DNA of 64,000 bases from an uncultured cyanobacterium (GCA_963803805.1 CAWDOD010000006.1:237561-301560), one strand, 5' to 3'; shown: positions 1 to 64,000, counted from the first letter of the stretch. Numbers and translations: made by a program. Notes: generated by a model not told the origin, from the sequence alone.

Positions 1-220
1 TATTTCTACTGTTTAAATTTAATTGGCTTTCCACAAAATTGGGCATTTAAAGTCACTCAAGACTGCAAGCTTTTCTAAAAAAGAGTAGCGACTGGTTTAT
101 AATCTAGGCTAACTTTGGATGTGCGCGCATATCCTTCGACTCATTAATTAAGTTGTGATCACCTTAAACTATACTTAAATTGATGACTTGCCTAGCTTAT
201 AATCCCAGGAGGAATCGCCC

Positions 221-1480
221 TTGTCTCGCCGCTACTTATTCACTTCTGAGTCAGTTACAGAAGGTCATCCTGATAAAATCTGTGATCAAATCTCTGATGC
301 TATCTTAGATGCTCTGCTTACTCAGGATGAAGCCAGTCGCGTTGCTGCTGAAGTTGTAGTTAACACTGGTTTAGTACTAATTACTGGAGAAATCTCCTCC
401 CAAGCCAGGGTTAATTATGTCAATATAGCTCGGCAAAAAATTGCGGAAATTGGCTACACAGACGCTAAAAACTGCTTTTCTGCCGATAGTTGTTCTGTAT
501 TAGTTGCCTTAGATGAACAGTCTCCAGATATTGCTCAAGGTGTCACCACAGCCCAAGAACAACGCCAAGCAATGAGTAATGATGAACTCGATCAAATTGG
601 TGCTGGAGATCAGGGTTTAATGTTTGGTTTTGCTTGTGACGAAACCCCGGAGTTAATGCCTTTGCCCATTAGTTTGGCACACCATATTTCTCGACGTTTA
701 GCAACAGTACGCAAAGCCGGAAAATTACCTTACCTAGGGCCAGATGGTAAAACTCAAGTGAGTGTGATTTACGAAGATGGCAAACCTGTGGGTATTGATA
801 CTATCTTAATTTCCACTCAACATTCAGAAACCATTGGGGAAATCAGTGATGGTGCTGCGGTACAGAAGAAAATCAAAACTGATTTGTGGGAAGCCGTAGT
901 ACAGCCAGTTTTTGCGGAGTTAGAAATCAAACCAGATCAAGGAACCCGTTTCTTAGTTAATCCTACCGGAAAATTTGTTATTGGTGGTCCTCAAGGGGAC
1001 TCTGGTTTAACAGGAAGAAAAATTATTGTTGATACCTATGGTGGCTATTCTCGCCATGGTGGGGGAGCTTTTTCGGGTAAAGATCCTACTAAAGTGGATC
1101 GTTCTGCTGCCTATGCCGCGCGGTATGTTGCCAAGAATGTTGTGGCTGCGGGGTTAGCCCAGAAGTGTGAAGTTCAGCTTAGTTATGCCATTGGTGTTGC
1201 CCGTCCGGTTAGTATTTTAGTCGAAACTTTTGGTACAGGGAAAGTAGAAGAAGAAGTACTTTTAGATTTAGTTCAGAAGCATTTTGAATTACGTCCAGCA
1301 GGGATTATTCAAGCTTTTAATCTACGTCGCTTACCCGCAGAAAGAGGTGGCCATTTCTACCAAGATATAGCAGCTTATGGGCATTTAGGTCGGGAAGATC
1401 TAGATTTGCCTTGGGAACGCACAGATAAAGCTGAGGTGTTGAAAAAAGCTTTAGTTCAAACCACAGCAGTGGGAGTTTAG
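221..1480 (+). CDS. metK: S-adenosylmethionine synthetase
   Basis: [20 protein letters not shown] and GGGAFSGKD signature motifs; AGGAGG RBS before the TTG start. Confidence 0.98.
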
Positions 1481-1493
1481 AAGAAGTAATAAG

Positions 1494-1541
1494 TAATGGG
1501 TGATGGGTAATGGGTAAGCTGTTACAAGCTTAAACAGCTTA
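1494..1541. terminator. STRR heptamers (TAATGGG-type) followed by a 9-bp stem-loop between convergent genes
   Basis: TAAGCTGTT (1515-1523) pairs with AACAGCTTA (1533-1541). Confidence 0.5.
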
Positions 1542-1583
1542 TTATGGCATTAGTTAAACAAACGGTTACTCTTGCCTGCTCCC

Positions 1584-2204
1584 TTAACTTTTCTTGGCTA
1601 TTCCTTTGTAGGTATAACCTGCAATTTCCGGAGAACTTTTTTCGAGAAATTCTTCTACTTGAACTGCATCAAAATGATTTTCTACTAACAGCTTAATGTT
1701 ACGGTTGAGATTACAGCCATCGCCAACAATTTTTTGTAGGGGATTCAGGCGATTTTGCCAGACTTGGACTTGGGGTTGATTACTTAATCCGTGTTCAATG
1801 AAGAAGAACCTTCCCCCTGGTTTCAAGACGCGATAAATTTCTTTTAAAGCCTTGTCTATATTAACGATGCTGCATAATGTCCAAGTACTGACAATACTAT
1901 CGAAAGTATTATTTTCCATGGGCAAAGATTCACCATTAAGAACATAATGTTCCACTTTTAAAGGGGAAGCTTGGATGCGTTTTCGGGCTAATTTGTTCAT
2001 GCCAGAGTTGGCATCAATAGTAGTTATTTTTTCTACCTTATCGGAATAATAAGGAAGATTTAAACCAGTTCCAAAGCCAATTTCTAAAACTTTCCCTTGT
2101 ACATCAGCTAAAAGTTCCTGGCGGTATGTTGCTAATTCTTGACCAGACATAACCACATCTAATAAGCGAGGAAAAATTACTTTTGAATATAAACCCATAA
2201 TCAA
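1584..2204 (-). CDS. class I SAM-dependent methyltransferase
   Basis: VLEIGFGTG motif I; FDSIVS and VLKPGG motifs. Confidence 0.92.
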   Translation of the reverse strand: MIMGLYSKVIFPRLLDVVMSGQELATYRQELLADVQGKVLEIGFGTGLNLPYYSDKVEKITTIDANSGMNKLARKRIQASPLKVEHYVLNGESLPMENNTFDSIVSTWTLCSIVNIDKALKEIYRVLKPGGRFFFIEHGLSNQPQVQVWQNRLNPLQKIVGDGCNLNRNIKLLVENHFDAVQVEEFLEKSSPEIAGYTYKGIAKKS

Positions 2205-2211
2205 TTATTAA

Positions 2212-2679
2212 TTACTTACCCAACTTTCCTCTCACTAAATCCTGAATCTTCTTGCCATCAGCTTTTCCCTTAACCTGGGGCATAATCTTACCCATGACTT
2301 TACCCATATCTTTAGGAGAGGTTGCTTTAACCTCAGCGATCGCACCATCAATAATTGTGGTTAATTCTGCTTCAGAAAGTTGCTGAGGTAAATAAGTTTC
2401 AATAATGGCCAATTCTTGGGCTTCAACCTCAGCAAGATCCTCTCTTCCTCCTTGGGTATACTGCTCAATAGAATCCCGACGTTGTTTGGCTTGTTGCGCC
2501 AAAAGTTCTAATTCCTGGGTTTCGTTAAGACTATCTTGCCCTTGAGGACGTAAGCTAACTTCTTTATCCAATAAAGCTTTTTTGATACTGCGAACCGTTT
2601 GTAAACGAATTTTATCCTTCGCTTTCATCGCAGTTTTGATATCTTCACCAATACGATCTTTCAAACTCATAACAGCCAA
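2212..2679 (-). CDS. GatB/YqeY domain protein
   Basis: AMKAKDK, KQRRDSIEQY, YLPQQLS and DMGKVMG motifs. Confidence 0.93.
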   Translation of the reverse strand: MAVMSLKDRIGEDIKTAMKAKDKIRLQTVRSIKKALLDKEVSLRPQGQDSLNETQELELLAQQAKQRRDSIEQYTQGGREDLAEVEAQELAIIETYLPQQLSEAELTTIIDGAIAEVKATSPKDMGKVMGKIMPQVKGKADGKKIQDLVRGKLGK

Positions 2680-2754
2680 ATATCCCTTTATTATTCACTC
2701 TCGTAAATCCTAGCTTAATTGACAACTGACTCATCAATCATTGATCATTGTATG

Positions 2755-2775
2755 GCTTGCCGTTGCCGCAGGCAT
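2755..2775 (+). repeat. small dispersed repeat GCTTGCCGTTGCCGCAGGCAT
   Basis: near-identical inverted copy at 49789-49810; partial copy at 19064-19077. Confidence 0.7.
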
Positions 2776-2800
2776 TATTGATAACTGACTAACTGAAAAA

Positions 2801-3727
2801 ATGCGTATTCTCATCATGGGTGGAACCCGGTTTATCGGAGTCTACTTAACAAAAATTTTAGTAGAACAGGGTCACGAGGTGGTTTTATTTAACCGGGGGA
2901 ATAAACCTGCACCCACCGAAGGAATACAACAAATTCATGGCGATCGCCAAGATTCTCAGCAGTTAAAAGATAAATTAGCCGGGGAAAGTTTCGATGCTAT
3001 TTTTGATAATAATGGTCGAGAATTGAGTGATACTCAACCTTTAGTCGAGTTATTCAAAGACAAAGTTAAGCATTTTGTTTATGTAAGTTCAGCCGGAGTT
3101 TATCAAAAATCTGACCAGATGCCCCATATAGAAGGGGATGCTGTTGATCCTAATAGTCGCCACAAAGGGAAACATCACACCGAAGCTTATTTAAAAGAAG
3201 CTGGCATACCTTGGACTTCTATTCGCCCAGTTTATATTTATGGGCCAGAAAATTATAACCCCGTAGAAAGTTGGTTTTTCCATCGCCTGGTTCGAGATCG
3301 CCCCATACCGATTCCTGGTAACGGTATGCACATTACCCAATTAGGTCATGTGGCAGATTTAGCTAATGCCATGGCTTCTGTATTAGGAAACGAAAAAGCT
3401 ATTGGTCAAATTTATAATATCTCCGGCGATCGCTATATTACCTTTGATGGTTTAGCTAAAAGTTGTGCTGAAGCTATGGGCAAATCTCCAGAAGAGATTA
3501 AATTAGTTCATTACAACCCCAAAGATTTTGATTTCGGCAAGCGCAAAGCTTTCCCCCTAAGATTGCAACATTTTTTCACTGCAATTGATAAAGCGAAAAC
3601 AGAGTTATCTTGGCAACCAGAGTTCGATTTACTTTCTGGCTTAAAAGACTCTTTTCGCAACGACTTCCAAGCCAACAACCAAGCCCAAGCAGAAGTAGAC
3701 TTTTCTACTGATGACGAGATAGTGTAG
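2801..3727 (+). CDS. NAD-dependent epimerase/dehydratase family protein (CSP41b-like RNA-binding protein)
   Basis: GGTRFIG Rossmann motif; RPVYIYGP and FPLRLQHFF typical of CSP41b homologues. Confidence 0.88.
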   Translation: MRILIMGGTRFIGVYLTKILVEQGHEVVLFNRGNKPAPTEGIQQIHGDRQDSQQLKDKLAGESFDAIFDNNGRELSDTQPLVELFKDKVKHFVYVSSAGVYQKSDQMPHIEGDAVDPNSRHKGKHHTEAYLKEAGIPWTSIRPVYIYGPENYNPVESWFFHRLVRDRPIPIPGNGMHITQLGHVADLANAMASVLGNEKAIGQIYNISGDRYITFDGLAKSCAEAMGKSPEEIKLVHYNPKDFDFGKRKAFPLRLQHFFTAIDKAKTELSWQPEFDLLSGLKDSFRNDFQANNQAQAEVDFSTDDEIV

Positions 3728-3794
3728 CCGTTATTATTAATAAGCACCAGAGAAAACCTCTCAAATAATCACTGATAATTGATATCATTGAGTT

Positions 3795-4457
3795 ATGTTT
3801 ACTCAATTCCGTACTCGCTATCCCCAAGGCAGCCTGATCAGTGAATTTGTCACTGTTGATCGGGGACAGTATATAGTAAGAGCTTTAATTCAAGATAAAG
3901 GTATCACTTTAGCTAGCGGCTTAGCTGCTGCTGAAACCATAGAAAAAGCTGAAGATCAAGCCAGAGAAAGGGCTTTTACTGCCCTTGGTATTAGCTTTGC
4001 TCCTTCAACTTCAACAAGCAACTTTGAGCCTAACCAACAAATTCCTGTAAGCCAGCCCCAAACCAACTTCTCAGCCCCAACTCCAACTCCCACCAAGGCA
4101 GCGAAAGTTGAGAATTTTGCTTTTCATAATACCAACTCCCAATCGACAATCCCTGAACCAATTAGTTCAGAACCAATTCTGGAAACTCCTGATTTTTCTG
4201 TAGCAACCGAAACATTACCAGAAAAAGAAAGTTTACCTCCAACCCCTCTACCTCAAGAAGTAGTTACCAAACCAGTAGCCCTCAACCCTGTTGATATGTC
4301 AGATGTGATTATTCAAACTGACATTGAAATGAAACGTTTAGGTTGGGGAAAAAAGGAAGGAGTAGATCATTTACTACAAACCTACGGTAAGCGAACTCGA
4401 ACTTCTTTAACAGATCAAGAATTGAAAGAGTTTCTGCAATATTTACAATCTCAATAA
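3795..4457 (+). CDS. conserved cyanobacterial hypothetical protein (two small domains joined by a Pro/Ser/Thr linker)
   Basis: 220-aa ORF with host-like codon use and a low-complexity middle. Confidence 0.8.
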   Translation: MFTQFRTRYPQGSLISEFVTVDRGQYIVRALIQDKGITLASGLAAAETIEKAEDQARERAFTALGISFAPSTSTSNFEPNQQIPVSQPQTNFSAPTPTPTKAAKVENFAFHNTNSQSTIPEPISSEPILETPDFSVATETLPEKESLPPTPLPQEVVTKPVALNPVDMSDVIIQTDIEMKRLGWGKKEGVDHLLQTYGKRTRTSLTDQELKEFLQYLQSQ

Positions 4458-4534
4458 GGCTTATGCCGTTAAACTTTGAAGTCAACAGTTTTAGCTATCG
4501 GAAACAGGGAACAGCCAGCAGAAAAGAGCTACAG

Positions 4535-4705
4535 CTATTTTACTTCTTCAGTAACACCTTCTAAAAAACCAATCAATCCTTTTCCCCAAGGATTTTCTTG
4601 TGCAAAGTGTTCACCAATTTTTAATGCTACAGTTTTAACAGCAAAGTTCACTAACACAGGGCAAATCTCTATCTCAATTGCAAATAAATCCTTGAATTTG
4701 TCCAC
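4535..4705 (-). other. possible 56-aa small ORF or gene remnant (not in ORF track)
   Basis: GTG start gives MDKFKDLFAIEIEICPVLVNFAVKTVALKIGEHFAQENPWGKGLIGFLEGVTEEVK-stop, with host-like codons. Confidence 0.35.
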
Positions 4706-4897
4706 AATTCTTTCTTCACAAGCTACCTTAAAAGAAAAGTGTTAGGAGACTAAAGCTTAATGACTGGTACTGAATTATCGATGTTAGGATTACTTCTTTT
4801 CCCTGGTTTATTGCTATCGATACTGGTTATGTTCACCTTTTCTAAAGGAGGATGAGGCTTTAAGCTAAATAGGGCAGGGTTGCATCTTTATTAGGTT

Positions 4898-6679
4898 ATG
4901 GCTAAGAAAAAATTTAGGCACTTTCTCTTGCCGACTTTTGGTGCGGCTATTTTACTTGGTGGTGGCACAGCAATTTATTGGTTACTGGTGCGGCCATATT
5001 TTTTTGCAGCGCAAAAGCTTACGGGGGCAGAGTTAGTCCCCCAAGAAGTTATTTTTGCTGCCTCAATTTCCACAGATGAGGAACAATGGCAGCAATTACA
5101 ACAGTTGGGAACCCCAGAAAGTCAACAGGTGATTAAGAAGCATTTTGGGGATCTTAAAAATACTTTCCTGCAATCCAATGGTTATAGCTATGAAACCCAC
5201 ATCCAACCTTGGGTAGGGCAAGAGATCACCATTGCCTATTTCGCAGCAACTCAATCTCCTTTAATTGTGCCGAATGCCCTTTCTTCAGAGAATTTGGGTA
5301 AGCCTATGGTGTTTATTTTACCTATGGAAAATCCAGTACAAGCAGGACAACTTTTGGATTCTCCTAACTCTGATACTGAAAGCAAAAAACTCCGCCGCAC
5401 CTATAAAGGAGTGGAGATTGAAGAAATTCAAAATAGTCAATCTCAAAAATACTCCCTGACTATTATCAAAAATTTTCTGGTTGTTGCTAATGATCCTCTA
5501 GTTATGGAAAAGGTGATTGATAGCTACCAACAAAAGACATCTTTAGAAGCTGATTCTAGTTATCAAAAGGCTTTAAGGCAGTTGGGAAAAAAAGTTGATT
5601 TTGCTCGTTTTTATGGGCATTTCCCCGCAATATTTGAGACGGCGGCTGCTAATTCTCTTTCTCCCCCTCCAGAATCTTCTAAGCAACATAGACAGGGAGT
5701 TACTGGTAGCTTAACTCTCACTTCAGAATCTCTGCATTGGCGAGGGATCATTTGGGGAAAACCGGGAGAATTTATGCAGCAAGTCAATTCTCCTGGAGAT
5801 TATTTAACCCAATTGAGGGAAAAGAGTTTAGCTTCCCGCTTACCTAAACAGACTTTGTTTTTCTTCTCAGGTAATAATCTGCCTGCACAATGGCAAGGTT
5901 GGGGTAGTGAGGCAGATTTGTTACCCCTTTTACCTGTCGGTGCAAATACTATCTCTAATTTTATCAACGAAAATACCGGGATGAGTTGGCAAGAAGATTT
6001 CCTCCCTTGGTTAGGAAAGGATTTCGCTTTAGCATTGACTCCTATTTCTGAAGATAGCTTAATTAATTTTACTGATAGCGGGGCTGTAGAATTGGGGGCG
6101 GCTTTAGTTACTGTTGCTCAAATTGAGGATCGTTCCCGTGGTGAAGTAGCCCTAAAAAAGTTGGATGAAGCAATGGGTGAAAGATCTCAGTTTCAGGTTA
6201 AATCTGCTCAACAAGCAGGGCAATCTGTGGTTAATTGGCAATCACCTTTAGGAGGTGTGGAAGCAGTACATGGCTTGCTACCACAAGATATATTTTTCTT
6301 TTCTTTAGGCGCTCCTATTAGTAATAAAATCTTACCAAAACCTCAGCCTAATTTACTGTCGAATAAGTTTTTTCAGCAAGTAGTAAAAAAAGGGGTTGCC
6401 CCTGTTAATAGTGAGTTATTTTTTGATGTCGAAAACTTTCTGGCTCAAAAAGGAACTTTAGCTTTCCCAGAAGGGCAAAAGAATTTACTTGAAGCTATTC
6501 GTGCTTTTGGTGTCACAACAACGGTTGTAGATGCTCAAAATACTCGCTTTGAAGCAATTTTCTTATTACAAAATATCTCTCCTAAACCTAATCTTCCTAA
6601 TTCATCAGAAGAGGATTCTGAACCAAAAAGTTCTCCTTTTCTTGAGGGTTCTCCTGTTGATAACAATTCTCGAAAATGA
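4898..6679 (+). CDS. DUF3352 domain membrane-anchored protein
   Basis: N-terminal TM helix; duplicated IQPWVGQE / FLPWLGKD motifs. Confidence 0.82.
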   Translation: MAKKKFRHFLLPTFGAAILLGGGTAIYWLLVRPYFFAAQKLTGAELVPQEVIFAASISTDEEQWQQLQQLGTPESQQVIKKHFGDLKNTFLQSNGYSYETHIQPWVGQEITIAYFAATQSPLIVPNALSSENLGKPMVFILPMENPVQAGQLLDSPNSDTESKKLRRTYKGVEIEEIQNSQSQKYSLTIIKNFLVVANDPLVMEKVIDSYQQKTSLEADSSYQKALRQLGKKVDFARFYGHFPAIFETAAANSLSPPPESSKQHRQGVTGSLTLTSESLHWRGIIWGKPGEFMQQVNSPGDYLTQLREKSLASRLPKQTLFFFSGNNLPAQWQGWGSEADLLPLLPVGANTISNFINENTGMSWQEDFLPWLGKDFALALTPISEDSLINFTDSGAVELGAALVTVAQIEDRSRGEVALKKLDEAMGERSQFQVKSAQQAGQSVVNWQSPLGGVEAVHGLLPQDIFFFSLGAPISNKILPKPQPNLLSNKFFQQVVKKGVAPVNSELFFDVENFLAQKGTLAFPEGQKNLLEAIRAFGVTTTVVDAQNTRFEAIFLLQNISPKPNLPNSSEEDSEPKSSPFLEGSPVDNNSRK

Positions 6680-7001
6680 TGACAGATTAATTCCTGTAGA
6701 AACTGGGTTACAAAAGTATATATTGATTAAGTAATATCACCACCCCAGTTGAGCTGATTTGACTATTTGCGATCGCTCCCAGTTCAACTAAAAATTCTGC
6801 TAGCCCAAATTCTCCAGTCTGGTTAATTGTTGGCTATGAAAACTTTAGTTTTAGCTCTTAGTCATTTATACTTGATACGAAAATGATTCTACTTTTTAGG
6901 GACATCTTAAATTTATTCTAAGGGCGATTCTCCAAGGTCAACCATTCTCCTTCAAAGAGGCTTTGCAAACGTGATCGCCCTTTAATTATCTCACTGTAGC
7001 T

Positions 7002-9743
7002 TTGATGAATAAAATCTTCCCAAAATTATCCCTAGTTGGTAGTTTAGCATTGAATTGTTTAGGTTTGAGCTTTCAAGTTCAAGCTCAAATAACCCCAGAT
7101 TCTACAGTTGGCACTCTTGTTAATAGTAGCAACGGTACTCCCTGTGTAGCTGCTATCTGCGCCATTACAGGGGGAAATCTCCAAGGTTCCAACCTCTTCC
7201 ATAGCTTCAGGGACTTTTCCCTAGTCGGAGGCAATACAGTCCAATTTAATAATGGTGCTGTAACCAATACTTTTGTCCGAGTTACGGGGGGACAAATTTC
7301 TAACCTTGATGGCATAATTAATGCTAGCAATACTACCAATTTATATTTACTTAACCCCAACGGTATTACCTTTGGCAGCAACGCCCAACTAAATATTAGT
7401 GGTTCTTTCTTTGCTAGTACCGCAGACAGAGTAACCTTCACCGATAATAGTTTTTTCAGCGCTACAGATACTAGCAATTCTGCCCTATTAACGGTAACTG
7501 CCCCAGTTGGTTTGCAGATATTTGCTAATCCTGGGGCTATCATTAATCGTTCTACAACTGGGTTAGCTGTTAATCCAGGTCAAAATATTACCTTGATTGG
7601 CGGTGATATTAGTTTAGAAGGAAGTAACTTGATTGCTCCAGGAGGGAAGGTACAATTAGTAAGTACCAGCAACAGCACTTTTAACCTCAACTCTATAGGG
7701 GCTGTTCCTAACCCTGGAAAAATCAGCTTAACTTCTGGTGCAACGGTTAACACTAGTGGTTTGGCAGGAGGAAAAATAACCCTCCAAGGTGGGGCTATTA
7801 ATCTGGATCAAGCATCTAGTTTAATCTCTGACACCTTCGGTAATTTACCCGGTGCAGGTATTGATATTCAAGCCACAGAATTTAAGCTAGAAGACCGTTC
7901 TTACCTTTCCTCCTCAACGTTTTTAGGTAATGCCAAGGCCGGGGATATTAACATCAATTCTTCAGTGGTAGAACTCAACGGAGCTGCCCCTAATGGCCTT
8001 AAAGATGAAATTAGATTAGGTACTTTTAATCCTTTAGCACTGCGAGATGGCTTGTATAGCTTTAGTGCAGGAGGCGGTGCTGCGGGCAAGGTTAAGATTA
8101 CCGCAAACCGATTACTATCTAAGGGTGGTGCAGCTATCCTCACAACTGCTTTTGCTAATGGTGCTGGGGGGGATATGGATTTCAACGTTACCGGATTAGC
8201 AGAAATTGATGAAGGTTCTATTTTCCTGGCTGGCACGGCTGGGGTAGGGGCTTCGGGGGTCTTTGAATTCACAGCAGGGCAGTTGCGCTTGCTTAACGGC
8301 TCAGTTTTCAGTACCACCCCTAACCAAATTAGTTCCGGCAAGGGTGGGGATATGACTATTAATGCAGGAAGCGTCGAAATTAGGGGAACGCCTGCCAATG
8401 CAACTGCTCCCGTAGGCTTGTTTACCACCACCCTTGGCGGAGGAGCCGCAGGTAACTTAAAAATTACAACAGGACAGCTTGTAGTAGCTGAAGGAGGGCA
8501 ACTTTCCTCTGCCACATCCGGGGCAGCTAAAGGTGGCAATCTTGATGTTATTGCGGATGTGGTTGATCTAAGGGGTATTTCACCAGATGGCATATTTTTG
8601 AGTGGTTTGTTCGCTTCTTCCTCTCTACTCACTGTGGGAGGACAACCGGGTAATGCCGCCGCAGGGAATCTTACTATTAATAGTAAACGAGTTAGTGTGA
8701 GGGATGGGGCGCAAATTTCTGTGGCAACAGGGGGAAGCAACCCAGCAGGGAGCATCTCCATTAAGGCTTCAGAATCAGTTGAAGTGTCAGGGTTTGCCAC
8801 AGGAGTAAATCCTTTTGTCGAAGCAGTTTCTTTTGGTGTCTTGGGTGATGGCATTGTCCCTAGTGCCATTGATTCTAATACCAGTGGTGCAGGGGCAGCC
8901 GGAAACATTGATATTCATACAAAAGATTTTAGGGTAGAAAATGGGGCAGAAGTTGGAGTAAGAGCTACTAGTACCGGTGGGGCTGGCAACCTTAATGTCA
9001 AAGCAAGGCGCATTCTTCTTGATAATCAAGGAACTATCTCCGCAGCAACAGTTACGGGGGCAGGGGGTAACATTCGTTTAAATGCTATAGGGATTATTCT
9101 GCGGCGTAACAGTCGTATTGCAACGGATGCTGGTAATGCAGATGGAGGCAACATCATCATGGAAACCGGCGTACTTGCAGCCCTAGAAAATAGTGATATT
9201 ACTGCCAATGCTCAACAAGGTAGAGGTGGTAGGGTGATTATTACGGCTGAAGGTATTTTTGGAACAGAGTTTCGTGCTTTCTTAACTCCCCAAAGTGACA
9301 TTACTGCAACCTCTGACCTCGGGCCGCAATTTAGCGGTGTGGTAGATATTACCACCTTGGGAGTTGACCCTAGTTCGGGACTTGTGGAGTTACCAGATGA
9401 AGTTGTTGATCCCACCGAACAAATTGCTGTTGGTTGTGCTACCTCTGCTGAAAGTCGCTTTATCATCACAGGTAGAGGGGGTTTGCCAGAAGATGCAGCA
9501 GGAACTATTCGAGGGGAAACTATATGGCAAGATTTACAAGATTTTTCTGGGGAAGAACAACTTAGCAACACTGTGCAGCCTCCCCAGGCAAATAATTCTT
9601 CTTCAACTACCGAACCTTTACCTGTTCAAGCAACAGGCTGGGTAGTTAATGAATCAGGAAATCTAGAATTAGTGGCGCATCTATCAGAAGCCGGTATTCA
9701 GGGATCATGGGCTGATGTACCGGAGTGTGGGGTGGGAAGTTAA
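7002..9743 (+). CDS. filamentous haemagglutinin family TpsA exoprotein
   Basis: signal peptide ending VQAQITPD; NLFHSF and LLNPNG secretion domain; Gly-rich beta-helix repeats; C-terminal FIITGRGGLP and QATGW motifs; ATG at 7005 is a possible start. Confidence 0.93.
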   Translation: MMNKIFPKLSLVGSLALNCLGLSFQVQAQITPDSTVGTLVNSSNGTPCVAAICAITGGNLQGSNLFHSFRDFSLVGGNTVQFNNGAVTNTFVRVTGGQISNLDGIINASNTTNLYLLNPNGITFGSNAQLNISGSFFASTADRVTFTDNSFFSATDTSNSALLTVTAPVGLQIFANPGAIINRSTTGLAVNPGQNITLIGGDISLEGSNLIAPGGKVQLVSTSNSTFNLNSIGAVPNPGKISLTSGATVNTSGLAGGKITLQGGAINLDQASSLISDTFGNLPGAGIDIQATEFKLEDRSYLSSSTFLGNAKAGDININSSVVELNGAAPNGLKDEIRLGTFNPLALRDGLYSFSAGGGAAGKVKITANRLLSKGGAAILTTAFANGAGGDMDFNVTGLAEIDEGSIFLAGTAGVGASGVFEFTAGQLRLLNGSVFSTTPNQISSGKGGDMTINAGSVEIRGTPANATAPVGLFTTTLGGGAAGNLKITTGQLVVAEGGQLSSATSGAAKGGNLDVIADVVDLRGISPDGIFLSGLFASSSLLTVGGQPGNAAAGNLTINSKRVSVRDGAQISVATGGSNPAGSISIKASESVEVSGFATGVNPFVEAVSFGVLGDGIVPSAIDSNTSGAGAAGNIDIHTKDFRVENGAEVGVRATSTGGAGNLNVKARRILLDNQGTISAATVTGAGGNIRLNAIGIILRRNSRIATDAGNADGGNIIMETGVLAALENSDITANAQQGRGGRVIITAEGIFGTEFRAFLTPQSDITATSDLGPQFSGVVDITTLGVDPSSGLVELPDEVVDPTEQIAVGCATSAESRFIITGRGGLPEDAAGTIRGETIWQDLQDFSGEEQLSNTVQPPQANNSSSTTEPLPVQATGWVVNESGNLELVAHLSEAGIQGSWADVPECGVGS

Positions 9744-9843
9744 GTAAATAGGTAATGGGTAATGGGTAATGGGTAAATCTACGCTGTTCCCAGCTTCCTG
9801 CTCCCTTCTGCATAGAAAACTTTAAGCAAATTGGATTAATATA

Positions 9844-12429
9844 ATGTTTCTCTGGGAAATTAAACGTACTGTTAAGTACTTGTTTGCAAGGACAGGCTTC
9901 AGTAAGGTTAAGTTTGTTGCTTGGGCGATCGCAACTTTATTTGTGGTGACATCTTTTATTCCTGCTGTGGCCCAAAGTCCTCCACTTCAACATAATCAAA
10001 TAGTACAAGTCAACCTTTTGCAACAAGGCAAACAGCTTTATGAAGGAGGAAGATTAGCTGAAGCTGCTACAACCTGGCAACAAGCACTGGATAACTATCA
10101 ACAACAAGACGCTACTCTTAAGCAAGTTCAAACCTTGAATTACCTCACCTTAGTTTATCAAGACTTAGGAAAATGGTCAGAAGCTAAAGAGGCGATCACC
10201 ACTAGTTTAACATTATTGCAAAGTCAGTCAGAATTAACCTCCATGGGTATTGCTTTGTGGGGGCAAACCTTAAACAATCAAGGGAGTTGGCAACTGGCTA
10301 GAGGACAAACTGAAGCTGCCCTGGAGACTTGGAAACAAGCGGCACAGAAATACCAAGAGGCGGGTAATGACCAAGGGAGGTTAGGAACTCAAATTAATCA
10401 AGCCCAAGCCCTGCAAGTTTTAGGACAGTATCGTCAAGCAAAATCCCTCTTAGAAAAAATTGAGCAACAATTGCAATCTCAACCAGATTCTTTACTCAAA
10501 GCTGATGGTTTGAGAAGTTTGGGGCGGGCTTTACAAACCGTTGGAGATCTGCGCCAAGCTAAGGTTATTTTAGAGGAGAGTTGGCAGATTAGCGATCGCC
10601 TCAATTCAACAGATGATGTGAGTGCCACAATTTTTAGTTTGGCTAACGTGGCTAGGAACTTAGGACAAGAACAAGTTGCCCTAGATTACTATCAAGAAGC
10701 GGCGAGGACGGCCCAAAATCCGATCATTGTTCTCCAAGCTCAATTAAATCAATTAAGCCTCTTGGTTGCTCAGGAAAGGGTGAATGATGCAACTCAGCTT
10801 ATACCCTCAATCAAAGCCCAAATCAAAAACTTACATCCCAACAGGGGTTTGGTTTATGCCAGGGTTAATTTTGCCGAAAGTTTGATGAAGTTTTCCTCCA
10901 GGGCTAATTATGACTCAGAAATTGCTCAGTTATTAGCAGAGGGAGTAAAAGAAGCCAAGCAACTACAAGATCCCCGTGCCGAAGCCGCAATACTTAACCA
11001 ATTAGGTAAACTTTATAGCCAAAAGCAACAATGGACAGAAGCTGGTGAAGTTACTCAACAAGCACTTTACATCGCCCAAACCATTAACGCTGATGATTTA
11101 ATCGCCCGTACTTCCTGGCAATTGGGTAAAGTATTTAAGCAAGAAAATAAAACCCAAAAGGCGATCGCCTCTTATCAACAAGCTTGGGAAACTCTACAAA
11201 AGTTACGCAGTGATCTTGTCTCCGTAAATTCTGATATTCAATTTGATTTTCAAGAAAGCGTTGAACCGGTTTACCGAGAATTAGTCAGTTTATTATTGCA
11301 AGCAGAGGATAATCAAGACAATCTGCAACAAGCCCGTCAAGTAATTGAAGCCTTGCAGCTAGCAGAAATAGAAGACTTCTTCCAAGAAGCTTGTTTAGAA
11401 GCTCGTCCGGTGGAACTTGAAAGCCTTGATGCTAAAGCAGCGGTTATTTACCCGATCATTTTAAGCGATCGCTTAGAAGTAATTCTTTCTTTACCAGATA
11501 AACCCTTAAAGCATTATGCCACTCAATTGGACTCCCAGAAAGTCAACAATATACTACAAAAACTATACTCTTCCTTCTATTTGGGGTATTCTAATGAAGA
11601 GCGGCTGCAACTTGCCCAACAGGTTTATGGCTGGCTAATCCAATCTGCGGAGGAAGACTTAGCAAGCAATAATATTCAAACCCTCGTGTTTGTCCTTGAC
11701 GGCTTCTTAAGAAGCTTGCCCATGAATGCCCTTTATGATGGTAAGCAATACTTAATCGAAAAGTATAGCATCGCTCTGAGTCCTGGGTTGCAACTACTAC
11801 CACAAGCACGTTCGAGAGCCAAACTCCAAGCCTTAACCGCCGGCTTAACCCAAGCTCGCGCTGGGTTTCCGCCCTTACCCGGAGTCGCCGTAGAAGTAGA
11901 ACAAATCTCTTCTGATTTGAATGACCCTAAAGTGATGCTAGATGAGAACTTTACCCGTCTTGCTTTCCAAAGCCAAATTCAAGCCAAGGACTTTGGCATC
12001 GTTCACCTAGCCACCCACGGGCAGTTTAGTTCTGATCCAGAACAGACTTTTTTACTCACTTGGGACGATCGGATTAAAGTGAAGGATTTTGCTCGTTTGT
12101 TCCAAGAAAAGGGTCAAGGAACCAAACCTGTAGAGTTACTTGTTCTTAGTGCTTGTCAAACAGCAGCAGGAGATCGACGAGCAGCCCTAGGATTAGCGGG
12201 ATTTGCCTTACGATCAGGAGCGCTCAGCACTGTAGCAACTCTCTGGTCTGTTAACGACCAGTCTACTGCTGAACTTATGAGCGAGTTTTATCAACAACTA
12301 ACCAAAGTTGATGTCAGTTTAACTAAAGCAGAATCTCTGCGTCAAGCTCAACTCAAGTTGTTGAAAAACCCTCTTTATAACCATCCCTATTATTGGGCCC
12401 CTTTTGTCTTAGTTGGCAACTGGTTGTAA
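9844..12429 (+). CDS. exported TPR-repeat CHAT (caspase-HetF-like) protease
   Basis: hydrophobic leader ending PAVAQ; TPR repeats; intact dyad IVHLATHG and VLSACQT; C-terminal HPYYWAPFVLVGNW. Confidence 0.95.
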   Translation: MFLWEIKRTVKYLFARTGFSKVKFVAWAIATLFVVTSFIPAVAQSPPLQHNQIVQVNLLQQGKQLYEGGRLAEAATTWQQALDNYQQQDATLKQVQTLNYLTLVYQDLGKWSEAKEAITTSLTLLQSQSELTSMGIALWGQTLNNQGSWQLARGQTEAALETWKQAAQKYQEAGNDQGRLGTQINQAQALQVLGQYRQAKSLLEKIEQQLQSQPDSLLKADGLRSLGRALQTVGDLRQAKVILEESWQISDRLNSTDDVSATIFSLANVARNLGQEQVALDYYQEAARTAQNPIIVLQAQLNQLSLLVAQERVNDATQLIPSIKAQIKNLHPNRGLVYARVNFAESLMKFSSRANYDSEIAQLLAEGVKEAKQLQDPRAEAAILNQLGKLYSQKQQWTEAGEVTQQALYIAQTINADDLIARTSWQLGKVFKQENKTQKAIASYQQAWETLQKLRSDLVSVNSDIQFDFQESVEPVYRELVSLLLQAEDNQDNLQQARQVIEALQLAEIEDFFQEACLEARPVELESLDAKAAVIYPIILSDRLEVILSLPDKPLKHYATQLDSQKVNNILQKLYSSFYLGYSNEERLQLAQQVYGWLIQSAEEDLASNNIQTLVFVLDGFLRSLPMNALYDGKQYLIEKYSIALSPGLQLLPQARSRAKLQALTAGLTQARAGFPPLPGVAVEVEQISSDLNDPKVMLDENFTRLAFQSQIQAKDFGIVHLATHGQFSSDPEQTFLLTWDDRIKVKDFARLFQEKGQGTKPVELLVLSACQTAAGDRRAALGLAGFALRSGALSTVATLWSVNDQSTAELMSEFYQQLTKVDVSLTKAESLRQAQLKLLKNPLYNHPYYWAPFVLVGNWL

Positions 12430-12470
12430 AGAGTTACTTTTATGTTCATCACCCATGAGGATTAATATCC

Positions 12471-13475
12471 ATGTTTAAATTACAAAGTTCTCTTTCTCGT
12501 CAGCTATTTTTCTTCATATTCACAGCCTTGATTGCTGTTGGTAGTAGTTTATCTCAATCCGCTTTTGCCCAAGCTACATCAAGTGAAGATAATCTAACTC
12601 CTGACATTAAATTTCAGCCCCCAGGAGATCCTGCTCCCGGTGGTGGTACAGGAGGAGCAAGTCGCGGTGATATTCAGTTTAAAGTCCCCGGAGAGCCTGC
12701 CCCCAGTGATACTACAGGGGGAGGAAGTCGTGGTGATGTCGAATTTCGTCCTGTGGGTGATCCCACCCCCGATAGTGCTACAGGAGGAGCAAGTCGTGGG
12801 GATCTTCAATTCCGTCCGGTGGGGGAACCTGCACCTAAAAGCAGTGTAGGAGGGGGCAGTCGTGGAGATTTGGCCTTTCGCCCAGTGGGTAAACCGGCCC
12901 CAGAAAGAACAGTGGGGGGAGGCAGTCGTAGCGATGATGCCTTAGCCAAAGTTGTTCCTTTACTCCCCAGCAATCAATACGGACATACCGTAGCATCTCA
13001 TCCGACTTTTTACGTTTACTTACCCACAAGCTCTGTTAAGCAAGTATTTTTCAGCATCCAAGATAAAAATAAGCAAAATCTCTACCAAACTACTTTAGAG
13101 GTTTCTGGCGAAGGGGGAATCCTTAGTTTTACTTTACCAGAAGATGCTCCAGAATTAGAGTTGGATAAAGATTATCAATGGTTCTTTGCAACCATCGAAC
13201 CAAAGGGTATTTTACGCCCTGATAATTATGGGGTAACTGGTTGGATAAAGCGAGTTGCGCCACCAACAGCAGCAGTTGCTGATGCAGATTTATCTGCCAT
13301 TGAACGTGCAGCTTTATATGCCAATGCCGGAATTTGGTACGATACCTTAAGCTTGATTGCTAGGGCCAAATTGGAGCAACCGAACAATAGTAGTTTGCAA
13401 GGTGAATGGCAAGACTTGTTGAAGCAAGTAGATTTAGATACAGTTGCAACTCAACCTTTGACAGAGCAGTTGTAG
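12471..13475 (+). CDS. exported DUF928 protein with five N-terminal 22-aa repeats
   Basis: signal peptide ending AFAQ; HPTFYVYLP, GIWYDTL and WQDLLKQV motifs. Confidence 0.92.
   Translation: MFKLQSSLSRQLFFFIFTALIAVGSSLSQSAFAQATSSEDNLTPDIKFQPPGDPAPGGGTGGASRGDIQFKVPGEPAPSDTTGGGSRGDVEFRPVGDPTPDSATGGASRGDLQFRPVGEPAPKSSVGGGSRGDLAFRPVGKPAPERTVGGGSRSDDALAKVVPLLPSNQYGHTVASHPTFYVYLPTSSVKQVFFSIQDKNKQNLYQTTLEVSGEGGILSFTLPEDAPELELDKDYQWFFATIEPKGILRPDNYGVTGWIKRVAPPTAAVADADLSAIERAALYANAGIWYDTLSLIARAKLEQPNNSSLQGEWQDLLKQVDLDTVATQPLTEQL
12606..12935 (+). repeat. 5 x 66-bp coding repeat, consensus hxFxPxGxPAPxxxxGG(A/G)SRGD
   Basis: units start at 12606, 12672, 12738, 12804 and 12870. Confidence 0.95.
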
Positions 13476-13504
13476 TGATTTGTCAAAGGTTAACTGCTGT
13501 TTTA

Positions 13505-13586
13505 CTCCCCCCTGCCTTCTCAAGGGGGAGAATCTAGCAAAAGCTTTCTAGCTTCCAGTCCCTCTTTGTAAGGGAAATTTAGGAAG
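13505..13586. repeat. degenerate cyanobacterial double-hairpin intergenic repeat (poly-C/poly-G stems)
   Basis: CTCCCCCT...AGGGGGAG stem, then a weaker TCCCT...AGGGA stem. Confidence 0.45.
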
Positions 13587-13679
13587 AGCAAGGAAGTGAT
13601 GAACAACAATTTTTTGCCATGTTGCTCATCAGCTATAGACTTAGACTTCTCAGTAGCTAACATAAAATGGTATGAGTCT

Positions 13680-13973
13680 GTGATCTTAGAAGTTGCGATT
13701 CTTGATGTTAAGCCTGGTTTGGGTGCTGAGTTTGAAACTGCTTTCCAAACTGCCTCAATCATTATTGCTTCCATGCCAGGGTATATTGCTCATGAACTTC
13801 AACGTTGTCTAGAAACTGCCAACCGATATATTTTGCTTGTACGCTGGCACAAGTTGGAAGATCATACCATTGGGTTTAGACAGTCCCCAGAATATCAAGA
13901 GTGGCGTTCTTTATTGCATCATTTTTATGAACCATTCCCAACGGTAGAACATTATCAATTGGTAATTATTTAA
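13680..13973 (+). CDS. antibiotic biosynthesis monooxygenase (ABM) family protein
   Basis: MILEVAILDVKPG...HTIGFRQSPEYQEW; GTG at 13680 preferred over the track start 13596. Confidence 0.88.
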   Translation: MILEVAILDVKPGLGAEFETAFQTASIIIASMPGYIAHELQRCLETANRYILLVRWHKLEDHTIGFRQSPEYQEWRSLLHHFYEPFPTVEHYQLVII

Positions 13974-14099
13974 TTTGGTTGGAAATCTCTCCTTACTAAA
14001 AAATAGCTGTGAACTTTTTGGAGAGTACTTGCGGAAAACTCCTATGGGTTTCTGTAGAAACTCAACAACGTTGAATCCCAAATACGAAAGCTCATCCCC

Positions 14100-14903
14100 A
14101 TGAACAAAAAGATTGTTTTAGGTAGTTTTTTAGCTAGCGGATTAATCGGTATCTCCTTGCTTACTGGTTGCGGAAATACAACCTCGAAACAAGCAATAGA
14201 ACCAGCAACCACAGAAGAAACAACCACTACCACAACTCAAGAATCTCCTCCTGTCCCACAAGCTAATTCCCCTGTCCCCGCCGCTTCTCAAGGGGCTAAG
14301 GGGAATGTTGCTAGTAACAGCATTAAGCAAACGGGAACAGAACTTTGTACCAATGCAGCAGGTGCAAGACCAACTATCGCTTATTATGAAACTAAAGGTT
14401 TTGAAGTATCTATCTGCGGCAGGGATGGCGATATTTATTACCACGGGGCTGATAAAAAGAATGGTAATGCTATAACTTTGCCTGCTAGCTATCGCAACGG
14501 TGCTGGTTATGTAGCCGTTAATGGCAAAACAACTTACATTATCAACCAATCTTCCCTAACTGTATTAGATAACGGCAAGGAAATCCTTAACCAAGCGGTT
14601 ATTACTGCCTCGGATTCAGAAACTGATGGTAATCAAGCTTATTGCCCCGATGCTGCTGGGGGAACACCTCAAATTGAATCCTATGAAACTAAAGGATTTA
14701 ATGTTTATCTCTGTGGCGGGGATGGAGAAATTTTCTATCACGGCGTTGATAAAAAGAATGGTAATGCTATAACTTTACCGGCTAGCTATCGCAACGGTGC
14801 TGGTTATGTAGCCGTTAATGGCAAGACAACTTACATTATTAACGAATCTTCCTTAACTGTGTTGAATAACGGCAAAGAAATCCTTAGTCAGCCTGTCTTA
14901 TAA
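14100..14903 (+). CDS. lipoprotein with two copies of an uncharacterised ~85-aa domain
   Basis: lipobox LTGC; internal duplication with 297-bp period. Confidence 0.85.
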   Translation: MNKKIVLGSFLASGLIGISLLTGCGNTTSKQAIEPATTEETTTTTTQESPPVPQANSPVPAASQGAKGNVASNSIKQTGTELCTNAAGARPTIAYYETKGFEVSICGRDGDIYYHGADKKNGNAITLPASYRNGAGYVAVNGKTTYIINQSSLTVLDNGKEILNQAVITASDSETDGNQAYCPDAAGGTPQIESYETKGFNVYLCGGDGEIFYHGVDKKNGNAITLPASYRNGAGYVAVNGKTTYIINESSLTVLNNGKEILSQPVL

Positions 14904-14957
14904 GTTTTTGGGAAAACTTAAGTCATATCGCCAAGTAACTCAATTAAGTCAAGAAAA

Positions 14958-15572
14958 ATGAACAAAAATATTATTCTCGGTAGTCTCATCGCTGGTGGAT
15001 TAATCGGCGCTGCTGTTATTATGGGTTTTGTCATGAGCAAACCTGATGCCCCACAACAAGCAGCTATTGAAACAGAAGCAACAGAAACTACAGAAGAAGT
15101 AGTAGAAGAGCAAAACACTTCCTCAACTCAAACTAATCAAACTGCTGTCCCCGCACCTGCCTCACAAGCCCCTGCCCCCGCAGCGCAAAAGGTAACCGCA
15201 CCTGCCGCACCTGCCTCAAAACCTGCCCCCGTAGCACAAGCACCCGTACCTACACACGCTCCAGTACCAAAAAAAGCTGTCTCTCAAGAGAATACTTCAG
15301 AAGGTTCAGAATTTTGCCCAGATAGAGCAGGAGGAGCGCCTCAAGTGGCTTTTTATGAAACGAAGAACTTTTATGTTTATATTTGTGATGTTGACCAACT
15401 CTATTACCATGGTGTAAGCAAAAAAGATGGTAATTTTATTAACCTTCCTGCTTACGCTGAAGAGGGAACAGGTTATGTAGCAGAAAATGGAGATTATACT
15501 TACATCATTAATGGTGCATCCCTAACTGTTATGCAAGGTGACAAAGTTCTTCAAGAAGAAAGGGTTTTTTAA
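14958..15572 (+). CDS. membrane-anchored paralogue with one copy of the same domain
   Basis: similar N-terminus; Pro/Ala stalk; YETKNFYVYIC...YYHG...GYVAENG. Confidence 0.85.
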   Translation: MNKNIILGSLIAGGLIGAAVIMGFVMSKPDAPQQAAIETEATETTEEVVEEQNTSSTQTNQTAVPAPASQAPAPAAQKVTAPAAPASKPAPVAQAPVPTHAPVPKKAVSQENTSEGSEFCPDRAGGAPQVAFYETKNFYVYICDVDQLYYHGVSKKDGNFINLPAYAEEGTGYVAENGDYTYIINGASLTVMQGDKVLQEERVF

Positions 15573-15673
15573 GAAAACTCCAAGAAAAGATTTATCTATT
15601 GGTAAGGATATTTTATTTATTGGAGTACTCTAAGAGTAAGAGATTTAAGAGATTGAAGTTATGGGGGCATCTA

Positions 15674-16462
15674 TTATTTGAAACGCACTAAATTAACTCG
15701 ATAACGCTTCTTTTTAGTAATCGCCACATCTCCCACTTCCAAACGCCCTTTACCCCGCACAGAAATTAAGTCTCCTGATTCTACATTATGACTAGGTTGT
15801 TTGACATCTTTCCAGTTGACTCGCACATCTCCTGAACTAATCGCTTCGGCCATCTTACTACGAGACATACCCAAACCCGCAGAGGCGATCGCATCTAAAC
15901 GTAGAGAAGCTTCTACGGTGGTTAGTTCTTTCTTTTTTGGGGGCCTAACTTTAAGTTCACTCAGTTCAATCCGTTTCGTTTTAACGGGAACAGAACGTAC
16001 TTGCATTAAAGCTGTTTCTAGAAATTCTCCTAATTCTGGTACGACAACAACTTGGGCCCCTCGTTCTCCTAAAACGATAATGTCTCCGACTTTTTCCCTA
16101 ACTACTCCTGTACCCAAAATTGCTCCCAAAAAGTCCCGGTGGTTAGCTGGGTCAAAAAGGAAGTTTCCTGCAATATCAAGGGCTTGTAGCTCAATTTGGC
16201 TCAGATCAGGGGGAACTTCTTCGCGGGCTATCCCCACTCTTTGCCTTTCGGCTTGAGGATACCCACCCCAAGCTACCATTTGCACTTCTGTTAAGCGATT
16301 AAAAATGCGTTCAACTTCTGCTAAAACAGGGGGAGATAAGAAGTCAGTTAAAGCCACTTCCCAATTTTTCAGAGAACGTTCAGCCAAATCAAGAACACGA
16401 GCAATACTCTCACGATCTTCAACCCCTTTTAATAGTTCTTCTCTCGGCAACATTTTAATCAA
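15674..16462 (-). CDS. photosystem II S4 domain protein (Sll1252/YlmH family)
   Basis: GGYPQAERQR, HRDFLGAIL and a C-terminal S4 domain (SLRLDAI...GKGRL). Confidence 0.92.
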   Translation of the reverse strand: MIKMLPREELLKGVEDRESIARVLDLAERSLKNWEVALTDFLSPPVLAEVERIFNRLTEVQMVAWGGYPQAERQRVGIAREEVPPDLSQIELQALDIAGNFLFDPANHRDFLGAILGTGVVREKVGDIIVLGERGAQVVVVPELGEFLETALMQVRSVPVKTKRIELSELKVRPPKKKELTTVEASLRLDAIASAGLGMSRSKMAEAISSGDVRVNWKDVKQPSHNVESGDLISVRGKGRLEVGDVAITKKKRYRVNLVRFK

Positions 16463-16605
16463 TTATTCAGTTATTCAGTTATCAGTGCTTGGACAAGCTT
16501 ACTAACCTCAGTAAAGATTGTCCTTTTTCCTTTACCCTTTCCCCCAAACTCAATACACTACAAAGAAAGTATATTCTTAAGTTTTTAGTTTTTAATTTTT
16601 AATTC

Positions 16606-17109
16606 TCAATCAGTATATCCTTGCATCTCCTCCGGGGTAAACCTTCGTAAAAGAGATGTTGCTTCATCAACCTGTTGTTCTGTACCTTGGACGACGATTA
16701 AATACTTACCTGCATTAAGACGGTTACGGTATGGTAAGGCATCACCACTTCCTAATGATAAACCTATTCCACCACCAACGAAAGCGCTGCCCATTGCTCC
16801 GGCGATCGCACCAAAGATACCACCAATAACATGATTGCCTAAAACTCCAACTCCACCGATGATATCTATTTTAGTGATGGAGTTGAAAGCAAAGCCAGCC
16901 AAAAAGCCAAAAGGTACTAGCCAAATTGCCATAAGCTTCGCTCTTTTTGTAGCTTGGGTATTAGGGTTAAGAAAGCCAAATTCATCAGCGCTTTTGTAAC
17001 CTCTTCCCAAAATACTAACTGCTTGGGACGGAAAGCCAGCTTTTTCTAGAGCAGTATAGGCTTCTTCTGCCTCCAAGCGATTTGGTAGTACAGCAACGAG
17101 ATAGTTCAT
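16606..17109 (-). CDS. conserved cyanobacterial membrane protein
   Basis: two Gly-rich TM segments inside a split soluble domain. Confidence 0.8.
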   Translation of the reverse strand: MNYLVAVLPNRLEAEEAYTALEKAGFPSQAVSILGRGYKSADEFGFLNPNTQATKRAKLMAIWLVPFGFLAGFAFNSITKIDIIGGVGVLGNHVIGGIFGAIAGAMGSAFVGGGIGLSLGSGDALPYRNRLNAGKYLIVVQGTEQQVDEATSLLRRFTPEEMQGYTD

Positions 17110-17326
17110 CCTTCTTAATAATCCTAGAAAACCCCAACGATGAGAAAATACAGTGTTAGGAACATAACAAGGAATATCATCTCATCTTAAGGGGACATTG
17201 AAATGGGAGAATGTGCTATTACTGCTGTTTTTTAAACGTCAACTTAATTTTTGTTTTCTTTTGTTCAAGTTATTGGAGTAACTTGAACAAACTGTACACA
17301 ACTTGCTCTTAACCCGTCTAGGTAAT

Positions 17327-18907
17327 ATGTCGAAGGTTCTTGTTTCAGACTCAATTGATCAAGCTGGAATTGATATCCTCTCCCAAGTTGCTCAAGTGGA
17401 TGTCCAACTTGGTTTATCCCCCGAAGAATTGGTTAAGGCTATTCCAGAATATGATGCTTTAATGATTCGTTCTGGCACGAAGGTAACAGAAGAGGTTATC
17501 GAAGCTAGTAATAATCTCAAAATTATTGGCCGTGCCGGAGTTGGAGTTGATAATATCAACATTCCTGGGGCCACTCGTAAAGGTATTGTGGTGGTTAATT
17601 CCCCTGAAGGTAATACCATCGCCGCCGCCGAACACGCTTTAGCGATGATGCTATCTTTGTCCCGGATGGTTCCTTCTGCTAACCAATCAGTTAAAAGTGG
17701 TAAGTGGGAACGTAAACGCTTTATTGGTTCAGAAGTTTATAAAAAAACTCTGGGTATCGTTGGTTTAGGTAAAATTGGTTCCCATGTTGCTGCTGCTGCG
17801 CGGGCAATGGGCATGAAATTATTAGCTTTTGATCCCTTTATTTCTGCTGAGAGGGCAGAACAATTAAATTGCCGTTTGGTGGATTTGAATTTACTGTTCT
17901 CAGAAGCAGATTATATTACCCTCCACGTTCCCAAAACGAAAGAAACTACTCATTTGATCAATGCTAAAACTTTAGGTCAAATGAAGCCCAATGCTCGGAT
18001 CATCAACTGTTCCCGTGGCGGTATTATTGATGAAGTTGCTTTAGCTGAAGCTTTGAGGGCAGAAACAATTGCTGGGGCAGCGTTAGATGTTTTTGAGGAA
18101 GAACCTTTAGGAGAATCTCTTTTAAGGGAATTTGGCTCTAATGTTATTCTCACCCCTCATCTAGGAGCCTCTACAACAGAAGCCCAGGTGAATGTAGCGA
18201 TAGATGTAGCAGAACAAATTCGCGACGTTCTCTTAGGGCTTCCAGCCCGTTCTGCGGTTAATATTCCTGGACTTAGCCCTGATGTGCTAGAGAAATTACG
18301 TCCTTACTTACAATTAGCAGAAACCTTGGGTAAGTTGGTAGGACAACTCGCTGGGGGCAGGATTGAATCTTTGAAGGTTAACTTGCAAGGAGAATTAGCT
18401 TCTAATCAAAGTCAGCCTTTAGTTATAGCTTCTTTGAAAGGTTTATTATCCCAAGCTTTGCGGGAACGAGTCAACTATGTCAATGCTGGCATTGAAGCTA
18501 AGGAACGAGGTATTAGAATTATTGAAACCAGAGATGCTGAAGTACGAGATTATTCTGGTTCCTTGCATTTATCTGCCCTTGGTTCTTTAGGAGAACATTC
18601 CGTTACCGGAGTCTTATTAGCCGACGGGGAAATGCGTATCACGAACCTTGATGAATTTCCTATCAATGTTCCTCCCACCAACAATATGTTGTTCACTTTG
18701 CACCGAGATATGCCAGGAATTATTGGTAAGATCGGTTCTCTATTAGGCAGTTTTAATGTCAATATTGCCAGTATGCAAGTAGGCAGAAAAATTGTCCGAG
18801 GGGATGCTGTAATGGCTTTGAGCCTAGATGATCCTTTGCCAGAAGGCATTTTGGCAGAAATCATCAAAGTTCCCGGTATACGGGATGCTTATACAGTAAC
18901 GCTCTAA
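17327..18907 (+). CDS. serA: D-3-phosphoglycerate dehydrogenase
   Basis: GRAGVGVDN, GLGKIG and TPHLGAST motifs; C-terminal ACT domain; ATG at 17327 preferred. Confidence 0.97.
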   Translation: MSKVLVSDSIDQAGIDILSQVAQVDVQLGLSPEELVKAIPEYDALMIRSGTKVTEEVIEASNNLKIIGRAGVGVDNINIPGATRKGIVVVNSPEGNTIAAAEHALAMMLSLSRMVPSANQSVKSGKWERKRFIGSEVYKKTLGIVGLGKIGSHVAAAARAMGMKLLAFDPFISAERAEQLNCRLVDLNLLFSEADYITLHVPKTKETTHLINAKTLGQMKPNARIINCSRGGIIDEVALAEALRAETIAGAALDVFEEEPLGESLLREFGSNVILTPHLGASTTEAQVNVAIDVAEQIRDVLLGLPARSAVNIPGLSPDVLEKLRPYLQLAETLGKLVGQLAGGRIESLKVNLQGELASNQSQPLVIASLKGLLSQALRERVNYVNAGIEAKERGIRIIETRDAEVRDYSGSLHLSALGSLGEHSVTGVLLADGEMRITNLDEFPINVPPTNNMLFTLHRDMPGIIGKIGSLLGSFNVNIASMQVGRKIVRGDAVMALSLDDPLPEGILAEIIKVPGIRDAYTVTL

Positions 18908-18915
18908 TTTGCAAC

Positions 18916-18959
18916 TAGAGACGCAGTATTGTTAATTATTGAAGATACTGCGTCTCTAC
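18916..18959. repeat. REP-like palindrome TAGAGACGCAGTAT...ATACTGCGTCTCTAC
   Basis: 14-bp perfect stem with 15-nt loop, just after the serA stop. Confidence 0.75.
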
Positions 18960-19002
18960 CAAGAAACTTGATTAAGCTGTTTGATATTTTAGATTACTTA
19001 TT

Positions 19003-19135
19003 GGGGAGCAGGGAACAGGGAACAGGGTATCTCCGCAGCGGAGACGTTTTGCGAACGCGTAAGCGTTGCCGTAAGGCTACAGGGAACAGTTATTTAATTA
19101 TCTTACCTATTACCCATTACCCATTACCTATTACT
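19003..19135. repeat. STRR tracts (GGGAACA, CCCATTA) with nested GC-rich mini-hairpin inserts
   Basis: heptamer run interrupted at about 19027-19078 by CTCCGCAGCGGAG and CGTTTTGCGAACG hairpins and the 21-nt repeat core. Confidence 0.7.
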
Positions 19136-19141
19136 TAAATC

Positions 19142-20032
19142 ATGGTCAATAGTTGGTGGGAAATCACAACTTTAGGCGATCCTTCCTTGGAAGATGTCAT
19201 CTTTTGGCGGTTGGATAAATTTGGCTGTCGCGGGACAGTTAGTCAGGTTAAGGGTACTAGTTTGTTAGTGCAGGGTTATATTCCCCAAATTAGCGCGGGC
19301 TTATTAGACTTGGCGGCTCTATCCTTGTGGTTACGACAGGATGCTTTGGTGATGGGCTTAAAACCGCCGATCACAAAATGGGATTTGATTGATGAAGAAG
19401 ACTGGGCGAGTAGTTGGAAAGAACATTGGCAACCCCAAGAAATCGGCGATCGCATTCTCATTTATCCTGCTTGGTTAACGCCCCCTACGGAGACAGAAAG
19501 ATTAGTTGTTAGACTTGATCCCGGCGCTGCCTTTGGTACGGGGATTCATCCTACTACCCAATTGTGTTTAGAATCTTTAGAAATGCGCTTAGGAGAAGGG
19601 GCTGAAGAGTTAGTTCTCGCTGATATTGGTTGCGGTTCGGGTATTCTTTCTATTGGTTCTCTTTTATTAGGTGCAGCACAGGTTTATGCAGTAGATGTTG
19701 ATCCCCTAGCTGTACGGGCAACTCGAAGCAATCGAGATTTGAATAATATTACACCCCAACGTCTCAAAGTTGGTAAGGGTAGCATTGAACTTTTAAAAGA
19801 AGAAAAAAAAGCAGCCGTTGACGGTATTGTCTGTAATATCCTAGCAGAGGTAATTATCGAGTTAATTCCGCCGATGACAGAGCTTGCAAAACCTACAACT
19901 TGGGGAATTTTCAGCGGTATTTTATTAGATCAAGTCAAGCCAATCGCTGATACTTTAGAACAGCATGGTTGGATTGTTGCAGCACTTTGGAAACGCAAGG
20001 ATTGGTGTTGTTTTAATGTTAGGAGAATGTAA
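19142..20032 (+). CDS. prmA: ribosomal protein L11 methyltransferase
   Basis: [24 protein letters not shown] and DIGCGSGIL motifs. Confidence 0.96.
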
Positions 20033-20147
20033 TGGTTGCTAGTTGCTGATTGAGGAAAGGAAATTAAAATAAACTTGCATTTATGGGGTTAAGGTTGCAC
20101 TGGTAAATCAGTTATCCTAGATTTAGAGTTTTTACCTAGAGCTAATT

Positions 20148-20441
20148 ATGGTACAAATCTTAGAAATTTCTACTCCTTCACCTAGGCAAAAGCAGCCTTT
20201 TATTTGGCAGGAAATTGAGTGGCAAAAGTTTCAAGCTATTCGAGCTAGTTTGGCTGATTTACCAGGGATTAGATTAGCCTATTGTCAGGGAGTTTTAGAA
20301 ATTATGGACATTAGCAAATCCCCTGAAGGAATTAAATGTTTACTAGCTTTACTTTTAGGTCAATATTTCCTTACTCAACAAATAGAATTTTTTCCTAGTG
20401 GTGGTTTTAATCAGACTAGAGAAGAACTAAAAATAGATTGA
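20148..20441 (+). pseudogene. truncated Uma2-family (PDDEXK) endonuclease
   Basis: Uma2-like N-terminal half (WQKF...RLAYCQGVLEIM), ending before the PD/EV catalytic motifs. Confidence 0.7.
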
Positions 20442-20462
20442 TGATAAATGATAAATGTATAG

Positions 20463-22799
20463 ATGTTGCAACAATTCAAACAGAAAATCACTCAATGGCG
20501 TGGTGTATTAGCGATCGCTCCTAGCGTAGCGGGAGTTATTATTGCTGGTAACTTAGTTGGCTTGTTCCAATTATTAGAATGGGCAACTTTAGATCAGTTT
20601 TTTCTTCTTCGCCCACAAGAAGCAGTTAATTCGCCCATTGTTATTGTTGCCATTGAAGAAGAAGATATCACTAAACTTGGTCAATGGCCCATGTCAGATC
20701 GAGTTATGGCTCAATTACTTAATAAAATCAAAGCCCAACAACCAAGGGGCATTGGTTTAGATATTTATCGAGATTTAGTCACTGAACCAGGACATTCAGA
20801 ATTAGTAGAAGTATTTGAATCTACCCCCAATTTAATTGGTGTACAAAAAGTCACACCACAAACAGTTGCTCCGCCACCAACTTTAGCAGAAAAAGGACAA
20901 GTAGGGGCTTCCGATTTAATAGTTGATGATGATGGTAAGGTACGTCGCGGGTTAATTGTTACTGGCACTGAGGAAGGAAAATTTATTGAAGGATTAGGGG
21001 CTAAATTAGCTTTAATGTATTTGGAAGCTGAAGGGCTTGAACTGCAAACTATTAATGAAGAAAAACAAATTTATCAACTAGGAGAAGCAACATTTGTCCC
21101 TTTAACCGGAGAAGAAGGAGGCTATGTCAAAGGAGATACGGGAGGATACCAAATCTTAATCAACTACCGGGGAGAAATGAATCGCTTCGGAAGTGTTTCG
21201 ATGACGGATGTTCTTGAGGATAAAATACCAGCAGATCTATTTCAGGATCGCTTAGTTTTTATCGGTTTAGGCATAAATACCTCTAGTGTTAAAGATATTT
21301 TCTTAACTCCCTATAACAGCAACTTATTGGGTGATACTGACTTAATGCCAGGAGTAGCAATTCATGCTAACTTAGCTAGTCAAATGGTTAGTGCCGCTAT
21401 GGAAGGACGTACAATGCTCCGGGCTTGGCATCAAAGCTTAAATTGGCTCTGGATATTGTTTTGGTCTTTTCTTGGGGCGGGGGGCAGTTGGTTTTTATTA
21501 GAGATTAAGTTATTTAAGAAAAATATCTTTTTAATCGTAACCATTAGCTACATTATTTCCAGTACTATTATTCTCGTAAGCATTAGCTATATTGCCTTTA
21601 TTTCTGGTTGGGTAATACCCATATTTTCTCCTTTTTTGGCCCTAGCAGCAACAGCAATTTTAATTGCCAACTATCATAATCAAAATCAGTTAAAAACTGC
21701 TAATGAAGAACTAGCCATTGCTAACGAACAATTAGCTGATTATTCCCGTACTTTGGAAAATAAAGTAGCAGCAAGAACTCAGGAACTTTCAGAAGCTTTA
21801 GAAAACTTAAAATCCACCCAACAAGAGTTAATTCAATCAGAAAAAATGGCTGCTTTGGGTCAACTTGTTGCGGGTATTGCCCATGAAGTCAATACTCCCT
21901 TGGGAGCAATTAAAGCCTCAGTAAGCAACATTTCTGCGGCTTTAACTAAGTCTATGCAACAACTACCAAAATTATTTAAGCAACTTCCTTTACAACAACA
22001 AGATGATTTCTTTACCTTAGTTGCAGCTAGCCAACAAGAGTCTACCACCCTTTCTTTTCGGGAAGAGCGGAAAATTAAACGTGCTTTGAAAAAGCAACTA
22101 GCAACTCTGGGTATTGATGATGCTGATGAAATTGCTGCTAACTTAGTGAAAATAGGTTTCACTAAAGAAGTAGAACCCTTTTTGCCTTTATTGCAATCTG
22201 ATTATAGTAGCTTGATTTTAGAAACTGCTTATAACCTCACGATGCAACAAAATAACACCGATAATATTAAGCTGGCGGTAGATCGGGCAGCCAAAATTGT
22301 CTTCGCCCTCAAAAGTTACGCCCGCCAAGATCAATATAGTGAGAAAGTTAAAGCCCAAGTAACAGAAGGAATTGAGCTTGTTCTAACCATTTATCGTAAT
22401 CAACTTAGACAAGGCATTGAAGTTAGTAAAGTTTACCAAGAAGTACCAGAAATTCCTTGCTACCCCGAACAACTCAATCAAGTTTGGACAAACCTAATCC
22501 ATAATGCAGTGCAAGCCATGGATAATAAGGGTAAGCTGAAAATAGCAGTAACCCCTGAAGATAGTTATGTGGTGGTGAGAATAACTGATTCCGGTTGTGG
22601 CATAGCCCCAGAAAACAAAGATAAAATTTTCCAACCTTTTTTTACGACTAAAGGTGCAGGAGAAGGAAGCGGTTTAGGGTTAGATATTGTCAGTAAGATT
22701 ATTGATAAGCATCAAGGCAAAATCGAAGTAGAAAGTGAACCAGGATGTACTACTTTTAGTGTTTGGTTGCCTGTAGTTATACCAGATTCGGGTGGGTAG
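20463..22799 (+). CDS. CHASE2 sensor histidine kinase
   Basis: GQWP, IGLDIYRD, DDDGKVRR and GVAIHA CHASE2 motifs; three TMs; H-box AHEVNTP; N, F and G boxes. Confidence 0.95.
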   Translation: MLQQFKQKITQWRGVLAIAPSVAGVIIAGNLVGLFQLLEWATLDQFFLLRPQEAVNSPIVIVAIEEEDITKLGQWPMSDRVMAQLLNKIKAQQPRGIGLDIYRDLVTEPGHSELVEVFESTPNLIGVQKVTPQTVAPPPTLAEKGQVGASDLIVDDDGKVRRGLIVTGTEEGKFIEGLGAKLALMYLEAEGLELQTINEEKQIYQLGEATFVPLTGEEGGYVKGDTGGYQILINYRGEMNRFGSVSMTDVLEDKIPADLFQDRLVFIGLGINTSSVKDIFLTPYNSNLLGDTDLMPGVAIHANLASQMVSAAMEGRTMLRAWHQSLNWLWILFWSFLGAGGSWFLLEIKLFKKNIFLIVTISYIISSTIILVSISYIAFISGWVIPIFSPFLALAATAILIANYHNQNQLKTANEELAIANEQLADYSRTLENKVAARTQELSEALENLKSTQQELIQSEKMAALGQLVAGIAHEVNTPLGAIKASVSNISAALTKSMQQLPKLFKQLPLQQQDDFFTLVAASQQESTTLSFREERKIKRALKKQLATLGIDDADEIAANLVKIGFTKEVEPFLPLLQSDYSSLILETAYNLTMQQNNTDNIKLAVDRAAKIVFALKSYARQDQYSEKVKAQVTEGIELVLTIYRNQLRQGIEVSKVYQEVPEIPCYPEQLNQVWTNLIHNAVQAMDNKGKLKIAVTPEDSYVVVRITDSGCGIAPENKDKIFQPFFTTKGAGEGSGLGLDIVSKIIDKHQGKIEVESEPGCTTFSVWLPVVIPDSGG

Positions 22800-22822
22800 C
22801 AGGACTTATCTGTCAAGGTCAA

Positions 22823-22860
22823 CCGCTTCGCGGAAGTCAAAAGTCAAAAGTCAAAAGTCA
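22823..22860 (+). repeat. STRR tract (AAGTCAA)n capped by a CCGCTTCGCGG mini-hairpin
   Basis: direct reading of the sequence. Confidence 0.75.
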
Positions 22861-23130
22861 TGACATGACCAATCAAACACATCTACCTCCAAATAAGTTT
22901 CAATCCACAATTCTCGCCCCATGTTTATTTAGTTTATGGAGGCTATAAACAATGCGGCAAGGGCCTTTGATTTAGGCTTTGTGATCACAGCGATCAAGAT
23001 CATATCTATCATTGATCTGACTAACTGCTAATTTCTTCGATAATAGAGTTTTTTGTGAGGAGAATCACGGCATTTACTGAGGCAAAATGCTAATGTTTAC
23101 AACCATTACCCCAAGTTCCTCATAGACCTG

Positions 23131-24204
23131 ATGACGTTATCTTCCTTTTGTCCCTTTTCTGCTTCGGGAATGATTACTGACCCTCAGTATTTTGTCGGTC
23201 GTCGCGAGGAACTAAATTATCTTACTGCCCGTATGGAAGGGGCGCAACCTACCAGCGTTAATGTAGTTGGTAAGGAGTGCATAGGTAAGTCTTCTTTGCT
23301 TTATCATTTCTATCAGACTTATGAAGAGAGAGTAGAGAAACCTGAGAAATATGTGGTGGTTTATCTTTCTTTGCAGGATGTAAATTGTCAGCAGGAAAAA
23401 ACTTTTTATGAGGCTGTAGCTGAGAAGTTTTTAGCACAAAGCAAGGTAAAAAGACAACGTAATTTAAAGAGTCCTTGGAGAAATAGTTCTGCTAGTAGGC
23501 AAAGTTTTTCTCAGGCAATACAGGCTTGGAAGCAAACAAAGGTTTTACCAGTTTTGTGTTTAGATAAATTTGAGAAGTGGTTAAATAAACCCCAGGAATT
23601 TGACAATGATTTTTATGATAACTTGCGTTCTTTAATGGACAGCAATGTTTTGATGTTGGTTATTGCTTCTAAAAGTAACTTGAAAAGATACGGTAAGGAA
23701 AATAATTTTACTTCTGATTTTTTTAACTTAGGTCAGGTTTTAACTTTGAATGGCTTAACAGAATTGGAAGCGCAGGATTTAGTTAAATTACCCTGTGGTA
23801 ACAATTCTGGTTTGAGTGTAGATAAGCAAAGATTAGCCCTGGCATGGGGAGAGAGGCATCCTTATAAGTTGCAGTTGGCTGGGTTGTGTTTGTGGGAGGC
23901 AGAAAACCAAACACCTCCTAAAGATGAAGAGTGGGCAAAGGAAAAGTTTCTCGAAAGTTGTCCTGTTACCAAACAACGTCAGGGTTCTCAACCTTCTATT
24001 CATAAACTAATTAAGCCACTGCATTGGTTATTCTGGCAGTTGCCTCTACAGTTAGGCAGATTAGCTACAGGCATTGGTAATAATCTTGATGACTTGAGCA
24101 ATAGACTGCTGGGGACTTTTATTCTGTTGGTGATTGTTTTCATTGTATTTAAAGTTTTGCCAGCAGAAGAGTTATGGAAACAAATATTAGAAGCTGTAAA
24201 GTAA
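23131..24204 (+). CDS. STAND-like P-loop ATPase with C-terminal TM helix and degenerate Walker B
   Basis: FVGRREEL; Walker A GKECIGKSS; Walker B VLCLDKFE; HPYKLQLA. Confidence 0.85.
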   Translation: MTLSSFCPFSASGMITDPQYFVGRREELNYLTARMEGAQPTSVNVVGKECIGKSSLLYHFYQTYEERVEKPEKYVVVYLSLQDVNCQQEKTFYEAVAEKFLAQSKVKRQRNLKSPWRNSSASRQSFSQAIQAWKQTKVLPVLCLDKFEKWLNKPQEFDNDFYDNLRSLMDSNVLMLVIASKSNLKRYGKENNFTSDFFNLGQVLTLNGLTELEAQDLVKLPCGNNSGLSVDKQRLALAWGERHPYKLQLAGLCLWEAENQTPPKDEEWAKEKFLESCPVTKQRQGSQPSIHKLIKPLHWLFWQLPLQLGRLATGIGNNLDDLSNRLLGTFILLVIVFIVFKVLPAEELWKQILEAVK

Positions 24205-24210
24205 TTTGCT

Positions 24211-26631
24211 ATGAACGCACCAACCAAATTCGATGAGTTTAAAACCTATGTGGGAGAATGTCTAAAAATTCTTTATTGGACTTATTTTAAGCCTAATACT
24301 TTTTTCTATTGGTTGCAAGATATTCATCCTGATTTATACATAGACAGTAATCCTTTTAAACTAAGAAAAGAGTTTAAAAATAACCCTCGTTTGCGTCGCT
24401 ATGCTAATCAAGTTTGGTGGCTGAGTTTGTTAACTCCTGTAGCATTAGTATTAACAGTTGGGCCTATTTATAGCCTCTTTGCCACAGAATCTTTCGATTG
24501 GTTGCGTAGTAGCCTGTTTATATTAGGCTGGTTGATGGGTCTTTGGTTAGCGAGGCAGGAAAAAAGCAAAATAGAAAGATTAGCTTATATCTTTTTAGGT
24601 ATAGTTCTTCTTTTAACTCTTCTTTGGAATACAGGTATTACTCCTAAAGTCATCTTTGTTTTAGGAGGAGTTCAGCTTTACGAAACGGTATTATCAATAG
24701 TTTTTTCTCTTCTAGAGCCTTTACGACCTCTGGCAGTCGGTGTGGCAGGAGGTGTGGCTTTCGGTGTGGCAGGAGGTGTGGCTTTCGGTGTGGCAGGAGG
24801 TGTGGCAGGAGGTGTGGCTTTCGGTGTGGCAGTCGGTGTGGCAGTCGGTGTGGCAGTCGGTGTGGCAGGAGGTGTGGCAGGAGGTGTGGCTTTCGGTGTG
24901 GCAGTCGGTGTGGCAGGAGGTGTGGCAGGAGGTGTGGCAGGAGGTGTGGCTTTCGGTGTAAGCTACATTTTAGGAGTGTTGCGGGTCTATTTTTGGCTAC
25001 CAGAATTGCTGTGGATGTTGCTAATTTCCTTACTTAGCCGAGAGGATAAAGAAGACAAATTTCTTTCCTATTTACCTCCCTACTTTGATGAAAGAATTAT
25101 TCTCCCACTTCCTTTTATGGCAGAAATAATCATTGCTGCCTACAAAAAAAATGCTGCTGCTGCCCGCAATACCATCTCCTATTTGATCAACTATACCAAC
25201 CAACAAAAAGTAGCTGCTGAAGCGATGACAGGCATTGCTATCAATACTTTGCGACTTACAGAAACCACCAGGGATATCACCAGCATTGCTGAGGAACTTG
25301 CTTGGTTGCCTTCCCCACCACCAAAAAAGTTAGGTTCCACACTACCCCAATTCTTAGAAATTAGTCAAGATGTTCGTTCTTGCCAAATATCTACCTCTGC
25401 TTATCGCCAATACGAACTCCTCCATCCTCCCATCAGAAAATTAGAAGCACTAAACAACAACCTTGCCTATAGCAAAGATACTCAAGTAGCCACAAGTTTT
25501 GGTAGCATTGCCCAACGTTGGTTAAGCATTCTCAAAACTGCCCAAAACACTTTAGAAGAGAGAGCAAAAAACTCCGCAGAAATTCCTCAAGTTTACATTG
25601 CTGGTTCTTCCCTTGATCCAGAAACTGCCCAAAGTCGCTTTAAAGGTCGGCAAGACATTTTTCAGGAAATCGAAAATTTATCCCTCATGGATCAACCTCC
25701 TGTTCTTCTCCTCAATGGCGGACGACGCACCGGGAAAACCTCTTCTTTGAAATATTTACCCCAAAAAGTCGGTTCAGAAATTATCCCTCTTTTGGTGGAT
25801 ATGCAGGGTTCTGCGGTGGCAACAACTCTTAAGGGTTTAGCAGAATACTTAGCAGGCGAGATCATCAAAGCTGCCCAAAAATCTCGCAACTTAAAACTTC
25901 CCTACCCCAATTGGGAAAAACGCCCCGATGAACCTTTCCTTAGTCTCCAAGATTGGTTTGCCACCATCGAACGCACAGCCCCAGGAAAACGTTTTCTCCT
26001 CTGTTTAGATGAGTTTGAACGTCTTGGCGAAGTTATTTCTTCTACTGGTAGCCGCGCGCCCCTCAATTTTCTACGCCATAACTTACAACATAATCGTCGT
26101 TGGATCTTACTTTTCAGTGGTGTTCATACCATCGAAGAATTAGATCCCTATTGGAGTGATTATCTTATTAATGCTAGTTCTCTCCGTCTTAGCTTCCTTC
26201 AAGAAGCAGAAGCTAGAGAGTTAGTCACCGCGCCTATTCCAGATTTTCCCCAAATTTATCAACCTGCTGCCGTAGATACGATAATTGCAAAAACTCGCTG
26301 TCAACCTTACCTGGTACAGTTGCTTTGTTCTGTTGTCGTAGATCATCTTAACCGTGAAAAACGTAAACTAGCTACCCCAGAAGATGTACAAATCTGTTTA
26401 CCCAAAGCGATGGTTAAAGGTAGCCCATATTTTAATGAATTGTGGACAAAGTTACCGGAAAGTGAGCAAAACCTTTTACTCGCTTTAATAGCAGGAGAAA
26501 AAACCGACTCCTTCCCTAAAATTTCTCTACAAAGGTTAATACGTAAAGAAATTCTCTACAAGACAGAACAGGGTTATGGTTTCCAGGTTCCTTTGGTAGC
26601 CAGATATATCAAGAATTATGAGTGCAAGTGA
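24211..26631 (+). CDS. multi-TM protein with GVA(G/F/V) repeat and C-terminal STAND-like ATPase
   Basis: FKGRQDI; Walker A GGRRTGKTS; Walker B LCLDEFE; QPYLVQLLC; N-terminal TM helices. Confidence 0.88.
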   Translation: MNAPTKFDEFKTYVGECLKILYWTYFKPNTFFYWLQDIHPDLYIDSNPFKLRKEFKNNPRLRRYANQVWWLSLLTPVALVLTVGPIYSLFATESFDWLRSSLFILGWLMGLWLARQEKSKIERLAYIFLGIVLLLTLLWNTGITPKVIFVLGGVQLYETVLSIVFSLLEPLRPLAVGVAGGVAFGVAGGVAFGVAGGVAGGVAFGVAVGVAVGVAVGVAGGVAGGVAFGVAVGVAGGVAGGVAGGVAFGVSYILGVLRVYFWLPELLWMLLISLLSREDKEDKFLSYLPPYFDERIILPLPFMAEIIIAAYKKNAAAARNTISYLINYTNQQKVAAEAMTGIAINTLRLTETTRDITSIAEELAWLPSPPPKKLGSTLPQFLEISQDVRSCQISTSAYRQYELLHPPIRKLEALNNNLAYSKDTQVATSFGSIAQRWLSILKTAQNTLEERAKNSAEIPQVYIAGSSLDPETAQSRFKGRQDIFQEIENLSLMDQPPVLLLNGGRRTGKTSSLKYLPQKVGSEIIPLLVDMQGSAVATTLKGLAEYLAGEIIKAAQKSRNLKLPYPNWEKRPDEPFLSLQDWFATIERTAPGKRFLLCLDEFERLGEVISSTGSRAPLNFLRHNLQHNRRWILLFSGVHTIEELDPYWSDYLINASSLRLSFLQEAEARELVTAPIPDFPQIYQPAAVDTIIAKTRCQPYLVQLLCSVVVDHLNREKRKLATPEDVQICLPKAMVKGSPYFNELWTKLPESEQNLLLALIAGEKTDSFPKISLQRLIRKEILYKTEQGYGFQVPLVARYIKNYECK
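24739..24954 (+). repeat. 18 x 12-bp coding tandem repeat GGTGTGGC(AGGA/TTTC/AGTC)
   Basis: 9 GVAG, 5 GVAF and 4 GVAV units, each variant identical at DNA level. Confidence 0.97.
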
Positions 26632-26705
26632 AAAAATACTATAGCTATTTTCTCTCTTTTACTTCTTCTTAATCCTCCTGCCTAACTTAATTTAAGCTAA
26701 CGCAA

Positions 26706-27188
26706 TTACCCTCCGTATTGCCAACCTGTCTTCTCTAACAATAGAGGTTCCCCTTCGCGATGAACCCCAGCAGCAATAACCTCACCGACATAAACAGTAT
26801 GATCTCCTTCTTCCACTGTACCTACAACTTTGCATTCTATATAACCCAGGGAATCGGAAATAATCGGACAACCAGTTTCTTCCCCTAAATAAAACTCTAC
26901 ATCCGCTAGCTTATCTCCCACACGACTTTGGGGTTTAAAAAACTTTGCTGCAACATCTTTTTGGTTACTATCTAAAAAACTAAGGGTAAAAACACCACTC
27001 TTTTTAATCATTTCGTGAGAACCTGAACTTTGGTTAACACAATTAACTACCAAAGGGGGTTTGAAAGAAGACTGCATTACCCAACTAGCAGTAAAACCAT
27101 TAAGTTCCTCACCATCTTTAACACCACAAATATATAAACCGTGGGGAATTTTCCGTAAAATAGTTTTTTTTGCTTGTTCGTCTAACAA
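26706..27188 (-). CDS. flavin reductase family protein
   Basis: GFTASW, SFKPP and GDHTVYVGEV motifs. Confidence 0.93.
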   Translation of the reverse strand: MLDEQAKKTILRKIPHGLYICGVKDGEELNGFTASWVMQSSFKPPLVVNCVNQSSGSHEMIKKSGVFTLSFLDSNQKDVAAKFFKPQSRVGDKLADVEFYLGEETGCPIISDSLGYIECKVVGTVEEGDHTVYVGEVIAAGVHREGEPLLLEKTGWQYGG

Positions 27189-27315
27189 AATTGTTCTCCG
27201 CTATTTTCAGTCTAGCTATAGTTATGCTAATCAAATTGTAAATTAATCCCTACCGCTCTGACTCAACTTAAGCGATCGCATCTTGAGGAGAAATATCTTT
27301 GAGTTATAGTTATCA

Positions 27316-28107
27316 CTAAAGCGATCGCAGTTTTTGCTCCTTCAACCACCTATCAACCCAAACCTGTTCTTCTTCCGACAACGATGGTACTGGCTCTTGA
27401 TTGTAATCTATCAACAAATCATAGCTGGCTTGGTCATAGACATTTTGCAACAATAATTGTAAATCGATCAATGGTTCACTATCTCCCGGTTTGAGAGGCA
27501 AGGGGAATGGGGGAATAGCCTCTGGCAAATTAAATCCATACAAATCAGCTAAAGGACGACTCTCGCCTCTACTTACTAAAATTCGATAATGGGTTTGAAT
27601 ATTGCTGCGATAAACTACCATTGGTTTTTCCTTACGCAGCAAATCAATCTCTATTAAATTAGTTGAACTACCTAAAACTTTATGGCGTTTACTTTCATAT
27701 TGTTTACGCCCTTCTCCAGAACGTTTATTAACCGGAGAGAGTATTTCAATGGCTGTTACCACTTCGTTAGTAACAACTTCCCGTACTTCTAAATAACCTT
27801 GCTTAAGGGTTTCCGGTACAGGAACTTCTACTGTTTGGGGTTTGGTAGGGGCTTGAGCTACCGCAACATTAGCCGTTGGTTCTTTAGTTGTTCCCTGTGA
27901 CCCTTTAACAGTTAAATCAGGAATGCCGACGAGTAAAGATTCTTCCCCAGTGGTTTCATACATACGCACCTCAACCGCAACTCGGTATTTAGGACGAAGT
28001 TGGGGAGATAGGAATCTAGCCAGTTCAATAATCAACCAATGATGTACTCCTGGCCAAACTTCTGGATGTTCTAGGTAAGGGTTCATTCCTGGAAAAGGGG
28101 AAACCAT
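27316..28107 (-). CDS. DUF4058 family (PDDEXK-like) protein
   Basis: SPFPGMNPYLE, IEILSPVNK and LIEIDLLR motifs. Confidence 0.92.
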   Translation of the reverse strand: MVSPFPGMNPYLEHPEVWPGVHHWLIIELARFLSPQLRPKYRVAVEVRMYETTGEESLLVGIPDLTVKGSQGTTKEPTANVAVAQAPTKPQTVEVPVPETLKQGYLEVREVVTNEVVTAIEILSPVNKRSGEGRKQYESKRHKVLGSSTNLIEIDLLRKEKPMVVYRSNIQTHYRILVSRGESRPLADLYGFNLPEAIPPFPLPLKPGDSEPLIDLQLLLQNVYDQASYDLLIDYNQEPVPSLSEEEQVWVDRWLKEQKLRSL

Positions 28108-28180
28108 AGGAATCTCTTCTCTTTGGGTTTGTTTTTTAATTTTATCGTCAGAGTTGTTTTACAGAAAGTGAAAGAAAGCA

Positions 28181-29080
28181 TCAACTATGGGAACTTTTCT
28201 CTAACAGCCACTCTTGTAAAATCGGATTAACCACTTCTGGCGCTTCATCTTGGGGACAGTGACCCAAACCGGGTAAAGGAATAAACTTTTCTACCGTCGG
28301 AAATTTAGCAAAATCTCTACCCAACTCTACAGGTTCCCAAGGGTCTTCCTCCCCCCAGAGAATAATAGCAGGGCATTGAAGTAGGGGTAAAAGTTCTTCT
28401 GGTAAAGGGCCTTGGGAATAACTAGTAAAAGCCACAAAAACGTCTGCCGCCCCCGAATTAGTAGCCGGTTTCATCAGCAGATCAATTAATTCATCGCTCA
28501 CAGCTTCAGAGCGCTTATAGGCTTTCAAGAGAATTTTGCGCACAACCTTCGGCTTCGCTAATTGCTGAAAAAAGAAATCACCAATCAACTTTTTGGTCAA
28601 CAATTTTTGTAATAAAGGAGCGCCCAAACGACGATACCAAGGCATTTCTCCTCGTTTACTATCATGAAGGAGACGTAAAGAACAGTTAATTAAAGCTACC
28701 CCTAAAATTAAATCAGGATTATCTACTGCTGTCTGCATCGCCACTAGACAACCAATCGAATTACCAACTAAAAAAGCTGGTTCCCCCACCACTTCTCGGC
28801 AAAAATCTGCAACCTGCTGTCCCCAAGTGGCAAAATTGTAGCTAATCTCGACCCCAGGAGTCGGTTTTGCTGCGCCTCCAAAACCAATTAAATCCAAGGC
28901 ATAACAGCGACAAGTTTGACCTAACACAGGTAAATTTTTCCGCCAATGTCCCCAAGAAGCACCAAAACCATGGATTAAAACCACTGCTGGGCCTTTTGTG
29001 CCGCTACTTTGGTAAGTGATGGAATAATTACACCAAGTCCAACTTTTTTCCTTACTTAGGTCACTTATGGTTAAATTCAT
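28181..29080 (-). CDS. alpha/beta fold hydrolase
   Basis: HGFG, GNSIG nucleophile elbow and GHCPQDE. Confidence 0.93.
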   Translation of the reverse strand: MNLTISDLSKEKSWTWCNYSITYQSSGTKGPAVVLIHGFGASWGHWRKNLPVLGQTCRCYALDLIGFGGAAKPTPGVEISYNFATWGQQVADFCREVVGEPAFLVGNSIGCLVAMQTAVDNPDLILGVALINCSLRLLHDSKRGEMPWYRRLGAPLLQKLLTKKLIGDFFFQQLAKPKVVRKILLKAYKRSEAVSDELIDLLMKPATNSGAADVFVAFTSYSQGPLPEELLPLLQCPAIILWGEEDPWEPVELGRDFAKFPTVEKFIPLPGLGHCPQDEAPEVVNPILQEWLLEKSSHS

Positions 29081-29215
29081 TTTGGGCTGGAGATTAATGT
29101 TACATTACTTTATATATATTAAACATACTGAACAAACTCTCATTACCAAGATTTAACCGCATTTTCGTAAACATCCTCTAAGATTGATTTAATCTAGCGC
29201 GAACCTTTCTTAGTA

Positions 29216-30124
29216 ATGCTTTTGCAATCTTCTTCAGCGGTGCTTCCTTTTATTGGTTCGGAGGTAAATAAACCCTACAACCAAGCCCAGGCAGTTATTT
29301 TGCCTATTCCCTATGAAGCAACTACTACCTATCGAAAAGGCTGTAAACATGGGCCCGCCTCCATTCTCGAAGCCTCAGACCAACTGGAATATTATGACAT
29401 TGAACTAGACTGGGAGATTTGCTGGGATGTGGGCATCTATACCCACCCCCCTATAGCTGATAGTCGTGGTAGTCCTTTAATTACTCCAGAAGAGATGTTA
29501 CGAGTAACCAAAGAGATTATTTCATCCTTTATGACTGATGGTAAGTTCGTTATTACTTTAGGAGGAGAACATAGCATAACGGCGGGCATTGTCCAAGGCT
29601 ACCAAGAAATACTTCCAGAACCATTTACCGTAGTTCAAATTGATGCCCACGGAGATTTACGCTACGAATATGAAGGTTCTATTTATAACCATGCCTGTGT
29701 AATGCGACGTATAAAAGACATGGGTTTACCGACTCTTGGTGTAGGTATTCGTAGCATTTGTGCCGAAGAAGCCCAATTAATTAAAGAACAACAAATTCCT
29801 ATAATTTGGGCTAGGGATATAGCTGCTAAAAAAAATTGGTTAGAAGAGGCGATCGCACTTATTTCCACCCCCAAAGTATTTATTACCATTGATTTAGATG
29901 GTTTAGATCCCACTTTGATGCCAGGGGTAGGAACCCCAGAGCCTGGGGGACTAGAATGGTACTCCCTCACTAGTTTCTTAAGGCAAGTATTTGCTAACTA
30001 TGAAGTCATTGGTTGCGATGTAATGGAGTTAGCCCCAGTTGCCGACTCCGTTGTTTCTCAATTCAGTGCTGCTAAGCTAGTTTACAAATTAATTGGTTAT
30101 CAAGCTTTCTATAAAAACAACTAA
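29216..30124 (+). CDS. speB: agmatinase (ureohydrolase family)
   Basis: GGEHSI, DAHGD, DLDGLDP and GTPEPGG metal-binding motifs. Confidence 0.9.
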   Translation: MLLQSSSAVLPFIGSEVNKPYNQAQAVILPIPYEATTTYRKGCKHGPASILEASDQLEYYDIELDWEICWDVGIYTHPPIADSRGSPLITPEEMLRVTKEIISSFMTDGKFVITLGGEHSITAGIVQGYQEILPEPFTVVQIDAHGDLRYEYEGSIYNHACVMRRIKDMGLPTLGVGIRSICAEEAQLIKEQQIPIIWARDIAAKKNWLEEAIALISTPKVFITIDLDGLDPTLMPGVGTPEPGGLEWYSLTSFLRQVFANYEVIGCDVMELAPVADSVVSQFSAAKLVYKLIGYQAFYKNN

Positions 30125-30171
30125 TTTTTGCTTCTAAATCAATAATGAATGACTGATAAAAGGAAAAACCT

Positions 30172-30720
30172 ATGATCGTCGAGCCGCAAATCAGCCCTAT
30201 TGGTCAATATGCTCCAGACTTTGAACTTCCAGGAGTTGATGGCCAAGTTCATCATTTAGCCCGCTACTTAGAACAATTTGCTTTGGTAGGAGTGATTTTT
30301 CTGAGCAATCAATGTAAATATGTTAACCAATACCTTCCTTATTTAAAAGAAATTCAAGCTCAATTTAAACCCCAAAACTTTACTCTCATTGGTATCAACC
30401 CTAACGATAGCCAACAAATTCCTGAAGATAGTTTTGAGGAGATGAGAAGTTTTGCGACCCAAAATCAATTAAACTTTCCTTATCTACGAGATCCTAACCA
30501 AGATGTTGCTCGTGGTTTTCAAGCCCAAACTACAGCAGAAGCATTTCTGATTGATCAACAGGGCATACTAAGATATACAGGGGGAATTAAGAATAATCCG
30601 GAATCCCCAGACAGGGTGCAGAAGTCATATTTATATCAAGCGATCACCACTTTATTAAGTGGGGAAAACCTGGTAACAACCTCCACAAAAGCTATCGGTA
30701 GCCCTCTTAAGTGGCGCTAA
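30172..30720 (+). CDS. thioredoxin-fold AhpC/TSA-like redoxin with SxxC site
   Basis: APDFELPG and FPYLRD..QDVA motifs; SNQCKYV at the CxxC position. Confidence 0.85.
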   Translation: MIVEPQISPIGQYAPDFELPGVDGQVHHLARYLEQFALVGVIFLSNQCKYVNQYLPYLKEIQAQFKPQNFTLIGINPNDSQQIPEDSFEEMRSFATQNQLNFPYLRDPNQDVARGFQAQTTAEAFLIDQQGILRYTGGIKNNPESPDRVQKSYLYQAITTLLSGENLVTTSTKAIGSPLKWR

Positions 30721-30819
30721 AGTCATCACAATCACTTTAAAAAGATTGAATGGCGAAAAACTGGTATCTTAATGTGGAGGCTAACTAAAAACAACAATTA
30801 TTAGTCGCATTTTTCCTAG

Positions 30820-31542
30820 ATGACTTACCACCGGGTATTATTAAAACTAAGCGGCGAAGCCTTGATGGGTGACTTGGGTTATGGCATTGATCCCAAAGTT
30901 GTAGCCGACATCGCTCAAGAAATCTCAGAAGTTGTTAAAAGCGGCGTTCAAATGGCAATCGTCGTTGGCGGTGGCAACATTTTTCGTGGCGTGAAAGCTT
31001 CTGCTGCTGGCATGGATCGAGCAACGGCTGATTATGTTGGTATGATTGCTACGGTAATGAATGCCATGACTTTGCAAGATGCCCTAGAGCAAATTGGCAT
31101 ACCCACAAGGGTACAAACCGCCATCGCCATGCAAGAAATAGCTGAACCCTATATCCGACGGCGAGCAATCCGCCATTTGGAAAGAGGGCGAGTAGTGATT
31201 TTTGGTGCAGGTTCAGGGAACCCTTTCTTCACCACTGATACTACAGCCGCTCTAAGAGCTGCAGAAATTGATGCAGAGGTTATATTTAAAGGTACAAAAG
31301 TAGATGGGGTTTACGATTCAGATCCTGTAGTAAACCCCAAAGCTAAACGCTATTCTAGCCTTACCTACGGTCATGTTTTAGCTAAAGACCTACGGGTAAT
31401 GGATGGCACAGCGATCGCCCTATGCAAAGAGAACGACATTCCTATTGTAATATTTGACCTGTCAGTTAAGGGTAATATCATCCGTTCTGTACAGGGAGAA
31501 ACCATAGGAACAATTGTGGGAGGTTTCTGTGAAATTAAGTGA
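30820..31542 (+). CDS. pyrH: UMP kinase
   Basis: [17 protein letters not shown] and PFFTTDT motifs. Confidence 0.98.
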
Positions 31543-32077
31543 AGTTGAACAACAGATGCAAAAGACCATTGAATCAACTCAAAGGTCTTTTAATACTATT
31601 CGTACCGGTCGTGCTAGTACCAGCTTACTCGACCGGATCATGGTTGAGTACTATGGTATGGAGACACCATTAAAATCTTTGGCTAACATTAGCACTCCTG
31701 ATGCTAGTACTATTGCTATTCAAGCCTATGACAAAGGTAGTTTAGCTCAAATCGAAAAGGCCATTTCTATGTCTGACTTGGGCTTAACCCCCAACAATGA
31801 CGGCGAACTAATCCGCTTAAATATTCCCCCTTTAACAAGCGAACGGCGTAAAGAATTGGTCAAATTAACAGGGAAACTAGCAGAAGAGGGGAAAGTCGCT
31901 TTACGTAATATTCGTCGGGATGCTATTGATTCTGTTCGTAAGCAGGAAAAAGATAATCAAATTTCTGAAGACGAGTCTAGAGATTATCAAGATAACGTTC
32001 AGAAAGTTACTGACAAATATACTAGTAAGATTGATGCCTTACTAGCAGAAAAAGAAAAAGACATTACTTCTGTTTGA
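31529..32077 (+). CDS. frr: ribosome recycling factor
   Basis: [17 protein letters not shown] and RNIRRD motifs; GTG at 31529 with a GGAGG RBS overlaps the pyrH end. Confidence 0.97.
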
Positions 32078-32113
32078 TTTGATCAAGATGTACATTTTAA
32101 TACTTGGGTTTAT

Positions 32114-32171
32114 GCTAATGGCTAATAGCTAATAGCTAATGGCTAAGAGTTAATATTTTTTTACTCTTAGC
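32114..32171. repeat. STRR (GCTAATR) tract ending in the hairpin GCTAAGAGT...ACTCTTAGC
   Basis: five heptamers, then a 9-bp inverted repeat after frr. Confidence 0.65.
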
Positions 32172-32219
32172 TATTTTGCTTCAGATTGCAAAAAATAACT
32201 AACAAAACAAAATAATAAA

Positions 32220-33353
32220 ATGCTTGATTGCCTTATTGTGGGTGCTGGGCCTGCGGGAAGTACAGCCGCATATCATCTGGCCAAAAAAGGACATTCTGTC
32301 TTGGTTTTAGAAAAAGAAACCTTACCCCGCTATAAACCTTGTGGTGGTGGTGTTTCTCCTGCTGTTGCTCAGTGGTTTGACTTTGATTTTCAACCAGTTA
32401 TTACAGCTACAGTTAACCAAGTACGCTATAGCTGGAAATCAGGGGATGTTGTAGAAGTACCTTTAAACAGTCCTCAGCCTATGTGGATGGTACACAGAGA
32501 AGAATTTGACCAGTTTCTGATCGAGCGGGCTAAGGAGCAAGGAGCAGAGGTTAAACAAGGAACAGAAGTCACTGGAGTGGAAGCAAAGGAAGATAATGTT
32601 ACTGTAACCACTTCTACCGGAAGTTTTGATGCTCGTTATTTAATCGCCGCAGATGGAGCCAATGGCCCTTTAGCACCATGGTTAGGCTTAAAATCTAGTA
32701 AGCAGTGTTTAGCTGCTAGTTTAGAAATAGAAGCGACTGTTTCCCCAGAAAATAGTCAAACGGCTCACTTTGACTTCGGTTCCCTCAAAAATGGACAAAT
32801 TTGGCTCTTTCCTAAAGCCAATGGTTACTCAATTAGTGGGGGGTTTTTGGGGGGGAAAGGTAAGGAAAAGGAATTAGAAAAGCAATTAAAAAACTTTGCT
32901 ACTGGATTGGGTTTAGATATTAGCAATAGTAAGTACCACCAAAGCTGTATGAACCTGTGGACAGAAAACAAAACCCTACATACCTCAAACGCTCTTTTAG
33001 TAGGAGAAACTGCTGGTCTTGTCGATCCTCTTACTGCTGAAGGAATTCGTCCTTCCATATTTAGCGGCATGAAAGCAGCAGAAGCGATTGGTGAAGCTTT
33101 AGGAGGTAAAAGGGAAGCTTTAGGGGAGTATACCAAAGTTATTGAACAAGAATGGGGTTCTGATTGAGTTCTTGCTCAACGTCTGGCAGGATTGTTTTAT
33201 AAATTTCCTAAAATTGCTTACAAAGTGGGAGTTAAAAGACCTAGCGCCGGTCAACTAATGAGTAAAGTTCTCTGTGGAGAATTGCGTTACTCTGATGTAA
33301 CTGAAAAGGCCATGCAACGTTTTAAAAGCAGTTTGATACCAGGGCGAGGTTGA
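32220..33353 (+). pseudogene. geranylgeranyl reductase family FAD oxidoreductase with an in-frame TGA at 33165-33167
   Basis: GAGPAG, PRYKPCGGG and DPLTAEGI motifs; frame continues VLAQRLAGLFYKFP...IPGRG to TGA at 33351-33353. Confidence 0.8.
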
Positions 33354-33417
33354 GATTAACAGGTTGACTAGGAGATGGGGAGAAGTAATAACTAAAGAAT
33401 GTACTATTGCCTATTTA

Positions 33418-34429
33418 ACGTGAGTTCGACGGAGGAAAAAGAGAGAAAAGAAAAGCATCAGAGGTATGCTGAAAATGAATCTTAATCAGAATCTGATGCT
33501 ATGTCCAATATTGTATCTCGTCTCGATATCACCCAAATATTCTGTCAGGTAGATGACTTTTATCAAAGGTTTGAGAGGCATTGGCAACAACAGCCAATGT
33601 TAACAGCAACTTGTGGAGAGCGTCTATGTCGCTCCCGCCTAAGCCTAAGCGAAGTGATGACCATTGTCATTGCCTTTCATGGTTCGGGATTTCGCACTTT
33701 TAAAGAATTTTACACTCTACAAGTCTTGCCTTACTGGAAGAAAGCTTTTCCCAACTTGGTCAGTTACACTCGATTCGTAGAGCTAATGCCGTGGAGCTTA
33801 ATGCTTCTTTGCTGTTTTCTACATACTCTTCGAGGAGAAATTACCGGCATCAGCTTTATTGATTCTACCCCCATTGAGGTCTGCCACCCGAATCGCTCCA
33901 AAAGCCACCGTGTTTTTGAAGGTTTGGTAGGTTGGGGCAAAAATGCTATGGGATGGCATTATGGCTTCAAGCTACATCTAATTATTAATGACAAAGGTGA
34001 GCTGCTTGCTTTCAAACTTACAGAGGGTAATACTGATGACCGTAACCCTGTGCCAGATATGGCTGATGGCTTGATTGGTAAGTTATTTGGCGACCGAGGT
34101 TATATTTCTCAGGATTTGTTTGAGAAACTCTATGAACAAAGACTACAACTGATTACACACCGCAAGAAAAATATGAAGCCGAAGTTAATGCGTCTTCAGG
34201 ATAAGATTCTCCTACGTAAGCGTTCTCTGATTGAGACTGTTAATGACCAGCTCAAGAATATCTGTCAGATTCAGCATTCAAGACACCGTAGCGTTTGGAA
34301 TTTTTTGGTTAATCTCTTAGCTGGTCTAATCGCTTATACTTTCTTGCCCAAAAAGCCTTCCCTTGACCTTGACCCCAAAGGCCTAGCTGAACTTCCTTCT
34401 GCTGTTTTTTAACTTCATCGAACTCACGT
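33418..34429 (+). mobile_element. complete IS982-family insertion sequence (1012 bp)
   Basis: terminal IR ACGTGAGTTCGA / TCGAACTCACGT; 6-bp direct repeat TATTTA at 33412-33417 and 34430-34435. Confidence 0.95.
33501..34412 (+). CDS. IS982-family DDE transposase
   Basis: FIDSTP, GWHYGFKLHL, LFGDRGYIS, IETVNDQLK and HSRHRS motifs. Confidence 0.95.
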   Translation: MSNIVSRLDITQIFCQVDDFYQRFERHWQQQPMLTATCGERLCRSRLSLSEVMTIVIAFHGSGFRTFKEFYTLQVLPYWKKAFPNLVSYTRFVELMPWSLMLLCCFLHTLRGEITGISFIDSTPIEVCHPNRSKSHRVFEGLVGWGKNAMGWHYGFKLHLIINDKGELLAFKLTEGNTDDRNPVPDMADGLIGKLFGDRGYISQDLFEKLYEQRLQLITHRKKNMKPKLMRLQDKILLRKRSLIETVNDQLKNICQIQHSRHRSVWNFLVNLLAGLIAYTFLPKKPSLDLDPKGLAELPSAVF

Positions 34430-34445
34430 TATTTACTATTCTCTG

Positions 34446-36245
34446 TCAAAACTGATAACCTGCTCGAAAATAGAAGCCATTATCTTGGGCATTTTCTCCC
34501 CGATCCTCTAGATCAATTAAAGGTACACCGTAATCGAGTCGTATATTAAAATTCGGTAGCGGTGTCCAAAGAATTCCTGCACCAATGCCCATAATAAAGG
34601 TTTGATCTGGTAAAGGATTACTGTTTTGCTCAGAATTCCAGACCCAACCAAGATCCAAAAAGGGAGCAAATTGAAAAGTAGGAATTCCTGCTTCATCTCT
34701 TTCTAAGGTAATCCTATCTTCCACAGAAAAGCGTACCCCACTATCTCCGGCGCGGACATTTTGGCGAAAACCTCGTACCGATTGCCCACCACCAATGACA
34801 AATTGTTGGGAAGAAAGTAAGCCATCTCCAGCTAGTTGTACATCCAGCGAACCAATGAGAAAGTTGTTTTCATTAATAACCTGAACCCTTTGAATTTGAC
34901 CCAACCAACTAAAAAATTGACCGTCAGGCAGTCTAGGTTCGGAGTTTTCTGTAGCCCCAAATAGTGCTGTACCTATGCTAAGTTGGGATCTAAAAGCCCA
35001 AGACCCAGAGGGTTGGCGCAATAAATAATCTTGACCAAATTTGAAAACACTGGTGGTAGTAATCCCTTCATCATTAGGCCCAAAACCAAAAGGAGTTGGT
35101 CCAGCAAAGGTAAAAGTTTGGCCGTCTTGATAGGTGAAACCTAAAGATAAAGCTAGTTCTTCACGGGGTGTTCTAACTAAAGGTTGGCGATAACTAACTT
35201 CATATAATTCTGATTCTCCCCTAATACCTAGTGCCTTAAAATCTTCTATGACTACTTCATTGCGGTTCAAAGAAGCCCTCAACTGTACTGTGCCATTCAT
35301 GGGGTTAACAGGCAAGCGATAGCTTACATCTAAGGTGTCTGCCCCGTTCCTCGTTGTGTGGCTAAAAGCAACCCCTAAGCTATCTCCGTTACCGGTGAGG
35401 TTGGCATTACTGAGGTTAGCGACTATTCTTTCTGAACCAACACTAGGGGGAGAATAGTTATCAATGCTTAGACCCCCTGACCAGGGATTAGCTTCTGTTA
35501 CCCTAACTACTAAAATAGATTGGCTAGGATTGCTACCAGTACGGAGATTAGCTTCTACATTATCTAAAAGGGGATCAGCCCGTAGCAGGCGTAGTTGATC
35601 TTCCAAGTCGCTGGTATTTAAGGGTTTACCAGTTCCTAATTCCACGCGCCCACGTATGTAACCCTCTTTTAAGCGTTCAGTTCCTTCAATTTCAATAGCT
35701 TCCAAGCTACCTTCAACCACCTGAATTGTTACAGTACCGTCAGGAGTAATGTTGTTTTGGTCTAAAATTGCCCTAGAAGTAATGTAGCCTTGTTCTAAAT
35801 AGCGCTGGGTAATGGCATCGGTGGCTTCTTGGAGTTGTTGTAAAGTGACATTGCGATTTAGTAAAGGTTGGATAATATTTGCTAAATCATCTTCTTCAAA
35901 AATGCTTGTACCACTAACGATAATTGTTTTGACAGCAATGGTATCTGAGTCTTCTGGTTGGGGAGAATCTTCGGGGAGAGTTGGGGGAGATTCAGAAGGA
36001 GTCACTTCTTCTGAATCTGGTAAGGGAGAAACAGGAGGCTGAGGTTGGAGAAAGCGTTCTTCATTGGGGTCAGGTTTTTGAGCTTGGTAAGAAGTAGTAG
36101 ATGGTTTAGCTAATACTGTCTGGGGGCAAAAACAAAGCAATACCCAAGTAAGTAAAGCTGATTTATATACCTGATTAGAAAAGTTTTTTGAGGCTCTTTG
36201 AGTAGCGATGGCTACTTGCCCAAAGAACTTAAATTTTTCGCTCAT
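34446..36245 (-). CDS. ShlB/FhaC/HecB family TpsB transporter
   Basis: POTRA domains (YLEQGYITSRA); IGGGQSVRGF loop; C-terminal YQF. Confidence 0.94.
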   Translation of the reverse strand: MSEKFKFFGQVAIATQRASKNFSNQVYKSALLTWVLLCFCPQTVLAKPSTTSYQAQKPDPNEERFLQPQPPVSPLPDSEEVTPSESPPTLPEDSPQPEDSDTIAVKTIIVSGTSIFEEDDLANIIQPLLNRNVTLQQLQEATDAITQRYLEQGYITSRAILDQNNITPDGTVTIQVVEGSLEAIEIEGTERLKEGYIRGRVELGTGKPLNTSDLEDQLRLLRADPLLDNVEANLRTGSNPSQSILVVRVTEANPWSGGLSIDNYSPPSVGSERIVANLSNANLTGNGDSLGVAFSHTTRNGADTLDVSYRLPVNPMNGTVQLRASLNRNEVVIEDFKALGIRGESELYEVSYRQPLVRTPREELALSLGFTYQDGQTFTFAGPTPFGFGPNDEGITTTSVFKFGQDYLLRQPSGSWAFRSQLSIGTALFGATENSEPRLPDGQFFSWLGQIQRVQVINENNFLIGSLDVQLAGDGLLSSQQFVIGGGQSVRGFRQNVRAGDSGVRFSVEDRITLERDEAGIPTFQFAPFLDLGWVWNSEQNSNPLPDQTFIMGIGAGILWTPLPNFNIRLDYGVPLIDLEDRGENAQDNGFYFRAGYQF

Positions 36246-36625
36246 TTTAATTAATTTTTATAACTAAGTTATTGACTTTTGGCTCCAATACCTCTAAGTA
36301 AACCCTTAATACACAAATGAAGTAGTTAAGTAAAAAAGCAACTATTTTGTTTCTTAATAGTAAAAGCAATCGAACTACTTCTAAAGATTATAAACGGCTC
36401 GAATAGATAATAACCTAGCTTCACATTATCACCCTGATGGTGGTGACGGAGGTTGTTAATCAATGTTCCAACAAGTTCACTACCAAAAGTAACTGTTTCT
36501 AACTTTAGATATACAGGGTTTATATTTTGATTGATCGATAAGATTTTCAAGGATTTGGCTATCATCAGTTTGGTGCAAATCATAGAAATAATTAAAGAAT
36601 CTTAACTAATTAATCAGCAAATAAC

Positions 36626-39539
36626 TTAAGAGCTAATACATCTACCAACTATTTGAGAAGCAGCTTCCTTATCTACAGCTTTAGCAAAAAGATAGCCTTG
36701 GCCAAAATTGCAGCTTAACTGTTGTAATTTCTCTTTTTGAGCATTAGTTTCTATTCCTTCAGCAACTACATCCATTCCCAAGCTATGGGCTAATGTAACA
36801 ATTGTTTGAACAATAGCTGTATGACTACTATCTAAAGTTAAACGGCTTACAAAAGAACGATTTATTTTTAAGGTATCAATGGGGAATTCATGGAGGCGGC
36901 TGAGAGAAGAGTAACCCGTACCAAAATCATCAATACAAATTTTTATACCTAATTTTTTTAGCTTTTTAATCATAGAAGCAGCAAATGAGATAGTTTCTAA
37001 AAAACAACTCTCTGTAATTTCTAGTTTAATAAAAGAACTATTAGCTCCAGTTTCTTGCAAAATACTAGCCATTTGCTCTACGAAGTCGGTTTGCTTCAAT
37101 TGTACTCCCGAAATATTAACATTAATTGTCAAAGGAAAAGCTGAGCTAAATTCATTTTGCCACTCTACTAATTGCCTACAGGCTTCTCTAAATATCCATA
37201 AACCTAAAGGATTAATTAAACCAGTTTCTTCAGCAACAGGAATAATTTCATGGGGAGAAATCCAACTCCCAGATGGATGCTGCCAGCGTAGCAAAGATTC
37301 AAAACTATGAAGATTGCCATCAGCAAGAGAAATAATAGGTTGATAATAAAGATGGAATTCTTCTCTGCGTAAGGCATAACGTAAATCGTTTTCCAACTTT
37401 AACCGAGCCATTGCTCCAGTTTTCATGGCTGGCTTAAATACTGCATAACGGGGCTTTTCCTTGAGCCTTAGCATGATACATTGCTGTATCTACATCTCTG
37501 AGTAAATCTATTGCTTTTCCATAGCCAACATTACTGTAAGTAATGCCAATACTAGCAGTAGCAAATACTTCATGATCTTCTAAAAGAAAAGGATATCTAA
37601 GTTGTAATTCAATCTTTTTTGCAATAGGAATACTCTGCTCAACTCGCTCTTTTCCCTCTAGTAAGATAGCAAATTCATCTCCTCCTAAACGAGCAAGAAT
37701 ATCGTTGCATTGGAGACAATCTTGTAAACGAAAAACAACTCTTTTAATTAAGTCGTCTCCCACAAGATGGCCAAAGCTATCATTGACGAGTTTAAAGCGG
37801 TCTAAATCGATAAAAAGTACAGCATAGTCACAATCTTTCTTTTGGTAAGCTTGGTTCATAACTTTTTTTAAATGTTTAATAAACCAAGTACGGTTAGGTA
37901 ATCCAGTTAAACTGTCATGAAAAGCTTGATGAACAAGTTTCTCTTCTGTGCGACGGCGAGAAGTAATATCTTCTAAAGTACCTTCGTAGTAAAGTAATTT
38001 TCCTGCTTTGTTACACACTGCACGGACATTTTCAGAAACCCAAATTTTTTTTCTATCTCTGTTGTAAGCTTGATATTCATAACCCGATATAGAGCCGTAC
38101 GTTTTGATTAATTGAGACAGTTTATAACGCTGTTGAGGGTCTACGTAAATTTGCTCTCCTATATCAGTAACACTATTAATTAATTCATCAGCAGAATCAT
38201 AACCTAAGATATTTGCTAAAGCTGGGTTTGCACTCAAATATCGCCCTTCTGGTGTGCTTTGAAAAATTCCTTGAGTTATATTCTCAAAAATATTGCGATA
38301 CTTAACTTCCGTTTCCCGCAGAACATTTTCTACTTTTTTGCGTTCTGTAATTTCTCTAGAAACAGCAATAATTTCTTGGATTTTACCTGTAGTATCTTGA
38401 ACAACTTTTGATTTACTTTCTAACCAAACATAGTAACCAGCTTTGTGACGCATTCGGTAAGTAACTGTGTCTGTAACTAGGTTTTTGAGAATAGTTTTGT
38501 GAGAGCGCCTAATAGTTGGTATATCATCAGGATGAAACAAATTATAAGTATAAAAATTAGTTAATTCTTCTGGTTCGTATCCCAGCAAAGTTCGGCAAGC
38601 AGGAGAAGCATAAATATAAGCACCATTGAGATGGTGACGAGAAATCATATCTGTAGCATTTTCTGCTAGAAGCCGATAGCGTTCTTCACTTTCTTGTAAG
38701 GCAATTTCTGTTTCCTTACGTTCAGTTATATTTCTAACAATTGAGAGAACTTTATTTTGGGTAGCGAGGAAAATTCTCGCTTCAAAATATTTTATCTGCT
38801 TGCCAAACTGGAGTTGATATTCCAAAACTTGGGTTTTACCAAATTGAAATACTTGTTCAATTTTATTCATGATTGCTTGTGCTATCTCAACGGGAAAAAC
38901 TTCAGAGATTTTTTTTCCCACAAGTTCCGTTGCTGAAATGATAAAATCTTCTTCATGATTAGCGTGATAGTCTAAATAAGTTCCGTCTCTACTATTGAGG
39001 AAAATTAAATCAGGAAGGGTTTTAAAGATAGAAAAATTCCTGTTGTTATAATTCAGTAATAGAGATATTGCTTGATTGGGATTTGATAGCGGTTCTACTA
39101 TAGCTTCTACCAAAATTCCTAAATCTCCAGAATCTAGTTCAATGTCAGAAGATAAATAATATAAAGTTACAGGTTGATCGAAGTTATCAAATCTATGTTG
39201 TGCGGCTACATAATCCCCTTGCCGGAATTTAGCTAAATATCCCTGTAGGTTTATTTGAATAGTCTGGATATAACTGCTCCAATCAAGGTTAAGGAATTCT
39301 TCTAAGCTAGAAGTATGCCATAACTTTTGAGCCGCCTGATTAGCCCAAAAGATTCTCATTTGAGAGGTATTAATAATCCAGATTGGTGTCTGAAGGATAT
39401 CAAAAAATCTAAGCTCCACAGGAGGAAAATTAGAATTACCTATTTTGAGCATTAGGGGAAAGAGCGATCGCTCTTTTTTTAATAGTGAACGGTGATTGCT
39501 TGTAAAAAATATCCAGATCAGAAGAAAATTTTCATACAA
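36626..39539 (-). pseudogene. multi-PAS GGDEF-EAL protein split by a +1 frameshift at 37450-37453
   Basis: removing one base of the run restores AKAQGKARYAVF; GGDEF intact; ESL and DDFGTGYSS present; start uncertain. Confidence 0.85.
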
Positions 39540-39693
39540 GCAAATTGATAGCTCTTCAATCAGTGCATTTACATATAACCTATGGTGAGACTAATATGGC
39601 AGTTTAGTGTGATTTCCATGATCTCATTAGTTACCAAGGGTGCTTTCCTATAGTCACTTTATACCTTTTTCTAGAAGCAAAAACACTCTTATT

Positions 39694-40976
39694 ATGATAT
39701 ATATCAATCGCTTTTGGACTGCTAGTTTACTTCTTGCCAGTCTGCTAAGTGGTGTCACAGGATGTAGCAGTTTACAAGTAAACCAAGAGTCTCCTGATGA
39801 AAATGTAGTAAATGCAACAAATGCTAGTTCTGCTGTAAAACCAAGTCCTCTACCAGAACCAGAAATCCCTATCGTTGCTGTCAGTCTAGGGGAAGAATCG
39901 AACCAAAGCGATGTTAATGCTTCTTTAACAGCAGTTCCCTTAGATAAAGACCAAGCTACTGAATTTCTGGATATTCGAGGAGTTGGCGATGCGGCTATGG
40001 CTAATACTCACCAACAGCCTTTACCAGCTACTTTTGGTCAAAAACTTGATGCTTTTGACCCGACAGGTAAATCTTATCGCGGGGATTCTCTCTTTTATCA
40101 ATTGGGAAACTACGGTAGGAACCCGTTGCAATCAATTTTGGTCTGCTTTAGGCCCAAGTTCTTTTGCTTTTATGTCCCATCCCGATAATATAGTGGATAT
40201 GTATCAACGGGGTTTTAATCTCATTGGTTTAGCTAACAACCATGCTAGGGATTGTCCTAATGCCGAAGATGGGGAAAACGGTGCAAAAGTTTCGGCTGAC
40301 CATCTAGAATCTTTAAGCCAAGGGACTGCTGCGGAATGGCTTTGGCATGGTGTGGGAACTCAAAAGGAAGCCCAAGTTAAAACTTTAAATATTAAAGGTC
40401 GCCCAGTCAGAGTTGCCTTTGCAAGTATCTATTTAGCTGATGGAGACTGTACCTACGTTACTTGTAGGGCTGATAAGAAGACTGTACTACGTTCCCTGCG
40501 AGATGCCGATGCAGATATTCGTATCCTCTCTATTCATAGTTGGACAGCCCAAACTCAACAGGAATTAGTTAATACTGGAGTGGAGTTTATTCAATACTAC
40601 GATGGCGATGTTGTTTTTGGCCATTGGTCCTCACGTTTGGAAGCCTGTACGTATTGTCGAATCTTCCCGTGGCAAAAAAGGAGTATTGTTTGAAAGTTTA
40701 GGTAATTTTATTCACCCTGCCCTTTTACCTAAAGCAGAAAATATAATTGGCAGGGCTTTATTTGATTTAGATACTTTTAAATTAGCCCAGGTACAAGTTA
40801 TTTCCATTGCCGTTAATCGAGTTAATGTTAGTTTTGCTAATGCTCCTAATCCTACAGCTTTACCTGCTAACTTAACTTGGCAACTTATTAGCGATCCTAA
40901 CTGGCAAAGTGGTGTTAATTCTGGGGTTAAGGGGGCTTATTCTAACATTACGAAGGGAGCAGGGAGCAGGGAGTAG
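39694..40976 (+). pseudogene. CapA/PgsA-family metallophosphoesterase lipoprotein split by two +1 frameshifts
   Basis: lipobox VTGC; ANNH, SIH, GHGPHV and SLGNF motifs spread across three frames; extra T at 40086-40087 and at 40624-40625. Confidence 0.82.
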
Positions 40977-41057
40977 GGAGTAGGAGGAGTGAGAACTTTT
41001 TTCTCAGTTTTATAGAGGCATTTTGTGAGGTTGATTCAGTATAATATCAACGTCTGT

Positions 41058-41104
41058 AATATTAACACTCCCCGCTTTAAAAAGACGGGGTTTTCAATAT
41101 TAAC
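41058..41104. repeat. 29-bp hairpin flanked by 9-bp direct repeats AATATTAAC
   Basis: CCCCGCTTT-AA-AAAGACGGGG stem; DRs at 41058-41066 and 41096-41104. Confidence 0.55.
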
Positions 41105-41154
41105 CCTTATTATTTTCAATAAATTGCAACTATTCAAGGGGATTTTAGAGCGAG

Positions 41155-41769
41155 ATGGTACAGATACCTGTTAGACCGGAAACTGAAACCCTAGTGATTG
41201 AGTTACCTGAAACTATTAGGCTATATGTAACTCCAGAACAGTTTGTTGCTTTAACAGCAGTAAACCGAGATTTGAGAATGGAAAGAACGGCACAAGGAGA
41301 GTTGATTGTGAATCTACCAACAGGCTGGCAAACTGGAAAGCGTAATTGCAGCCTTTCTGGAGAATTATATTTGTGGTGGCGCAATGCAGGGGAACCTGGT
41401 GAGGTTTTCGACTCTTCCACTGGCTTCATTTTACCCAACGGGGCAACTCGCGCCCCTGATGCCTCTTGGGTTAGCCCAGAACGTTGGCAGGCACTTACCC
41501 CAGAGCAAAAAGGAACTTTCGCCCTTGTTTGCCCCGATTTTGTGGTTGAGTTACGCTCTAGTTCAGATAGCCTTAAGTCTGTGCAAGATAAAATGAGGGA
41601 GTATATCGATAATGGGGCAAGGTTAGGCTGGCTGTTAGATCCGCAACATCGGCAAGTGGAAATTTATCGACCAGGGTTGGCAATAGAAGTGCTGGAGAAT
41701 CCCCCTGAGTTATCTGGTGAAGATGTGTTGCCTGGTTTTCTATTAAGTTTACTTCGGGTATGGGGTTGA
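41155..41769 (+). CDS. Uma2-family endonuclease
   Basis: FDSSTGF, RAPDASW, PDFVVELRS and LGWLLDP motifs. Confidence 0.94.
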   Translation: MVQIPVRPETETLVIELPETIRLYVTPEQFVALTAVNRDLRMERTAQGELIVNLPTGWQTGKRNCSLSGELYLWWRNAGEPGEVFDSSTGFILPNGATRAPDASWVSPERWQALTPEQKGTFALVCPDFVVELRSSSDSLKSVQDKMREYIDNGARLGWLLDPQHRQVEIYRPGLAIEVLENPPELSGEDVLPGFLLSLLRVWG

Positions 41770-41833
41770 GCGAAATTAGCTTGTTGCACACCCTGTATTT
41801 AAGAACACTTAATCTTAGAGGTCATTAAGCCTA

Positions 41834-42208
41834 ATGAAGAATAAAAAGAGTGTTAAAGAGGGGCTGAAAGCCTTTGAAAGTAAAGATTACCAGAATGCTT
41901 ACAAGCTATTAAAACCAATGGCAGAAGCTGGAAATTCTGAAGCACAATGTATTCTTGCTAATATGTATCATTTAGGAATGGGTCGAGATAAAGATACTTT
42001 CCAGGCAATTTACTGGTATAAAAGAGCTTCTGAAAACGGTTATGGAGTAGCCTCAAACAATTTAGGAGGAATTTTCCTAACGGGTGATAATGAAGTTGAA
42101 GCAGAGCCTTCAGAAGCAAAGAAATGGTACTCTTTAGCTAGGAAGCAGGGTTTCCCCAACACACCTACTCTAGAAAATTTATCTTCCCTTACTGAGGGGA
42201 TAGAGTAG
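41834..42208 (+). CDS. Sel1-like repeat protein
   Basis: AEAGNSEAQCILANMY..G.G and WYKRASENG repeats. Confidence 0.9.
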   Translation: MKNKKSVKEGLKAFESKDYQNAYKLLKPMAEAGNSEAQCILANMYHLGMGRDKDTFQAIYWYKRASENGYGVASNNLGGIFLTGDNEVEAEPSEAKKWYSLARKQGFPNTPTLENLSSLTEGIE

Positions 42209-42278
42209 CTAAAGAATTTTAATTTTGGGCTAGAAGAAATTTTGTTAATGGAGAAGTAGTTGATGCTTTAAAGGTTAT

Positions 42279-43451
42279 TCACTTAATTTTCTTCTTCTTG
42301 CCAAATTCAAGTATTTCTTTAGCCGCGCGATCGCAAACTCCTAATTCTCCTAAATCTTGGTGCAACTGCTGATAGTCAGCGATAGTTTTTTCTCGCCTTT
42401 TAGGATTAAATAATAAATCCATTGATTCTTGCACAATTCTTTCGGGATTCGCTTCTTCTTGAAACAATTCTGGTACAACAGACTGCATAGACACTAAGTT
42501 AGCAGGAGAAACAAAAGGTACATCAAACTTAAATACTTTCCTGGCAATCCACATAGTCAAAGGATTAAGTTTGTAAATAACCACTTGAGGAACATTCAGC
42601 AAGGCTAATTCCAGGTTAACCGTGCCACACTTAGTAATAGCTAAATCCGCAGCCGCGAGTGCCTCTAAAGTCTTATTTTCGACAATAGTTGCTGATAAAT
42701 TATACTCTGCGATCGCCTCGGCAATAGGTTCGCGGAAACTTTCAACCGAAAGAGGAATTAAAAATTCTACCTCCGTTAACTTTTCTTGAAGTTGTTGTGC
42801 CGCAGCAAAAATTGCTGGAAGCAGATAGGTTAGTTCTTGTTTACGGGAGGCGGGTAAAAGAGTGATAATGTTTTTTTGCTCTTCAATTCCTAATAACCTA
42901 CGGGCATTTTCTCGATTAGGTGCTTTGGCCATCCGATCTAATAAAGGATGTCCTACCCAACTAACTGATAGTCCTTGCTTCGCGAAATAATCAGCTTCCC
43001 CTGGAAAAATAGCCAGCAATCGGTCTGTTATCTCCAAAATTTTGCGACTCTGCCGACTTAAGGGCGACCAGACCCACATTTGTGGTGCAATATAGTAAAT
43101 TATGGGAACTTGGGGCCAGTGGCGACGAACATAAGAACCGATACTTAAATTGGGGTCGAGGTAATCAATTAAGATCAACAAGTCGGGAGGATTTTGCCGC
43201 ACATATTTTTTGATGAGATCCTGCATCCGCCAAGTTGCCAAAATAAAAGGTAATCCCTCCAAAATACCCAAAGAACTAATTTGGGTTGTATCGCCAATGA
43301 GGTTGCAACCTGCTTCCGCCATACGTCTCCCCCCTGTACCAGCAATTTCTAGTTCAATACCCAACAATTCCCCTTGAAGTTTCAGGGCTTCTACTAACAA
43401 AGCCCCTTGCAAGTCACCAGAAACTTCACCAGTACTAATAAAAATACGCAT
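42279..43451 (-). CDS. lpxB: lipid-A-disaccharide synthase
   Basis: GEVSGD, WVGHPL and GTVNLELA motifs; operon context. Confidence 0.96.
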   Translation of the reverse strand: MRIFISTGEVSGDLQGALLVEALKLQGELLGIELEIAGTGGRRMAEAGCNLIGDTTQISSLGILEGLPFILATWRMQDLIKKYVRQNPPDLLILIDYLDPNLSIGSYVRRHWPQVPIIYYIAPQMWVWSPLSRQSRKILEITDRLLAIFPGEADYFAKQGLSVSWVGHPLLDRMAKAPNRENARRLLGIEEQKNIITLLPASRKQELTYLLPAIFAAAQQLQEKLTEVEFLIPLSVESFREPIAEAIAEYNLSATIVENKTLEALAAADLAITKCGTVNLELALLNVPQVVIYKLNPLTMWIARKVFKFDVPFVSPANLVSMQSVVPELFQEEANPERIVQESMDLLFNPKRREKTIADYQQLHQDLGELGVCDRAAKEILEFGKKKKIK

Positions 43452-43528
43452 ATTATCAGTTATTAATGATTAATGATGTTTACAACAACGGCAATGCCGT
43501 ACAGTTATCAGTTATTCAGTTTCAGTTA

Positions 43529-43587
43529 TAGAGGCGACCTATATTTATAGTATTGCTCAATAAACTAAGACTTAAATTAGGTCGCCT
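43529..43587 (+). repeat. REP-like ~58-bp element, copy A (AGGCGACCTA...TAGGTCGCCT)
   Basis: 10-bp inverted ends; interior similar to copy C. Confidence 0.75.
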
Positions 43588-43595
43588 TGCTAATC

Positions 43596-44417
43596 TTATT
43601 GCTTACTGGGAATCAAACCTCTTCTTTCTGGAGATATGGATAATTGTATAAAACGCCGTAGGTGTTGGATATATTCGTTATCAGGGAGCAAATCTAACTG
43701 TTCTAGGGCTTTATTAATTGGCTGCCCGGAACGATAAATAGTTCGGAAAGCTTTTTTGAGGCAACTAAATTCCTCTGGGGTTAAACCAGCACGTTTCAAA
43801 CCAATGGAGTTAAGAGAACGGACTCTAGCAGGATTGCCTTCTGTAGTCATATAAGGAGGTACATCTCTATCGATGCGACTCATGCCTCCTACCATTGCGA
43901 GGCGACCAATATGGACAAATTGATGAACCCCTAACACCCCACCAATTATAGCTCTTGATTCGATTTGGACGTGACCAGCTAAAGCAACATTATTGGCGAT
44001 AATAACATTATTTCCTAACACACAATTATGGGCTACATGAACATAGGCCATTAACAGATTATTATTACCAATTTGAGTAAATTCACCTTCTCCTGTGGCA
44101 CGGTTAATGGTCACATATTCGCGAATTTTGTTTTTGTTGCCAATTTTAACCCAACTTTTTGCCCCCTGATACTTCAAATCTTGGGGTTCTAAACCAATGG
44201 CAGCCCCAGGAAAAATTTCATTATCTTCGCCAATTTCAGTGGGGCCTTCAAGAATAACATGGGGTCCAACTTTAGTATTAGCGCCAATTTTCACACCCTC
44301 GCCAATAATTGCATAAGGACCTACTTCAACTGTAGGATGCAATTGGGCTTGAGGATTAATGACAGCAGTGGGATGAATCAATGTCTTCAAGTCGCGATGA
44401 TTATAAAGCAAGGGCAT
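43596..44417 (-). CDS. lpxA: UDP-N-acetylglucosamine acyltransferase
   Basis: IHPTAVI, hexapeptide repeats, PQDLKY and HVAHNC. Confidence 0.97.
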   Translation of the reverse strand: MPLLYNHRDLKTLIHPTAVINPQAQLHPTVEVGPYAIIGEGVKIGANTKVGPHVILEGPTEIGEDNEIFPGAAIGLEPQDLKYQGAKSWVKIGNKNKIREYVTINRATGEGEFTQIGNNNLLMAYVHVAHNCVLGNNVIIANNVALAGHVQIESRAIIGGVLGVHQFVHIGRLAMVGGMSRIDRDVPPYMTTEGNPARVRSLNSIGLKRAGLTPEEFSCLKKAFRTIYRSGQPINKALEQLDLLPDNEYIQHLRRFIQLSISPERRGLIPSKQ

Positions 44418-44551
44418 AGAGGATTTTGGTAAGCAAAATTGACCCAGGTGAGGGTCGCTAAATACTTCTTATTTATAAAAGAAAGAAGTTAACAAAAAAA
44501 GCTTGATTTGATACTTTGCTTGCGCTCTTATTCAGCAATACTAAATTATTT

Positions 44552-45085
44552 TTAGTTTAGCAAGGAAAACATCAATTCTCCTTCTGCAACTAAATTACCA
44601 TCTACTAGGGCGCGTCCCCGCATCTTACCAATACGACGCAATTTAAAAGATAGTAGTTCCACCGTCATAATTAGTTGATCTCCAGGAATAACTGGGCGAC
44701 GGAAGCGAACTTTATCAATACCAGCAAAGGCAAAAAAGCCTCCTGCCATATCAGGCAATTGAATCAAAACAATGCCTCCTACTTGGGCCATTGCTTCAAC
44801 AATTAGTACCCCAGGCATTAAAGGACGTTCGGGAATATGTCCAGGGAAAAAAGGCTCGTTAATGGTAACATTTTTAATCCCTACAGCTTTTTCTCCGGGT
44901 ACATAATCAATAATTCTATCTACTAAAGCAAAAGGATAACGGTGAGGTAATAATTGGCGAATTTCTTCAACGTTAAAAGTTGTTTTTATAACTTGTTTTT
45001 GCTTATCCTCGCAGGATTTCTCACTATGGGATTTAGTATCTGATTGGTTAACATCAGCAATTGCGGACATAGGTTTATTTTTCAA
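44552..45085 (-). CDS. fabZ: 3-hydroxyacyl-ACP dehydratase
   Basis: LPHRYPF, GH and [12 protein letters not shown] motifs; start may be the ATG at 45070. Confidence 0.97.
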
Positions 45086-45097
45086 GATTGTGGTAGT

Positions 45098-45952
45098 TTA
45101 TAACGGTCGTAACTGGAGGGTGAAAAGCTCTCTAGCCAACTGAATATGGAGTTTGTGGCTAGCTTTATAAGCTAGGAAGTGGGCTTGGGGAAAAGTTCCC
45201 AACAAACTTAAATCTCCTACTAAGTCTAAAAGTTTATGACGAGCTGGTTCATTTGCAAATCTTAAGGGAGGATTCAGCCAACCATCTTCAGCACAAACTA
45301 GGGCATTATCTAAATTACCACCTTTAATTAAGCCCATTTGCCGTAATTGCTCAACTTGGTGTGCCAAACCAAAAGTTCTGGCAGGAGCGATCGCCGCTGC
45401 AAATTTATCTGAAGCAGGATTCCAACTATGCCACTGGTTGCCAATGGCAGAGAGGGGAAAGTCAATACCGTAGGTAAAGCGGGTTTCTGGAGAGGGCAGG
45501 GCTGCTACGAAAGCGTCTCCTTCTCTAACCCAAATAGAGGAAGAAAGAATAGAAAGATGGGGAGATGGTGAGATGGGGGTTAGTCCAGCTTTTTCAATGG
45601 CCTCAACCCAAATCTTGGCTGAGCCGTCCATAAGAGGCACTTCAGGACCGTTAATTTCAATACGAGCGTTTTCTACTCCACTAGCAGCTAAGGCGGCTAG
45701 GAGATGTTCTACCGTCCTTACAGCAGCATTTCCTTTTCTTAGTTCTGTGGATAGGGTAGTTTCGCCCACAGCCTCAATTTGGGCAGGGATGATCGGCTGT
45801 CCTGGTAAATCTACTCGTACGAAATAACGCCCTTCCCCAGGTTTAGCTGGTAAAACTGTTACTTGGCTTTCAATGCCAGAATGGAGTCCCACTCCTGAAA
45901 GGGTAAAAGTAGAATGTAAACTACCTTTTTCTGCTAGTGCTGAGTTATCCAC
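45098..45952 (-). CDS. lpxC: UDP-3-O-acyl-GlcNAc deacetylase
   Basis: GVGLHSG, TVEHLL, ARTFG and RHKLLD motifs. Confidence 0.97.
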
Positions 45953-46045
45953 AATTTTTCTACTGCTTTGCAGTTAAATTTAAGTCAAAATTCCTTGGTG
46001 TAAGCCTTCTCGTGTTTAGTAAGCCAAGAAGTCCCTGATTAAGGT

Positions 46046-46105
46046 GGGCGACCCAACGAAGCATCTAAATTAGTTCTTTATATTATGCAAATAGGTCGCC
46101 CCTAC
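46046..46105 (-). repeat. REP-like element, copy B (GTAGGGGCGACC...GGTCGCCC)
   Basis: 8-bp inverted ends with a GTAG foot, next to the bamA stop. Confidence 0.75.
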
Positions 46106-46115
46106 TAATTTTTGT

Positions 46116-48371
46116 TTAAAACCTTTCTCCAATACCAAAGTGGATACGACTATCCCCTTGGTCATTGAGGCCGTAATTAATCCTAATTGGTCCTAGGGGA
46201 GATTGAATGCGAACCCCAAGACCATAACCAATGCCGCTACCTGGCTTGTCCCTTACTCCGGCGGGGTTGCCTGGGACATTATCCCCTGTACCTAAGTCAC
46301 TAGCCACATCAACAAATAGCGCGCCACCGATGACAGAAAAAACTGGGAAACGATATTCAGCAGTGGCTTGAATATAACTGCGACCACTACCCACATCCCC
46401 AGCTTCATAACCTCGAACAGAATCTGTACCCCCCATAGCAAAGGCTTCATAGGGTGGTAAGTCCCCCAGGATTGTACCCCCTTGAATATTAAAGGCGAGA
46501 GCTTCGGCTCCTTCACTAAAATTGGTGTAATCTACAGGGATATAGTAGCTGTAGCTAGCCCTGACGCGGTTAAAGAGAATGCTTCCTTCACCAATAGGTA
46601 CAGTTTGATCCATACCTAAACGGAGTAAGGAACCTTGAGTGGGTTGTAAAGGATTATTTCTTAAGTCCCGCACAGCACCAAAACGGAAGCTAATTAAGTC
46701 GTCTTTGCCTGAACCGCTAAAACTCAGGTTGTTACCTAAAGCATCTGTGGCGGTTGTTTCCCCATCAGCATCGCGAATATTAACCTTCTGGTATTGGAAT
46801 CCGGCAGAAAGTTGCCAATCTGATTTCCGAAAAGGATTGGGTTCTAAAGGACGAGAGAAGGTGATGCCACCACCTGTACGCAAAACTCTGGGAGTGTCGC
46901 CATTAGCTAAATCCACTTCAGTTTCTCCCCCATCAAAAATTAGGGAAATCGATCTGCGTCGGAAAGCGTTGACGGTGTAGGAAGTTCGATAGGGGTCAGT
47001 GGCGATCCAAGGATCTGTAAAGCGCAGATCGAAGAGAAACTCCCTTGTACCTAATTGTAGTTCTGCACCAAGGGTTTGGTTGTTTCCCCCTAGGTTCTGT
47101 TGCTGATAACTTACAGTACCAAACAAACCACTAGCAGAACTAAGACCAGCACCCGCAGCGATAGAACCTGTGCTTCTTTCTACAACATCTACGTTTAATA
47201 CAACTTTACTGGGGTCTTCTCCGGGTTGTGGGGTGAAGCGGGGGTTATCAAATAAGCCTAAACCAAAGACTCTTTGTAAGTCTCGTAAGGCTGTTTCCCT
47301 ATTAAACACATCTCCAGCTTTGAGTTCGACTTCTCGCGTCACAATGAAGTCGCGGGTACGCCCGTCAACTTCTTCTCCTTCTTCATTAAAAAATCTAACT
47401 TGGACATCTTCAATGACACCTTCTGCTACTCTCAAAGTCAGTAAGCCATCGCTACCAATATCAGAAGTGCCAATTACTTGGGCAAGTTCATAACCCTCAT
47501 TTCTATACCATTCGTTAAGGTCTTCAATATTTTCCTGTAATTCCCTTAGATTGAGAATAGAACCATACTGTTCACTAAAAATGTCATCAACTACATCTTG
47601 AGTCAAAACTTGAGTTTGAGCATCTTCAGGAAGGGTTTGGATGGCGATATTATTTAATACAGGGTTAGGTTCAACGTTGAAAACAATTCTCACCCCTAAA
47701 GGTGTATCTTCCGGAACTACAGTAGCATTGGCAAAATAACCAGTAGCATAAACAGCATTGAGGTCTTCTTGAAGTTTGGAACGGGTTGTAGTTCTACCGG
47801 GTTTGGTAGTGATATTATCGTAAACTAGATTTTCGAGGGGAACTCGTTCACCACTGTCATCAGTGACAGTTATGCCTTCTGCACCGACAACCAGTACTTC
47901 TCCGACTAAAACTCGCGCTTCTTCAACTTCAGTAGTATTGTCTTGATTGTCCTCAGTTTCCGTTGCATCTTCTTGGGCAAACAAAGGTAGATCAATTTGC
48001 CCGGATTTTTCCCCTACAGATAAGTTACTGAGTAAAATTTCTGGGTTGATTAAATTTTGTTCTGCTTGTGTTCCCGTAGCAGAAAATTCTGGCTTATCTA
48101 CAGTTTCTACTACCAAGTTATCAGGACTTACTAATATCTCTGGGGTTGGCGAAACTGCTTGCGATTTAGTTTCTGCTTCCTCAATCTCGCTATTAGCAAT
48201 TTCTACCACCAAGTTATCAGGACTTACTAATATCTCTGGATTTGGTGAAACTAATTGTGATTCAGTTTCTGTTTCTAATACTGTTGTTTCCTCAACCTGA
48301 CTTTTAGCAGGTTCTAAAAGACCAAGAATAGCTGAGGCTGCGAGAAAGGTTGTTAAAAGGGATAAACGCAT
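46116..48371 (-). CDS. bamA: Omp85/BamA outer-membrane assembly protein
   Basis: signal peptide from ATG 48371 (MRLSLL); POTRA domains; GGTDSVRGY; C-terminal FGIGERF. Confidence 0.95.
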   Translation of the reverse strand: MRLSLLTTFLAASAILGLLEPAKSQVEETTVLETETESQLVSPNPEILVSPDNLVVEIANSEIEEAETKSQAVSPTPEILVSPDNLVVETVDKPEFSATGTQAEQNLINPEILLSNLSVGEKSGQIDLPLFAQEDATETEDNQDNTTEVEEARVLVGEVLVVGAEGITVTDDSGERVPLENLVYDNITTKPGRTTTRSKLQEDLNAVYATGYFANATVVPEDTPLGVRIVFNVEPNPVLNNIAIQTLPEDAQTQVLTQDVVDDIFSEQYGSILNLRELQENIEDLNEWYRNEGYELAQVIGTSDIGSDGLLTLRVAEGVIEDVQVRFFNEEGEEVDGRTRDFIVTREVELKAGDVFNRETALRDLQRVFGLGLFDNPRFTPQPGEDPSKVVLNVDVVERSTGSIAAGAGLSSASGLFGTVSYQQQNLGGNNQTLGAELQLGTREFLFDLRFTDPWIATDPYRTSYTVNAFRRRSISLIFDGGETEVDLANGDTPRVLRTGGGITFSRPLEPNPFRKSDWQLSAGFQYQKVNIRDADGETTATDALGNNLSFSGSGKDDLISFRFGAVRDLRNNPLQPTQGSLLRLGMDQTVPIGEGSILFNRVRASYSYYIPVDYTNFSEGAEALAFNIQGGTILGDLPPYEAFAMGGTDSVRGYEAGDVGSGRSYIQATAEYRFPVFSVIGGALFVDVASDLGTGDNVPGNPAGVRDKPGSGIGYGLGVRIQSPLGPIRINYGLNDQGDSRIHFGIGERF

Positions 48372-48468
48372 ACAATTAAAAGCTTTTTTTTGCACTGCCA
48401 CACACCGAATAAAACTAATTGGATTTTAAGTATTAAGGGTAAATTGTTTGGGATCGGTTGTCATTCTG

Positions 48469-49206
48469 TTAGCCATTAGCACCACTCCTATTTTTGACTC
48501 TCTCCCAAACCTCTTGATAAGCAGATTCTACTTGACCGAGATCGCGACGGAACCTATCTTTATCCATGACCCTAGCTTGGGGATCTTCTTCCCCTTGTTG
48601 CCATAGACGACAAGTGTCTGGACTAATTTCGTCTGCTAGTAACAATTTCCCTTGGGAGTCCCAGCCAAATTCCAATTTGAAATCGACTAAGGTTATTTGG
48701 CAACCTTGAAAGAACTCTTGAAGATGTTGATTAATTGTTAAAGCCATAGTCTTGAGTTGTTCTAACTGTTCGGAAGTTACTAGTTCCAAAAGCAGCAAGC
48801 GATCCCTTGTTAATAAAGGATCTCCTAAAGCGTCGTCTTTGAGATAAAACTCTACTAAGGGAGATAATAATACTTTGCCTAGTGACAATCCTGTTTGTTG
48901 ACAGAGACTACCTGCTGCAATGTTCCTAACCACAACTTCTAACTGAATAATTTTTACAGCCCGAACTAGCATTTTGTTAGGGGAAACTTGTTCAAGATAG
49001 TGAGTAGGAATGCCCTTTCCTTCAAGATATTTGAACAAAACCGCAGAAGTAGAGCAGTTGACTTCCCCTTTACCGCGAATTTGTCCTTTTTTCTGAGCAT
49101 TGAACGCCGTAGCATCATCTTTGAAAAAAGTTAGCAGAATTTCTGGCTCTTCAGTAGAGTAGATGATTTTGGCTTTGCCTTCATAAAGTTTTTTTGCTGG
49201 TGACAT
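48469..49206 (-). CDS. purC: SAICAR synthetase
   Basis: LYEGKAK, LVDFKLEFG and ADEISPDTCRLW motifs. Confidence 0.98.
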   Translation of the reverse strand: MSPAKKLYEGKAKIIYSTEEPEILLTFFKDDATAFNAQKKGQIRGKGEVNCSTSAVLFKYLEGKGIPTHYLEQVSPNKMLVRAVKIIQLEVVVRNIAAGSLCQQTGLSLGKVLLSPLVEFYLKDDALGDPLLTRDRLLLLELVTSEQLEQLKTMALTINQHLQEFFQGCQITLVDFKLEFGWDSQGKLLLADEISPDTCRLWQQGEEDPQARVMDKDRFRRDLGQVESAYQEVWERVKNRSGANG

Positions 49207-49537
49207 AAAATAAATACTGCTTCAGACAATCTGTATGATTATCGCTCTTCGCGACTGGCTGTAATGCTATGGGTTTAATCTCCTTCTCTAGACTTATTGT
49301 CATTTTTGGTTAAGGCTAGGTTAAGATAAGTATAAGTTGAGTATTTAACCTCAAGTTAAGCGTTTGCAATATTAAGCTCTAACCTGTACTTGTTTCTTGT
49401 CGTAGCTATCTTACAGCTAGTCTGCTCCTCGATCACAAAATAGCGATCGCAATTAGGTTATAAAGGTTGATAAGACACTCTATTCACAAAAAAATAGACT
49501 AAGAACTTTTATATAAATTAAATAAGGAGATTTTAGT

Positions 49538-49789
49538 ATGACTAAAAGAACTAATAAATATAATTTCTTCAATCCTCGTAGTCGTTATTACGGTCAAGTT
49601 AAACCAGAAAATTTAGTATTCAATGCTAATTTACAAGAGTTTTCTCAGCAAGTGAATGTGATTTGCAGCTTGGAAACAGGAGGAAAAATTTCCCCTGAAG
49701 AGTCTTACAAACAAATTAAGGGACTGTGGAAAGAGCTTAAGCGGACTAAGAAGCAATTGGGAATTGGACAAGAACCATTTCAACAATGA
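49538..49789 (+). CDS. conserved small cyanobacterial protein
   Basis: RYYG..KPENLVFNANLQEF..LETGGK motif; AAGGAG RBS. Confidence 0.85.
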   Translation: MTKRTNKYNFFNPRSRYYGQVKPENLVFNANLQEFSQQVNVICSLETGGKISPEESYKQIKGLWKELKRTKKQLGIGQEPFQQ

Positions 49790-49843
49790 TGCCTAACGGC
49801 AACGGCAAGCTGAACAGTTAATTGATGATGAATAATTCGGTTT

Positions 49844-49901
49844 TAGGGGCGACCCGTTTTCCGAGTATGATCGACAAACTAAGCTTTAAACTGGGTCGCC
49901 C
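49844..49901 (+). repeat. REP-like element, copy C (TAGGGGCGACCC...GGGTCGCCC)
   Basis: 9-bp inverted ends; shares AGTAT, AAACTAAG and TTAAA with copy A. Confidence 0.75.
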
Positions 49902-49911
49902 GTCTTATTTG

Positions 49912-50841
49912 CTATTTTCTTGTCCGCAAAACTCTTAGTAGTTTGGTAAAATCTGTGGGTAAAGGAGCGATCGCTTCTAACCATTCTCCAGAAATCGGGT
50001 GAAACAAACCCAGCTTCTGGGCGTGAAGTGCTTGTCCTGAAAGGTTAACTCCTACATAACTACCAGAACCGTAAACTGGATCTCCCACTAAAGGATGCCC
50101 TGTATGGGTAGTATGGACTCTAATTTGATGAGTACGCCCCGTCTCTAAGCGAAACTTCATCAAGGTATAGTTCCCCAACCTTTCTACCACTTGCCAGTGA
50201 GTTACAGCTCTCCTCGCTCCCTTTTCTAAAGGTAGAATAGCCATCTTTTTGCGATTGATTAAATGCCGACCAACAGGCAAGTCAATTGTGCCACTTTCAC
50301 CTTTAATAGAGCCATGAAGAACACCAAGATACTCTCTAAGGGCAATTTTATCCTTAATTTGCTTTTGTAGGCTTTGGTGAGCCTGATCAGTCTTGGCCAC
50401 CACCAAAACTCCACTGGTATCCTTATCAAGGCGATGAACTATACCGGGACGTTTTACCCCACCAATGCTGGCTAAATCCTGACAATGAAACAATAAAGCA
50501 TTAACCAGAGTACCATCTTCATGGCCAGGGGCAGGATGAACTACTAAACCCGCCGGTTTATTAACGAAAATAATCTCTTCATCTTCATAGAGAATATCTA
50601 AGGGAATATCCTCCGGTTTTATTTCTAAAACTTCAACGGGAGGTAGATTTATTTGCAAGTGATCGCCCTTTTCCACTAGCCTTTTTTTCCCTCGACAAAC
50701 TTCCTCGTTAACTTCTACACAACCATCAACAATTAACTTTTGTAAGCGAGAACGAGACAAATCTGGTAGATTTTGAGCTAACCAACGATCTATGCGATCG
50801 CCACTATCTTCTACCCGTAAGGAAAAATTTTTGCTACCCAT
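49912..50841 (-). CDS. rluD: RluA-family 23S rRNA pseudouridine synthase
   Basis: N-terminal S4 domain; NKPAG, HRLDKDTSG and TGRTHQIR motifs. Confidence 0.93.
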   Translation of the reverse strand: MGSKNFSLRVEDSGDRIDRWLAQNLPDLSRSRLQKLIVDGCVEVNEEVCRGKKRLVEKGDHLQINLPPVEVLEIKPEDIPLDILYEDEEIIFVNKPAGLVVHPAPGHEDGTLVNALLFHCQDLASIGGVKRPGIVHRLDKDTSGVLVVAKTDQAHQSLQKQIKDKIALREYLGVLHGSIKGESGTIDLPVGRHLINRKKMAILPLEKGARRAVTHWQVVERLGNYTLMKFRLETGRTHQIRVHTTHTGHPLVGDPVYGSGSYVGVNLSGQALHAQKLGLFHPISGEWLEAIAPLPTDFTKLLRVLRTRK

Positions 50842-50976
50842 TGAAGTAATGTAAGCTATTAAGCATTTAATTTGATTGTGTGGCTAGGCATCTAGGGATG
50901 GGTTCAACTGCGGCGAGATATATCTTTATCATGGTTCAAGGTTGAATAGTCCTAGGGCTAAGGGAAAAGTTTAAAG

Positions 50977-51753
50977 TCAGGATTGATCTGTAGGTCTTTG
51001 TTGGATAACCCTTTCTTCAAAGGTTGCTGGAGATTCTGGGGGAGCGACAACTTTTTTTCTTTCTGGTTTTGGTTTCAATGAAGATTCGGTTTCGACAGAA
51101 GTTTCTTTGGTTTCTACCCGCAGATCTTTAGTTGAATCAACGCTATCGGTGACAGAACTTTCAATTACAACTTCTGCATCAGGAGTTTCAGCAGGTATCT
51201 CTGCTTCGACTTCTGGAACTTCTGGAGGTGCTTCTACTAAAGTTTCTGCTTCTGAAGATGTTTCCAATGTTTCTGGGGTTACTTCTGCTTCAGGAGTTTC
51301 TGGAGGGGTTTCTGTTTCAACTTCTGCAACTTCCGAAGACAATTCTACTTCAACCTCTGTAGTTGTTGGAGGTGTATCTTTAACCTCTACTTCCGGGGTT
51401 ACTTTAGGAGAACGACTGGTAAGAGAACTAAAAAACTTGGTGGGTAAAAAGCCTTTGATTTTTTCTAATAGATCCTGATCAGCCTCAGTTCTTTCTTCCG
51501 GGGCAACTAAAACATAACGCAAAGAAACAGTTTGCCAAGCGAAGCTGGCTAAAAGTGCCACTACAGCTAATTGTCCTAATAGAACAGCACCAGTGATTTG
51601 CCCTGCACACACCCACAAAATTAGAGCATAAAATAAACCTGGTATACTCCAATAGAAATCGCTTTTGCGATGTAGTTCTGGGAAAAAGAAAGCTGCCATA
51701 TAAAGGGCCAAACTACCAAGACTTACGGCCACAGCTAGAATGTACGCCAGCAT
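50977..51753 (-). CDS. ycf66: Ycf66 family protein with acidic Pro/Thr-rich tail
   Basis: AFFFPELHRKSDFYWS and GAVLLGQ motifs. Confidence 0.85.
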   Translation of the reverse strand: MLAYILAVAVSLGSLALYMAAFFFPELHRKSDFYWSIPGLFYALILWVCAGQITGAVLLGQLAVVALLASFAWQTVSLRYVLVAPEERTEADQDLLEKIKGFLPTKFFSSLTSRSPKVTPEVEVKDTPPTTTEVEVELSSEVAEVETETPPETPEAEVTPETLETSSEAETLVEAPPEVPEVEAEIPAETPDAEVVIESSVTDSVDSTKDLRVETKETSVETESSLKPKPERKKVVAPPESPATFEERVIQQRPTDQS

Positions 51754-52147
51754 TTTGTCGCTACTCCAAAAGTTGTGTATGATTCTTTATTTTGGGGGAA
51801 TTTGTCTTTTTATGGACAAATTCGTGTAGAAAGTTTAAGTTTATTGGTTTTTGCTTAATCTTCTCCCCTTTCAACTCATGACTAAAAATAATTACTTTAC
51901 CTAAATTTTAGTCACAAGGCTATTATAGAAGCGAGTAAGGGGAACTATAAAGGGTTTTTGAGCATCTCAGTTGATTGAAGTTCAGGTATTGAGCGGTGTA
52001 TTCCTGATTAAGCTTTTCATGGCTCGATACTTAACAGGCTATTCCCCATTTGTCGGCTAGAGTTACAAGTTTTTTCATATGTCACCCTACTTACTAGCTA
52101 GGAGATGGCGTAAGACAAATGTTAAATCTTCAATGATATAATGACAA

Positions 52148-53491
52148 ATGGCATTATCACCTCCTCTGACACTTTCTCTATTTCGATTTGCCCAAGCATT
52201 ACCCCAAACGCCACCTTCTTTAGGATTAAGTGTTACAACTTTACAGAATTTAGTAGAAGCATTAATAGATTTGTTGCTTGATGAGGGTATAGCTGCTGAT
52301 TTCTGGGTTAAATCGCCGGAAGATAGTAGTTGGTTAGGGAAAATTGAGCGCTATCAGCAACAAGAAAAACCCTTTATTAGCAAGGTTTACTATTGTTTTT
52401 CTGATGCCCTTGAGGACAAAGCTCTTCTTACTTCTTGTATTCCCATAGAATTACCAAAAAACACTCAACTCCAAAAAGATTTCTTTTTCGTAGCCATGTC
52501 ACCACAATTTTCTGCTCTTCTTTTAGGCAGAAAAGACAAAATCCCCAATCAAATGCAAGTACTATTTAGTTGCGAAAGTTCAGTGACTTCTACTGTACTT
52601 AATACTATTAAACAAGCGATTTCTTTTCGGGAAAAGCCAGTTGATAGACTAAGAAAATCTGTTAATCGCTCTCTGGTTACTGACCAATCTAAATTTATTA
52701 CTAACCTTCTACTTAAACAAGCTAAGTATCAAGACAAAATTGACCAAGCTGAAGCTTTTGTGAGGCGATCCCAAGAACATCAAGCAGTTTTAGACAATTC
52801 TTTGCACTTCAAAGACGAACTACTTTCTCAGGTAGCAACAGAATTTTGTACTCCCCTCAGTACTATGAAAACTGCCTTGAGTTTATTAGAGTCTAGACAA
52901 CTTAAATTAGCCCAAAGAAAACATTATACTTCCATGTTAAAAGGAGAATGCGATCGCCAGGGAGCTTTGATTGGTGGTTTAGTAGAATTGGTAGGATTAG
53001 AAAAACTTCCTCAAAAAACAGCTAAATGTGTTGCTTCAGTTACAGATTTAGTTCCCGGTATTGTTAGCACCTATCAACCTTTAGCTACAGAAAAAGGTAT
53101 TCGTCTTGGCTATACTGTTACTGCAAATTTACCTTTAGTTGCTTGTCCGAGTAATTGGTTAAAGCAAATTATTATTAATCTCCTTGATAATTGTCTCAAA
53201 TTTACGCCCCCTGGAGGTGAAGTTTCTGTCGTTGTTTCTTTAGCAGAGGAAAAAGTACAGCTAACATTTACTGATACAGGTTTTGGTATTGCAGCTACCG
53301 ATGTTAAAAAAATTTTTAATAGTTTTTATCGAGGTAGAAAAACTACCATAGAAAATACTAAAGGGGCAGGGTTAGGTTTAACGATAGTACATCATTTATT
53401 ATTGCGCTGTGGTGGTTCTATTTCTGTCACAAGTAAGTTAGATCAAGGTTCTGCATTTAAGGTTTCATTACCAGTTTTGCTGGAAAGCTAG
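52148..53491 (+). CDS. soluble histidine-kinase-like protein (DICT-like sensor, His-less H-box)
   Basis: NLLDNC, DTGFGI, FYRG and GAGLGL boxes; H-box reads ATEFCTPL. Confidence 0.85.
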   Translation: MALSPPLTLSLFRFAQALPQTPPSLGLSVTTLQNLVEALIDLLLDEGIAADFWVKSPEDSSWLGKIERYQQQEKPFISKVYYCFSDALEDKALLTSCIPIELPKNTQLQKDFFFVAMSPQFSALLLGRKDKIPNQMQVLFSCESSVTSTVLNTIKQAISFREKPVDRLRKSVNRSLVTDQSKFITNLLLKQAKYQDKIDQAEAFVRRSQEHQAVLDNSLHFKDELLSQVATEFCTPLSTMKTALSLLESRQLKLAQRKHYTSMLKGECDRQGALIGGLVELVGLEKLPQKTAKCVASVTDLVPGIVSTYQPLATEKGIRLGYTVTANLPLVACPSNWLKQIIINLLDNCLKFTPPGGEVSVVVSLAEEKVQLTFTDTGFGIAATDVKKIFNSFYRGRKTTIENTKGAGLGLTIVHHLLLRCGGSISVTSKLDQGSAFKVSLPVLLES

Positions 53492-53510
53492 CACAAAAAT
53501 TGCTGTCATT

Positions 53511-55313
53511 CTAATCAAGATCCTCATCATCTAATCCTGGCCTTGGCATAGGTAAAATTTTTCGCTTGCTAAGCTGACGTAACCAGAAACCACTCAATAC
53601 TGCAACTATCAAAGAAATCCAACCAGTTAAGGGTTGCAGCAGTAAAAATCCCCCAGTGGCGAACATTGTGCCGAAGAGTAGGAACACAGCAGCAACAACC
53701 TTAATTAGATCCTGGGCTAAATTTTGCTCTGACTTGATTCCTGTACGTTCCCTCTGACGCTGCCAACCGGGGCCACCGGGGCGTACTTTTGTATAAAAGG
53801 CATCAAGGGTTGCATCGGCTTCTGGAGGGGTTAGTAACATCACTGCAATCCAAATCGTGGCTGTAGTTGCAGATATAAAAAACAACCTGATGCCAAAATC
53901 AGCAAAAATTTCATTAAAGCCAGGGAAAGTACTGGTAACTAAACCGATCACAAACCCCCCTAGCATAGCGGCAAGTTCCGCAGCAGCATTAATACGCCAC
54001 CAAAACCAACGTAAAATCAAGACTAATCCTGGCCCAGTGCCGATAGCAATAACTAAGCGAAATACCGTTGCTACATCCTCAGAGAAGAAAGCTGCTAATG
54101 CCCCGAAAAAGGTAACTACAATTGAAGCTAAGCGTCCCACATTAACTAACTGACTTTGACTAGCATCGGGATTAAAGAAACGCAAATATAAGTCATTAGT
54201 TAAATAGGATGCACCCCAGTTAATAGAAGTGGAAACTGTACTCATGAAAGCAGCAACTAATGAAGCAACTACTATTCCTAATCCTACCGGAGGTAAAAAA
54301 TCCAGCATTAGTTTGGGATAACCTAATTCGGGATCTTCCAAGTCTGGATAAACCACAATGGCTACTAGGGCAACAACTATCCAAGGCCAGGTGCGGATGA
54401 TATAATGTAGGAGGTTGAAAAACCAGGAAGCTTTTTCTGCTTCTGCTTCATCCTTTGCCGCGGCAAGGCGTTGCACAAATTCTCCGCCTCCATCGCTGCG
54501 ACGAAATGACCACCAATTGACGAACAAATAAGCAGAGAAGGTAGTAGCGGTAATCCCGGCTATGTCACTCCAGATAATACCGTTGCTACCGATGCTAAAG
54601 GGAAAAAAGGAGAGAACGTCAATATCTGTATTGGCTTGGACTTGGGGAATTAACTCCTGGATGCCGCCAACATGGTTAACTGCAACTATAGCAACAATGA
54701 TTGCCCCTAACAAAGCGAGAAAAAACTGGAAAAAATCAGTAGCCACAACTCCCCATAAACCAGCAAAACCGGAATAAATTAGCACAAAAATACTAACTCC
54801 AACCACACTCCAAATTTTGAAATTTTCTCCTGGTTCAAAACCTAAACTCTGCCATAATTCCAAGGCATCCACTACCTTAATCATCGCTAGCATTGCATAA
54901 CCAATACCAATACAATTAATTGGTACAGCAAAGAGAAAAGCTTTGGTTCCCCGTAACCAAGCAGCCATTGTACCGCCGTAACGCATCTCCGTTAACTGTG
55001 CGTCGGTAACAATTTCTGAACGCCTCCAAAGACGGGAGAAGATATAAATAAGAATAATGTGGGCAATACCAAAACTCCACCATTCCCAGTTTCCAGCAAT
55101 ACCTCGCGATGCGACTACTCCGGCTATATATAAAGGAGTATCAATAGAAAAGGTGGTGGCAGCCATACTTGTACCAGCTAACCACCAAGGTAGCGATCGC
55201 CCAGAAACGAAAAAATCTACTAAACTTTTTGAAGCTTTACCGGATAAATAGATGCCAACTCCCATGGTGACTGCCATGTAAAGTAGGACAATGAGCCAAT
55301 CAATTGTGTGCAT
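53511..55313 (-). CDS. sodium:solute symporter family protein
   Basis: DFFVSGRSLPWW, TDFFQF, VQRLAAAK and AAFMST motifs; many TM helices. Confidence 0.93.
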   Translation of the reverse strand: MHTIDWLIVLLYMAVTMGVGIYLSGKASKSLVDFFVSGRSLPWWLAGTSMAATTFSIDTPLYIAGVVASRGIAGNWEWWSFGIAHIILIYIFSRLWRRSEIVTDAQLTEMRYGGTMAAWLRGTKAFLFAVPINCIGIGYAMLAMIKVVDALELWQSLGFEPGENFKIWSVVGVSIFVLIYSGFAGLWGVVATDFFQFFLALLGAIIVAIVAVNHVGGIQELIPQVQANTDIDVLSFFPFSIGSNGIIWSDIAGITATTFSAYLFVNWWSFRRSDGGGEFVQRLAAAKDEAEAEKASWFFNLLHYIIRTWPWIVVALVAIVVYPDLEDPELGYPKLMLDFLPPVGLGIVVASLVAAFMSTVSTSINWGASYLTNDLYLRFFNPDASQSQLVNVGRLASIVVTFFGALAAFFSEDVATVFRLVIAIGTGPGLVLILRWFWWRINAAAELAAMLGGFVIGLVTSTFPGFNEIFADFGIRLFFISATTATIWIAVMLLTPPEADATLDAFYTKVRPGGPGWQRQRERTGIKSEQNLAQDLIKVVAAVFLLFGTMFATGGFLLLQPLTGWISLIVAVLSGFWLRQLSKRKILPMPRPGLDDEDLD

Positions 55314-55477
55314 AAATAGTTATTTAAAGAGATATTTTTGAGATATTTTTTTGGTCTTGCTGAATAGAGTATAAATGGAATGTGAAAAAAGTCATGGTTA
55401 TATCTATGACTTTTGCCTCAAGGCATTAGGAGTAAGTCATTTCTATGATGGAGACAAATCAAGCTAAGGAGAAAGCT

Positions 55478-55990
55478 ATGAACTTTAAACTTTTCCTTCT
55501 CATTGCCGGGATTGCTACTGTTACCTTTGGGTTAACTTCCTTAACTGCTAAGGCACAAGAAGCTAGACCTTTTGCTCAATAGACCTCTCCAATAATTATG
55601 CTGAAACCCTTGTAATTACTTACAAAAATTGGAATTTCTGGAGATGTCTAATAATTTGAAGAAGTGATGGAGGAAATAGAGGTAACAGAAGCACAAAAAG
55701 CTGGGTTTGCTCAAATTCGTCAAAATACCCGCAATGAAATCGCTACAGTGCTTACAGAAGCACAAAGAAAACAAGTTACTGAAGCAATGCTCAACGGAGA
55801 AGGAGTTATCGCCGTTATGAAATCTCTGGATCTTTCTGAACAACAACGCTCAGAGATTCGCTCGATTTTACAATCTGCTCGTGAAGAAGGTTCTAATATT
55901 TTGACTGAAGAACAAAAGCAAGAGTTGCAAGAAGAAATTCGTGAACGTTTAGGAGAGAGGGCAGAAATGTTGCATGAAGGGGGTGTTAGG
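55478..55990 (+). pseudogene. Spy/CpxP-like periplasmic protein interrupted by a small insertion; 3' end uncertain
   Basis: ATG 55478 with AAGGAG RBS encodes signal peptide MNFKLFLL...AKAQ in the same frame as LTEAQ/LSEQQ/LTEEQ (LTxxQ) repeats. Confidence 0.75.
55581..55649. mobile_element. 69-bp MITE-like insertion
   Basis: AGACCTCTCCA / TGGAGATGTCT terminal IR (10 of 11 match); AAT on both flanks. Confidence 0.75.
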
Positions 55991-56071
55991 GCTAAAAATA
56001 GACACACTACACCTATAACCAACAGGCAAAGAACACTCTTTACCTGTTACCTATTAGCCATTATCCATTAC

Positions 56072-56512
56072 TTATTTCGATTCCGGTTCTGTAAAAGCTT
56101 TCCAAGCCGCATTAACTGCTTTATCTATCCGCTTACCCATTTTTTGCATCTCATCAACAAAAACTTCCCAATTTTCTGTCGCTTCATTAGTAAGTTCTGC
56201 CAGGGATTTTTCCACAGAATTCTTTTGTCCTTCAAAAAATTTTTCGGTCTTTCTCAAAGTTTCTTGGGCTTGAGTCATGGCATCAACATAAGTTTCGCGG
56301 GTCATATCTCCAGCAACTTCAATTTGTGATTCTGCCTGCTTCTTAATTGCTTCAATTAATTCCCCCATCTTTTCTTTAACTTCATCAGATTCATCACCCA
56401 TTTTTTCCTCAACAAGGGCTTTTGTTTCTTCACTAACGGGGGTAATAGCTGTCTCTTTGACTTCGCTAGGTGGAACAATAGCTGTATCTTTGGGATCATC
56501 AGGTGTATTCAT
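56072..56512 (-). CDS. acidic helical hypothetical protein
   Basis: 146-aa ORF with AAGGAG RBS and host-like codons. Confidence 0.8.
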   Translation of the reverse strand: MNTPDDPKDTAIVPPSEVKETAITPVSEETKALVEEKMGDESDEVKEKMGELIEAIKKQAESQIEVAGDMTRETYVDAMTQAQETLRKTEKFFEGQKNSVEKSLAELTNEATENWEVFVDEMQKMGKRIDKAVNAAWKAFTEPESK

Positions 56513-56537
56513 AAATTTCTCCTTCTTCTACTAATAA

Positions 56538-57659
<1,122 letters not shown>

Positions 57660-57704
57660 ATTTCAAAATGAGGCATAAAACCTAAATAATTAGGAAATCT
57701 GGTT

Positions 57705-58028
57705 TTAAAGATACTTTTCCAAAGTAGTTGCTAAAGTTGTTTTTGGTACAGCCCCAACTACCATATCTACCCTTTGACCAGCTTTGAAGATCATTAATGT
57801 AGGAATGCTACGAATACCATACTGACTGGCAACATTGGGATTTTCATCAGTGTTGAGTTTGACTACCTTAATTTGGTTTTCGTACTGGTCAGCAATTTCG
57901 TCAACCACTGGGGCCACCATACGACATCGACCGCACCAGGGGGCCCAAAAGTCAACCAATACAGGTACTTCGCTCTCTAGCACTTCAGATTTAAAAGTTG
58001 CGTCTGTAACTTGTTCAGTTACCGCCAT
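57705..58028 (-). CDS. trxA: thioredoxin (m-type) with WCGRC active site
   Basis: [14 protein letters not shown] and [12 protein letters not shown] at 58028; downstream of Yfr1. Confidence 0.93.
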
Positions 58029-58184
58029 GCCTGAACATCCTTGTTTGTGAGGTTGATAACGTTTATTGGAAATTTTACCATAGTAAGAACTAGTCACTAC
58101 TAGTTTAAGATTATCTACTTATCTACTAAAATTTACAAAAACTTCTAAATTTTTGACAAAATTCTCCCTTAAACCACCTGGAAA

Positions 58185-58255
58185 CGAAGAAACCGCCTGA
58201 ACTATGTCCAGGCGGGGTGTGGTGTGAGGAGTGAACGGAAACATTTGTCTCCGCC
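58185..58255 (-). ncRNA. yfr1: Yfr1 small RNA
   Basis: ACTCCTCACAC motif between a 5' hairpin (CGGAGAC/GTTTCCG) and a terminator (CCGCCTGGAC/GTTCAGGCGG plus U-rich tail); immediately upstream of trxA. Confidence 0.92.
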
Positions 58256-58261
58256 ATCTCC

Positions 58262-58267
58262 ATTGTA
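58262..58267 (-). promoter_or_regulatory. putative -10 element TACAAT for yfr1
   Basis: about 7 nt upstream of the predicted 5' end. Confidence 0.6.
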
Positions 58268-58592
58268 ATCCACTGTTATTGATTTGCCCCATTCCTCATT
58301 ACCCATATAACATTGTTAATATAAATCTATCTCAGGGAACATTAGGTGGAAAAAAAAAACCAATTAACCTGGGAATACTTAATAAAGAGTAAAGGCATTG
58401 TATATGCTCCTCATCTTCTTCTCTTAAATTCCTCAAGATGCTCTACCAAAATATTGGGGTAGTTATTTTTTTAAAGCTATCTCCCTTCTGTGCTGACTTT
58501 GTTTCCGATTATTAAATGAATTATTGCCATTAACTTAATTCTGTTAGCAAAAGCTGCTGCTTAGTTGAGTTCAAGAATTTTCATCTCCCCAT

Positions 58593-61500
58593 ATGAATCA
58601 CAATTACTCTGAGGTAGCAAAAGCTAATATTCTGGTTATTGAGGAAACTCTGGCTGATTTGCATCTGTTAGTGAAGGTTTTAGCAGGGCGAGGACATTTA
58701 GTAAGAAGCTTGAGAGAGGGTCAGGAAGTTTTCTCATCTTCTTTGGTAGAAAAACCTGATCTCATTTTGCTAGATGCTATTACTTCGGGAGTAGATAGCT
58801 ATCAAATTTGCCAAAAACTTCAAAACAACCAGCAAACGTCTCAGATTCCGATAATTTTAATTCTGAGTGGAGAAGATCATAGTAATAGAGAGAAAGTTTT
58901 TACAGTAGGTGCAGTAGATTACTTACTTAAGCCTTTACAAGAGCAAGAAATTATTAGCCGCGTAGAAAACCAATTACAACTTCACTTACTACAGCAGCAA
59001 CTTTCCCAACAGAATACCAGGCTACAAAAAGAAATTCGCCTTAACGATGCTTCCGAAGCAATTTCTCAACTTAGGGAAGCCAAACTTTACCACCAATCTC
59101 AAACCCTAGCTAATTTTAGTGCTAACCTCAAAAGTATCCACCGTTTAAATACAACTAGCTACAGCAATTTTGAAAAATTATTTGCTGACTATTTAGAAAC
59201 AGGTTGTAAAATTTTTGGCAGTTCTACAGGTATTATCAGCCGCGTACAAGGACAAACCTATACTGTCTATGCTGTTAAATCTCACTTGAAAAGTTTAGTT
59301 TCTGACCAACAATTTTCTTTGCAAGATACCTATTGTGCTGAGGTAATTAAGCAGCAAAAAACAGTAGCCTGCTACTATGGAGGTGCGATCGCTCCTGTCA
59401 AGATTCATCCTAGCTACGGCAATCTCAAACTAGAATCCTATTTAGGTACTCCTATTTGGGTTAACGGTGAGATTTACGGTACTCTTAATTTTTCTTCTCA
59501 TCAAGTTCGGGGTCCATACATTTACCCCTCAAGAACAAGAAATTATCGAGTTAATGGCCCAAAGTTTGGGTAAATTTGTCACAGCCCATCAAATAGAAAT
59601 TAGCCGTAAAAGAGCCGAGTTAGCCCTACGGGAAAGTGAGAGAAAGCTACGCAAACAAAATAGTGTCTTAAGTAAACTAGCCCAAAATCCCGCTCTTTAT
59701 CAAGGTGATTTAGCTTCAGCTCTAAAGACTATAACGGAAACCATCGCCAATACCTTAGAAGTTGAGAGAGTTAGTGTTTGGTTTTATGATAAATCCGGCA
59801 CTAAACTACAATGCCAAGATTCTTTCCAACGTAGTGTTAAAAGACACCAGCAAAACGAAGATTTATTAGTGGTTGACTATCCCCACTATTTCAAGGCATT
59901 GGAGTCTCAGTGGAATATTCCTGCGGCAAATGTTTTCACTAATCCCTATACTCAAGAATTTGCTACTTATTTTGCCGCCAATAAAATAGTTTCCACCCTC
60001 AATACTTCTATTTGTTTAATGGGGCAAACTGTAGGAGTTATTTGTCTAGAACAAGTGGGATCTACTCGTCACTGGACAGCAGACGAACAAAATTTTGCTA
60101 ACTCAATTACTGACTTAATTTCTTTAGCCTTAGAAGCCACTGAAAGGAGACGTACCCAAGAAGCCCAAAGATTATCTGAAGAAAAGTTTTCCCTAGCTTT
60201 TTATTCCAACCCCGATCCTATGGCTATTGTTACTTTAGTAGAGGGAAAATATTTAGATGTTAATGAAAGCTTCCTCCGTAGTTTAGGTTATGACCGCGAA
60301 CAAGTGATTGGTCTTAGCCCCGGAGAACTTGATATTTGGGTTGATCCTTGTGAACGGATCACAATAGTGCAAACCTTGCAGCAAGAGGGGGTTGTTAGTA
60401 AACAAGAAGTTGATTGGCAAACTAAATCAGGGCAAATCAGAACTATCCTCTTTTCAGCAGAGCTAATTTATATTGAAGGGCAAGAGTGCCTCCTATCGGT
60501 GGCTAATGATATAACAGAACGCAAGCAAGCAGAAAAAACCTTATTAGAATTATTTGGCTTAGCTGCCTTGGATGCTGATGTAGGTGTTGCCCTCACTAAA
60601 GGTAAAACTTTAGAAGAAATGCTTAGTCTTTGTGCCACAGCCATCCACAAACACCTTGATGCTGCTTTTGCTCGAATTTGGATTGTAAATGAAGGGGAAA
60701 ACCTACTAGAACTCCAAAGCTAGTGCAGGGATGTATACTCACCTGGATGGGGCCCATAGTTGTATTGAGGTGGGTAGCTACAAAATTGGTCTAATTGCCC
60801 AAGAAAGAAGACCCCACTTGACTAATGACGTTGTTAATGATCCTCGCATTAGTGATCCTCAATGGGCTAAGGAGACAGGGATGGTAGCCTTTGCTGGCTA
60901 TCCTTTAACCTTTGAAAACAAACTTTTAGGTGTGATTGCTGTTTTTGCCCGCCATGCCCTTACAGAAGCAACTTTACTAGCGATGGATTCGATTGCGAAT
61001 AATATTGCTTTGGGTATTGATCGTTTTCGGGCAGAAGAATCTCTTTCTCGTAGTAATGCCCTACTCACATCCCAACAGGAAGCCGCTTTAGATGGGATTT
61101 TGGTGGTAGATGAAAAACAGAACATTACTTCTTATAATCAGCGTTTTTGCGAGTTGTGGCAAATTCCTGAAGAGTTATTTGCTGGGGGTAGCGATTGCAC
61201 TCCGCGCACCAGCAAAGCTGATCACCAAGTTTTCCCTTGGATTTTTTCTCAATTAGAAAATCCTCAAGCCTTTAGCAGAAAAGTCAAGTATTTATACCAG
61301 CATCCTCAAGAAGTTTGTCAAGAAGAAATTGTTTGTCGCAACGGGCGTATTTTTGATCTTTATTCTGCTTCCATACAATCCCAAGCAGGAGAATACTATG
61401 GCAGAATTTGGTACTTTCGGGATATTACTGCGCGCAAACACTCAGAGTTTGCCCTTCAGATAGCCCAACAAAAGTCAGAAAGCTTGTTACTGAATATTTT

Positions 61501-62101
61501 GCCCAAGGCTATTGTTAAGCAATTAGAAAACTATGAAGGTTCTATTGCCGAACAGTTTAGCGAAGCAACGATTCTTTTTGCTGATATTGTTAACTTCACT
61601 GATATCAGTTCTAGCATTTCTCCTTTGGAGTTGGTTAATATACTCAATGATATTTTTTCTACCTTTGATGAATTAGTTGACTATCATGGTTTGGAGAAAA
61701 TAAAGACCATTGGTGATGCTTATATGGTAGCTGGAGGTTTGCCCATACCAAGGGCAAGACATCTTGAGGCGATTGCCGATTTAGCATTAGATATGCAAAA
61801 AGCCATTGATAGGTTTCACAATTCCCAAGGAGAACCCTTTCAAATTCGCATCGGTATTCATACGGGTTCTGTGGTAGCAGGGGTGATTGGCATTAAGAAG
61901 TTCACTTATGATTTGTGGGGAGATACAGTTAATGTGGCTTCTCGCATGGAATCTCAAGGGGAAGCTGGCAGTATTCAAGTAACCACCGCTATTTATGAAA
62001 AGTTGCGCCACAAGTATGTTTTTGCAGAAAGAGGAACTCTTTTAGTTAAGGGGAAAGGAGAGATGAATACTTACTGGTTGATAGAGAAGAAAAAAGAGTA
62101 G
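58593..62101 (+). pseudogene. REC-GAF-GAF-PAS-GAF-PAS class III adenylate cyclase split by two +1 frameshifts
   Basis: extra base at about 59509-59515 and extra A at 60716-60718 (correction restores LELQASAGMY); FADIVNFT, KTIGDAYM and YDLWGDTVNVASR motifs. Confidence 0.87.
61191..61225. mobile_element. 27-nt in-frame insert within a HIP1-like site
   Basis: deleting 27 nt from GCGATTGCAC...GCTGATCAC leaves GCGATCAC; the insert forms two mini-hairpins. Confidence 0.65.
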
Positions 62102-62137
62102 TAGTTTGTTAATTAAAGCTTCTTCATGCCGAAGTAA

Positions 62138-62968
62138 TCACTCTCTCCAAATGGCATCTGCAACTCGACAAACATCGTACATTGGTTCAACATCGTGGAC
62201 TCGGAGGATATCTGCTTGACCCGCGATCGCAGCGCAACAGGTAGCAGCAGTTCCCCAGACTCTTTTTTGAGGATCTTTTTGGTTGAGAATATGACCAATA
62301 AAGCTTTTCCTAGAAGTACCAATTAACATCGGTACATTTAAACAAGTAAACTCTTTTAATCTGTTTAATATTTCGAGGTTTTGTTGATAGGTTTTGCCAA
62401 AACCAATACCAGGATCAATAATAATTTGCGATCGCTCGATTCCCACTGCTGTGGCGGCGTTTATTTGCTGAGATAAAAAGTTAATGATTTCGCCAATTAA
62501 ATCTTGATAATTGGTTTGTTGTTGCATTGTTTCTGGCGTACCTTTGATGTGCATCAAAATAATTGGTACTTGCAATTGAGCGATAATAGGTAGCATTTTC
62601 GGGTCGAAAGTTCCCCCAGAAATATCATTAATCATATCTGCACCCAATTTAACGGCTGCTTGAGCAACGGCTGATCTGGTAGTATCAACAGAAATAGGAA
62701 CAGACATCTCCTGACGGAGCTTTTCCACCACAGGTAAAACCCTGTTTAGTTCCTCTTCTAAAGAGATTTGAACTGCTCCAGGGCGGGTTGATTGCCCTCC
62801 AACATCAAGGATGTCTACACCAGCTTCTATAAGCTTTCCAGCTTGCTTTAAAGCGGTTTCTACACTATTAAATTGACCACCATCACTAAAGCTATCGGGG
62901 GTGATATTCAATATTCCCATTAAGTAAGTGCGCTTACCCCAAAGGAAATCAGAGTTGCGAATTTTCAT
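62138..62968 (-). CDS. folP: dihydropteroate synthase
   Basis: ILNITPDSFSDGG, DPGIGFGK and SRKSF motifs. Confidence 0.97.
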   Translation of the reverse strand: MKIRNSDFLWGKRTYLMGILNITPDSFSDGGQFNSVETALKQAGKLIEAGVDILDVGGQSTRPGAVQISLEEELNRVLPVVEKLRQEMSVPISVDTTRSAVAQAAVKLGADMINDISGGTFDPKMLPIIAQLQVPIILMHIKGTPETMQQQTNYQDLIGEIINFLSQQINAATAVGIERSQIIIDPGIGFGKTYQQNLEILNRLKEFTCLNVPMLIGTSRKSFIGHILNQKDPQKRVWGTAATCCAAIAGQADILRVHDVEPMYDVCRVADAIWRE

Positions 62969-63150
62969 TGAAGAAATGCTGTTATGCTTTTAAACTAGCA
63001 TATTAGTCTGTTCACCCAAACTCGATTATTTTTTTCAATACAAGGAAAGTTGCTAATGCTTGTAGTTTTACTTGTATCTTATTTAGTAGGTATTGTCACT
63101 TGATAAAAGTAGTTGAGATTTATAAAAATAGTTAAGATACTATTTGGATT

Positions 63151-63828
63151 ATGTATTTATTAATTCCCGCCGCAGGAATGGGTCGCAGAATGGGCAGCGA
63201 TCGCAATAAACTATTATTAACTTTATTAGGTAAACCTTTGTTGGCCTGGACGCTATTAGCAGCAGAACAAGCTAAAGAGATTAGTTGGCTTGGTATTATT
63301 GGTCAACCCCAAGATTTTGCTGATTTTGAGATTATTGCTGCGGAGGCAAATTTAACTAAACCTTTCCTGCTTATTCCGGGGGGAGATACTCGCCAAGAAT
63401 CTGTTTATAATGGCTTGCAAAAGTTACCTGATGAGGCTAAACGAGTTTTAATTCATGATGGGGCGAGATGTCTAGTAACGCCAGAATTGTTTAACCGTTG
63501 TGCCAATGCTTTGCTTAATTGTCAGGGTTTAATTGCGGCTATTCCTGTTAAAGATACAATCAAAGTTGTGGCCGACCAACTAATTGAAAGTACCCCAGAT
63601 AGAAGTAAGCTTTGGGCTGCTCAAACTCCTCAAGGTTTTGATGTTCAACTATTAAAAGAATGCCATGAGCAAGGTAAAGAATTAGTTTGGCAAGTAACTG
63701 ACGATGCTGCTTTATTAGAAAAGTGCCAACTGCCAGTGCAAATTGTCAAGGGAGAAGAAACTAATCTTAAAGTAACCACCCCTGTGGATTTGGCGATTGC
63801 CGAATTTATTTTACGTCAGAGGTTGTAG
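63151..63828 (+). CDS. ispD: 2-C-methyl-D-erythritol 4-phosphate cytidylyltransferase
   Basis: AAGMGRRMG, LIHDGAR, AQTPQGF and TDDA motifs. Confidence 0.97.
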   Translation: MYLLIPAAGMGRRMGSDRNKLLLTLLGKPLLAWTLLAAEQAKEISWLGIIGQPQDFADFEIIAAEANLTKPFLLIPGGDTRQESVYNGLQKLPDEAKRVLIHDGARCLVTPELFNRCANALLNCQGLIAAIPVKDTIKVVADQLIESTPDRSKLWAAQTPQGFDVQLLKECHEQGKELVWQVTDDAALLEKCQLPVQIVKGEETNLKVTTPVDLAIAEFILRQRL

Positions 63829-64000
63829 TAAGTCAGAAGTAGGCTCAAGCTTGTAGTGAAACGGTAGAAGAATATAAGCAAATTTTTATTGGGGCTTAAG
63901 TTAATAATAAAAGGTGCGATCGCAACCCAATCCTTTACCTATTTTGCTCCTACCTACCGACAAATTCAGCAATTTACAGGAAGAAACAGATTTTCTAATC

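What the first reader, a model, noticed from the sequence alone, without database searches (positions are those of the whole stretch)
12606..12935. DUF928 protein with five tandem 22-aa GG(A/G)SR cassettes: candidate multi-site CHAT substrate or peptide precursor
Seen: after the signal peptide come five 66-bp units (IKFQPPGDPAPGGGTGGASRGD, IQFKVPGEPAPSDTTGGGSRGD, VEFRPVGDPTPDSATGGASRGD, LQFRPVGEPAPKSSVGGGSRGD, LAFRPVGKPAPERTVGGGSRSD). F, G, the second P, GG and SR are invariant, while a four-residue core varies and synonymous sites have diverged, which points to selection on the protein. From my recollection, DUF928 proteins usually carry one such Pro-rich...GGxR motif, and several clan CD proteases (separase, gingipain R, metacaspases) cut after a basic residue. 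Inference: the adjacent exported CHAT protease cuts at SR and releases up to four distinct 22-mer peptides, or unmasks the DUF928 domain.
Basis: partly seen in the sequence, partly recalled or inferred. Interest (0 to 1): 0.8.

Follow-up and report, generated by a model that had tools for sequence, protein, structure and literature searches.

The report
Tandem arginine cassettes in DUF928 protein
An exported cyanobacterial protein of unknown function begins with five copies of a conserved 22-residue motif ending in an invariant arginine, and its gene belongs to a widely conserved set with an exported caspase-like protease and a membrane sensor whose signal is unknown, so the motif is a concrete candidate for what that protease cuts or that sensor reads.

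Summary
Window 12606-12935 encodes five in-frame 22-residue units with 9 invariant columns (0 of 100,000 shuffles reach this). Synonymous sites between units are near saturation and dN/dS is 0.08-0.53.

The array is typical of its clade. Among 191 close homologues, 169 carry 2-12 units, most often 4-5. The wider DUF928 family mostly has one copy. Phe3, Pro6, Pro11, the Gly triplet and Arg20 are near-invariant. The residue before Arg varies (T/V/S/I), so "SR" is not the conserved feature.

In 80 related loci the same-strand order is TPS exoprotein, exported TPR-CHAT, DUF928, CHASE2 sensor. CHAT lies directly upstream in 64 of 73 genes and CHASE2 directly downstream in 65 of 72. Here the orthologous CHASE2 kinase lies 7 kb downstream (20463-22799).

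The cassettes are predicted disordered. The DUF928 domain folds like MtxA (Z 10.1), which is also encoded beside a CHASE2 gene.

Cleavage after Arg by the CHAT protease is plausible: the catalytic dyad is intact, the protease is exported, and HetF cuts after Arg. It remains unproven. Cassette type tracks the CHASE2 class better than it tracks CHAT. The complex prediction never ran.

This scan has already noted the module on other DNA (32 notes). I found no note on the cassette arrays.

The parts
7002..9743 (+). TPS-domain (two-partner-secretion type) exoprotein, 913 aa. It is the first gene of the module.
   Evidence: Pfam TPS E 8.3e-38 and NCBIfam filamentous hemagglutinin N-terminal domain. 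A TPS gene lies upstream in 42 of 59 related loci with at least 7 kb of flank. A conserved C-terminal motif around T-G-R-G-G-L-P is shared by 46 such proteins.
9844..12429 (+). Exported TPR-CHAT caspase-like protease, 861 aa. It has a signal-like N-terminus, TPR repeats and a CHAT domain at aa 590-859.
   Evidence: Pfam CHAT E 8.5e-63 and TPR_12 E 4.6e-24. H721, H725 and C771 are invariant in 40 of 40 orthologues. A hydrophobic N-terminal segment is present in 61 of 67 orthologous ORFs. The stop codon lies 42 nt before the DUF928 start.
12471..13475 (+). DUF928 gene, 334 aa: signal peptide, five cassettes, then the DUF928 domain.
   Evidence: The closest homologue is 84% identical and has the same five units.
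12471..12569 (+). Predicted signal peptide, about aa 1-33.
   Evidence: Read from the sequence. The AF2 model places a helix at aa 9-23. No dedicated predictor was run.
12606..12935 (+). Five tandem 22-residue cassettes (aa 46-155), each ending G-G-x-S-R-(G/S)-D.
   Evidence: pLDDT is under 50 for aa 59-117 and 119-155. The unit profile matches only DUF928 proteins in the own genome and in 80 loci.
12915..13460 (+). DUF928 domain (aa 149-330): a beta-sandwich followed by four helices.
   Evidence: Pfam E 9.3e-53. AF2 pLDDT is mostly above 90. The best structural match is the MtxA C-terminal domain 4z29, Z 10.1, rmsd 4.0, 149 of 169 residues aligned.
20463..22799 (+). CHASE2 sensor histidine kinase, 778 aa. 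It is the displaced fourth gene of the module.
   Evidence: Pfam CHASE2 E 1.4e-65 and HATPase_c E 2.5e-27. It is 57% identical over its full length to the CHASE2 kinase that directly follows the DUF928 gene in L018.
34446..36245 (-). ShlB/FhaC-type TpsB transporter, a possible exporter for the TPS protein. The link to the module was not tested.
   Evidence: Pfam ShlB E 3.1e-34 and POTRA_2 E 1.3e-21. It is one of 7 such genes in the genome.

Best explanation
The five cassettes are a tandem amplification of the ancestral N-terminal motif of DUF928 proteins. The pattern is V-x-F-x-x-P-G-D-x-A-P-x-x-S-x-G-G-G-x-R-G-D. They form a disordered tail between the signal peptide and an MtxA-like beta-sandwich plus helical domain, so they should be exposed in the periplasm.

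The protein is the third component of a conserved extracytoplasmic module: TPS exoprotein, exported TPR-CHAT protease, DUF928, CHASE2 membrane sensor.

The most likely mechanism is that the co-encoded exported CHAT protease recognises the cassettes and cuts after the invariant Arg. Either the processing state of DUF928 or the released 22-residue fragments are then read by the periplasmic CHASE2 domain of the partner kinase. More cassettes would give more cut sites or more ligand per molecule.

Shown here: the repeat, selection on it, its family-wide conservation, predicted disorder, the gene order, the intact catalytic residues and the export signals. Inferred: cleavage, its position, and any effect on CHASE2.
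For: Repeat and selection:
- The repeat is real and under purifying selection.
- F3, P6, P11, the Gly triplet and R20 are near-invariant in 566 in-register units, and Arg is found in at least 797 of 827 units.
- The same five positions are invariant or at least 90% conserved in 15 single-copy relatives.
- A loose form of the motif is present in 123 of 139 representatives of the wider family.

Accessibility:
- Cassettes 2-5 are predicted disordered, with pLDDT under 50. The Arg sits in a Gly-rich context.
- The last Arg lies a fixed 23 residues (quartiles 23-25) before the first conserved strand of the domain.

Partners:
- CHAT lies directly upstream in 64 of 73 genes, CHASE2 directly downstream in 65 of 72, and both in 53 of 65. 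Gaps are often under 100 nt or the genes overlap.
- The CHAT dyad is invariant in 40 of 40, and signal-like N-termini occur in 61 of 67.
- The HetF CHAT protease cuts PatU3 after R117 (PMC9457339, passages).
- In this genome other DUF928 paralogues sit beside Peptidase_S9 genes (L011, L013) or CHAT-CHASE2 fusions (L012, L015, L017). The family therefore keeps company with proteases of unrelated families.
- CHASE2 partners have five different output architectures, so the constant element is the sensor domain.
- MtxA, the best structural match, is exported and is followed by a CHASE2 cyclase gene. It has a flexible N-terminal part that trypsin removes (PMC4439547, abstract and passages).
Against: - No tool result shows binding or cleavage. 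The one complex-prediction job never ran.
- Multi-cassette DUF928 plus CHASE2 pairs exist with no CHAT gene in about 10 kb of upstream flank (L062, L075, L076, L089). Those genomes do hold 1 to 8 full-length TPR-CHAT genes elsewhere.
- Own-genome paralogues beside CHASE2 cyclases keep a degenerate motif without an adjacent CHAT.
- Divergence at the cassette's variable positions correlates with CHASE2 divergence after controlling for the DUF928 domain (partial r 0.28, p 0.002). It does not correlate with CHAT (-0.11) or the TPR region (-0.02).
- The residue before Arg is not fixed. There is no acidic P4 as in separase sites (the separase rule is recalled, not checked).
- In many homologues a second Arg or Lys occurs at position 12, so Arg alone cannot define the site.
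Confidence: 0.4

Rival explanations
1. The cassettes are uncut, multivalent binding motifs (tethered ligands) for the periplasmic CHASE2 domain. DUF928 is a co-sensor, and the CHAT protease acts on something else, for instance the TPS exoprotein.
For: - DUF928 with CHASE2 is the most constant pair. CHASE2 is directly downstream in 65 of 72 genes, and 5 of 10 own-genome paralogues are adjacent to CHASE2 whatever its output domain.
- Arrays persist without an adjacent CHAT.
- Cassette divergence follows CHASE2 and not CHAT.
- Cassette consensus types match CHASE2 architecture classes across genera and differ between paralogous modules of one genome.
- TPS proteins carry their own conserved Arg-Gly motif near the C-terminus.
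Against: - The mirror-tree signal lies mostly between receptor classes. It is 0.00 inside the roughly 700-aa class, and CHAT scores as high as CHASE2 (0.43 each) inside the roughly 1120-aa class.
- This reading gives no role for the near-universal protease gene placed just upstream of DUF928.
- No binding test was run.
Confidence: 0.25
2. The cassettes are docking motifs for the TPR region of the TPR-CHAT protein. DUF928 would then be an adaptor, regulator or inhibitor of the protease rather than its substrate.
For: - The TPR part matches peptide-binding TPR modules (LGN/Pins and kinesin light chain, E about 1e-12).
- Short Pro-rich linear motifs are typical TPR ligands (general knowledge).
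- The genes are tightly linked.
Against: - There is no covariation between the cassettes and the TPR region (partial r -0.02).
- The motif is kept in DUF928 paralogues whose neighbours have no TPR (CHASE2 cyclases, Peptidase_S9).
- This reading does not explain the invariant Arg.
Confidence: 0.15
3. The array is a passive, extended Pro/Gly-rich spacer that sets the reach of the DUF928 domain across the periplasm, and copy number tunes its length.
For: - Predicted disorder.
- Copy number varies freely between close relatives, for example 6 to 13 GG-x-R motifs among six Coleofasciculus loci.
- Units are homogenised within proteins (0.59 identity against 0.30 between proteins).
Against: - A spacer does not need five near-invariant positions kept across hundreds of proteins, nor the same motif in single-copy forms.
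- dN/dS is well below 1.
- The "variable" positions are conserved among orthologous modules of different genera.
Confidence: 0.08
4. The protein is a precursor of a ribosomal natural product (RiPP-like) with several core peptides.
For: The only support is the tandem arrangement of similar short units behind a leader-like N-terminus.
Against: - No RiPP maturation enzyme family appeared among the neighbours scanned with Pfam here or in the paralogue and related loci.
- The units are followed by a large conserved folded domain.
- The leader is an ordinary Sec-type signal peptide.
Confidence: 0.02

Closest known systems
MtxA of Magnetospirillum gryphiswaldense (MGR_0208; PDB 4Z29; PMC4439547, abstract and passages read)
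   Same: - It is exported.
- Its C-terminal domain is an Ig-like sandwich plus TPR-like helices. This is the top structural match of both DUF928 models and covers the whole domain (Z 10.1 and 9.9, next best 7.5 and 7.3).
- Its gene is followed by a CHASE2 adenylate cyclase gene.
- Its N-terminal roughly 117 residues are flexible, and trypsin removed them before crystals grew.
   Different: - There is no detectable sequence similarity. The DUF928 profile gives 0 PDB hits at E up to 1.
- The cassette profile matches no PDB chain at E up to 10.
- No CHAT partner is described for it, and its function is also unknown.
HetF and PatU3 of Anabaena PCC 7120 (PMC9457339, passages read)
   Same: A cyanobacterial CHAT-domain protease with a demonstrated Cys-dependent cut after a single Arg (R117/S118) in a dedicated substrate.
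   Different: [quoted passage not shown]
- It has one cut site, not a tandem array.
- The substrate is unrelated to DUF928, and no CHASE2 partner is involved.
The CHASE2-DUF928-CHAT-TPS gene set as already noted by this scan on other DNA (32 notes in at least 23 genomes)
   Same: The gene set is the same. One note also mentions an arginine-containing motif in the small exported protein.
   Different: - Those notes are unchecked AI notes on other genomes.
- A look-up for tandem repeats or arginine motifs in DUF928 found none.
- In this window the CHASE2 gene is displaced by 7 kb.
Tandem-repeat propeptide precursors cut by a dedicated protease, such as yeast alpha-factor with Kex2 (recalled, not checked here)
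   Different: - The site is a single Arg in a Gly context, not a dibasic site.
- The units are followed by a large conserved domain.
- No released peptide has been seen.
- The candidate protease is clan CD, not a subtilisin.
Craspase (type III-E CRISPR TPR-CHAT Csx29 cutting Csx30) (recalled, not checked here)
   Same: A TPR-CHAT protease with a dedicated, co-encoded protein substrate.
   Different: It is cytoplasmic, RNA-guided, part of an immune system, and does not cut at Arg.

Membership tests
DUF928 (Pfam PF06051) | A match to the family profile above the curated cut-off. | tested here: met
   179.2 bits against a cut-off of 26, E 9.3e-53, aa 149-330 covering profile positions 2-184 of 184.
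DUF928 (Pfam PF06051) | An N-terminal F..P..P..GG.R motif between the signal peptide and the domain. This is a family habit, not part of the Pfam model. | tested here: met
   A loose motif is present in 123 of 139 wider representatives. Here it is present five times.
CHAT protease (Pfam PF12770, clan CD) for the neighbouring gene | A profile match plus the catalytic His and Cys. | tested here: met
   E 8.5e-63. H721/H725 and C771 are invariant in 40 of 40 orthologues.
CHAT substrate | Cys-dependent cleavage of the protein at a mapped site. | not testable with these tools
   This needs biochemistry. The only in-silico proxy, a complex prediction, never ran.
MtxA-like fold | A beta-sandwich plus C-terminal helical repeat aligned over the whole domain, well above unrelated sandwiches. 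| tested here: met
   4z29 scores Z 10.1 (149 of 169 aligned, rmsd 4.0) and Z 9.9 (151 of 176). The next matches score 7.5 and 7.3.
MtxA-like fold | Detectable sequence homology to MtxA. | tested here: not met
   The profile of 41 DUF928 proteins gives 0 PDB hits at E up to 1.
Conserved TPS / TPR-CHAT / DUF928 / CHASE2 module | All four genes on one strand in this order. | tested here: met
   TPS, CHAT and DUF928 are contiguous. The CHASE2 kinase is on the same strand but 7 kb downstream, and it is the orthologue of the adjacent one in L018 (57% identity).
Tandem-repeat propeptide precursor | Released mature peptides corresponding to the units. | not testable with these tools
   No peptidomic data were available.
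RiPP precursor | Co-encoded maturation or modification enzymes. | tested here: not met
   None appeared among the neighbours scanned with Pfam.

The most novel reading that the evidence does not exclude
The cassette array is a polyprotein-like precursor of periplasmic or released signalling peptides. The exported CHAT protease would cut after each invariant Arg and free 22-residue peptides. Their module-specific core would be the long-sought ligand of the partner CHASE2 receptor. Copy number would set signal gain, and the core sequence would keep the many paralogous modules of one genome insulated from each other.
Probability: 0.12. Interest if true: 0.85.

Novelty: new variant of a known kind. 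Interest (0 to 1): 0.55.

Why it matters
No paper I opened names a ligand for the CHASE2 sensor domain, which feeds kinases, phosphatases and cyclases in many bacteria. Exported CHAT proteases have no known substrates. DUF928 occurs in 44 of 53 sampled genomes of this cyanobacterial class, with up to 20 copies per genome, and has no function.

The cassette is a short, near-invariant, Arg-centred element in a disordered tail, and it is encoded between the protease gene and the sensor gene. That gives one defined peptide to test against both partners. If either link holds, it would give a first input mechanism for this module and a handle on how paralogous copies stay specific.

If neither holds, this protein is an ordinary member of a repeat-bearing clade of a family of unknown function.

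Tried and rejected
- **Complex prediction never ran.** The job was TPR-CHAT aa 45-861 (alignment A3) with cassettes aa 40-160 (alignment A1). Each time the queue was full or the machine gave no answer. It therefore says nothing on binding.
- **Docking of a cassette on its own domain was dropped.** The first AF2 model gave mean pLDDT 81 and 69 for aa 41-50 and 51-60, and aa 39-58 lay outside its segments under 50. The control model of a single-cassette relative gave only 57-67 for its cassette.
- **Foldseek on PDB** gave only generic Ig, FN3 and CBM sandwiches at E about 1e-4. MtxA stood out only after re-alignment.
- **The first related-loci run** failed because alignment A1 was too diverse. 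It was repeated with the smaller alignment A2.
- **DUF3352** (4898-6679), upstream of the TPS gene, is not part of the module. My own-genome profile found no copy in any of the 80 loci.
- **The R-G-D triplet** at the unit ends is incidental. Position 22 is D in only 37% of units.
- **ESM Atlas look-up** of the cassette region with DUF928 clusters excluded gave no usable hit.
- **Sequencing runs.** One metatranscriptome (X5) holds two 151-nt contigs, each at least 99% alike, over 12145-12449. This covers the 3' end of the CHAT gene and most of the 41-nt spacer before the DUF928 start. It has no cover on the cassettes. That is too little to say anything on expression or co-transcription.
- **Promoter and terminator scans** of 6500-14200 gave counts no higher than shuffles.
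- **The Sinorhizobium NsrA/CyaK lead** came from earlier scan notes. The passages I read in PMC7529298 describe a peptidic signal that needs NsrA and CyaK, but they never use the word CHASE2. I do not build on it.
- **A maximum-likelihood tree** of 329 DUF928 domains did not finish in time. A FastTree gave at least 17 changes between single-copy and multi-copy states. It is unrooted, its support was not examined, and it includes fragments.

Full report
**What is there.** The ORF at 12471-13475 (+) encodes 334 residues. It has a Sec-type signal-like N-terminus. Nucleotides 12606-12935 encode five head-to-tail 22-residue units (aa 46-155). A Pfam DUF928 domain follows at aa 149-330, E 9.3e-53.

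Nine of the 22 columns are identical in all five units: F3, G7, P9, P11, G16, G17, S19, R20 and D22. None of 100,000 shuffles of the 110 residues gave more than 2 invariant columns.

At the DNA level the units are only 50-76% identical. Synonymous differences reach 0.35-0.82 per site. dN/dS is 0.08-0.53 in the 8 of 10 pairs where it can be computed. Tandem Repeats Finder detects just 1.9 copies.

**How unusual it is.** Among the 120 best of 354 database homologues, arrays with a period of about 22 residues are the rule. I built a unit profile and ran it on 191 non-identical proteins: those 120 plus the DUF928 genes of 80 related loci. It found 827 units in 187 proteins. Counts per protein were 0 units in 4, 1 in 18, 2 in 11, 3 in 23, 4 in 50, 5 in 39, 6 in 24, 7 in 9, 8 in 5, 9 in 6, 10 in 1 and 12 in 1. 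Five copies is close to the mode.

The 566 units in exact register give the pattern V-x-F-x-x-P-G-D-x-A-P-x-x-S-x-G-G-G-x-R-G-(D/N/E). P6 is at 96%, P11 at 99%, G17 at 93% and G18 at 86%. F3 and R20 define the register, so they cannot be scored within that set. Without forcing register, a Gly-then-Arg ending is present in 797 of 827 units.

In the wider family the picture differs. The family has 7,026 representatives at E up to 0.001, of which the best 150 were listed. Of the 139 new proteins among them, 84 have one unit by the strict profile, 12 have two or more and 43 have none. A loose form of the motif is present in 123 of 139, and a Cys follows within 8 residues in 101 of these. On a FastTree of 329 domains the single or multiple state changes at least 17 times (rough, see Tried and rejected).

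**Dynamics of the array.** Units within one protein resemble each other more than units of different proteins. Identity at the 13 variable positions is 0.59 against 0.30, and adjacent units (0.64) are closer than non-adjacent ones (0.56). The last unit is distinctive: G21 drops from 94-98% to 45%. This window shows the same thing, with S in the last unit.

Copy number differs among close relatives. Six Coleofasciculus loci carry 6 to 13 G-G-x-R motifs.

The array starts a median of 22 residues after the hydrophobic core of the signal peptide. Its last Arg lies a fixed 23 residues before the first conserved strand of the domain.

**Context.** Directly upstream lie a TPS-domain exoprotein (7002-9743) and a TPR-CHAT protein (9844-12429), whose stop is 42 nt from the DUF928 start. 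I took 80 related loci from public genomes. I annotated them with profiles built from this genome's own paralogues and checked part of them with Pfam.

The same-strand order is TPS, TPR-CHAT, DUF928, CHASE2. Counting only genes with enough flank:
- CHAT is directly upstream in 64 of 73.
- CHASE2 is directly downstream in 65 of 72.
- Both are present in 53 of 65.
- A TPS gene lies upstream in 42 of 59.

The 33 CHASE2 partners scanned fall into five output types: 7 with HATPase_c only, 7 hybrid kinases, 6 kinase-receiver-cyclase proteins, 10 SpoIIE phosphatases and 3 cyclases. The constant element is therefore the sensor domain.

In this window no CHASE2 gene follows DUF928. A CHASE2 kinase lies 7 kb downstream on the same strand (20463-22799). 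It is 57% identical over its full length to the kinase that directly follows the closest locus's DUF928. The genes in between are an ABM monooxygenase, two lipoprotein-like paralogues, a YlmH/S4 protein, serA and prmA. The module here is split.

**The protease.** H721, H725 and C771 are invariant in 40 of 40 orthologues. 61 of 67 orthologous ORFs have a hydrophobic N-terminal segment ending in a P-A-(I/V)-A-like motif. This was read from the sequence, without a predictor. The TPR part resembles peptide-binding TPR modules. The only cyanobacterial CHAT protease with a mapped site, HetF, cuts after Arg (PMC9457339, passages).

**Structure.** AF2 with 41 sequences gives a confident domain, with pLDDT mostly above 90 for aa 160-330. 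It has seven strands and four helices. pLDDT is under 50 for aa 59-117 and 119-155, which covers cassettes 2 to 5.

The top structural match of this model is the MtxA C-terminal domain, Z 10.1 over the whole domain against 7.5 for the next. A single-cassette relative gives Z 9.9 against 7.3. MtxA is exported, is followed by a CHASE2 cyclase gene, and crystallised only after trypsin removed its flexible N-terminal part (PMC4439547, abstract and passages). I followed this lead after seeing it in an earlier scan note. There is no sequence-level match to MtxA, and no PDB chain matches the cassette profile.

**Which partner reads the cassettes?**

For CHAT:
- tight linkage;
- an invariant Arg in a flexible Gly-rich context;
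- the HetF precedent;
- other DUF928 paralogues of this genome lie beside Peptidase_S9 genes or CHAT-CHASE2 fusions.

Against CHAT, or for CHASE2:
- Four loci have multi-cassette DUF928 plus CHASE2 and no CHAT in the upstream flank. Their genomes do hold 1 to 8 full-length TPR-CHAT genes elsewhere.
- In 39 non-redundant loci, cassette divergence at the variable positions correlates with CHASE2 divergence after controlling for the DUF928 domain. The partial r is 0.28 (p 0.002), Spearman 0.42, and 0.35 after thinning to 23 loci. It does not correlate with CHAT (-0.11) or the TPR region (-0.02).
- That signal lies mostly between receptor classes. It is 0.00 inside the roughly 700-aa class. Inside the roughly 1120-aa class CHAT and CHASE2 both give 0.43.
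- Cassette consensus types recur with the same CHASE2 architecture in different genera, and they differ between paralogous modules of one genome. The "variable core" is therefore constrained per module.

These are correlations among related sequences and not proof of contact.

**Verdict.** I put about 0.4 on cleavage of the cassettes after Arg by the co-encoded CHAT protease, with the result read by CHASE2. I put about 0.25 on uncut cassettes acting as CHASE2-binding motifs, 0.15 on TPR docking, and little on a passive spacer or a RiPP precursor.

**What is in print.** A full-text search for "DUF928" found one paper. In the passages read, that paper mentions a CHASE2 gene and a DUF928 gene in one Nostoc punctiforme cluster, and an acid-stress response of sll1891 (PMC5587647). 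"CHASE2" together with "CHAT domain" found none. CHASE2 fused to caspase-like domains is described (PMC3501461 and PMC8195603, passages), but without DUF928 or its motif. Supplements were not opened.

This scan has already noted the gene set on other DNA, in 32 notes from at least 23 genomes. A look-up for tandem repeats or an arginine motif in DUF928 found nothing.

Noticed in passing
window 13596-20032 and 20463-22799: The CHASE2 kinase that normally follows DUF928 directly is separated from it here by about 7 kb. The intervening genes are unrelated: an ABM monooxygenase, two lipoprotein-like paralogues, a YlmH/S4 protein, serA and prmA. The module has been split by a rearrangement.
   Followed up: partly
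window 14100-14903 and 14958-15572: Two adjacent exported or lipoprotein-like ORFs share a repeated segment of about 90 residues. The first ORF has two copies and the second has one. There is no Pfam family above cut-off, only a weak Gp22 hit at E 4.4e-4.
   Followed up: no
window 9300-9743 (C-terminus of the TPS protein) and the TPS genes of L018-L097: 46 TPS-domain proteins of these modules share a conserved C-terminal block. It starts with a Cys, has a motif around T-G-R-G-G-L-P-x-D-P, and ends with a second Cys near the terminus. It contains its own conserved Arg-Gly pair and could be another CHAT target.
   Followed up: partly
window 23131-24204 and 24211-26631: Right after the CHASE2 kinase lie a short nSTAND1/AAA-type NTPase ORF and an 806-aa ORF with no Pfam match.
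   Followed up: no
window 33501-34412 and 34446-36245: A DDE transposase gene lies next to a ShlB/FhaC-type TpsB transporter gene. This is the nearest candidate exporter for the TPS protein, 25 kb away on the other strand.
   Followed up: no
own genome: L011 (C4), L013 (C11), L012 (C3), L015 (C9), L017 (C7): The genome holds 10 DUF928 matches, 39 CHAT matches, 18 TPS matches, 7 ShlB matches and 10 CHASE2 ORFs. Some DUF928 paralogues lie beside Peptidase_S9 genes. Others lie beside CHAT-CHASE2 fusion proteins, two of them (L012, L017) with DUF1822 nearby.
   Followed up: partly
single-cassette DUF928 proteins (alignment A4; P0121-P0259): In single-copy forms the Arg is followed within 8 residues by a Cys in 101 of 123 proteins, often with a second Cys nearby. 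The multi-cassette clade, including this window, lacks these Cys residues.
   Followed up: no
window units 3-5 (12738-12935): Position 6 is Val in units 3 to 5 here, where the family has Pro in 96% of units. The two closest homologues share this.
   Followed up: no
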